Both the position numbers and the translations under genes were made by a program. A stretch of DNA of 33,764 bases from an uncultured Pirellulales bacterium (lineage in GTDB: Bacteria; Planctomycetota; Phycisphaerae; Sedimentisphaerales; Anaerobacaceae). The stretch spans positions 9,874 to 43,637 of the forward strand of contig CAZIAN010000001.1 in assembly GCA_964537355.1 (NCBI GenBank), written 5' to 3'. The notes under the pieces were generated by a model. That model made no database searches. It saw only the letters and a program-made list of their open reading frames with translations, and had not been told where the DNA came from. Each line of letters opens with the position of its first letter. Position 1 is the first letter of the stretch. Shown in pieces: positions 1 through 33,764 of the stretch.

Positions 1-45
1 AGCCCCGAATTGGTAAAGTCAAATTTTGTTTAAGCCGGGTTTAGG

Positions 46-3006
46 CTAAGGAGCAGAGCGGCCCACACCGATGTCGTCAAAGAATACTATACCTGAACCG
101 CCGGGCTGCAAATTATTCTTGTCGCCAAAGCCGATAGCGAGGCTGTCAACATTTGTCAGGTTTACGCCCTGATCTGCAAATTTCTGCAGTGGGATGACCC
201 AATGTGTCCAGGTGTCTGTCGTGGCCGCATCGGGATCATCGTGGTACACTACGGCAGGCGTGCCTGCGCTGTTAGCGGCAGCGACGTACATCGGCTCAGG
301 ATCGTTGCTCTCTATGCCTATGTCCTGGGATTCCCATTGCCCTGTTATAGAACCGGTTGTAATGACATCTGAGAACACGGCGGTACAAGTGTCCTCAGGA
401 TTATTGCTGGACAACGCCAATCCTATGAAAGCAACATTATTCATCTGCACGGCAGCGCTCGACCCAAGATTCTGGTCGTCAACAGGCACGAAATTGACTC
501 CGTCCACCGAATGAGAGGCTGTCAACAAGCCGGCAGCATCCCGCTCAATTTTCACCCAATGCGGGACCGCCAGGTTGTTATCAACAGAATTTACGCTCTC
601 TCCGGCTGTTTCGGGTCGACGGCGGAATCTGATGCCGCCATCAGGTCTGGAGAATACCATCGCGTATGCGGAATCCGGGCCAAGTGTCTCACGGATCATA
701 ACACCGGCCTTTGCGCTGGTTGATGTCTCAGTAACGCTTTCGACCTTCACTACAATTGAGCCGGAGCCGGTAAGCTGTTTGTAAACGTAATGGAAACTGT
801 CGGTCGGATCGGCGATGTTGTCGCTGCGAGCGGTCATCGTATATGTGCCGACAGGACCTTCGGTAAAGGTGCTCTGCGAGGCTGATAGACCTCTGAACCA
901 CAGCGACAATTCTTCAGCACCACTGACGGTCCAATCCCGCAGAGAATCCAGTGTCATGCTCGCCTCGGAGTATTTCATGTTGTTATCGTAGATATACGGC
1001 ATCGACTGAGAACCGCCATGGACTATAGTTTGCTCGGCAAAAGGAGGGTCAGTATGGCCAACGACAGAGCCATTTATTTCCGGATTGTCAAATCCGTCCA
1101 GCCAGGCGTTAAATATTCTGTTGCTCTCGGAGTCATCAGGATTAAGATCATTGTAAGACTCAAAGTCGTCCAGAACCAAATATTCCTGCGTCGTAAAGTT
1201 CCAAGTGTCACCCTGCCATGAGGAAGGAGTTTCGGTTTCGTTTACCTCGTCAATCCGCCAATAATAGGTCGTGCCCAAGTCGAGGGTCAAAGGACCATGG
1301 CTGGTCTGGGTTACTGCCGTGATAGGTGCAGTACCGTCTATTACGGCCTTCTCGTCGGAACTGAAGTACACATCATGCCTGGCTGCTTCTCTTCCCGGTT
1401 GCCAGCGAAGGGACAAATCCAAATTGACTTCGGCTGCTCCTGATGCAGGGCTGGGCATCCTGGCGCGGACGGGTATCTGGAAGAAACGAACCTCGCTGAG
1501 GCCAAATTGGTTGAAGATGCCTCCCCAGTTGCTGTTGGCTGTAAGCCTGACATGTTTTGCCGCCACACCACCAAAATCTATCATTATATCATGTGCATAG
1601 TCCGGCTTTCCTGGTGCCTTGGCGAATTCATGAGTAGTTCCCAGTGTCACAAAATCGGTACCATCGGCTGAGTATTCGATGATAACTTCCTTGAATCCTA
1701 AGCCGGCCAATGTTTCCAGACTGTCGTTGGAGTTCCATACCCACATCTCATGAAGCTTATAGGCTCTATCGAATTCATATTCTATCCAGGCAGGCTGAGT
1801 TCCATCTCCACTGCTTAGCCACATATTGCCCACACTATCGCTTCCGTGCAACAAGCCGCTGTCATCAAGTCCCGAACCGTTGATTGTGTTCTCAGGGCCT
1901 TTGCCCTCTTCGCTGCTGGATGCAGTGGCGATGATGTTTTCCACGGGATAAGCGAGTCGCTCAGCTTTGAAACTCCAGACATCACCTTTATTCACTGTAT
2001 TTGATGCGTTGACGGCATCGACTCGCCAGTAGTATGTCTGGTCAAATTCAAGACGCTCAGGGACAGTGTAGATATTAGTGTTTATGTTGCCCTTAAAGAC
2101 ACTACCCGGGTCAATGGTCGTAGTAGCCTGCTCCACATCGTCAAGAACAGTTCCAAAATATACATCGTGTGTGACAGCGCCGGTTCCGGGCTTCCATTTA
2201 AGAACAGCGTCCCGAGGGATATCTGTTTGTTCGTTGGCAGGGTCGGGTTCAGAAGCCGACGGGCCCCCTATGCCCACTACCATAGTGGTATTAGTTGCCC
2301 CGTCAAAGGTCACTGAGACAGTACCCTCTCCGCCATAGCCGATGATTATACCCTCGCTGATGAAAGCCTCGATGTCCGGCACCTGATTACCGGCCAGGGT
2401 CAGTGTACCCCCCGAAATGTCTATCAAAGCGGTGTCCGGAACGCCGTCGTTTCCATATACGACGATACCTGGATTGCCACCAAGGTCAATAGTCCCACCG
2501 CTCAGATAGACCGTGCCGGTACCATCGAATCTATAAGCCATCTGTAATACAGTATCACAATTCAGGTAACCACCGCTCATATTTATAGTGCCATAACCAT
2601 GTCGCCCAAGTTCTATTTGATCCGTTACATTAATTGTTGTCGTCTCGCCGCTGACATTAAGTATTCCTACTGCTTGTCCGCTGCCATCATTCGATTTACG
2701 CCCGATACGCAGCTCGCCGTTTACATTCAGCGTTGCACCGCCGGTTACCGTTACCTCGCCCTGGTAGTTTGCAGTGTAGCCAATCCTGAGCTGTCCGGTA
2801 TTGGCAGTTCCTCCATCAATGATCGGCCAGGTTAGTGGGGTAGAGGAATCTATAGAGGTGGTATCTCCGCTGGTGGGCACTGCGCCAGTCCAGTTGGCTG
2901 CATTGTACCAGTCGCTACTTACTGTGCCCGTCCATTGAGCCGACAAGCTGGTGGTCAGACCTACTACTAAAACAATAGAAACTAAAGATGTCCACTTTCT
3001 AAGCAT
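46..3006 (-). CDS. Secreted multidomain carbohydrate-binding / adhesin-like protein (beta-helix-like N-terminus, F5/8 type C discoidin-like domain, two ~95-aa DVYF...YYWR[VI]D modules, concanavalin/LamG-like C-terminal region)
   Basis: Long ORF 46..3102. The internal ATG at 3006 is preferred because it follows GGAAGGAG and gives a classic signal peptide MLRKWTSLVSIVLVVGLTTSLSAQ. G/T/N-rich repeats (GGTLTLAGN) are typical of beta-helical surface proteins. WIEYEFD...VRLTANSNWGG...FGLSEVRFF matches discoidin/CBM32-type domains. Two internal modules contain HDVYFG/HDVYFS and TYYWRVD/TYYWRID. Confidence 0.75.
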   Translation of the reverse strand: MLRKWTSLVSIVLVVGLTTSLSAQWTGTVSSDWYNAANWTGAVPTSGDTTSIDSSTPLTWPIIDGGTANTGQLRIGYTANYQGEVTVTGGATLNVNGELRIGRKSNDGSGQAVGILNVSGETTTINVTDQIELGRHGYGTINMSGGYLNCDTVLQMAYRFDGTGTVYLSGGTIDLGGNPGIVVYGNDGVPDTALIDISGGTLTLAGNQVPDIEAFISEGIIIGYGGEGTVSVTFDGATNTTMVVGIGGPSASEPDPANEQTDIPRDAVLKWKPGTGAVTHDVYFGTVLDDVEQATTTIDPGSVFKGNINTNIYTVPERLEFDQTYYWRVDAVNASNTVNKGDVWSFKAERLAYPVENIIATASSSEEGKGPENTINGSGLDDSGLLHGSDSVGNMWLSSGDGTQPAWIEYEFDRAYKLHEMWVWNSNDSLETLAGLGFKEVIIEYSADGTDFVTLGTTHEFAKAPGKPDYAHDIMIDFGGVAAKHVRLTANSNWGGIFNQFGLSEVRFFQIPVRARMPSPASGAAEVNLDLSLRWQPGREAARHDVYFSSDEKAVIDGTAPITAVTQTSHGPLTLDLGTTYYWRIDEVNETETPSSWQGDTWNFTTQEYLVLDDFESYNDLNPDDSESNRIFNAWLDGFDNPEINGSVVGHTDPPFAEQTIVHGGSQSMPYIYDNNMKYSEASMTLDSLRDWTVSGAEELSLWFRGLSASQSTFTEGPVGTYTMTARSDNIADPTDSFHYVYKQLTGSGSIVVKVESVTETSTSAKAGVMIRETLGPDSAYAMVFSRPDGGIRFRRRPETAGESVNSVDNNLAVPHWVKIERDAAGLLTASHSVDGVNFVPVDDQNLGSSAAVQMNNVAFIGLALSSNNPEDTCTAVFSDVITTGSITGQWESQDIGIESNDPEPMYVAAANSAGTPAVVYHDDPDAATTDTWTHWVIPLQKFADQGVNLTNVDSLAIGFGDKNNLQPGGSGIVFFDDIGVGRSAP

Positions 3007-3134
3007 GGCACACTCCTTCCTTATCACTTGTTTTGTCTGCCCTGCCCGCCGGTATGAGGAGGAGATATGATCTGGTTCGGCAAAACAGATCCCACTGGTC
3101 AATATTAAACTATCAGAATTTGTTATTCCTGCTT

Positions 3135-3199
3135 CTTATAAGACTCTACCAAATTTGCCCCCTGGTGTCAAGACCAGATGGCCAAGGCTACCGGTCAGA
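3135..3199 (-). promoter_or_regulatory. Copy A of a ~65-bp repeat. On the minus strand it reads TTGACA-17 nt-TAGAGT, preceded by a conserved upstream block. Likely promoter of the 46..3006 gene.
   Basis: Minus-strand -35 TTGACA = plus 3166..3171. -10 TAGAGT = plus 3143..3148. The spacer is exactly 17 nt. It lies ~130 nt upstream of the ATG at 3006. About 82% identical (1 indel) to 5064..5129, with the hexamers and the block TCTGACCGGTAGCCTTGGCCA conserved. Confidence 0.5.
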
Positions 3200-3645
3200 T
3201 TTATTATTGGAGAGGAAAATTATAGTTGACGCTGGACAAGAATCAGATTAACTTTGTTTTAAAGCGTTTTTTTGCGAGACACTGGGGCAACTATAGATTT
3301 GCTGCAATCCCGATGAGATATTGACATTATGGCGCTTAAAGCGTGTATGAGTGTTTTAGGGAAGTATATATGGCAGATTCCAGTTGTTATAAAGAAGTGG
3401 GATCACGTTTTACAGCAATGCATGCTTCTCCGCTTGTGATTCGGATTTACCGTTCGTGCTTAACCTCACCAATTCGATTGAATCGCAAGTATCGACGATT
3501 CATGGGGGCTGGAGGAAGGTGGGCCGTGCCATGATATAGCAGACGCCTTTCGTGCCAAAGAACTGGATGATGTATACAGGACAAGGCTGACGTGGATACT
3601 TCGCTGGATGCACAACCTGTTACTGAAAAAAAGGAGATTTGACGA

Positions 3646-4269
3646 TTGTTTGATTTTCGAAAGGGGTTTAATATGATTAAGATACGTAATATGGCAAGGA
3701 CTTGGATAGTTGCATTCTTGTTCGCGGGTATGTTGTGCATTATTGGTTGCTGTCCCCCATATTGTGAAGGTACGCCTCCTTGTGAGGGACCACCGACATA
3801 TAATCCTGCCCCGTGGAATGTACCTGGTGTAGTCACATCCAACAACTGCTACAACTACGGGACCAACATTCAAACCAATACTTTTGCCCAACCGGGGCGA
3901 GCCAGTGGTGCTTCACATTCGCTCACCTGTCCGACTGTGGACAGTGCCGCAAAGTCGGACGGCCTGACACAAGGATCATCCATCTATTGCCACAAGTGCG
4001 GTCATAAGGTGGCACTTGTCATTGCACCGGGACCGGGCGGCAGCTCCCCATACAAGAAGGACTACCACTGGTATCGGCAGGACGACAACGGTAAGTGGAC
4101 GCACAAACCCGGGGGTAACCCAGCGACAAACCTGGATGCCTCTGGCAACGTCATTACTAATCCTGAGACGGCGGATCGAAAGTATGTTTACGGTCCTGAC
4201 TACATTCTGGATTACAGCGAATTCTGCGGCTACCTGTGCGTTGACAGGCAAGATGTTAATATTAACTAA
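3646..4269 (+). CDS. Cys/Pro-rich lipoprotein with a putative papain/transglutaminase-like Cys-His-Asp hydrolase core (function unproven)
   Basis: AAGGAG at 3631..3636, 9 nt before a TTG start; an alternative ATG lies at 3673. Lipobox LCIIG|C. Candidate triad: Cys68 in NNCYNYGTN (3847..3849), His141 in DYHWYRQDDNGKWTHKPG (4066..4068), and Asp in TNLDASG. The spacing resembles C...HxW...GxW...D of transglutaminase/papain-like folds. Confidence 0.7.
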   Translation: MFDFRKGFNMIKIRNMARTWIVAFLFAGMLCIIGCCPPYCEGTPPCEGPPTYNPAPWNVPGVVTSNNCYNYGTNIQTNTFAQPGRASGASHSLTCPTVDSAAKSDGLTQGSSIYCHKCGHKVALVIAPGPGGSSPYKKDYHWYRQDDNGKWTHKPGGNPATNLDASGNVITNPETADRKYVYGPDYILDYSEFCGYLCVDRQDVNIN

Positions 4270-4315
4270 TCTGGGCCGTACGTACAGTAGGCCTATGCAG
4301 TGAAAGGAGACGAAG

Positions 4316-4843
4316 ATGAGCCAATCATTGTGTTCGAAAAAGGTATTTACCATTTTATTTGCGTGTGCTGTGACAGTGCTTTTTTATGGTTGTCAAGAAG
4401 CCAGAACCACCGCCGGTACAGGTGCCAAAGATATCAAGGTGGATATAAAGCCCAGGGAGGAGCCAAAGCAGGGAATTCTTATCACACTGTCTGTATATTC
4501 GGGGCGCCCTAATCCCCAGTGGTGGGTAACGCAGGGGCCGGTCTACGAGAAACTCGTGAACATGTCCAAAGGGCTCAAGACCAGTTCCACAGCCAAAGCA
4601 TCCTCTGAATATGACCGATGGAATCGCCTTGGATACGCAAGTTTCTGGATAACTCCCAGGAATGTAAAAGGAATGCCCTTCATGATTCACATTTGGCGAA
4701 ACATGGCCCGTGTCGTTCAAGACCAAAAGGGGACCAGTCTTTACTCAGACCAGGCCGATGAACTCTATGATCTATTGGTGGACCTTGCCGAACAAAAAGA
4801 TCAGAAGGCTTTTTTCGAGAATTACCGTAAGTCGAAGCAATAG
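4316..4843 (+). CDS. Lipoprotein of unknown function, co-transcribed partner of the 3646..4269 gene
   Basis: AAAGGAG at 4303..4309, 6 nt before the ATG. Signal peptide ending LFYG|C. Only a 46-nt gap to the upstream gene. No recognisable catalytic motifs. Confidence 0.7.
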   Translation: MSQSLCSKKVFTILFACAVTVLFYGCQEARTTAGTGAKDIKVDIKPREEPKQGILITLSVYSGRPNPQWWVTQGPVYEKLVNMSKGLKTSSTAKASSEYDRWNRLGYASFWITPRNVKGMPFMIHIWRNMARVVQDQKGTSLYSDQADELYDLLVDLAEQKDQKAFFENYRKSKQ

Positions 4844-5063
4844 CCGTTCTCGGTTTGTCAAACTAAGGTATTTGCCTCCAGCGTTCATGAATGCTGGGTG
4901 CCAGCTAGGCAAAATTTAGGGATCAAGAGCCTTTTTTCACCTGGCCGCGAATCCAGTTTTTCAGCGACAGTTTTTTTATGCGCTTAAATTCTCTGGGATA
5001 ATTAAAGCTTCCCCCTTTATTGACAGTCAAATAGGTGCTCAAGCGAGATATGAAAGATGAGAG

Positions 5064-5129
5064 CTTATAAGACTTTACCATTCTTGTCCCTTGATGTCAA
5101 GTCCAAGTGGCCCAAGGCTACTGGTCAGA
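5064..5129 (-). repeat. Copy B of the ~65-bp repeat. On the minus strand it reads TTGACA-17 nt-TAAAGT, but there is no obvious downstream minus-strand gene.
   Basis: -35 = plus 5095..5100. -10 = plus 5072..5077. 17-nt spacer. Same orientation as copy A. It sits immediately 3' of the BNR gene stop (5156) and points into the 3' end of the plus-strand cassette. Confidence 0.45.
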
Positions 5130-5155
5130 AGAATGAATTGGGAACCAGCTTCCCA

Positions 5156-6643
5156 CTATTCATCCAGAGAAATAGTGTCAGTAGAATTGTGTATAGTTTC
5201 CTCATGCAGCAGGAAAGCTTTGGCTTCTGGAGATTCCTTGTCCTTCCAGCCGTAAAAGAGGAGCATTCCATCGACAAAGCTTCCGTCTGGTCTAGTTACC
5301 GGCTGAATGTTATTGTATTTCCAGCCCGGATATCTGGTTTTATCTGGCGTCAGGTCTCGCTGTTTTTTCCACGTGTTTCCCTTGTCGGAAGAGACCCATT
5401 CTTCAATAGAACCCCCTCCATATCCACCCATATAGCCGCCTGTATCGAGGTATCCATCGCCGACGATCAGGTAGGCGTGTAATGTGTCGTCATCATCCTG
5501 TGCTAAATGGCAACTATTCCATTGATGGTTGGAGTGGGTAATCGGCGTTTTCTTCCATCTTCCTTCCGCCCGCCTAACGTAATAGTATTGATGGTCCTTG
5601 AGAGTATCTTCTGAAAGCACATGGAGAAAAGCAGGGTCTCCGTTTTCATCAAGAATTATGGTGGGCGGTACGCCGGCCCCTCGCCATTTCGTATCCCAAA
5701 TTCTGCATTTTGCATCGGCCTGGTCGATGTCGATGGGAGTGTTCATACTCTCACCATCGAAGTTGGTTACATCGTGCGTTTGCAGATTGATCTTGACGTA
5801 ATAAAGGTTATACTTCCACTCATTACTGACTTGGTGTTTGTATCGCGGATTGTAATACCTTTCCGGGTCGTCTGACTTGTTGTCGTCGTAGGCGATAAAA
5901 ACAACGTGGAGAAACCGACCGTCCTGGCTTGGCAATTTGCACTGGTATGATGACCATTCAAACCTGCCCTTTATATCCATGTCAGTTACATCTTTTGCGG
6001 GTCCGATCCATGTTTTTCCTTTGTCATCTGTAATACGGTATGTCCAGGAGCTTGTGTGCCCGGCTGTACGGTAATAAATCAATTCTTTTGTATCGTATAT
6101 ACGGTACATAGTAGGGTAAGAGATTTTAGGAGCGATTTGGGGTCCCAGAGCCCAATCGTCCAGGCTGCTTCCAATTTCTCCGGGTTGCCTGGAAATCAGG
6201 TGTGTACCTGGTGTGCTGTGGCAACCGTAGAGGATGTGTAAATAGTTATCTTCATCGGCCCAAATGACGGGGCCGTAGTGATGGTCTTTTTTCCCGGGAC
6301 CGAGTGTCACTACTTCGGAGAATTTACGAGTTACAGGATCATAAGTGATGGCCATAGGTTTGGTGGGGGCTTTCGGCGATGCCCCGATTTGTCCTCCGGC
6401 GTTAAAAACAATATGGACTTTGTTGTTGAGATAGATTGACTGGGGCCTCTGCCTGCGGTCGTAGAGCATTTTAATCTGCCCACCTTCACCAAAAGTCATG
6501 GTGACATGGTTGGCTTTTTTTTGTTCCTGCGTTGGGGACATTTTGGCGGGAGCGGTTTGTGTTGGTTTTTCAGGTTTTTCGCCACATCCAACGATGATTA
6601 ATAAAACCAAACAAACTGAAAATAATAAAACTTTTGTCTTCAT
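5156..6643 (-). CDS. BNR/Asp-box repeat lipoprotein (sialidase-like beta-propeller family, BNR_4-like; putative glycan-active enzyme)
   Basis: GGAG 8 nt upstream of the ATG at 6643. Lipobox LLIIVG|C. Two Asp-box motifs (SxDxGxTW type): TDDKGKTW and SSDKGNTW. Confidence 0.75.
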   Translation of the reverse strand: MKTKVLLFSVCLVLLIIVGCGEKPEKPTQTAPAKMSPTQEQKKANHVTMTFGEGGQIKMLYDRRQRPQSIYLNNKVHIVFNAGGQIGASPKAPTKPMAITYDPVTRKFSEVVTLGPGKKDHHYGPVIWADEDNYLHILYGCHSTPGTHLISRQPGEIGSSLDDWALGPQIAPKISYPTMYRIYDTKELIYYRTAGHTSSWTYRITDDKGKTWIGPAKDVTDMDIKGRFEWSSYQCKLPSQDGRFLHVVFIAYDDNKSDDPERYYNPRYKHQVSNEWKYNLYYVKINLQTHDVTNFDGESMNTPIDIDQADAKCRIWDTKWRGAGVPPTIILDENGDPAFLHVLSEDTLKDHQYYYVRRAEGRWKKTPITHSNHQWNSCHLAQDDDDTLHAYLIVGDGYLDTGGYMGGYGGGSIEEWVSSDKGNTWKKQRDLTPDKTRYPGWKYNNIQPVTRPDGSFVDGMLLFYGWKDKESPEAKAFLLHEETIHNSTDTISLDE

Positions 6644-6927
6644 TACTTTTTCTCCACAGGAATCATCAATGAAATAAACTATTCAAGTAAAATTATAAAC
6701 TCACGAAGTCAAATCGAGAAGAAAAAAAGCAGTGCGGAACTTGTGAGGAAGAGAAGTCTTTATTTATAAAATTTTCCGAAATCACTTTATGTCATTTGCA
6801 GGCAGCAGATAGTATAATTTCATTTTCTGTCCCGAATGTTCATTCTCCCTGTTCGTTTGACACATCGGATTGCCTCGATTGGTGGAGTATTTGGCAATGG
6901 CCATGGAAATAATTTATGTTTTTACCC

Positions 6928-6957
6928 TTGACTTTGTTTCTCGCTTTGCATTACAAT
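6928..6957 (+). promoter_or_regulatory. Candidate sigma70-type promoter for the oxidoreductase operon
   Basis: TTGACT (6928..6933), 18-nt spacer, TACAAT (6952..6957). About 155 nt upstream of the ATG at 7112, in a 468-bp divergent intergenic region. Confidence 0.35.
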
Positions 6958-7111
6958 ATTTGAACTTTTGGTTCAGGAGCATATCTCAAAAGGCTAAAAT
7001 AGTGTTTTCTGCTGCTTAGTAGGCATCGGGAAGAGGTAATCATTTAAGGAGCTTTTGTTAGCACTAACAAGAACGCGAAGATTTCTACAAAATAAAGTTA
7101 GAGAGGCGAAT

Positions 7112-8401
7112 ATGGTGCAAAAACAGAAAATTACACGACGTGAACTCTTGAAGAGTTCGGCAGTATCTGCCGGAGCGCTGGTATTAGGCAGTGCGGCAGT
7201 ACCTTTGGCGGAAGCGAGGGGCAGCGACATGATACGTGTCGGAGTAGTAGGCTGTGGCGGTCGAGGCTCCGGGGCAGCGAATAATTGTTTTGAGTCCTCG
7301 CCCGGTGTGAAAATCGTCGCATTAGCCGACACATTTGAAGACCGCCTTAACGGTTTGAAGAAGCAATTCGAGGTCCCTGACGGACGCTGCTTTATCGGGA
7401 TCGATGCCTACAAGAAGCTAATGGCTCTGGATGACATTAACCTGGTAATTCTGGCGACGCCTCCGGGCTTTAGGCCGATACATCTGACCGAGGCAATCAG
7501 GCAGGGCAAGAACGTTTTTATGGAAAAACCTGTTGCTGTCTGTCCGGCCGGCATCAAAATGGTCATCGAGGCATCTGCTAAGGCTAAGGAAAAAGGTCTT
7601 GCCATTGTTGCCGGCACACAGCGCCGCCACCAGGCGAAGTATGTCGAGACAATGAAGCGTATCCACGACGGTGCGATAGGCGATATTGTGTCGGCCCAAT
7701 GCTACTGGAACATGGGCGAACTCTGGGTCAGCCAGCGCCAACCCAATCAGGGCGATGTCGAGTGGCAAATACGCAACTGGCTGTACTTCACGTGGCTTTC
7801 GGGCGACCACATATGCGAACAGCACGTGCATAATATCGATGTAATTAACTGGGCCTTCGATGCGATTCCAGAACAAGTTCATGGTCTGGGGGGCCGGCAG
7901 TACCGCACAGGCCCGGAGCATGGTAATATCTTCGACCATTTCGGTATTGAATTTTTCTATCCCGGCGACGTGCGGACTATAAGTACCTGCCGTCAGATTA
8001 AAGGGACGGCCAACAGGGTCAGTGAACGTGTGGTAGGCACGAAAGGTGTCTGTGATTGTGATAAAGGGACCATCCGGGGTGAGAACTCATGGCGTTATAG
8101 AGGCCCCACTCCCAATCCATACGTGGTGGAGCATACTGATTTGATTAAAAGCATTCGCGATGGTAATCCACTCAACGAGGGCAAGCGCATTGCTGAAAGC
8201 ACGCTTTGTGCAATAATGGGCAGAGAATCCGCCTATTCGCGTCAGCAGTTTAACACGTCCTGGTTTATGAGCAGGTGTACTCTTGATTTATTACCGCCCG
8301 ATGACATTAAACTAAGCGATTCCAAGCCTGTGCCTCCGTTTGCGGTTCCCGGCAAGTATCAGTTGCCGGGTTTCGTGCCAAGAAGGAGGAGACGCGGGTG
8401 A
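7112..8401 (+). CDS. Tat-exported Gfo/Idh/MocA-family NAD(P)-dependent oxidoreductase (GH109-like / glycoside dehydrogenase-like)
   Basis: The ATG at 7112 follows GAGAGG. Twin-arginine signal MVQKQKITRRELLKSSAVSAGALVLGSAAVPLAEA. Rossmann motif VGVVGCGGRG. Family motifs EKPVA and GTQRRH, plus WLSGDHICEQHVHNIDVINW. Confidence 0.85.
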   Translation: MVQKQKITRRELLKSSAVSAGALVLGSAAVPLAEARGSDMIRVGVVGCGGRGSGAANNCFESSPGVKIVALADTFEDRLNGLKKQFEVPDGRCFIGIDAYKKLMALDDINLVILATPPGFRPIHLTEAIRQGKNVFMEKPVAVCPAGIKMVIEASAKAKEKGLAIVAGTQRRHQAKYVETMKRIHDGAIGDIVSAQCYWNMGELWVSQRQPNQGDVEWQIRNWLYFTWLSGDHICEQHVHNIDVINWAFDAIPEQVHGLGGRQYRTGPEHGNIFDHFGIEFFYPGDVRTISTCRQIKGTANRVSERVVGTKGVCDCDKGTIRGENSWRYRGPTPNPYVVEHTDLIKSIRDGNPLNEGKRIAESTLCAIMGRESAYSRQQFNTSWFMSRCTLDLLPPDDIKLSDSKPVPPFAVPGKYQLPGFVPRRRRRG

Positions 8402-8483
8402 TCGGCGAACAAGAAGGTTGATGAGATTCTTATGTTTAATCGGCCAAACGGCTAAAAGATAAAGAACAAAGGAGATTTTCAAT

Positions 8484-9824
8484 ATGACAGCGTCAGAGAA
8501 AGACAAAGGCATATCAAAGAAAAATGCGGCCTCAGCCGCCGGTGCAGTGGCCCTGGCCAGCTCGATAGCGCATGTGGCTCATGCACAAGGGTCGGGAAAA
8601 ATTAAAATCGGATTGCTTGGGTGCGGCGGGCGCGGCAACGGTGCCCTGCGTCAATGCCTGCAGGCAGACCCAGGTGTGGAGCTTATCGCCCTGGCAGACC
8701 TGTTTGAAAGCCAGGTCAGGAAAACCCGGGACAGAATTATGAAGGATAACAAGTTCCAGGGTCGGATAAAGGTCGATGATGATCACCTGTTCTGGGGCTT
8801 TGACTGCCATGAGAAGCTGGCCCGCTGCGAGGCAGACCTTCTGCTTATGGCTACAGCGCCGGCGTTTCGTGGAAGACAAATGATGGCTGCTGTCAATGCA
8901 GGCAAGCATATCTTTACCGAAAAGCCTGTCGCTACGGATGTAGCCGGCTGCCGTGAGGTTATGAGGGCCTCTAAAATCGCCGAACAGAAGGGCCTTGCAA
9001 TCGTTTGCGGTACACAGAGAAGGCACGAATTCAGCCGGAAGGAACTTATGAGGCGAATTCATGACGGCCAGATTGGTGAGCTGGTCGGCGGCCAGTGCTA
9101 CTGGTATGGCGGAGGCATCTGGTACAGGGGTTATCAGGAAGGTATGAGTGAACTGGAGTGGCAATGCCATAACTGGTACCACTTCCACTGGCTTTCAGGC
9201 GACCAAATTTGCGAGCAGCATATCCATAATATAGATGTAATGAACTGGTGCTTCAACGGTCCTCCGAAGAAATTCATGGCTGTTGGCGGCCGTGCCTGGC
9301 GCAGCTATAACGATGACCAGATAGGTCCTGCTAAAGAGGTGTGCAGCAAGTACAACAATGGCAGCGAGGCGAACTGGGAGAAATACAATGGAGATATCTG
9401 GGACCATATATTCGCCGAGTTCGAGTATGAAAACGGCGCACGCTGCCTGAGCTTCAGCGGCCATAGCCCCGGGACAGGACGCGGTGATGAGAAAATCGTG
9501 GGCACCAAAGGTACCAGCAACTGCAATAACCGCATAACGGGCGAAAACTCGTGGAGTTTTGAGGGTGAAAGCGTCAATGGAATGGATCAAGAGCACAAAG
9601 ACCTTATCCAGAGCATCCGCAGCGGAAATCTGCTCAACGAAGGCCAGCGAATTGCTGAAAGCACCCTTACAGCTATCGGCGCTAGAACTGCCGCTTATAC
9701 CGGGCAAGATATCACCTGGGACTGGCTGATGAACGAAAGCAAGATGAATCTTGTTCCGAGGCAACCCGAGCCGGGTCGAGGAGTGTTTTACCCCATACCT
9801 ACCGGTTGTGATGAGCCTGTGTAG
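8484..9824 (+). CDS. Gfo/Idh/MocA-family oxidoreductase, paralogue of the 7112..8401 gene, with a KK rather than RR signal-like N-terminus
   Basis: AAAGGAG upstream of the ATG at 8484. Shares IGLLGCGGRG, EKPVA, GTQRRH, WLSGDQICEQHIHNIDVMNW and NEGQRIAESTL with its neighbour. Roughly 45-50% identity by eye. Confidence 0.85.
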   Translation: MTASEKDKGISKKNAASAAGAVALASSIAHVAHAQGSGKIKIGLLGCGGRGNGALRQCLQADPGVELIALADLFESQVRKTRDRIMKDNKFQGRIKVDDDHLFWGFDCHEKLARCEADLLLMATAPAFRGRQMMAAVNAGKHIFTEKPVATDVAGCREVMRASKIAEQKGLAIVCGTQRRHEFSRKELMRRIHDGQIGELVGGQCYWYGGGIWYRGYQEGMSELEWQCHNWYHFHWLSGDQICEQHIHNIDVMNWCFNGPPKKFMAVGGRAWRSYNDDQIGPAKEVCSKYNNGSEANWEKYNGDIWDHIFAEFEYENGARCLSFSGHSPGTGRGDEKIVGTKGTSNCNNRITGENSWSFEGESVNGMDQEHKDLIQSIRSGNLLNEGQRIAESTLTAIGARTAAYTGQDITWDWLMNESKMNLVPRQPEPGRGVFYPIPTGCDEPV

Positions 9825-10017
9825 GGGCCGACTTGCTTGTTTTTCATCTGTGAGAGATTGACGGATTTATCGTTAGAGATTTTCTGTTTACCTGTAAGGT
9901 CTGCGCTCATTCTCAAATAAGGTTCTCAAATTGAGAATATCTCCGGATTGGCGATTGAGTACCTATATTGATTATAATTATGTTTTGAAGCTGTTTAATC
10001 TTTTTAGGATTGAATCA

Positions 10018-10893
10018 ATGAAATCACAAGTCGATCGGCGTAATTTTCTTCAAAAAAGTAGTCTGGTCCTCGCCGGTACGTCACTGGCGACTATGTTGGA
10101 GGGGTTGTCGTTTGCTGATGCAGAATCCTCCAAAGGCCGCTATAGGAAAGCGCTCGGCTTTACGATGATAAAAGAGGATTTGCCGGTAGAAGATAAACTG
10201 AAATTGGTCAAGGATGTCGGATTCGAGGGCGTCGAAATCCCTACGCAGCTTACAAACAAGGAAATACCGGAGCCGAAGGTTATCGCACGAGCAAGCGAGA
10301 AAGCGGGAATTCCCGTGCACGGTGTAGTCAACTCAAGCCATCCCGACCTAAAAGGAGCCATCGACGAAGCTGTGATATACGGTGCGACCTCGGTGCTTCA
10401 TGTGGTACGCCCGAAACCTGATGGTTCGTTCATGGAGAATTACCGAAGATCACAAGAGGCAATTCGTAAGGTAATTCCATACGCCGAGAAGAAACGAATC
10501 CACCTTTTAATCGAGAATGTCTGGAGCACTTTTCTCATTGAACCACTGACTATGGCACGGTATATCGACGAGTTGGACAGCCCATACGTCAAGGCGTATT
10601 TCGATGTGGGTAATGTGGTCCGCTGGGGCTGGCCTCAACACTGGATCGAAGTGCTCGGTAAGCGAATCGTCAAGATACATATTAAGGAATACAAGTTAAA
10701 GGTTGCGATGAGTGAAGGTATGGGCAAGGGCTTTGATTTCCCGATTGGGCAAGGAAGTATCGACTGGAAGAGGGTAAGGGATGAATTAACGAAAATCGGC
10801 TATCGGGGCTGGGCGACCGCCGAAGTGAGCGGCGGTAATCGCGAGCGATTAGCCGAGATATCTGAACAAATGGATTCGGTGCTTGACCTTTGA
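10018..10893 (+). CDS. Tat-exported sugar phosphate isomerase/epimerase (xylose-isomerase-like TIM barrel) family protein
   Basis: The internal ATG at 10018 gives the Tat signal MKSQVDRRNFLQKSSLVLAGTSLA. TIM-barrel family features: FEGVEI, IHLLIEN, and AYFDVGN followed by KIHIKE. Confidence 0.75.
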   Translation: MKSQVDRRNFLQKSSLVLAGTSLATMLEGLSFADAESSKGRYRKALGFTMIKEDLPVEDKLKLVKDVGFEGVEIPTQLTNKEIPEPKVIARASEKAGIPVHGVVNSSHPDLKGAIDEAVIYGATSVLHVVRPKPDGSFMENYRRSQEAIRKVIPYAEKKRIHLLIENVWSTFLIEPLTMARYIDELDSPYVKAYFDVGNVVRWGWPQHWIEVLGKRIVKIHIKEYKLKVAMSEGMGKGFDFPIGQGSIDWKRVRDELTKIGYRGWATAEVSGGNRERLAEISEQMDSVLDL

Positions 10894-11501
10894 GTCAAGG
10901 CATTAAATAAGCTATTATTTCGTACAAAGCTGCCGATGCCTGCAGTATATACATACCGCAACATTGCACTTTTTTCCTCAAAATAGATACATGTCAAATA
11001 TTTTTGTTACCATCCTTCAAGTTGCTGCCTCTTATAGGTAGAAGAAAATTTTATGGCAAGGTTATTTGAGTTTACGGAGTATTGAAGAAAGGGGGCATCT
11101 GAAATGAAGGTTTTACGATGTATAAATAAGTGGCTGCATAAAATTTGGGAGCCGAACGTGAGTATGTCGACTGGGATTGATTCACACAAATGGGGCAGCA
11201 AAATGGAGATTCTGGGATGTCTGTCGAGCAGGTCTCATCAAATCATCGGGTCCAAAGGTGTCGATTCCTAATGTTCCGGATAAACATTGTCTCTATCCGG
11301 CTTCGTTGAGTGATGGTGAGAAAGAAAGGATTAATTATTTTACAGAATTCCACAAATATATAATTAAAAGTCCTTCCCGCTCTGGGAAAATCAAACACCG
11401 ACGACTCGACCAGACTAATATTCCTGCCGTTTTATCCAGCCTATTATATTGTCACATCTGGCCTTACCGACAAGCCATTATCCAGGTTAAAAGATAAGGG
11501 A

Positions 11502-14783
<3,282 letters not shown>

Positions 14784-14969
14784 TTATCTTAAGGTGAACG
14801 TCTAAGCAAGATATTTTGTCATATTTTGAGTATAGAAATGGAGTGTGTATAAAGCGGTGGAAAAAACTTCAGAAATCAGCAGGATTTTTTTCCGGATTAG
14901 ATTCCAGGGATTTTCTTGTGAATATCTGCGAACATAACTGACATTGCTACCTTACCATATATAAACACA

Positions 14970-15440
14970 TTATTTGTTACTTCCGAGCTTGATCCACTTT
15001 CTGAGTCTGGATTTACACTGCTCTAATTTCCCATCTTCGGATGATGCCTGCCCGTATTTGAAGTTATATTGATCTATAGCCTTCCTGACAATCTTTTCGA
15101 AGTTTGTCCCTCCGAGTTTCCACGGCTTCATAATTAACTTGAAAACCTCTCCCTGATCAACTGAAATCTGAAGATCGGCGTCGTTGTCATATCCCGAGAG
15201 TACTATACCGATGGTATCCGGATGCTCTTTTCTGACGGTCCTCAGAAACTCGAGCCCGGTCATCTCAGGCATGCACATATCGGTTACAATTACATGTACC
15301 TCTTCTCGCTGGAGGATTTCGAATGCTTCCTCACAAGTCTTGGCGAAGAATTTATTGTATGATTCGTCCATAAGACCTCTTTCAAGGGACTGCAGGACTA
15401 TTACGTCGTCATCAATGAATAATACGGCTCTTTTTTCCAT
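14970..15440 (-). CDS. Single-domain response regulator (REC) with a short C-terminal extension
   Basis: GAGGAG 7 nt upstream of the ATG at 15440. VLFIDDD, phospho-acceptor context VIVTDMCMPEMTG, and SGY...KPW. Confidence 0.85.
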   Translation of the reverse strand: MEKRAVLFIDDDVIVLQSLERGLMDESYNKFFAKTCEEAFEILQREEVHVIVTDMCMPEMTGLEFLRTVRKEHPDTIGIVLSGYDNDADLQISVDQGEVFKLIMKPWKLGGTNFEKIVRKAIDQYNFKYGQASSEDGKLEQCKSRLRKWIKLGSNK

Positions 15441-15515
15441 TTTAATGCTCCTCATGTTCACTATTTACGTCTTTCTACAGATATAAGCGGTTATTACTCA
15501 AGTTCAAATAATTGC

Positions 15516-18458
15516 CTATACCTTTTTAACTATCTTTTTCAGATTGTTTTGTTGCCCTGCTGATTCGATCCAGTTCTGTTGAGATAAAAACGATTTTAGT
15601 TTATCATATTCTGTCCGTATGTCGGAGAAAAGTTCCTCAGCTCCTTCCAGCTCTTCTTTTCCAGCTTTAGTTTCAAGAGGATATAACATATCGGATAATT
15701 TCCTGGCAGCGACATGTCTGGCTAACCCCCTTAGCTTATGGGCATACATCTTTACATTCTTGAAATCCCTGGCTACTATTGCCTCGGCAAGAAGCTCTAT
15801 GGTCTGCGGAGTGTCTTCAAGAAAAATCTTTACAGTCTCTTTAAGTACCTCTTCATCGTCGTAAATCTTTTGTATTATCTCAAAGTCTACCGGGATTTCG
15901 CCATACTGTTCATCTAAGGATTCGGCCGGTGTAGGATCAGCGGCTGATGTTTCAGAACAAAGCTGGTTGAGTTGATCGACATCGGATTTTACGGAATCGA
16001 TGTTCATGTATATATCCTCATTTCCTACTGATAAGTATTTATTTAGAGTTTGAAGCAATTTCTTGTGCTCAATTGGTTTGCTTATATAGTCATCGCATCC
16101 GGCCGCAAAACATTTCTCATCATCACCTTTCATAGCATAAGCGGTCAGAGCAATTATCGGTGTTGTTAATCCTTCTTTTCTAAGTGCCTTTGCGGCCTCA
16201 TAGCCGTTCATCTTTGGCATCTCGATATCCATAAATATCAAATCGAATTGTTTACTCAGGGCTTTTTGTACTGCCTGGTTACCATCTTCTACAATAGTTA
16301 CCTTGAGACCAAACCGTTTCAGCAGCGATTTGATAAGTATCTGGTTAGTTCTTGCATCTTCAGCAACTAATATATGGCCGGAAAACTTAGCTTGCTTTAT
16401 TTCATCTATCCCGGCCTCTATATGACTAACCATATTCTGCCTGTCCATAAAAGGCTGTTGTGTTACGTCAACACCGGCAGGTATAGTTAGCGAGAACACC
16501 GAGCCTTTTCCAACTTCGCTGGTCAAAGTAAGCTGTCCGCCCAGAAGCTCTGCCAGCCGTTTCGAGATAGCAAGGCCCAGACCCGTACCTCCAAACTCAC
16601 GAGAGGTGCTGTTGTCAGCCTGAACAAATGTCTCGAATATTTCCTTCTGTTTTTCTTGAGGGATACCGATACCGGTATCTTCCACATCGAAACGAATGAA
16701 CGGGGCATTTTCGATTTCCTGCAGAGATACCCTTAATTCGATATGTCCTTCCCGGGTGAACTTAATGGCGTTACTCACAAGATTGATAAGGCATTGACGC
16801 ACACGAGTTATATCTGTGCGTATTTTTGCCGGCAGCCCACCTTCTTCGATGATCTTATAATCAAGTCCTTCGATTTTTGCCTTGGGCAGCATCAATGATT
16901 CAACAGAATTGAGTAACTGTCCTAACGAGCACTCAGCAATATCAATATCGACTTTATTGGCCTCGATTTTGGATAAGTCAAGTATGTCATCTATGAGCCT
17001 GAGCAGGTTATGACTCGAATCTCTGACAAGTTTAAGATGCTCTTTTTGCTCATTGGTTAGTTCTGATTCCGCTAATAAATTGGTAAAACCTATGATTGCA
17101 TTCATGGGTGTACGGATTTCATGGCTCATTGTGGCCAGGAACTGGCTCTTGGCGGCATTGGCCATCTGAGCTTGAGCCGCCATATCGTTTGCCCGTGAGG
17201 TGGTCTTAATGAGTTCTTTGTTGGCATCTTCGGCTTTTTTTCTGGCATACTCGATGTCGGTCATCATGTTAAGTGTTGCCTGCTGAGATTGCTCCAGTTC
17301 AAGCATGTTTTTGTTCAGTTGTTTTTCAATCACTGAACGTTCTCTGATTTCCTTCTTCAATTTTCCCTCGGTACGCTTGAGATTAGCAGTCTCCCTTGAA
17401 AGCTGCTCATTAAGCACATTCAGTTCGTCAGCAGATTGGGCTTTTATCGCCAGCTTTACTTTCTCGTGTTGATTTCTATAAAACCAGGTGCCTCCCAAAA
17501 GAAGCTGTACTATCAATAGTCCAAGCGCCATATTGACGTTTCTCGAATGGGTTTTTACAGGATTCGATATTCTATCGTATTCTGATGTAACGCATATTGT
17601 CCATTTTGTCTCTCCAATACTGATAGGCCTCCAGGCCATAACAGCCTTTTTATTAGAGAATTCATCGAACACGAGACAACGGGTGCCGCTGCTGCCGGCC
17701 AATATCTCAGAGAGAATCTCTGTTTCTTTTACTTCCTTACCAACAGCATTATTTTTGTGAAGTGAAGACAGACTTTGCCCAATAAAAGAGCTGTCTGGAT
17801 GGCTTATTATTATTCCTTTATTATCAACAATCCATGAGTAACCACCATTGCCTTGATTGTTTTCATAGAGACTATTGCGTATTGTGCTTAAACATATTAC
17901 CGCTCGTAGTATTCCAATAAATTGCTCGTTTTCAGACACGGGCTGACAAACAGAAATGCTTTCGATTCCCGAATTTGATACGAATATTGGGCTTATACAA
18001 GGTTTGTGGTCTTTCATTACCTTGCTGATACCGGGTTTACTTGAATAATCGGTCCCAGCCTTGTTTTCTTTCCATGGTATCCCGCATTGTATGATTCCAC
18101 TTGCATCTACCCGGTATAATGAGTTCACTGCACCTTTGAGGTTCTCGAAAATAAGTCTTTCCGGGTAATAACTGTCAACCACTGGGCCCTGTGCATCCGT
18201 CCAGCCGTTCACTAATGCATTTTTGACCTTTGGATTATTAGCCAACACGCTTAATTCATTTTGAGTATGAAGAAATATTTTTTCGATGTTAACGGCCTCT
18301 GTAGTAGCAATAGAAGATAGATGTTTCTGAACTTCAGCAATGATGGTGTTCTCAAAGTTTCTGCTGCTTTTTTGAGCCAGTATTATTACAACTGCTACGG
18401 TTAGTATGGCAACTATCACTACAATGCAAAATCTTCTGTTGACGGTTTGTATGTTCAT
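15516..18458 (-). CDS. Hybrid sensor histidine kinase (TM, Cache-like periplasmic domain, TM, coiled coil, HisKA, HATPase_c, REC, HPt)
   Basis: H-box [21 protein letters not shown] boxes [17 protein letters not shown] and [19 protein letters not shown]. Receiver [10 protein letters not shown]...[13 protein letters not shown]. HPt motif [13 protein letters not shown]. Confidence 0.9.
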
Positions 18459-18503
18459 ATTCTTGTCCGAAGAAGTCTTTCTTTAATATTCCTGTTGCAT
18501 TCC

Positions 18504-20090
18504 CTATGATATTTTAGGTTTACTTACACCGGCCTTATTCTCGATATATTCTATCTCGTCTCGATATTTCTCTTCTCTGCCTAATTCTCTCAAGAGATTA
18601 TCGATCTCTTTCTTCATTTCAATCATTTGCAATTCACGCCCTACTGCCAGCTTGTTGAATTGGCTTAATTCGTTCATCTTATGGTTCAACTTTTCTTCGG
18701 TTTTTTTGTGTTCGGTAATATCTGTGGAAATTATTGTAGCGGCAATAATCTCCTGGTCATGCTTTACGGGTCCGATACGAGTCACCTGCCATGTTCTTAT
18801 GTTGGTGCCCTCAGGAGTAACAATCGTTTCAAAGCTCTGACATTGACCTGTTTGGAAGACCTGTTCGATGGTGTTTTTAATTATATCTTGATACTCCGGA
18901 GGCATGTGGTCGCAGATGTTTGTGCCTATCGTCTCTTTGGCAGTAGTACCGTGAATCGTGCGATTGATAAACAAAATCTTACCATCTCGGTCCACATTGA
19001 GGATGTAATCAGGTGCAGTCTCAAGAACAGAAAGCATTTTTTCTTTACTTTCCTGCAGGTTGTTGTACGAATTTGCGAGCTTATTTTCTATTTCCCCAAT
19101 ATAGAAATAAAAGAAGCCCAACAATAAGAAAATAACTGTAATACAGCATAGAGTTAATATTGCTGAAAATATCTTCAAGCCGGAAACTTCTTCGGTAATA
19201 TCAGCAAGAACTGCAATATCACCGACATCTCGGCCTGCGACATCTATCAGTGGAAGAAATCGCCCAAGATAATACTGATTATTCGAAGACAGCTTAATCG
19301 CAAAGGAAAGATGTTCTTTGTCATCTAATCTTGAGAGCGTCTCAAAATATTTGCTCAATGCCGACGGCAACTTGGCAAAAGTGCTGCCGGAGATAACAAA
19401 ATTGGGAAACTGATTCCATTGTGCCCCACGCCTGAGCATTTTCATTCCTTCTTCCCATTTGGCACGATCCAGATAAGACTTATTGATGAAAAGACATAGA
19501 TCTACACCTAAGGCTTCCTTCATTTCTACAGTAATATGTTCAATTTCTTCACCCAGCTCGATGTAACCGACCAGCTTGCCGTCAATTTGCCACGGATACA
19601 CAACTCGCAATGTAAATGTGCCCAATGGTCCAAGTTCGATACCATAAGCTGTTTCACCATCACGTACTGCACTTTGTATCGTGGATCTGTCTATGTAATC
19701 TCCGTGTATTGAAGGATTGTGGACTCTCAAAAAACAAACGCTGTCCAAGTCGTGAAAGTAAAAATGTGTAATCTTATGTTGTTGGCGAATTTTATCAAAA
19801 ATAGATGTGGAATATTTGAGCAATGCTTTTCTGTCCTTTGCAAGCCAGGCTTTTCGAAGGTCATTGTCTTTTTGCAAAAGACTGATATATCCTTTTAATA
19901 AATGGGCATCCTCATCCTGTTGCATTATGAACAGTTTATTTACTTCAGCAATGCGTTTTTGGGTCTGGTTATTGATTCGTCGTGTATGAAGTATATGGGC
20001 AGTAACTATAGAAACCGCTAATAAAACTCCTAATGCTGATGCCAGCGGAATCAGAATACGCCACTTAATTTTTTTTCTGACTTTGTTCAT
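18504..20090 (-). CDS. Membrane sensor protein: TM, large periplasmic Cache-like domain, TM, PAS, C-terminal coiled coil. No kinase or other output domain.
   Basis: Two hydrophobic segments flank a ~270-aa extracytoplasmic domain. A PAS-like segment follows (VLETAPDYILNVDRDGKILFINRT...), then a heptad-rich tail. No H-box or ATPase motifs. It ends 45 nt upstream of the hybrid kinase gene. Confidence 0.75.
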   Translation of the reverse strand: MNKVRKKIKWRILIPLASALGVLLAVSIVTAHILHTRRINNQTQKRIAEVNKLFIMQQDEDAHLLKGYISLLQKDNDLRKAWLAKDRKALLKYSTSIFDKIRQQHKITHFYFHDLDSVCFLRVHNPSIHGDYIDRSTIQSAVRDGETAYGIELGPLGTFTLRVVYPWQIDGKLVGYIELGEEIEHITVEMKEALGVDLCLFINKSYLDRAKWEEGMKMLRRGAQWNQFPNFVISGSTFAKLPSALSKYFETLSRLDDKEHLSFAIKLSSNNQYYLGRFLPLIDVAGRDVGDIAVLADITEEVSGLKIFSAILTLCCITVIFLLLGFFYFYIGEIENKLANSYNNLQESKEKMLSVLETAPDYILNVDRDGKILFINRTIHGTTAKETIGTNICDHMPPEYQDIIKNTIEQVFQTGQCQSFETIVTPEGTNIRTWQVTRIGPVKHDQEIIAATIISTDITEHKKTEEKLNHKMNELSQFNKLAVGRELQMIEMKKEIDNLLRELGREEKYRDEIEYIENKAGVSKPKIS

Positions 20091-20557
20091 TATTTATCAC
20101 GTTCGAACATATCCTTCATACTCGTGGGGCAGTATGTTAGGTTACGTCTTTTTCCTATAATCTTTCTGCTGTAACACCATAAGGTGTGGTAATTATTACA
20201 CCTAATATCTCAAGCTTAGAAACAGACACTGCAATCTATTTAATGTCGGTCAAAATTACATTTGAATAAACCGTGTTTTTAACTCCTCTAAGACATTATT
20301 CGGCTAACCGGCATTCTTGTATTTTTGGCAGTCCAAAAGGATTGATAATAAAATAATGAACATGACAATCGACCGATAATATATGCCAGAAAGACTGCCA
20401 CAAAACCATAGAAAATTGAAGGAAATGACTGGTAAAGTATAGTGCAGATAAAAGAAGCTTCATCTCTGGTATCTATCAGGCCAAAGACGAGCTGATGAAA
20501 TAATCAAAAAAGCCGCCATGTCCGATAAAACATCCGGATGAGCACTTCCTCATTAGG

Positions 20558-20704
20558 CTACGACTCGGAAGATATAGCATCGTTGGAACCGGTCCGGCGA
20601 GTGTCGATTTTTTTATTAAGGCTGGCAATTTCTCTGTTGAGATAAAACATATATCCAAACAGCATTACTAGGAGAACAGAAAAGGACATACATAAGTATA
20701 ACAT
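20558..20704 (-). CDS. ccmD: CcmD-like small membrane protein (48 aa; below the ORF-track length cut-off)
   Basis: Hand translation: MLYLCMSFSVLLVMLFGYMFYLNREIASLNKKIDTRRTGSNDAISSES. GGAG lies 8 nt upstream of the ATG at 20704, which is 17 nt after the ccmC stop. A single TM followed by a charged helix, in the canonical position after ccmC. Confidence 0.65.
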   Translation of the reverse strand: MLYLCMSFSVLLVMLFGYMFYLNREIASLNKKIDTRRTGSNDAISSES

Positions 20705-20721
20705 TGAACAAACTCCATCAA

Positions 20722-21369
20722 TTATTCGGCTTCAAGCCTTGATTTTATTTTCAGAACATCGTTCCTTATCCAAATCAGTATTGCAGCTAACAGCATCGTT
20801 GAGACCATGCCAATCATAAATGCCCCTTTTTGCCACGAGTTGTCGAAGGAAAAGCTTTTCTTGTGTATATCTTCCATAAAACGTGCAGTATAAAGAACCA
20901 TTGGAACGTCGAGAAATGCAATAATCGCAAAAACAGCACAAATCCTGGCTCTACGTTGTTTTGAGCCGGGTAACGAAGACCGTAGGATAAGGTAAACAAT
21001 ATAAAGAAACCAAAGAACAGCAGAGGTAATAAGTCTCGGGCTTGGAGTCCACCAAGGACCCCATTCGGCACGTGAGAAAATCATCCCGGTTGCGTTCAGA
21101 ACCGTTGCAAAAATTGTGCCGACTTCTGCGGTGGCTGATGCTACACGATCCCATGATTCATGGCCTGTGGCCAGATAACCAATTGCAGTTACGAACAACA
21201 CGGTGAAACAGGCGAGTGAACAGATTGAACTGGGCACATGGGCGTATATGATATTGCGGACGGGCGAGTCGGGATTTGCAGCAGGACCCTCTATCCGCCC
21301 TTTTGTTAAGGCCATCCAGGTTGAGCCCAATAAAAGTGTTAAAGTAATAAACATCAAAATCTTTCGCAT
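20722..21369 (-). CDS. ccmC: Heme exporter / heme-handling protein CcmC (divergent WWD motif)
   Basis: Multi-TM 215-aa protein directly after ccmB. Conserved His context IIYAHVPSS. Trp-rich loop EWGPWWTPSPRLITS. Second His in EDIHKKS. Confidence 0.8.
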   Translation of the reverse strand: MRKILMFITLTLLLGSTWMALTKGRIEGPAANPDSPVRNIIYAHVPSSICSLACFTVLFVTAIGYLATGHESWDRVASATAEVGTIFATVLNATGMIFSRAEWGPWWTPSPRLITSAVLWFLYIVYLILRSSLPGSKQRRARICAVFAIIAFLDVPMVLYTARFMEDIHKKSFSFDNSWQKGAFMIGMVSTMLLAAILIWIRNDVLKIKSRLEAE

Positions 21370-21372
21370 TTC

Positions 21373-22083
21373 TTACTCCTTAATCGCAAAGCCGAATAAA
21401 AGCCAGCATGCAACAACAAATACGGCGTCAAAGACAATCATATATCCTACTGCCGATCCGAAAGTGCCCACAAAGGCGAGTGCCCCGGTCCCTGCCATTT
21501 CCGGCGGGATTGCACCGAAAACAAGCAGAAGGGCAAAGGTGGCCGGTATCATCATTGGCATAAGTATGACAAGAACTAAAATACTGAGCAATGCCCCTCG
21601 TGCCCTGCTGAGCTGAACAATCGCCGAAAACAATGTTCCGACGCTCGATATGGCAAAATTCCCCAGTAATAATACACCAATCAAAGCAGGCCAGTTGTTG
21701 ACATTTAGTCTGAATGCGACAATAACAACCGGGATGATTATTATCTCAAAGATGCAAAGCAAAACTACATTAACAAACAGTTTTGCCAGGTAAATTGTTC
21801 CTTCGTCAACAGGAGCCAGCAGCAAGGCGTAAATACAGTCCTGCTGCTGTTCGGTTGCGAATGATCTTTCTTGTGCCAGAAGGCCGGCGAATAGAAACGC
21901 TATCCAAAGTGCGACCGGGCCGATGACAGCCTCGCTTTGCAGCACAGCCTCTGAAGCCATTCGCAGAACCCAGACTATCAACATGCCAAGGACTATCATT
22001 GTAGGCAGTACCTGTTTAGCTCGCAGCTCTGTGACAATATCTTTGATAAAAATGGCTTTTAAGCTGAGCCAGAAATATCTCAT
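21373..22083 (-). CDS. ccmB: Heme exporter permease CcmB
   Basis: 236-aa polytopic membrane protein. Its start overlaps the ccmA stop by 4 nt, and it sits between ccmA and ccmC. Confidence 0.75.
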   Translation of the reverse strand: MRYFWLSLKAIFIKDIVTELRAKQVLPTMIVLGMLIVWVLRMASEAVLQSEAVIGPVALWIAFLFAGLLAQERSFATEQQQDCIYALLLAPVDEGTIYLAKLFVNVVLLCIFEIIIIPVVIVAFRLNVNNWPALIGVLLLGNFAISSVGTLFSAIVQLSRARGALLSILVLVILMPMMIPATFALLLVFGAIPPEMAGTGALAFVGTFGSAVGYMIVFDAVFVVACWLLFGFAIKE

Positions 22084-22811
22084 GTTTCGCTCCTGGCATA
22101 GCTTATATAATCTTTCAAAAACCTTGCCGTTTCAATATTGCTTGTCTTGGCGTCAAATATCAGGTTCGACTTGTCCAAAACCACCACGCGATTGCAGCAC
22201 TTGAGGCCGATATCTATGTCATGAGTTGTCATAACAATTGTACCGCCATTATTCGTGAATTCGGTTAAAACAGTGATAAGATGATGACAGGCTTTGGCAT
22301 CCAGGCCGGTAAAAGGCTCATCCGCCAGCAATAAAGCCGGCTGATGTACCATGGCTCGTGCAATAGCTAAACGTTGAAGGAGCCCGCGGGAAAGGATGCT
22401 GGCTGTGTCATATCTATAGGAAAAAAGCCCAACATCCTGTAGTAATTCCGTTATGTAGGTGTCACTGTCTTTTACGCCGTAGAGCCTCGCAAAAAAAGAA
22501 AGATTTTCAAGAACTGTCAGTTCGGGATATACCATGCTTTTGTGAGAAATCATCCCAAATTGTGATTTAGCTTTTTCAGGGTCCTTTCGAATATTGTATC
22601 CGCAAAGCTTAACGGAGCCATTGTCAGGCTGCAAGAGGCCGGCGATGATACGAAGAAGCGTGGTTTTACCCGCCCCATTGATACCGCAAATAAGAACCGC
22701 CTGCCCCGTATCTATGTCAATAGCAATATCTCTCAACACATTCCGTGTATCAAAAGCTTTGCTGACCGATTTAACATTTATAACCATGTCATTCATATCT
22801 TGCAGCAACAC
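22080..22811 (-). CDS. ccmA: Heme exporter ABC ATPase CcmA
   Basis: Walker A GINGAGKTT, signature-like LSRGLLQR, Walker B LLLADEP, H-loop TTHD. The start is uncertain: GTG at 22811, or ATG at 22796 or 22787. Confidence 0.8.
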   Translation of the reverse strand: MLLQDMNDMVINVKSVSKAFDTRNVLRDIAIDIDTGQAVLICGINGAGKTTLLRIIAGLLQPDNGSVKLCGYNIRKDPEKAKSQFGMISHKSMVYPELTVLENLSFFARLYGVKDSDTYITELLQDVGLFSYRYDTASILSRGLLQRLAIARAMVHQPALLLADEPFTGLDAKACHHLITVLTEFTNNGGTIVMTTHDIDIGLKCCNRVVVLDKSNLIFDAKTSNIETARFLKDYISYARSET

Positions 22812-22866
22812 AGGCCTTGTTATATAAAATCATCACAAAGTGATTTAAATATTCATAAAATCCCAC

Positions 22867-23847
22867 TCAGCTTTTTTGGCTACGTAGCCGCCAAAGCACC
22901 AGCATAGCCATCATAGCAAATACCACACACAAAATAATCAAGACTCTGCTATTGGACTTTTTGACAATGAACCCGACAACCTGGAATTTTATCTGTTCAC
23001 CGGCCTTTACCGCAGGGACACTAAAATACTCGACCAAACTGCCATCAGCAGATTTCATCTCCCCCTTTGAATCGCCAAGACCTTTTACTTGCCCTTTATC
23101 CAATAACGAAAAAAACATAAATTCAGATGTAGGCAGACTTATCTTTTTTACGATGTCGATGGTTTCTGAATCAATTTCCAGACTATACGAGAATTCAGCA
23201 TCATACTGCCCGGGGGGAATAGCCATAGTATCGTAGAAACCATCTTTTGTAATAACCAGGGCGTTTTCCTGAAAATATCTCGAAAAGGTCAGATCCTTAA
23301 ATCCTACCGGAAGCATTACTTCTATAACTTTAGTTTTGTCATTTTCATCTTTTTCTACTGAAGTTATCGCCATATCCGAACTGTTATCGAGTCGCATGTA
23401 TTCTGTTATTCGAAGAGAATCAGCTTCAACCTTAATAATAAAATGGTGGACAGTGACGGACAGCTTTGATCTGTCAGTTGAAACCTCATAAACTTCAACA
23501 TGACCGTTAAAAACGGTTTGTCCCGGCTTAAGCACAACAGGGTGTCCGTTAAACATCATGTTCTGGTGTTGTACTCTTGGCAGGGCTGTTATGTTGTTGC
23601 CTGTTGGAACATTTTCAAAAACAGCCTTGCCTTGAGAATCAATGTTACCTTTTAGAGTTTGTGTCGGTTTTCCCAGCTCGAATATGGTTACCAAAACTTC
23701 ATCATTCACAGTGACGGTACCGTTGGCTGTGCTGTTTGTTACATTTATGGTGAGCGTTGTTTGTCTCTGTGTGTCAGTGGTTTGGCTTAAAAGAGGTGAC
23801 GCCGCGAACAATGACGTCAATATTGATATCATCAGGAAATGTTTCAC
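22867..23847 (-). CDS. Uncharacterised exported protein with a C-terminal TM anchor, embedded in the ccm operon
   Basis: GTG start at 23847 (alternative ATG at 23832). Signal peptide ...LFAASPLLSQ. The N-terminal segment resembles a carboxypeptidase-regulatory/Ig-like beta-sandwich (LTINVTN...GKAVFENVPTG). C-terminal anchor VLIILCVVFAMMAMLVLWRLR. No CXXC and no His-rich motif. Confidence 0.7.
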   Translation of the reverse strand: MKHFLMISILTSLFAASPLLSQTTDTQRQTTLTINVTNSTANGTVTVNDEVLVTIFELGKPTQTLKGNIDSQGKAVFENVPTGNNITALPRVQHQNMMFNGHPVVLKPGQTVFNGHVEVYEVSTDRSKLSVTVHHFIIKVEADSLRITEYMRLDNSSDMAITSVEKDENDKTKVIEVMLPVGFKDLTFSRYFQENALVITKDGFYDTMAIPPGQYDAEFSYSLEIDSETIDIVKKISLPTSEFMFFSLLDKGQVKGLGDSKGEMKSADGSLVEYFSVPAVKAGEQIKFQVVGFIVKKSNSRVLIILCVVFAMMAMLVLWRLRSQKS

Positions 23848-23854
23848 GATGTTT

Positions 23855-23953
23855 TTACCGTTCCTTTTCTTTGGTCTGGGTTTGTTTTGTAAGGAGAGGC
23901 AGAATTACAAACAGCACACATACTCCTAATAGTATCCATTTCAAATAGTCCAT
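23855..23953 (-). CDS. Candidate 32-aa single-TM micro-protein between ccmF and the 326-aa gene
   Basis: Hand translation: MDYLKWILLGVCVLFVILPLLTKQTQTKEKER. GAAGGA (overlapping the ccmF stop) lies 7 nt upstream of the ATG at 23953. The stop TAA lies 7 nt before the GTG of the next gene. Hydrophobic core plus a basic tail. Confidence 0.45.
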   Translation of the reverse strand: MDYLKWILLGVCVLFVILPLLTKQTQTKEKER

Positions 23954-23965
23954 TTTTAAGTCCTT

Positions 23966-25984
23966 CTAATTATCTTTTGCTGTTATTGCTTTTTGTTTAA
24001 ATGACGAAAACAAAACAGCTAAAGTACCCAAAACCATAACAAAACTTCCAATCCATATCCAGTTTATTAATGGCTTTATCATGATATGAAGATTTATCAG
24101 CTTCCGGCTGTTGTCAACTTCAGTAAGAGCCAGATAAAGGTCACCTGCGAGCGTTCTTCTAATATCAATCTCGCTGACGTTTTTCTTGCTTGCGCTGTAA
24201 AACGCCTTGGCCGGTTTTAATTGAGCAATCAATTTCTCGCCCTTGTGGACTGAAATATCTGCTGCCAGGGCGGTAAAGTTTCGGCCTTGTTCGACATTGA
24301 GGTCATTGAAGGTCAACTCGTATCCGGCTATATTGGTTTTATCGCCGATTCTCATTGCGGCTGTCTTATCCATATCATAGCCGCCGGAACCTGCAATGCC
24401 GATAAACATAACTGCAACACCCAGATGGACAATCCTTGCGCCATACCATCTAAGATTTCGAGGTGATTTTTTCGCTTTATAACCGACAAAATCAGCCAGA
24501 AGATTCACCAGCACAAAACCGCTTAAAATAAAACATGGTATTGCGGGTGACCCGCTTAAAAGCCATCGTCCCCACCATCCGATGGCTTCGGATATACCAC
24601 TCGGACGTGCTGAGTCCAGTGAACACGTAAACAACCAGACTGTCACCACTGCGGCAAGCGCGATAACTCCCAAAATGATACGCCAGCTTTTATTAAGGCC
24701 ATTTCTAATAAGATGCGGGCAAAGGCCAATGAGCAAAAGCAAAAACAACCCGCCGGGAGCTGTAATCTTTGTAAAGAATTCTGGGGCAAGGGTGACGGGG
24801 GCTCGCGAGGTCCCGGCTTGTGTAGATAGGCTCTCAATAATTTTTATAAACACCTTGCTTAAGAACGGAAATAGTGTTCCTACGAATATCACCAGGGCCA
24901 GCAGCAGCAACAGCCAGTTGTTAAGAATTACAAATCGGTGGCTGGGTATCCCGGCGTTCGGCGGTTCCTTTTTTTTGCGCATATAATTACGCAAAATGAG
25001 TACCCCTGCTATTACCCACACTTGTATCAGCAATACGACGTGCAAAATACCAAGACCGGGATTCGGAAACGCATGGACACTGGAAACAAGTCCATATTTT
25101 GTAAGAAATCTGCCGAAAACACATAAACTGAACGTAAGGATACTAAGCAGCACTGTCCATGTTGCAATTGAAGAACGCCGGTTGTACATTCTGAAACAAT
25201 GGAGTAATGCGGTCGCTGTAAGCCAGGGTATCAGTGAGGAATTTTCTACAGGATCCCACGCCCAATAACCTCCCCAGCCAAGCTCTTCATACGCCCACCA
25301 GGCGCCTAATACAATGCCGGCTGTCAAAAACAACCAGGCAAACATTGCCCACCTCTGGGCCTGTTTAAGAAGTGGCAGAGCGTTTTCTTCGTCAGCCGTT
25401 TTTAGCCGGCCAAAGGCCCATGCAAAAGTTATCATAAAACCCGCATAGCCGACAAAAAGAATCGGGGGATGCAAAACCATCGCAGGGTGCTGCAATAAAG
25501 GATTAAGACCTGCACCGTCGGCTGGTGAAGCAGTCGTATATAATTCAAAGGGATTTTTGTCTTTGTTCAAAATAATAAGAAAAAAAACACTGACCAGATT
25601 GGCTATCATACGGGCATTTGCAGAAAAACTTCTGTGTTTAAATTCAGATTTGCAATATACTATAACCAGAAATACGGCCTGGAACCATAACCACAGCAGT
25701 AACGAACCGGCAGAGCCCGCCCATAACGCGCTTATTTTGTATGGAAAAGGCAGCGCCCTGGAAGTATGCTCAGCGACATAAATTACGGCGAAGTCACTCT
25801 TGACCAACAGTATCCACAGAGCAATCATAGCCACACTTAGACAAGCCATGTATGCAACAGTCGCATTGCGAGCACTTTTGATCAAACCCGTGTCTTGGCG
25901 AAATGAACCTAACAGGTCAATTACAACCGCATAGCCGCTTAAAAAAAGCGCAAGTAAGAGAGCGAAATTTCCAAGTCCTGCCAT
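23966..25984 (-). CDS. ccmF: Cytochrome c heme lyase subunit CcmF
   Basis: 672-aa polytopic protein with the canonical WWD motif WGGYWAWDPVENSSLIPWL. It starts 4 nt after the ccmE stop. Confidence 0.9.
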   Translation of the reverse strand: MAGLGNFALLLALFLSGYAVVIDLLGSFRQDTGLIKSARNATVAYMACLSVAMIALWILLVKSDFAVIYVAEHTSRALPFPYKISALWAGSAGSLLLWLWFQAVFLVIVYCKSEFKHRSFSANARMIANLVSVFFLIILNKDKNPFELYTTASPADGAGLNPLLQHPAMVLHPPILFVGYAGFMITFAWAFGRLKTADEENALPLLKQAQRWAMFAWLFLTAGIVLGAWWAYEELGWGGYWAWDPVENSSLIPWLTATALLHCFRMYNRRSSIATWTVLLSILTFSLCVFGRFLTKYGLVSSVHAFPNPGLGILHVVLLIQVWVIAGVLILRNYMRKKKEPPNAGIPSHRFVILNNWLLLLLALVIFVGTLFPFLSKVFIKIIESLSTQAGTSRAPVTLAPEFFTKITAPGGLFLLLLIGLCPHLIRNGLNKSWRIILGVIALAAVVTVWLFTCSLDSARPSGISEAIGWWGRWLLSGSPAIPCFILSGFVLVNLLADFVGYKAKKSPRNLRWYGARIVHLGVAVMFIGIAGSGGYDMDKTAAMRIGDKTNIAGYELTFNDLNVEQGRNFTALAADISVHKGEKLIAQLKPAKAFYSASKKNVSEIDIRRTLAGDLYLALTEVDNSRKLINLHIMIKPLINWIWIGSFVMVLGTLAVLFSSFKQKAITAKDN

Positions 25985-25988
25985 ATTT

Positions 25989-26387
25989 TTACTCCACTTT
26001 TGCCTTGTATTTTGATTCGCATTTTGTCATGAGGGTCTTGGCCTTAAAGGATTTGTTTTCGTCCAGCCTGCCTTCAACTACCACTTCAATGTCATCGGTA
26101 AAATTGTCCGGAACAGTTCCTTCATAAATTACTGGAATCTCTGTTTTGGTTCCGGCCAGAGTAAAGGTCAGGTTCATTTTCTGTAAATCACGATTCACGC
26201 TTCCAGGCTTGACTCTGCCGGCGATTCTGAATGAATAGTTATTCATATCAGAAATGTTGGCTGAGAATTCATCCACGGAATAATAATACGACCACGATGA
26301 CTGCATTGCCTGGAATGTGAAATAACCCAGGCCGCCCCCGATGACAGTTACACCTATCAGAATTTTCAAAATCATTTTTGTTTTCAT
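25989..26387 (-). CDS. ccmE: Heme chaperone CcmE, Cys variant (CxxxY instead of HxxxY)
   Basis: 132 aa. N-terminal membrane anchor ILKILIGVTVIGGGLGYF. OB-fold-sized body (FRIAGRVKPGSV...VVVEGRL). C-terminal TKCESKY, with Cys123 at 26019..26021 (TGC) and Tyr127 at 26007..26009 (TAC). Confidence 0.85.
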   Translation of the reverse strand: MKTKMILKILIGVTVIGGGLGYFTFQAMQSSWSYYYSVDEFSANISDMNNYSFRIAGRVKPGSVNRDLQKMNLTFTLAGTKTEIPVIYEGTVPDNFTDDIEVVVEGRLDENKSFKAKTLMTKCESKYKAKVE

Positions 26388-26607
26388 TGGTTCACCTATA
26401 CTATTAATTTTTCAAACTATTTGTACTAAATTATGTAGCAAATCAACCTGAGATTTATATTCCATTATTATATTTTTGAGAAATGGGTTCAATATTGGTT
26501 CGGTGAAATGTTTTCATTATGAAAGGTCAGATTATATCGACCACTAAATACCCCCGGAATTATAAATTGCAGGCGTCTAGTCAGCAAAGTCTAATATAAG
26601 CCCATTA

Positions 26608-27660
26608 TCACCTGAGGTCATTAATATTCAACTCCTTGTCAAAGACCAGTGTCAATGCCCGGTAATAAGTAAGCATCGCTTTTTCCACTTCTCCCCGAGC
26701 CTGATAAATCTGGCCTAATTCATAAAACGCCCTGCCGGACTTTGGATTCAGCTTTGTTGCTTCAAGAAGTAGCTTTTCTGCTTCTTCAAAATTACTCATT
26801 TGTCGATTTGCCCAGCCGGTTATGAGCAGCAACTTTGACTTCTCGATATATCCTCTGGTCTGAACTCCATCAAGTATTTCCAAAGCGGATTTACCCTGGC
26901 CTATAGAACATAAAAGGTTGCCGATTTCCAGAGCCAGTTCGACAGAATTAGGATCGAGTTCCCTGGCTTGTTTCATTTGGGTGATAGCTGATTCAATTTG
27001 TCCCCTCCCCTGCAGCATCTTTGCCATTTGAAGGTGTCTTTTAACTCGTGCTGCAACTGTAGCGTTAGTTACGGTTTTTACCTGACCTGCATTATTAGGA
27101 TCTATCTCCTGAGCTATCCCCAGTGCCTGATTCAATCGAGCATGTATTACTGGTTCGAAATTGTACCCGTGACCTGCTTCCACCCAAAGTACTTTGTCCT
27201 TATCATCTGAAATTATCACGGTTGGTGTTGCGATTATGCCAAATTTCCCCCATAACTTGTATTCTTTGTCCTTAACTACGTGAACAAAAGAGAAAAGTTC
27301 ATTTGGGTCTGATTCGTTGGGAAATGACTTAAAAAATGTTTGACTGTTGGGGTCATCGATGACGATTACAACACTCAGGCTGTCTTGCTGACCAGTCAAG
27401 TTGCAAATAATTTTTTCTAATTCTTTTGTAGCTCGTGTTGAATTTTTATGTTTGGCGGATAAGAAAGCCACCATCAGCACTTTTTTGTTACCATGTTTAT
27501 AATCGAAGAGTTTACCAGAGACGTCTAATGCTGAAAACTCCGGCATTTTGTTGCCAATGTCGATTCTGCGTCCGGCACAGTTTGCTTTATGACCCTGCAG
27601 AAACGAACAGATCATAACAATATAAATAACATAAAAGGTTGTTTTACGATTCATTATCAT
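26608..27660 (-). CDS. Exported thioredoxin-fold (TlpA/CcmG-like) domain lacking the CXXC motif, fused to TPR repeats (CcmI-like)
   Basis: N-terminal hydrophobic signal/anchor. Redoxin-like GNKMPEFSALDVSGK...KKVLMVAFLSAKHKNS...GIIATPTVIISDDKDKV, with AKHKNS where WCxxC is expected. The C-terminal ~150 aa carries TPR-like repeats (A..YYRAL, G..AFYELGQIY). Confidence 0.7.
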   Translation of the reverse strand: MIMNRKTTFYVIYIVMICSFLQGHKANCAGRRIDIGNKMPEFSALDVSGKLFDYKHGNKKVLMVAFLSAKHKNSTRATKELEKIICNLTGQQDSLSVVIVIDDPNSQTFFKSFPNESDPNELFSFVHVVKDKEYKLWGKFGIIATPTVIISDDKDKVLWVEAGHGYNFEPVIHARLNQALGIAQEIDPNNAGQVKTVTNATVAARVKRHLQMAKMLQGRGQIESAITQMKQARELDPNSVELALEIGNLLCSIGQGKSALEILDGVQTRGYIEKSKLLLITGWANRQMSNFEEAEKLLLEATKLNPKSGRAFYELGQIYQARGEVEKAMLTYYRALTLVFDKELNINDLR

Positions 27661-27718
27661 TATATTTATATCAGCTTTCTATATATCTGAACTCGGTTTT
27701 TAAGCTCCACTGTCTACG

Positions 27719-29056
27719 CTACGGGGCGGAATAATCCACGGCTTTTTCTCTATCATAATCCTTCGGTAAATGACAACCGGGTGCGCAACGGCCTCCAGTT
27801 TCTGTCTTTGAGAAGCCAACCGGCAGCTCCCACATTCCGTATGGCACACTCTTGCGAATATGTTTTGGAAGGTCGCTCGCGTGTGTCTGATGGCAGGCTC
27901 GGCACGTCCTTCCACGACGTTCCTTGTTAACGTGTAAAAAGTGCAGGTTAGTACTTCCGTTTCTAAAGTCTGTGAGAGTATTTGTTTCCGGCGTCCATAC
28001 AAGGTCCTTCGAGTGACAACCGAAACAAAGCTCATAATTCTGTTCCGAAAACGGAGCGTAAAATATCGGTGGATATTCTTTCGCCAGGAGTCTGAAATAT
28101 TTGCTACCGTGGGTGACATGACATCCACTGCAATCACCGTCTTTGACGGGGCCGTGAAGATATTTCTTATCTTTGATCTGGTCTGTGAAAGCAGGCAGAA
28201 CTTCATCTTTGGTTATTTGCTGTGGTTTATCATGACAGGTCATGCAAATCGTTTTCGGATCGCTTTTCAGCAGGAATTTGACTGACGAGGCATGTGGAGT
28301 ATGACATTTCAGACAACCGTCTATATCAGAGACAACGCTATGCTGGTACATGGAGTTTTCAGCAACATTCTGTATATCCTTATGACAAGTGTAACAAAGA
28401 TAGGGTGCGAAATCTTTAACCATCTTTGGATTACTGGCGCCATGAGGATTATGGCAGCCGATGCAGTCGTTCTTTGCCGGCTCGTGAACAAACTCATATT
28501 TTTTTAACTCGTCTTGTGTTACAACATGGCAGGAAAAACAAAGCTCGGAGGGTTCGGCAACCAGTAAACTTTTATGGTCTGAACTGTGAGAATTGTGACA
28601 GATTGTACATTCACCGACCGCTGTTGGCCCATGTAGATATTGAAATCCTTCGGTAATTTTATGGCAGTTGCTGCACAGAGCAGCGACGTTTTTTTCCAGA
28701 AGCAGGGATTTATTATCACTACTGTGAGGGTCATGGCATTGAATACAGTCACCCGTCTTAAGGGGCTCATGAACGACCTCTTTGCTTGTTTGTTCCAAAT
28801 GACAGTATTCGCATAGGTCTTTGCCCTGACGCACAAACTCATAGGTATGTTCTTCCGGTTTCAATGGTTTGTGGCACGCTTTACAGTCACCAAGTCCCAC
28901 CGGTCCGTGTACGAAAGCTTTTGTGCCGTAGTCGGCATGACATTCTCCTGTAACGCATGTTTTTTGTGGCGTAGTTGGTTTTTCCACTGCAAGTACGTTG
29001 GAAACCAAAATAAAACTCAGCACAACAACTAATTTCTTACCATATTTGCTAAACAT
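27719..29056 (-). CDS. Periplasmic multiheme cytochrome c (13 CXXCH + CX4CH + CX3CH; c7/c3-type repeats)
   Basis: The ATG at 29056 follows GGAAGGTGGG. Signal peptide MFSKYGKKLVVVLSFILVSNVLA. 13 CXXCH motifs counted by hand, six of them as CxxCHxxH. In addition CVTGECH (28937..28957) and CAPGCH (27770..27787). Confidence 0.9.
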   Translation of the reverse strand: MFSKYGKKLVVVLSFILVSNVLAVEKPTTPQKTCVTGECHADYGTKAFVHGPVGLGDCKACHKPLKPEEHTYEFVRQGKDLCEYCHLEQTSKEVVHEPLKTGDCIQCHDPHSSDNKSLLLEKNVAALCSNCHKITEGFQYLHGPTAVGECTICHNSHSSDHKSLLVAEPSELCFSCHVVTQDELKKYEFVHEPAKNDCIGCHNPHGASNPKMVKDFAPYLCYTCHKDIQNVAENSMYQHSVVSDIDGCLKCHTPHASSVKFLLKSDPKTICMTCHDKPQQITKDEVLPAFTDQIKDKKYLHGPVKDGDCSGCHVTHGSKYFRLLAKEYPPIFYAPFSEQNYELCFGCHSKDLVWTPETNTLTDFRNGSTNLHFLHVNKERRGRTCRACHQTHASDLPKHIRKSVPYGMWELPVGFSKTETGGRCAPGCHLPKDYDREKAVDYSAP

Positions 29057-29205
29057 TGTCCCACCTTCCATTCTTTTTTATAAATTCAAGTTGAAGTGGC
29101 ATCGTTACGCCACACATCAGTACCGAATACCGTACAAAAAAGCTTCCAAAATAGTATCTGCTGTTTTTCATATATTTTCCGTTTTCCGACTCTTAACAAT
29201 TTATC

Positions 29206-30381
29206 TTAATTCGCTGCTTTGGAACTCGAAGCTTGTCGCCTGTAAAGAAGGACCATTGTCCCGGAAGCGGAGCTATGGTGCTTTGGTTTGTTAAGTTCCA
29301 AAACTAACTGTTTCCTGGTTTCACTTTCCTCAATACTCGCAATAATAGCAGGAGAGAGCAACTCTTCTGAACCTTTCTTCCAGTCATTTTTAATATTCGC
29401 ACTGTTGGAAAAATCCTCGATGCTGAAAGTGTATGTTTTCTGAGCAAAAGGATATTCATTTTTTAGTTTGGCTTTTTCGGCATGTTTTTTGCCGTCCTTG
29501 GAATAAAACAACCATGGTTCGGAGCCTTGTGCGGTCACAAAAACATAATTTCCCTGTGTGGTTCCTATATCAAAATCAGTAAACTGAACACGAAGCGGAA
29601 GATCCTTTTTCATATGTGGAGATGACGGGAACTTCGACCAAAGCCACTGTTCATAATTATCATTGCCGTTATCAAGATTAATCTTAATCGCAGGATTGAC
29701 AGGTTTATTTGACATATTGGTCACTTTTTTTGTTGTGGTATCGATCGAATAATGCGGCAAATATTCCAGAATCTTCAGTTTATAATCGCTTATGGGTAAG
29801 GTTATCGTATCTCCTGCATTAGCGACATATTCAAGTGGCTTATTTGTGTCATTGCCCCAGACCGATACAATGCCGATTGACTTGCCGGAGGTTAGTTCTC
29901 GCATGATCTTTTCGATTCCTTCGGAACTGTGGAGTTTAACGATTTTAATACCTCCGATTTGTGATGATATCGACTGTTTGGCTGGATCTGCTGAACTCAG
30001 CCAGATATCCTGATTGAGGTTTTCGCCCTTTGCCTTTATTTGTACTACTGCCCCCCCTTTAGGATCTTCTACTATGGAAGTCTCCCACTTTAGATCTGGT
30101 AAATACTGCATGAGTCTGATTTTAATTGGTGAGCCCATTAACGGTAGAGCCTTATCAAGCATGGTTGTCTTGTTCTCGTTGGGGACTTTTACCGGGAACC
30201 GCATCATAGACCCGTCCATACCATTTTGAACCACTATTTCCCATGGCCCGCTTAACATTGCCTGCCGCATTTCTGGGGAATAACCGTAAGCTCGGCTCGA
30301 AAATACTGAGAGGCCTGCGATCACAAGGATAACAATATTGATAACACTTGCATGTGCTCTTAATTTAATAATACTTTTCAT
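29206..30381 (-). CDS. Uncharacterised cysteine-free exported or membrane-anchored protein between the two cytochrome genes
   Basis: The ATG at 30381 lies 8 nt after the stop of the upstream cytochrome gene. N-terminal hydrophobic segment INIVILVIAGLSVFSS. Beta-rich. A recurring motif appears four times: IKIRLMQYLPDL, YKLKILEYLPHY, LRVQFTDFDIGT, YTFSIEDFSNSA. No Cys residues. Confidence 0.7.
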   Translation of the reverse strand: MKSIIKLRAHASVINIVILVIAGLSVFSSRAYGYSPEMRQAMLSGPWEIVVQNGMDGSMMRFPVKVPNENKTTMLDKALPLMGSPIKIRLMQYLPDLKWETSIVEDPKGGAVVQIKAKGENLNQDIWLSSADPAKQSISSQIGGIKIVKLHSSEGIEKIMRELTSGKSIGIVSVWGNDTNKPLEYVANAGDTITLPISDYKLKILEYLPHYSIDTTTKKVTNMSNKPVNPAIKINLDNGNDNYEQWLWSKFPSSPHMKKDLPLRVQFTDFDIGTTQGNYVFVTAQGSEPWLFYSKDGKKHAEKAKLKNEYPFAQKTYTFSIEDFSNSANIKNDWKKGSEELLSPAIIASIEESETRKQLVLELNKPKHHSSASGTMVLLYRRQASSSKAAN

Positions 30382-30389
30382 AATCGGTC

Positions 30390-31793
30390 TTATTGCACCT
30401 CACTAATTATTTCATTCGCTTTAAGCAGTATTGCTTCGGTATATTTAAAATTGTGAACACCCCAACTGCCGTCAGCTTCTACCGAATCAATAAGTTCTTT
30501 TGCCTGTGTTATCTTCTCTGTTGATTCTTTGGCTTTCTTTTCATTAGTCTCGTAATCTAAGCTTTTAAGTACTTTTTCCAGCCTGTTGTTGACTTGTTCG
30601 TGTAATTTTTTGATACTCCCCTGCCAAAATGAAATATATTGATTGCCGGTTCCAGGTTCATGGCATTTATCACAGGCTCGAGGTACTGCTTTGGCGACTT
30701 TTCCAAAGCTGTCTAATGCTCCAGGTTTTTTTTGGGCCTTTTCGATGTGACATCCGGTACATTCCACGTGCGTAAGAAACATGGGGCTGAGAACTCGATC
30801 TGTCTGCGTGTCTTGCATTGGATGTTGGGTTGCGTAAATGGTGCGCTGGACCTGGTGGGTGTCGCTGTGACAGCTCTGGCAATCCAGCATGTCTGAAATC
30901 GATGTTACCTCTTTCTTACCGTGTAATATTTTTCCATGGCATTCAAAGCACTCAACTTTATGGCCATTAGTATGGGCTTTATGCAGTTCTACACTGTCAT
31001 ATTGATGTTCTTTAGCCTCAGTTGCCAGCTTGTCGGCCAAAAGAATCTTCTCGGCATCGGTGTAGTTATGACAGTTCAAGCATACACTGTCATCTATTTT
31101 GCTCGTCTTCTGTATTTCCTTCTTGTGGCAGGAATCTTCACAGCTTGCATTATAAGAAACAAACTCAGAATGGTTAATTGAAACTAGTCCTCTCTGAATA
31201 ACTTTATTTGGCACTTCATGGCAGCTCTTACAACTTGTCTGGACAAGCTGCTCGCCGGCCTCGGTGTTCCTGAGGAAATGGCATGTGAAACATGCGTCAT
31301 TGTTGACGCTGAAATGCTCGTTACCCTCAAAGTGGCTGTGACAAGTACCACAGGTGATATTTATTCCATCGACCTCTTTTTTCATATGATTCTTATGAGT
31401 GAATTTAACACCGTTGAAGTCGATGTCCTTTGTCAGCAGCTCTTCCGTGCTGTGACATTCCGACCTCAGACAGGATTCGTCTAAAATGGTGGCGCTTGGT
31501 TTCGTACCCACCCTGCCGACAATGCAATCGATCGCTTGTGACAGGCCGTTTATCTTGCCCTTGACGTGACCCATCAATCCGGGCTGGAGATGACACTCAA
31601 GACAATTCACTTCGCTGTGGGTCGACGTCTTCCAGTTGTCATAATAGTTATTCATTATATGACAGGAATTGCAAAATCCCGGCTGCTCGGATACAACGAT
31701 GGCACCTGAGGCAGCAACCATAACTACCGCAGCTAATAATAATATTTTCACTTTCCAGTTTAGCTGTTTAATTTTGCTTATTAATGACTTCAT
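30390..31793 (-). CDS. Membrane-anchored NapC/NirT/NrfH-type multiheme cytochrome c with a C-terminal extension (10 CXXCH + CX4CH + CX3CH); putative quinol dehydrogenase
   Basis: N-terminal TM helix followed by FCNSCHIMNNYYDNWKTSTHSEVNCLECH, the NapC/NrfH signature spacing. 10 CXXCH motifs counted. In addition CLRSECH (31452..31472) and CEDSCH (31125..31142). Confidence 0.85.
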   Translation of the reverse strand: MKSLISKIKQLNWKVKILLLAAVVMVAASGAIVVSEQPGFCNSCHIMNNYYDNWKTSTHSEVNCLECHLQPGLMGHVKGKINGLSQAIDCIVGRVGTKPSATILDESCLRSECHSTEELLTKDIDFNGVKFTHKNHMKKEVDGINITCGTCHSHFEGNEHFSVNNDACFTCHFLRNTEAGEQLVQTSCKSCHEVPNKVIQRGLVSINHSEFVSYNASCEDSCHKKEIQKTSKIDDSVCLNCHNYTDAEKILLADKLATEAKEHQYDSVELHKAHTNGHKVECFECHGKILHGKKEVTSISDMLDCQSCHSDTHQVQRTIYATQHPMQDTQTDRVLSPMFLTHVECTGCHIEKAQKKPGALDSFGKVAKAVPRACDKCHEPGTGNQYISFWQGSIKKLHEQVNNRLEKVLKSLDYETNEKKAKESTEKITQAKELIDSVEADGSWGVHNFKYTEAILLKANEIISEVQ

Positions 31794-31855
31794 TCTTAAG
31801 TATTTCGCCTTAATCTTTGTTGTTCATAAAAAGTTTTTGAGCAAATCGGTCTTTT

Positions 31856-33205
31856 TTACGTAGCTTGGGATTGCCAAGGACCTTTCGGTAATGTAATCCA
31901 AAACTTGGTTCCGGTATCCTCTATACTGTCAATCCATATTTTCCCGCCGTGTCTTTCCACTATATATTTTGCTATCGATAGCCCCAGGCCGGTACCGTCT
32001 TTTTGAAATTTTCGGGCGTTACTTGCTCTGAAAAACTCGTCAAATACATCGTCAAGCTCATCTGCAGGTATCCCGATTCCTGTATCTGCGATTTCGATGA
32101 CTACACAATCCTTTCCGTTTTTTGCACCTATTGTGACCGTACCTTTTTCCGGTGTATATCTTATTGCATTAAGCAGTAAGTTTGTGAACACTTCTTCGAT
32201 GGAAAATTGGTTGCCGGAGATTGTATCTACTGACGAATCAACGTTACAATTTAGTGTTATCGATTTATCTTCAGCCTTTGTTCTGACAGCCGCAACTGCG
32301 TTATGTACGGTATCTCTCAAGGGGAAAACATCTATTTCCAGTTTGTCGCTCAGTCGCATTTGTGTCAGCTTCAACAGTGTCTTCACAAAGTGGGTAAGTT
32401 TGATGGTTCGCATGTGTGCACGGCCGATAAACTCCGCCGGCTTATCGTCAAGTGGCCCGACAACTTTATTTACTACCATACCCAGGCAACTCTGTATAGT
32501 TGCCAGATGCGATTTGATATCATGAGTGACACGTAGAACGTATTCGTCCTTTATTTGGTCTTTTTTCTGGAGTAATGTGTTTGCCTGTATGTAGGCTCGC
32601 TCGGTCCGCTTGAGTCTCATGGAAATGTAGCTGGCCATATATACGGCTAAATATAGCGCAGTTGCGAAAACAAAAAAAGTGCCGAGAATGTAAAGTTTGT
32701 TTCTATGCAAACAATTTGGTGCGAATCCTTTCAGGCAATAGTGTGGTATAAGCTGTAGATATTCGAGCAGGACAAGCAGGCCGAAGACTAAAACGGCAAA
32801 CGTAGCCTGGAGATAGCTGTCCCATAAAGAAAGTAAGATGCTTGCTATGATCATATGAAATATAAAGTAAAAAACAAATGGGTTTTCGATCCCGCCTGAA
32901 AAATGCAGCAGGACGGTTAGAATAAGCAGATCAGCGGATATCTGAACGTTAATTATTTTCTTTACTGCTACATGCGGTATTTCATTTCCTTTTTTTTCAA
33001 AATGGTTTAATAGCAGCAACACTGTCAGATTGTACATAACAAGAAGTATTGCGATACTGTAGAGAGCGGCATCATGTAGTTCTATATCCAAAAGGTTACT
33101 GGAAACATAGGTTGCCGCGCAGACAAATACAATAGCTATCCACCTTAGCCTGATCAACCAGTAAGCTCTCTGGAGAAGTCTGATATTTTCAGATACCGGT
33201 TCCAT
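31856..33205 (-). CDS. Sensor histidine kinase with a polytopic membrane-embedded N-terminal sensor region
   Basis: About 6 hydrophobic helices with short loops. H-box VTHDIKSHLATI. HATPase motifs LLLNAIRYT, DTGIGIP and GTGLGLSIAKYIVERHGGKIW. The start is taken at ATG 33205 (ORF maximum 33253), overlapping the REC gene end by 17 nt. Confidence 0.85.
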   Translation of the reverse strand: MEPVSENIRLLQRAYWLIRLRWIAIVFVCAATYVSSNLLDIELHDAALYSIAILLVMYNLTVLLLLNHFEKKGNEIPHVAVKKIINVQISADLLILTVLLHFSGGIENPFVFYFIFHMIIASILLSLWDSYLQATFAVLVFGLLVLLEYLQLIPHYCLKGFAPNCLHRNKLYILGTFFVFATALYLAVYMASYISMRLKRTERAYIQANTLLQKKDQIKDEYVLRVTHDIKSHLATIQSCLGMVVNKVVGPLDDKPAEFIGRAHMRTIKLTHFVKTLLKLTQMRLSDKLEIDVFPLRDTVHNAVAAVRTKAEDKSITLNCNVDSSVDTISGNQFSIEEVFTNLLLNAIRYTPEKGTVTIGAKNGKDCVVIEIADTGIGIPADELDDVFDEFFRASNARKFQKDGTGLGLSIAKYIVERHGGKIWIDSIEDTGTKFWITLPKGPWQSQAT

Positions 33206-33605
33206 TTTCAACCTTGTTTGACAGAAGTTTTTTGACCTCGGACAGCAGAACATCAGGTTCTACCGGCTTGTCCAGGAACACATCAACCGGCAGCCAGGTT
33301 GGATCTCCGGCGGTGGATTTGAAACTTATGCCGGTTCTGTTTTCAACTGCTGTCAGCATCAGGACAGGCATATTTTTGAGCTGGGGGTCTTTCTTCAATT
33401 GTCTGGACATTTCAAAGCCATCCTGCCAGGCATGCATCATAACATCCAGTATGGCTAAATCCGGTTTTTCAGCTCTGATTTTTTCCATACCTTCTATTTT
33501 GTCGCCGGCCGTGACCACGGTATATTGCTCACTCTCCAAAATAGCCCTGATTACCTTGATATAATCCGGGTCATCATCCACAATCATAATCTTTGCATTT
33601 GCCAT
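33189..33605 (-). CDS. Single-domain response regulator (REC)
   Basis: KIMIVDDDPD, phospho-acceptor context LAILDVMM, LTA and DKP. 138 aa with no output domain. Confidence 0.85.
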   Translation of the reverse strand: MANAKIMIVDDDPDYIKVIRAILESEQYTVVTAGDKIEGMEKIRAEKPDLAILDVMMHAWQDGFEMSRQLKKDPQLKNMPVLMLTAVENRTGISFKSTAGDPTWLPVDVFLDKPVEPDVLLSEVKKLLSNKVENGTGI

Positions 33606-33764
33606 AATTAATCTCGCAAAAAAAAAACGCCTTGGGATTATTGTAGCCTTTCTTGTTACTTCCTATGCTTTTATAAATCTTTTTCAGGTTTATTTGCCTT
33701 CGGTTTCAAATTATCATTAAAATTCGTCATAGAAGATATCGTCCGGGCTAATGCCTTTTTCCTT

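Follow-up and report, generated by a model that had tools for sequence, protein, structure and literature searches.

A cysteine-type cytochrome c maturation operon (System I*) without CcmH in a planctomycete of the Sedimentisphaerales

In canonical cytochrome c maturation by System I the chaperone CcmE binds heme at a histidine that is followed, four residues on, by a tyrosine (HxxxY). The window analysed here, i.e., a whole stretch of 33,764 nucleotides from an uncultured planctomycete, contains a ccm gene cluster in which a cysteine stands in place of that histidine and in which no ccmH is apparent. The question raised by this locus is whether such a set of genes can be a complete heme-attachment system, and from where the bacterium obtained it. 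We found that the open reading frame (ORF) at 25989-26387 is a CcmE of the already described cysteine form, that of System I*, here without CcmH. System I* is known and not rare; what is new is the host lineage, and the case is largely ordinary. To the whole reading, a complete, CcmH-less System I* operon with the mechanism and the evolutionary history proposed below, we give a probability of about 85%. The source genome is a metagenome-assembled genome (MAG) of 5.79 Mb in 937 contigs, 88.8% complete and with 3.3% contamination.

The cysteine-type CcmE and its operon

The 132-aa translation of the minus-strand ORF 25989-26387 ends in ...TLMTKCESKYKAKVE and was matched by the Pfam profile CcmE (PF03100) at 1.8e-28 (99.2 bits against a cut-off of 24.6). 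Residues 33-129 cover profile positions 2-98 of 99, and a hydrophobic N-terminal anchor precedes the domain, as in OB-fold CcmE proteins. When the protein was aligned by sequence to the solved CcmE structures 8CE8, 1SR3, 2KCT and 1J6Q, C123 fell in the column of E. coli H130 (...LAKHDENY vs ...MTKCESKY) and Y127 in that of E. coli Y134 (both in the alignment to 8CE8/1SR3), while C123 also coincided with the Cys column of D. vulgaris CcmE (2KCT), TLMTKC being common to both. It is the sole Cys of the protein. The first-pass annotation of this DNA had proposed the exchange of His for Cys from the letters alone; the TGC and TAC codons that it had located are exact, and the four structures place the Cys where it had been supposed to be. 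With Cys at the His130 column and a single ccmE across the genome, i.e., no second one of the HxxxY type, this is not a canonical System I.

The motif CxxxY is kept in 119 of the 120 closest CcmE homologues (68-100% identity), with a tail C-x-S-K-Y that is nearly always CESKY, and in 99 of 104 CcmE proteins encoded next to relatives of this CcmF (the other five were His-type) in more than 10 phyla, so it is neither a chance event nor a sequencing error. The labels of the 120 homologues (Planctomycetes, Phycisphaerae or Sedimentisphaerales) agree with the PVC-like organism that had been suspected.

From ca. 14.9 kb rightwards every gene of the window is on the minus strand, and the operon runs ccmE-ccmF-(32-aa membrane peptide)-(326-aa protein X)-ccmA-ccmB-ccmC-(ccmD-like) (Table 1). 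This is the order previously read, the peptide and X being the two extra ORFs of that reading. The heme-delivery and ligation set is therefore complete, with CcmA, B, C, E and F identified by profile and CcmD by position and topology alone: the ccmD-like ORF had no CcmD profile match, and it takes the place of ORF 20476-20658, which we dropped as ccmD for not being membrane-like. CcmF could be aligned over its full length with the T. thermophilus CcmF 6ZMQ (3.5e-68); its WWD motif, WGGYWAWDPVEN, is intact and the histidine sites HPP, LLH, SVHAF and VHLG are all present. The WWD loop of CcmC is degenerate, reading WGPWWTPSPRL in place of WGxWWxWDxRL, so that the second Trp and the Asp are lost. 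In a motif survey this Asp was Ser in all Phycisphaerae-type operons and the Trp before it was Pro or Ala throughout the order of the window, whereas nearly all of 57 CcmC proteins from other phyla kept W-D/E. The loss could affect heme loading but, being clade-wide, it is presumably tolerated.

Table 1. Features of the ccm operon and of the adjacent cytochrome module (positions in the window).
Feature	Position	Strand	Evidence or remarks
ccmD-like ORF, 48 aa	20558..20704	-	Single helix; 17 nt beyond ccmC; assignment from position and topology alone
ccmC	20722..21369	-	Heme-loading membrane protein; Cytochrom_C_asm 5.2e-21, TIGR01191 3.1e-23
ccmB	21373..22083	-	ABC membrane subunit; Pfam CcmB 4.4e-23
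ccmA	22080..22811	-	ABC ATPase; TIGR01189 ccmA 4e-44, 150.7 bits (cut-off 131.6)
Protein X, 326 aa	22867..23847	-	Signal peptide, tandem all-beta sandwich periplasmic domains, C-terminal membrane helix
Peptide, 32 aa	23855..23953	-	Single helix (MDYLKWILLGVCVLFVILPLLTKQ...); site occupied in other phyla by a small membrane protein resembling the CcmI N-terminus
ccmF, 672 aa	23966..25984	-	Heme lyase; Pfam Cytochrom_C_asm 1.2e-40, CcmF_C 8.6e-43
ccmE, 132 aa	25989..26387	-	N-terminal membrane anchor and OB-fold heme chaperone, Cys type (C123-E-S-K-Y127)
Tyr127 codon TAC	26007..26009	-	Column of E. coli Tyr134 (heme iron ligand)
Cys123 codon TGC	26019..26021	-	Column of E. coli His130 (heme-binding residue)
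Trx-TPR protein, 350 aa	26608..27660	-	Cys-less thioredoxin fold and TPR; directly upstream of ccmE
13-CXXCH periplasmic cytochrome	27719-29071	-	Neighbouring substrate
Cys-free protein, 391 aa	29206-30381	-	Neighbouring module
10-CXXCH NapC/NirT-type cytochrome	30390-31793	-	Neighbouring substrate

Absence of CcmH and the proposed path of heme

The search for CcmH (PF03918) gave no match at E<=1 in the genome of the window, while the same search was positive in control genomes. Absences in this single genome are soft since the MAG is fragmented and incomplete, but its relatives back them: at E<=0.01 CcmH was absent from all 32 genomes sampled from the order that carry ccmE (21 are of high quality), and the absence is thus a property of the lineage. 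Within the window no real gene carries LRCxxC or WCxxC, the LRCxxC strings being confined to antisense frames of 39-51 codons, so the earlier statement that the window encodes no protein with a CcmH- or CcmG-type motif was correct. The companion claim that CcmG is missing has to be narrowed. The best match to dsbE/CcmG (TIGR00385) in the genome reached 64.6 bits, against a cut-off of 123; elsewhere in the genome, however, there are several periplasmic TlpA/ResA-like thioredoxins with WCxxC, none of them in the operon, and, outside the window, two membrane proteins of the CcdA/DsbD type. What can be said is only that no dedicated CcmG reaches the family cut-off. As for System II, the sole ResB match in the genome was a cross-match of the CcmF C-terminus, no CcsA or ResB-like ORF was found by phmmer or tblastn with same-genus queries, and there was no TIGR03144 match at 1e-25.

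By analogy with the work on Desulfovibrio desulfuricans and Methanosarcina acetivorans, we propose that CcmC, with CcmD, would pass heme to the membrane-anchored CcmE, where Cys123, replacing the canonical His, would bind a heme vinyl group, most likely as a thioether, and Tyr127 would ligate the heme iron. CcmAB would then use ATP to release holo-CcmE, and CcmF, with its WWD motif and histidines intact, would attach the heme to the CXXCH sites of the multiheme cytochromes without any CcmH. The reduction of apocytochrome disulfides may be left to the generic CcdA/DsbD proteins and TlpA-like thioredoxins, or, in an anoxic habitat, may not be needed at all.

The thioether is the uncertain step, because the Cys-type CcmE of D. 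vulgaris was reported to bind heme non-covalently in vitro (Aramini et al., 2012, as described in a citing paper). Together with the motif CESKY, which differs from the commonest one, CPSKY, this would fit a CcmE that holds heme only non-covalently through the Cys thiolate, in a cycle unlike the covalent His or Cys model. We consider this improbable in view of the covalent heme shown on D. desulfuricans CcmE and of the heme attachment to M. acetivorans CcmE, which depends on Cys (Stevens et al., 2011, PMC3601427; Gupta et al., 2022, PMC9084895).

Several systems already known come close to this operon. One of them is the System I* of D. desulfuricans and D. vulgaris, reportedly characterised by Allen and colleagues in 2006 and Goddard and colleagues in 2010. 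It has in common with the operon described here the Cys in the His130 column with a Tyr four residues on, the position of ccmE-ccmF ahead of ccmABC(D) (the Desulfovibrio operon being known here by description), the lack of CcmH and, as far as the family cut-off shows for the window, of a dedicated CcmG, and CcmF and CcmABC proteins that are otherwise canonical. The differences are the motif (CESKY here, CPSKY there), the 32-aa peptide and X between ccmF and ccmA, the CcmC WWD loop without its second Trp and Asp, and the planctomycete host. In Methanosarcina acetivorans, CcmE is also of the Cys type and both CcmH and CcmI are missing, but archaeal systems lack ccmD, have ccmF split in two and their genes are scattered (Gupta, Shalvarjian and Nayak, 2022, PMC9084895), whereas the genes described here form one operon with an undivided ccmF and a ccmD-like ORF. 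The canonical System I of E. coli (CcmABCDEFGH) has CcmA, B, C, E and F homologous to those found here and follows the same overall pathway logic; it differs in the His130, in having CcmH and a dedicated CcmG, and in gene order.

Cysteine-type operons of other lineages and the genes between ccmF and ccmA

The variant is widespread. We examined 80 loci around the nearest CcmF relatives, one genome per species, from Acidobacteriota, Fidelibacterota, Bacillota (Neobacillus), Chloroflexota, Myxococcota, Thermodesulfobacteriota, Planctomycetota and others; these, with planctomycete loci added later, provided the 104 CcmF-adjacent CcmE counted above. In a sample of Planctomycetota, CcmE was present in 39 of 301 genomes, and every one that could be read (27 of 29 loci examined) was Cys-type, which is thus the normal planctomycete form of System I. 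Family profiles, residue column and relatives therefore all bear out the variant System I recognised in the first-pass annotation. A Cys-type, CcmH-less CcmE does not by itself point to archaeal or Desulfovibrio ancestry; it is the usual System I in Planctomycetota and in many other non-proteobacterial phyla.

The two traits are separable in other phyla. A CcmH-like gene was found in 37 of the 70 related loci that could be assessed, in 34 of them together with a CcmE of the CxxxY type (or unread), so CxxxY does not in general imply the absence of CcmH. The combination had already been noted by Stevens et al. (2011, PMC3601427). Many bacterial examples of System I* are on record, with CPSKY as the commonest motif and CcmH in about a third of them (Stevens et al., 2011; Gupta et al., 2022). 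In other phyla (Acidobacteriota, Neobacillus, Chloroflexota and others) many of the Cys-type operons read ccmE-F-H-I'-X-A-B-C. Here H is a true member of the CcmH family (PF03918, 3e-19), usually with a CxCGC motif, and X is a homologue of the 326-aa protein. The I' product is small, with a membrane segment, a coiled coil and in some cases a zinc ribbon, and has a weak match to the model of the CcmI N-terminus (TIGR03142, 5.6e-4). All the Planctomycetota loci of the set read E-F-X-A-B-C, without CcmH. The operon of the window thus resembles the CcmH-bearing ones in its Cys-type CcmE, its E-F...A-B-C order and the small membrane protein and X-family protein between ccmF and ccmA; it differs in having no CcmH-family gene and in its X, which ends just past the membrane helix, while theirs often has a cytoplasmic tail like the CcmI N-terminus.

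Protein X itself matched no Pfam or NCBIfam family. Its AlphaFold2 model (pLDDT 89) predicts tandem beta-sandwiches followed by the C-terminal membrane helix, and the nearest folds (Ost1/ribophorin I and the N-domains of M1 aminopeptidases, at a TM-score of 0.37 or lower) appear to be generic beta-sandwich resemblances from which a function cannot be read. As the cytoplasmic tail of many X proteins also occurs in small CcmI-N-like proteins and draws these into an iterative search, the profile was built on the periplasmic core only; it matched 9,426 representative proteins, of which 6,444 passed 1e-10. At least 10 phyla have members of the family in their Cys-type ccm operons; among the 70 assessable loci X was located between ccmF and ccmA in 42, and in none of the four His-type ones, and it has the same position in most loci of the order. 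X is therefore a member of a large unannotated family tied to Cys-type ccm operons. The 32-aa peptide (K-W-I-L-L...W-P-L-L) was kept in 7 of 10 ccmF-to-X gaps checked, six of nine from the order plus one other locus (L013), and it weakly matched the N-terminal helix of the small I' proteins of other phyla, at 13-20 bits driven by composition.

An attractive idea is that X would act at CcmF in place of CcmH/CcmI. In its full form, the proposal would be that X and the peptide of about 30 aa are real, undescribed components of Cys-type System I, that in CcmH-less planctomycetes they replace the apocytochrome handling by CcmH/CcmI at CcmF, and that the degenerate WWD loop of CcmC is a co-adaptation of the clade. 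We advance this tentatively and regard it as rather doubtful in its entirety, but the X family and the mini-peptide are the first candidates to consider for the CcmH/CcmI function that System I* is missing.

Cytochrome module, distribution in the order and origin

The genes upstream of ccmE encode two multiheme cytochromes, a Cys-free protein and, last, the Trx-TPR protein (Table 1). The same four-gene module was found in three distant relatives, with a NapC/NirT-type cytochrome, a Cys-free protein of ca. 390 aa, a cytochrome with paired CXXCH motifs and Trx-TPR again last. In two of the three it lies near ccmE-ccmF, with ca. 8 kb of cytochrome and NHL-repeat genes between, a stretch that is absent from the window; the third locus breaks off ahead of any ccm gene. 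The Trx-TPR protein has weak matches to Thioredoxin_8/Redoxin and strong ones to TPR families in Pfam. At the site of FWATWCPPC in the TlpA-like protein of the same genome it has FLSAKHKNS, without a CXXC. The cis-Pro loop is kept, and FLSxxQxxS is present in essentially all of 120 homologues. Among 251 genomes of the order the gene was detected in 15, nine with CcmE and six with System II only. Since it occurs with either maturation system, we count it with the cytochrome module rather than the ccm core, and discarded it as a System I*-specific substitute for CcmG/CcmI. At least 27 ORFs of the genome, on many contigs, contain three or more CXXCH motifs (up to 26 in one ORF), so the substrates of the maturation system must go well beyond the adjacent genes. 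The conserved multiheme cytochrome module and the ccm cluster travel together, and they mark a Sedimentisphaerales-like minority with a capacity for cytochrome-based respiration or extracellular electron transfer.

In the sample of the order CcmE was present in 33 of the 251 genomes (13%), from 27 of 110 genera, and in two of the five genomes of the genus of the window. ResB-like proteins were found in 183 of 251 (73%) and CcsA-like ones likewise in 183 of 251, most of these System II marker matches being below the NCBIfam curated cut-off and the adjacency of the ResB-like and CcsA genes having been checked, and found, in two genomes. Only four genomes had both CcmE and a ResB-like protein, 29 had CcmE only, 179 ResB-like only and 39 neither, a near-exclusion (Fisher p=3e-15, by a test that ignores shared ancestry). 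Within the order System I* is thus an accessory trait of a minority, an alternative to System II that is gained, lost or exchanged along with genes for multiheme cytochromes.

Such a distribution might also be produced if System I* were ancestral to the order and strictly vertical, with many independent losses to System II and no lateral exchange. All the CcmF sequences of the order except the very divergent G302 and G303 do form one well-supported clade, and the synteny E-F-peptide-X-A-B-C is conserved across it. However, with System I* in so few genomes, scattered over a quarter of the genera and with both states inside one genus, very many losses would be needed. Moreover, in a second tree built carefully from full-length CcmF, the window and its congener (family f1) group with two genomes of family f3 (support 100/99), and a single f1 clade was rejected (AU p=1.2e-4), the tested group having been chosen after the first tree was seen and errors of MAG binning or taxonomy being able, in principle, to mimic the f1/f3 incongruence. 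We therefore find strict vertical descent quite improbable.

The opposite possibility, raised in part by the first-pass annotation, is that the operon and the neighbouring cytochromes are an island acquired recently from a Desulfovibrio-type bacterium or an archaeon, in which Cys-type, CcmH-less systems were first described. The ccm block is indeed AT-richer than the left half of the window, as had been noticed, but the deviation is mild: its GC content of ca. 41-43% compares with a genome mean of 46.3% (sd 2.9%, 5-kb windows), 1-1.5 sd below (about 1.3 sd) and at about the 5th-10th percentile. The cluster is also patchy even inside the genus. The multiheme candidates are spread over many contigs and are not only nearby. 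In a broad tree of 118 CcmF N-terminal halves, from which archaeal and named Desulfovibrio sequences were left out, the window belongs to a 13-row clade of its own order (support 100*) with a stem of 1.22 changes per site, and the long stem and the deep diversity inside the clade indicate that the residence is old. This clade lies inside a 21-row one (97*) with four Phycisphaerae loci (L047, L079, L083 and L087), the nearest relatives outside the order. The larger clade also holds two other planctomycete genomes and two non-planctomycete loci, L017 (Deferribacterales) and L091 ('Proteobacteria'), which could favour a foreign source; both are long-branched and CcmH-less, and the tail of L091, TLMTKCPSKY, is like that of Desulfovibrio. 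Neither of them has X, which is common to the other Phycisphaerae operons. The Desulfobacterales and Thermodesulfobacteriota loci are elsewhere in the same tree, and all readable planctomycete CcmE are Cys-type. On these trees, with the sampling just given, the proposed Desulfobacterota or archaeal affinity was rejected, and a recent island from such a donor is very unlikely.

The evidence points instead to a ccm and cytochrome block that has long been resident in Phycisphaerae and that was gained, lost or exchanged within the order. Of the lateral acquisition suggested earlier, a Desulfobacterota or archaeal source is unsupported, and what remains is a patchy, mobile or exchangeable module within the order, with a CcmF tree that conflicts with family taxonomy. 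The boundaries of the block could not be located from same-genus genomes: in G440 neither flank of the beta-galactosidase gene is syntenic, G535 is split into contigs at the relevant points, and the window stops at a contig end. The idea that the operon was acquired together with the adjacent cytochromes is, apart from the Desulfobacterota or archaeal source, partly supported by the three same-genus genomes without ccm, which have System II and also lack the Trx-TPR gene of the module. This switch between System I* and System II even within a genus provides a natural comparison for why cells use one or the other.

Protein X and the small ORF next to ccmF

Protein X, the 326-aa protein coded between ccmF and ccmA of the window operon, had no family match in Pfam or NCBIfam. 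Its own family is very large, with 9,426 representative clusters matched in the profile search, 6,444 of them at 1e-10. It is predicted to be an all-beta protein with a membrane anchor at the C-terminus. In at least 10 phyla, Cys-type operons (those with Cys at the heme-binding His column of CcmE) have a member of this family between ccmF and ccmA, and none was found at this position in the four His-type loci. The 32-aa ORF located just before the gene for X (in the direction of transcription) retained its KWILL...WPLL sequence in 7 of the 10 related loci checked, down to neighbors that are about 45% identical, and it may be a minimal form of the small, CcmI-N-like protein that other phyla have.

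Features and their coordinates (L numbers are fetched loci)
Feature	Location	Remark
Protein X	window 22867-23847	homologues in L013, in L047, L079, L083 and L087 (Phycisphaerae outside Sedimentisphaerales) and in 37 other loci
Single-helix ORF, 32 aa	window 23855-23953	between ccmF and X
CcmC WWD loop, WGPWWTPSPRL	window 21022-21063	within ccmC
Thioredoxin fold without Cys, fused to TPR (Trx-TPR)	window 26608-27660	
Cytochrome module: NapC/NirT-type cytochrome, Cys-free 390-aa protein, paired-CXXCH cytochrome, Trx-TPR	window 27719-31793; L154, L155, L156	
CcmH-family genes with variant motif	L044:9880-10473; L024:10039-10692	and about 40 other loci
Neobacillus/Bacillus Cys-type System I operons	L028, L031, L044, L045, L050, L068, L072	

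Cys-type operons inside and outside the order

In the motif survey, every Phycisphaerae-type operon had Ser for the signature Asp of the CcmC WWD loop, and throughout the order Sedimentisphaerales Pro or Ala stood in place of the Trp before it; in other phyla W-D/E was kept nearly without exception. The gene content also varies within the order. One operon (L141, genome G471) reads E-F-A-B-C and lacks X, and in three others (L143-L145, from G452, G500 and G498) ccmA-B-C come directly after ccmE, with no ccmF nearby.

The commonest state in the order is the ResB/CcsA type, System II, present in 183 of 251 genomes (e.g., G440, G470, G538 and G509; L157 and L158). Its short ResB-like gene adjoins a 260-aa CcsA gene, an adjacency seen in the two genomes inspected for it. 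The Cys-type system (System I*) and System II are almost mutually exclusive, and the state changes inside the genus of the window. Markers of both were found in only four or five genomes, i.e., G480, G515, G523 and G368 by ResB, and also G358 by CcsA.

The CcmH-family proteins of Cys-type operons in other phyla mostly carry CxCGC and not the canonical LRCxxC, examples being CTCGCGQ, CQCGCG and CMCGGC. A complete Cys-type System I operon, including CcmH, the small protein and X, was found in cultured Bacillaceae, an unexpected result for Firmicutes, whose usual description is that they rely on System II.

The multiheme cytochrome module

In the MAG, CXXCH motifs occur three or more times in each of at least 27 ORFs (on contigs C16, C151, C131, C128 and others), among them one of 986 aa with 26 motifs and one of 751 aa with 16. 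The module upstream of ccmE is kept in distant relatives, with the Trx-TPR gene as its conserved fourth gene. The Trx-TPR protein has FLSxxQ/HxxS where WCxxC is expected and retains the cis-Pro loop; its gene occurs with either maturation system. In the distant relatives the module is followed by about 8 kb of additional cytochromes and NHL-repeat proteins, a stretch that reaches ccmE in two of them and is missing from the window. Of the three relatives that were inspected, two have a response regulator together with a 6TM_PilS-type kinase ahead of the module, and in two an Rnf/Nqr cluster lies upstream.

Follow-up and report, generated by a model that had tools for sequence, protein, structure and literature searches.

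A multiheme cytochrome gene cluster of Phycisphaerae with a ResB-related protein between its 12-heme and 15-heme cytochromes

Three genes encoding two multiheme cytochromes and a protein with no heme motif raise the question of where such a module would send its electrons, and of what the protein between the cytochromes contributes. The genes lie on the minus strand of the window, by which we mean the whole stretch of 33,764 nucleotides analyzed here, and they share one orientation, flanked by a two-component system on one side and a ccm operon on the other. All three were found where the initial annotation had placed them. The first, cytA (30390..31793), encodes a membrane-anchored 12-heme cytochrome of 467 amino acids. 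The second, mid (29206..30381), encodes a secreted or membrane-anchored all-beta protein of 391 amino acids, and the third, cytB (27719..29071), a periplasmic 15-heme MtrA/DmsE-like cytochrome of 450 amino acids, counted from the first ATG. The spacing is as tight as had been reported, with 8 nt between cytA and mid, where the sequence GAGGTG lies within the 3' end of cytA, and 134 nt between mid and the first ATG of cytB. A second ATG, 149 nt from mid, has a better ribosome-binding site (AAGGTGG), and this ATG, at 29056, is the probable true start of cytB.

Conservation and gene neighborhood

The heme motif counts include noncanonical spacings, with 10 CxxCH motifs plus CLRSECH and CEDSCH in CytA and 13 CxxCH motifs plus CVTGECH and CAPGCH in CytB. 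These patterns are kept in 56 of 57 CytA orthologues and 59 of 61 CytB orthologues, so the counts of 12 and 15 are not due to chance. The Mid protein contains no cysteine; its orthologues have zero to four each, and the cysteine-free state is thus not a trait of the family.

About 120 related loci, each assignable to Planctomycetota/Phycisphaerae, were compared. They show that the three genes form a genuine unit with strong synteny, and the PVC-like lineage suggested for this DNA is indeed Planctomycetota, class Phycisphaerae. Among assessable loci, cytB follows mid in 47 of 49 and cytA precedes it in 56 of 59, while a gene that we call Trx-TPR comes next after cytB in 41 of 43 near-family loci. 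At one locus (L018), mid and cytB overlap by 4 nt. A distant Mid family from Phycisphaerales, at 20 to 27% identity, is encoded in the order sigma54-RR, mid, cytB (15 hemes), cyt4, NHL, cyt5, porin candidate, NHL; cytA is missing from this arrangement, which leaves mid plus cytB as the invariant core. Across the class Phycisphaerae a multiheme cytochrome cluster is conserved, and the trio forms the portion of it that lies in the inner membrane and periplasm.

Upstream of cytA are a membrane-bound histidine kinase with a PilS-like 6-TM sensor (31856..33253, minus strand; HATPase_c, E 7e-30; 6TM_PilS, E 6e-8), which probably starts near 33205 to give 449 amino acids as in its relatives, and a stand-alone receiver domain of 138 amino acids (33189..33605, minus strand; Pfam Response_reg, E 1e-19). 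Many near-family loci also have the receiver protein two genes upstream of cytA, before the kinase, and of 34 near-family loci that could be assessed, 22 have a kinase within the three genes preceding mid. An Nqr operon is directly upstream in 16 of 34 loci. On the other side of the trio, Trx-TPR (26608..27660, minus strand) encodes a thioredoxin fold without CxxC joined to TPR repeats (Pfam TPR, E ~1e-12). Matches to Thioredoxin_8, Redoxin, and AhpC all fell below cutoff, and 39 of 45 orthologues likewise lack CxxC.

The ccm operon (20558..26387, minus strand) is a variant System I, as judged from translations, a Pfam CcmE match, and Pfam matches on the L004/L005 orthologues. It comprises ccmE of the CxxxY type (25989-26387), ccmF (23966-25984), a conserved gene for a 326-amino-acid protein of no assigned function (22867-23847), ccmA (22080-22811), ccmB (21373-22083), ccmC (20722-21369), and a ccmD-like 48-amino-acid open reading frame (20558-20704). 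The position of the module next to a two-component system and a ccm operon is as annotated. The operon is complete, and general cytochrome maturation for the cell is a likelier role for it than the "dedicated" one first proposed, although cytochrome maturation genes do recur beside this cluster. The same block follows the module in 7 of 30 assessable near-family loci. The remainder of the window holds genes for sugar catabolism.

The two cytochromes

CytA had been described as a NapC/NrfH-like cytochrome with a membrane anchor, lengthened to about 12 heme motifs, and Pfam and PDB profile matches agree. A hydrophobic stretch (residues 14 to 35) precedes C41 and the AF2 model has a helix at residues 13 to 30, giving a single N-terminal anchor. 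The protein scored 34.6 bits against Pfam Cytochrom_NNT (PF03264), above the gathering cutoff of 24.1, and its first heme motif, CNSCHIM at 41 to 47, is of the CxxCHxM type found in NrfH, with M47 near-invariant among 43 sequences. NrfH proper is a tetraheme protein of about 150 amino acids whose partner is NrfA. CytA does not belong to NrfH in that strict sense: it carries 12 motifs in 467 amino acids, it reached 57.3 bits against the NrfH equivalog TIGR03153 (cutoff, 134.2), and the window has no NrfA gene. Nor was orthology of the trio's cytochromes to Nrf, Otr, or Hao found. Searching for CytA homologues gave 536 proteins, of which every one with a name is from Planctomycetota.

A CytA profile matched NrfH (2j7a_C, E 1e-10), OcwA (6i5b, E 1e-9, 213 residues aligned), and MccA (E 4e-8) in the PDB, as well as octaheme nitrite reductase (ONR) and NrfA. 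The OcwA alignment spans OcwA hemes 5 to 9 and a three-helix bundle, the latter being a feature of the NrfA family that is present in the OcwA structure 6I5B (PMC6703420). In CytA the C-terminal bundle aligns to OcwA 371-494 and MccA 614-695, corresponds to AF2 helices at 382-412, 418-441, and 449-466 with pLDDT above 80, and carries DGSWGVHN (family motif DGSxGxHN). On these alignments, CytA is composed of an NrfH-type quinol dehydrogenase head, middle hemes, and an OcwA/NrfA-like five-heme tail ending in the three-helix bundle.

Such a tail makes it necessary to ask whether CytA is itself the terminal reductase, with an NrfH-type dehydrogenase fused to an NrfA/OcwA-type catalytic pentaheme and CytB serving as an electron buffer or branch. 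The substrates would then be soluble and periplasmic, for example nitrite, hydroxylamine, sulfite, tetrathionate, or polysulfide. The first two of these are substrates of OcwA (PMC6703420), and the CytA motif CLNCH (C238) aligns with the CLKCH motif that opens the matched stretch of OcwA; if CLKCH is OcwA heme 5, as motif order suggests, it is the open-coordination, active-site heme of that enzyme. The lack of a porin in the window would also suit a periplasmic reductase. However, CytA contains no CXXCK motif and has no match to the NrfA Pfam family, and it has 12 conserved nonmotif histidines for its 12 hemes. Ligation was read from histidine counts only because the whole AF2 model of CytA is poor (pLDDT 45), and OcwA has sufficient histidines and yet not all of its hemes are bis-His (PMC6703420). 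Gene context argues against the reductase, in that cytA always shares a transcript with the gene for the 15-heme wire and, in most relatives, also with a block of outer-membrane type, while the distant Mid family has no cytA at all. We consider a reductase role of this kind quite unlikely. The statement that no catalytic subunit is encoded nearby is accurate for CXXCK, molybdopterin, and Fe-S reductases in the window, but it overlooked the relationship of the CytA tail to OcwA, NrfA, and MccA and a possible catalytic heme within it.

CytB is a periplasmic multiheme wire, as the initial annotation had it, but not the c7/c3 polymer that was proposed; it is MtrA/DmsE-like, with six Pfam Paired_CXXCH_1 domains (E 3e-68) and MtrA as its best PDB match (6r2q_A, E 2e-14). 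It also matches the GSU2203 decaheme family. Membership in the MtrA/DmsE decaheme group proper was rejected, as CytB has 15 motifs rather than ten and scored 140.5 bits against DmsE TIGR03508, below the cutoff of 192.2. Besides the 15 motif histidines, 15 nonmotif histidines are invariant in 41 sequences and are candidates for distal ligands, from which CytB looks like a pure wire. The window has no MtrB-type barrel gene next to cytB.

The protein between the cytochromes

Mid was originally described as a protein without known motifs, and Pfam and NCBIfam searches indeed returned no match, but it does have relatives, namely the long ResB/CcsB proteins of System II cytochrome c biogenesis, to whose periplasmic insertion domain it is homologous. 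Its AF2 model (pLDDT 78) has an N-terminal helix and about 25 strands. A phmmer search connected it to full-length ResB proteins of family PF05140, among them P0370 (E 3.5e-10 for 1.8e9 sequences), and hhalign aligned Mid 85-385 with ResB 193-497 over 289 columns (99.8%, E 2e-30). The signature LPH[YF]...NPA is common to Mid and the long ResB periplasmic region, and the top Foldseek match, although weak, is CcsBA (7s9y). The homologous part of ResB is a variable insertion, absent from the solved structure of Bacteroides thetaiotaomicron CcsBA and different in that of Helicobacter hepaticus (cf. PMC13645880). Full-length ResB proteins closest to Mid adjoin CcsA and NHL-multiheme genes, and at locus L122 one of them is encoded immediately after the genes for NHLb and the terminal cytochrome of a Phycisphaerales-type cluster.

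We also considered whether Mid could be a complete ResB/CcsB, and rejected this. It has no PF05140 match and a lone N-terminal hydrophobic helix, and it lacks TM2-4, the beta-cap strands on either side of the insertion, and a counterpart of the conserved T-H of the ResB transmembrane region, whose histidine is the invariant H101 of A3. No CcsA/ResC partner is found beside it; the neighbors are cytA and cytB, and the synthase encoded close by, CcmF, belongs to System I. By homology, Mid is a stand-alone copy of a domain that occurs elsewhere only within ResB, a cytochrome maturation protein.

The ResB ancestry might suggest that Mid and Trx-TPR are purely maturation factors, with CytA and CytB as abundant clients encoded beside the cell's ccm genes and no dedicated pathway involved. 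The resemblance of Trx-TPR to CcmG/CcmI-type accessories, the ccm operon adjoining the module in the window, and the ResB-CcsA pair that closes a Phycisphaerales-type cluster all fit such an assembly island. Against it, the order cytA-mid-cytB-TrxTPR is constant while ccm adjacency is limited to 7 of 30 loci, the module comes with two-component or sigma54 regulators of its own, Mid is without the transmembrane histidine and helices required for heme handling, and Trx-TPR is without CxxC. We regard it as highly improbable. Mid is derived from ResB and paired with cytB (47 of 49 loci), and we take it as a partner dedicated to CytB. The most likely option, at about even odds, is a periplasmic holdase or escort that would aid heme attachment and folding of the 15-site apocytochrome; a permanent scaffold subunit is a tentative and less probable choice.

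Proposed electron route and related systems

Our preferred reading, with a probability of roughly 0.6, is that the trio is the quinol-to-periplasm module of a cluster of the extracellular electron transfer (EET) type, with Mid as a ResB-derived chaperone or scaffold for CytB. CytA, held by one helix in the cytoplasmic membrane, would oxidize menaquinol at its NrfH-type heme 1, where homology is evident and activity predicted, and electrons would run through its 12 hemes into the OcwA/NrfA-like five-heme tail. Soluble CytB would accept them and bear them through the periplasm. Mid, itself without a redox cofactor motif, would act as CytB's dedicated partner, and the redox-dead Trx-TPR may be a second accessory of the same kind. 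The Nqr operon upstream in many loci would fit a branch from NADH through quinone, CytA, and CytB as electron disposal in an anaerobic polysaccharide degrader.

Beyond CytB, lineages differ. The absence of an outer membrane porin is true of the window's lineage but not of the family, as 21 of 30 assessable relatives carry a porin candidate in a block further downstream, directly after the module, and 22 of 30 have an NHL gene there. The block runs 4-heme cytochrome, NHL, 5-heme MtrA-like cytochrome, a lipoprotein of about 680 amino acids, second NHL, and large cytochrome; in the window's lineage the ccm operon stands in its place. The lipoprotein has a lipobox cysteine, an invariant C-terminal phenylalanine, and a weak amphipathic-beta signal, and family and structure searches gave no match and no detectable similarity to MtrB. 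It may be a porin or outer membrane barrel. In the relatives, the block would deliver electrons outside the cell, for instance to Fe(III) or Mn(IV) minerals, to humics, or to a syntrophic partner. That the block is not adjacent to the module in the window's lineage counts against the EET reading; here it may be encoded elsewhere, or electrons may go to a periplasmic or soluble acceptor.

The same parts could in principle work inward, with Fe(II), a cathode-like mineral, or a syntrophic partner as the donor and electrons entering the quinone pool by way of CytB and then CytA. Some MtrA homologues, MtoA and PioA among them, operate oxidatively, and NHL-propeller/cytochrome clusters of this type occur in Desulfovibrio ferrophilus and in the syntrophic partners of ANME. 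However, Nqr, an NADH:quinone oxidoreductase, directly upstream in 16 of 34 loci and the sugar catabolism of the window fit a heterotroph needing an electron sink, and oxidative EET markers are rare in Phycisphaerae, at 3 of 139 OTUs (bioRxiv 10.1101/2022.03.26.485925). Inward flow is therefore very unlikely, and we return to the outward reading.

Like MtrCAB/DmsEF with CymA in Shewanella, the module pairs a NapC/NirT-family membrane quinol dehydrogenase with an MtrA/DmsE-like periplasmic wire, and the Phycisphaerae relatives add the ~680-amino-acid outer membrane candidate and more cytochromes in one operon. In contrast to those systems, CytA has 12 hemes versus 4 and CytB 15 versus 10, and the NHL propellers and the ResB-derived protein have no Mtr counterpart. 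CytA shares its CxxCHxM head with NrfH and its C-terminal five hemes and bundle with NrfA and OcwA/MccA/ONR, but unlike NrfH-NrfA it joins both modules in one polypeptide with extra hemes in between. System II offers the third likeness, Mid 85-385 to the periplasmic region of long ResB/CcsB (Ccs1). The relatives' block resembles DFE_0448-0465 of D. ferrophilus and clusters of ANME-partner sulfate reducers in its small MtrA-like cytochromes, six-bladed NHL propellers, and large cytochromes, although those clusters are described without a ResB-derived protein or 15-heme partner. Deletion of cytochromes in D. ferrophilus failed to eliminate Fe(III) reduction, and the role assigned to such clusters is putative. 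FeGenie "DFE variant" and CbcL matches have been reported in Phycisphaerae MAGs (bioRxiv 10.1101/2022.03.26.485925). Of the interpretation first offered, the synteny, the type of CytA, and the multiheme wire survive, while the relatives of Mid, the class of CytB, the scope of the porin statement, and the dedicated ccm operon had to be revised.

The cluster carries the parts list of a porin-cytochrome EET system and probably moves respiratory electrons towards the cell surface. It is also conceivable, though we think it unlikely, that Mid is a structural subunit rather than a maturation factor and clamps the 15-heme wire to the 12-heme fused NrfH/NrfA-like quinol dehydrogenase as a 27-heme conduit. 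If so, the clamped complex would be a hard-wired, periplasm-spanning conduit of an undescribed kind, and a CytA tail with an OcwA-like open-coordination heme could make it both wire and enzyme.

The trio and its conservation

Translation of the open reading frames placed all three genes on the minus strand at the positions that the initial annotation had proposed: cytA, encoding a membrane-anchored cytochrome of 467 aa (30390 to 31793); mid, encoding the 391-aa middle protein (29206 to 30381); and cytB, encoding a periplasmic cytochrome of 450 aa (27719 to 29071). Their tight spacing also held, with 8 nt between cytA and mid, where a GAGGTG lies within the 3' end of cytA, and 134 nt between mid and cytB, or 149 nt to a second ATG whose ribosome-binding site is better. 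A promoter and terminator scan found no minus-strand terminator-like site inside the trio and no excess of sigma-70-like sites over the shuffle expectation, and the window yielded no tRNA or Rfam match. The GC content of the window is about 0.47 to 0.52 at 1 to 14800, a region of sugar metabolism (a LacZ-type GH2, two GFO/IDH/MocA oxidoreductases, a xylose-isomerase-like TIM barrel and a BNR protein), versus about 0.39 to 0.45 at 14800 to 33764, the region of the sensor, ccm and cytochrome genes. The window ends 159 nt past a receiver gene. Three 91% relatives from independent assemblies (L004, L005 and L043) all stop within about 600 bp upstream of that gene, the L004 contig breaking inside nqrF; these contig ends suggest a repeat or a strain-variable junction.

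Homology searches returned 375 relatives for mid and 536 for cytA, and the matches to cytB exceeded 5000. Every named top match of the three proteins came from a Planctomycetota, Phycisphaerae or Sedimentisphaerales MAG, which agrees with the PVC-like lineage assigned earlier, and the closest relative (91% identity) is from a MAG of marine type labeled "Planctomycetes bacterium". Searching mid exhaustively with HMMER against 1.8 billion representatives added a second group of about 400 aa and 20 to 27% identity and, past it, proteins of 520 to 630 aa. A genome scan with a 9-sequence alignment as the query, a 28-sequence alignment (A4) being too divergent, identified the hosts of the second group as Phycisphaerales and other Phycisphaerae MAGs.

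Gene neighborhoods were compared across 121 loci, annotated with one script throughout, of which 86 form the near family, with a mid like that of the window. In the near family, cytA lies immediately upstream of mid (56/59 loci), cytB immediately downstream (47/49) and a thioredoxin-like/TPR gene second downstream (41/43). A PilS-like kinase, often together with a receiver gene, is found within three genes upstream of mid in 22 of 34 loci, and the Nqr operon further upstream in 16 of 34. Further downstream, a window-like ccm operon (System I cytochrome c maturation) is present in 7 of 30 loci, and 21 of 30 carry a block consisting, in order, of a 4-heme cytochrome, an NHL propeller, a 5-heme MtrA-like cytochrome, an unannotated protein of about 680 aa, a second NHL propeller and a large cytochrome. 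The distant, Phycisphaerales family shows the order kinase, sigma54 regulator, mid, cytB (15 motifs), 4-heme cytochrome, NHL protein, 5-heme cytochrome, a protein of about 690 aa and NHL protein. It lacks cytA, and the constant pair is therefore mid and cytB. For the cluster, the analysis shows which genes it contains, what they are homologous to, how far their motifs are conserved and in what order they lie, and the comparison decisively bears out the trio as a syntenic unit that recurs in other genomes.

A rare exception to the pairing of mid with cytB is locus L065, where a mid homolog (49% identity; 9001 to 10158) is in two pieces of 327 and 82 aa with no cytB after it; nearby are a cytochrome with 7 hemes, an NHL protein and an 11-heme cytochrome of 1606 aa. 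In two other loci cytA is split into two open reading frames, of 118 and 325 to 351 aa in L002 (8651 to 9989) and of 144 and 320 aa in L086, and it is whole in L003, the sister contig of L002. The splits could be frameshifts, pseudogenes or assembly errors.

The two cytochromes and the downstream block

The CytA protein has a single N-terminal helix, a NapC/NirT Pfam match over threshold and 12 heme motifs (10 CxxCH, one Cx4CH and one Cx3CH), and it is thus the membrane-anchored NapC/NrfH-like cytochrome originally described. CytB has 15 motifs (13 CxxCH, one Cx4CH and one Cx3CH), and both totals recur among orthologs, in 56/57 for CytA and 59/61 for CytB. The first CytA motif is the NrfH-specific CxxCHxM and the family profile matched Desulfovibrio vulgaris NrfH (E 1e-10), with the score against the NrfH equivalog far under its cutoff. 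The last five motifs and the C terminus aligned with OcwA (PDB 6I5B; E 1e-9, 213 residues), and the same tail is also similar to MccA, octaheme nitrite reductase and NrfA. In OcwA, hemes 5 to 9 form an NrfA-like core, and the OcwA three-helix bundle is a hallmark of the NrfA family (PMC6703420). By these alignments, CytA combines an NrfH-like head, extra hemes and an NrfA/OcwA-like tail. The tail may hold a catalytic heme. Twelve conserved nonmotif histidines are sufficient for bis-His ligation at every heme, but such a histidine count was inconclusive in OcwA (PMC6703420), and the AlphaFold2 model of CytA (pLDDT 45) was unusable for fold search or ligation.

CytB had been described as built of c7/c3-like repeats. 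A c7/c3 polymer like GSU1996 was considered and dropped, since Pfam, decaheme models and PDB matches favor an MtrA/DmsE-like protein instead: CytB comprises six Paired_CXXCH_1 units, the solved structure most like it is that of MtrA in the MtrCAB complex (6r2q_A, E 2e-14), and it matched the DmsE and GSU2203 decaheme models, both under cutoff. Across 41 CytB sequences from the near and distant families, exactly 15 nonmotif histidines are invariant beside the 15 motif histidines, the signature predicted for a pure electron wire.

The initial annotation also held that no outer-membrane porin is encoded nearby. This stands for the window itself, where the ccm operon follows, but not for the majority of relatives, which carry the downstream block with its porin candidate of about 680 aa. 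In this family a lipobox cysteine is nearly invariant and a C-terminal phenylalanine invariant, and there was no match in Pfam, NCBIfam or the PDB. A test for amphipathic beta strands gave a weak signal, with z of about 3 in four of six sequences and about 0 in the other two, and we regard the protein as a candidate porin only.

The middle protein and the maturation genes

The middle protein, Mid, had been described as free of known motifs, and its sequence indeed has no match in Pfam, NCBIfam or the PDB and, in the window copy, no cysteine, a feature not kept among orthologs. It is nevertheless not without relatives. The exhaustive search reached full-length ResB proteins (phmmer E 3.5e-10 against P0370) whose identity is supported by PF05140 matches with E values down to 7e-52, and a profile-profile comparison of Mid with ResB gave 99.8% probability (E 2e-30, 289 columns). 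Residues 85 to 385 of Mid align with residues 193 to 497 of ResB, in the periplasmic region of long ResB proteins, and both share an LPH[YF]...NPA signature. Aligned to two solved CcsBA structures, this region is an insertion between two conserved strands of the beta cap; it is missing in Bacteroides thetaiotaomicron CcsBA, and Helicobacter hepaticus has another insert at that place. Such an insertion is present in a subset of CcsB proteins, its role being unknown (PMC13645880), and the CcsB beta cap gates the heme-attachment site (PMC10663686). Mid lacks the membrane helices and the conserved transmembrane histidine of ResB and is therefore not itself a ResB. In the AlphaFold2 model (pLDDT 78), some 25 beta strands come after a helix at the N terminus; Foldseek against the PDB gave no match at an E value of 0.001 or below, the first being CcsBA (E 0.018, TM-score 0.15). 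That Mid is an outer-membrane porin was ruled out by a model with no barrel, a Foldseek result without outer-membrane proteins and the homology to a periplasmic ResB domain. Literature searches found no description of a free-standing ResB insertion domain.

The closest full-length ResB relatives of Mid are encoded next to CcsA and NHL-multiheme genes. One contig (L122) carries, in order, an NHL gene (69% identity to its counterpart in the cluster), the terminal cytochrome (62%), ResB and an incomplete CcsA-like gene. A System II synthase of its own can therefore close a cluster of the Phycisphaerales type. In distant-family Mid proteins (L008 to L042; alignment A5), a conserved His/Met-rich GHGxHPPMP lies just past the A-x-A-Q that ends the N-terminal hydrophobic segment, and a GGHP is conserved at the C terminus. 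Both are missing in the window's family, and their role may be to bind metal or heme.

The thioredoxin-fold and TPR gene Trx-TPR (26608 to 27660, minus strand) has FLSAKHKNS at the expected WCxxC position, and 39/45 orthologs are without any CxxC; it is a redox-dead thioredoxin domain retained beside a 15-heme cytochrome. Neither Mid nor Trx-TPR has cofactor motifs. Both would serve the assembly or stabilization of CytB, with roughly even odds on a chaperone and somewhat lower ones on a scaffold.

The window's ccm genes, all on the minus strand, encode a variant System I. CcmE (25989 to 26387) ends in LMTKCESKY and so has CxxxY, not HxxxY; the rest of the operon (20558 to 25984) includes a 48-aa CcmD-like open reading frame (20558 to 20704), and neither CcmH nor a CxxC-bearing CcmG was found in it, a combination known from Desulfovibrio and archaea. 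Between ccmF and ccmA lies a conserved 326-aa protein (22867 to 23847) with a signal peptide, a C-terminal transmembrane helix and no match in Pfam or NCBIfam. It occupies the same position in all ccm-adjacent relatives (L004, L005, L043, L046, L047, L099 and L111) and may be a missing System I component. Cytochrome maturation genes recur beside the cluster, and the operon had been called dedicated to the module. Because the set is complete and adjoins the module in a minority of loci only, we read it instead as the general machinery of the cell, linked here by chance. Directly downstream of ccmC are a dCache_3-PAS protein that lacks a kinase domain (18504 to 20090, minus strand), which L004 and L005 carry at the same place, and a second sensor, a hybrid dCache-HisKA-HATPase-REC-Hpt kinase (15516 to 18458, minus strand).

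A proposed respiratory branch

The best-supported reading of the trio is a respiratory branch running from Nqr through menaquinone to CytA and CytB, in which we infer activities, direction of flow, protein contacts, the acceptor and where the protein of about 680 aa resides. Nqr would oxidize NADH and reduce menaquinone, CytA would oxidize menaquinol and pass electrons to CytB, and CytB would ferry them across the periplasm; in most members the downstream block would then carry them on through the outer membrane. Parts of the cluster resemble systems of CymA, MtrA and a porin, as well as the clusters of NHL propellers and cytochromes known from D. ferrophilus and from partners of ANME. Similar "porin-scaffold-cytochrome" clusters have lately been proposed for Acidobacteriota and Verrucomicrobiota, and FeGenie DFE and CbcL matches in Phycisphaerae were already noted by others (bioRxiv 10.1101/2022.03.26.485925). 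Literature searches found no description of the cluster itself or of a 12-heme NrfH/OcwA-like fusion. The cluster is of interest to sediment ecology and cytochrome biogenesis, but does not form a new category.

Phycisphaerae, most of them uncultured, abound in anoxic sediments as polysaccharide degraders, and their electron disposal is poorly understood. The cluster is class-wide and separately regulated, joining Nqr, a putative quinol-oxidizing 12-heme cytochrome and a 15-heme wire, with outer-membrane-type parts in most members, and it would let these bacteria pass respiratory electrons on to minerals, humics or partner cells. A stand-alone, ResB-derived Mid gives a handle on the purpose of the variable periplasmic insertion of CcsB/ResB and on how very large multiheme proteins stay competent for sequential heme attachment. 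If the respiratory reading is true, modeling of the role of Phycisphaerae in sediment carbon and iron cycling would change.
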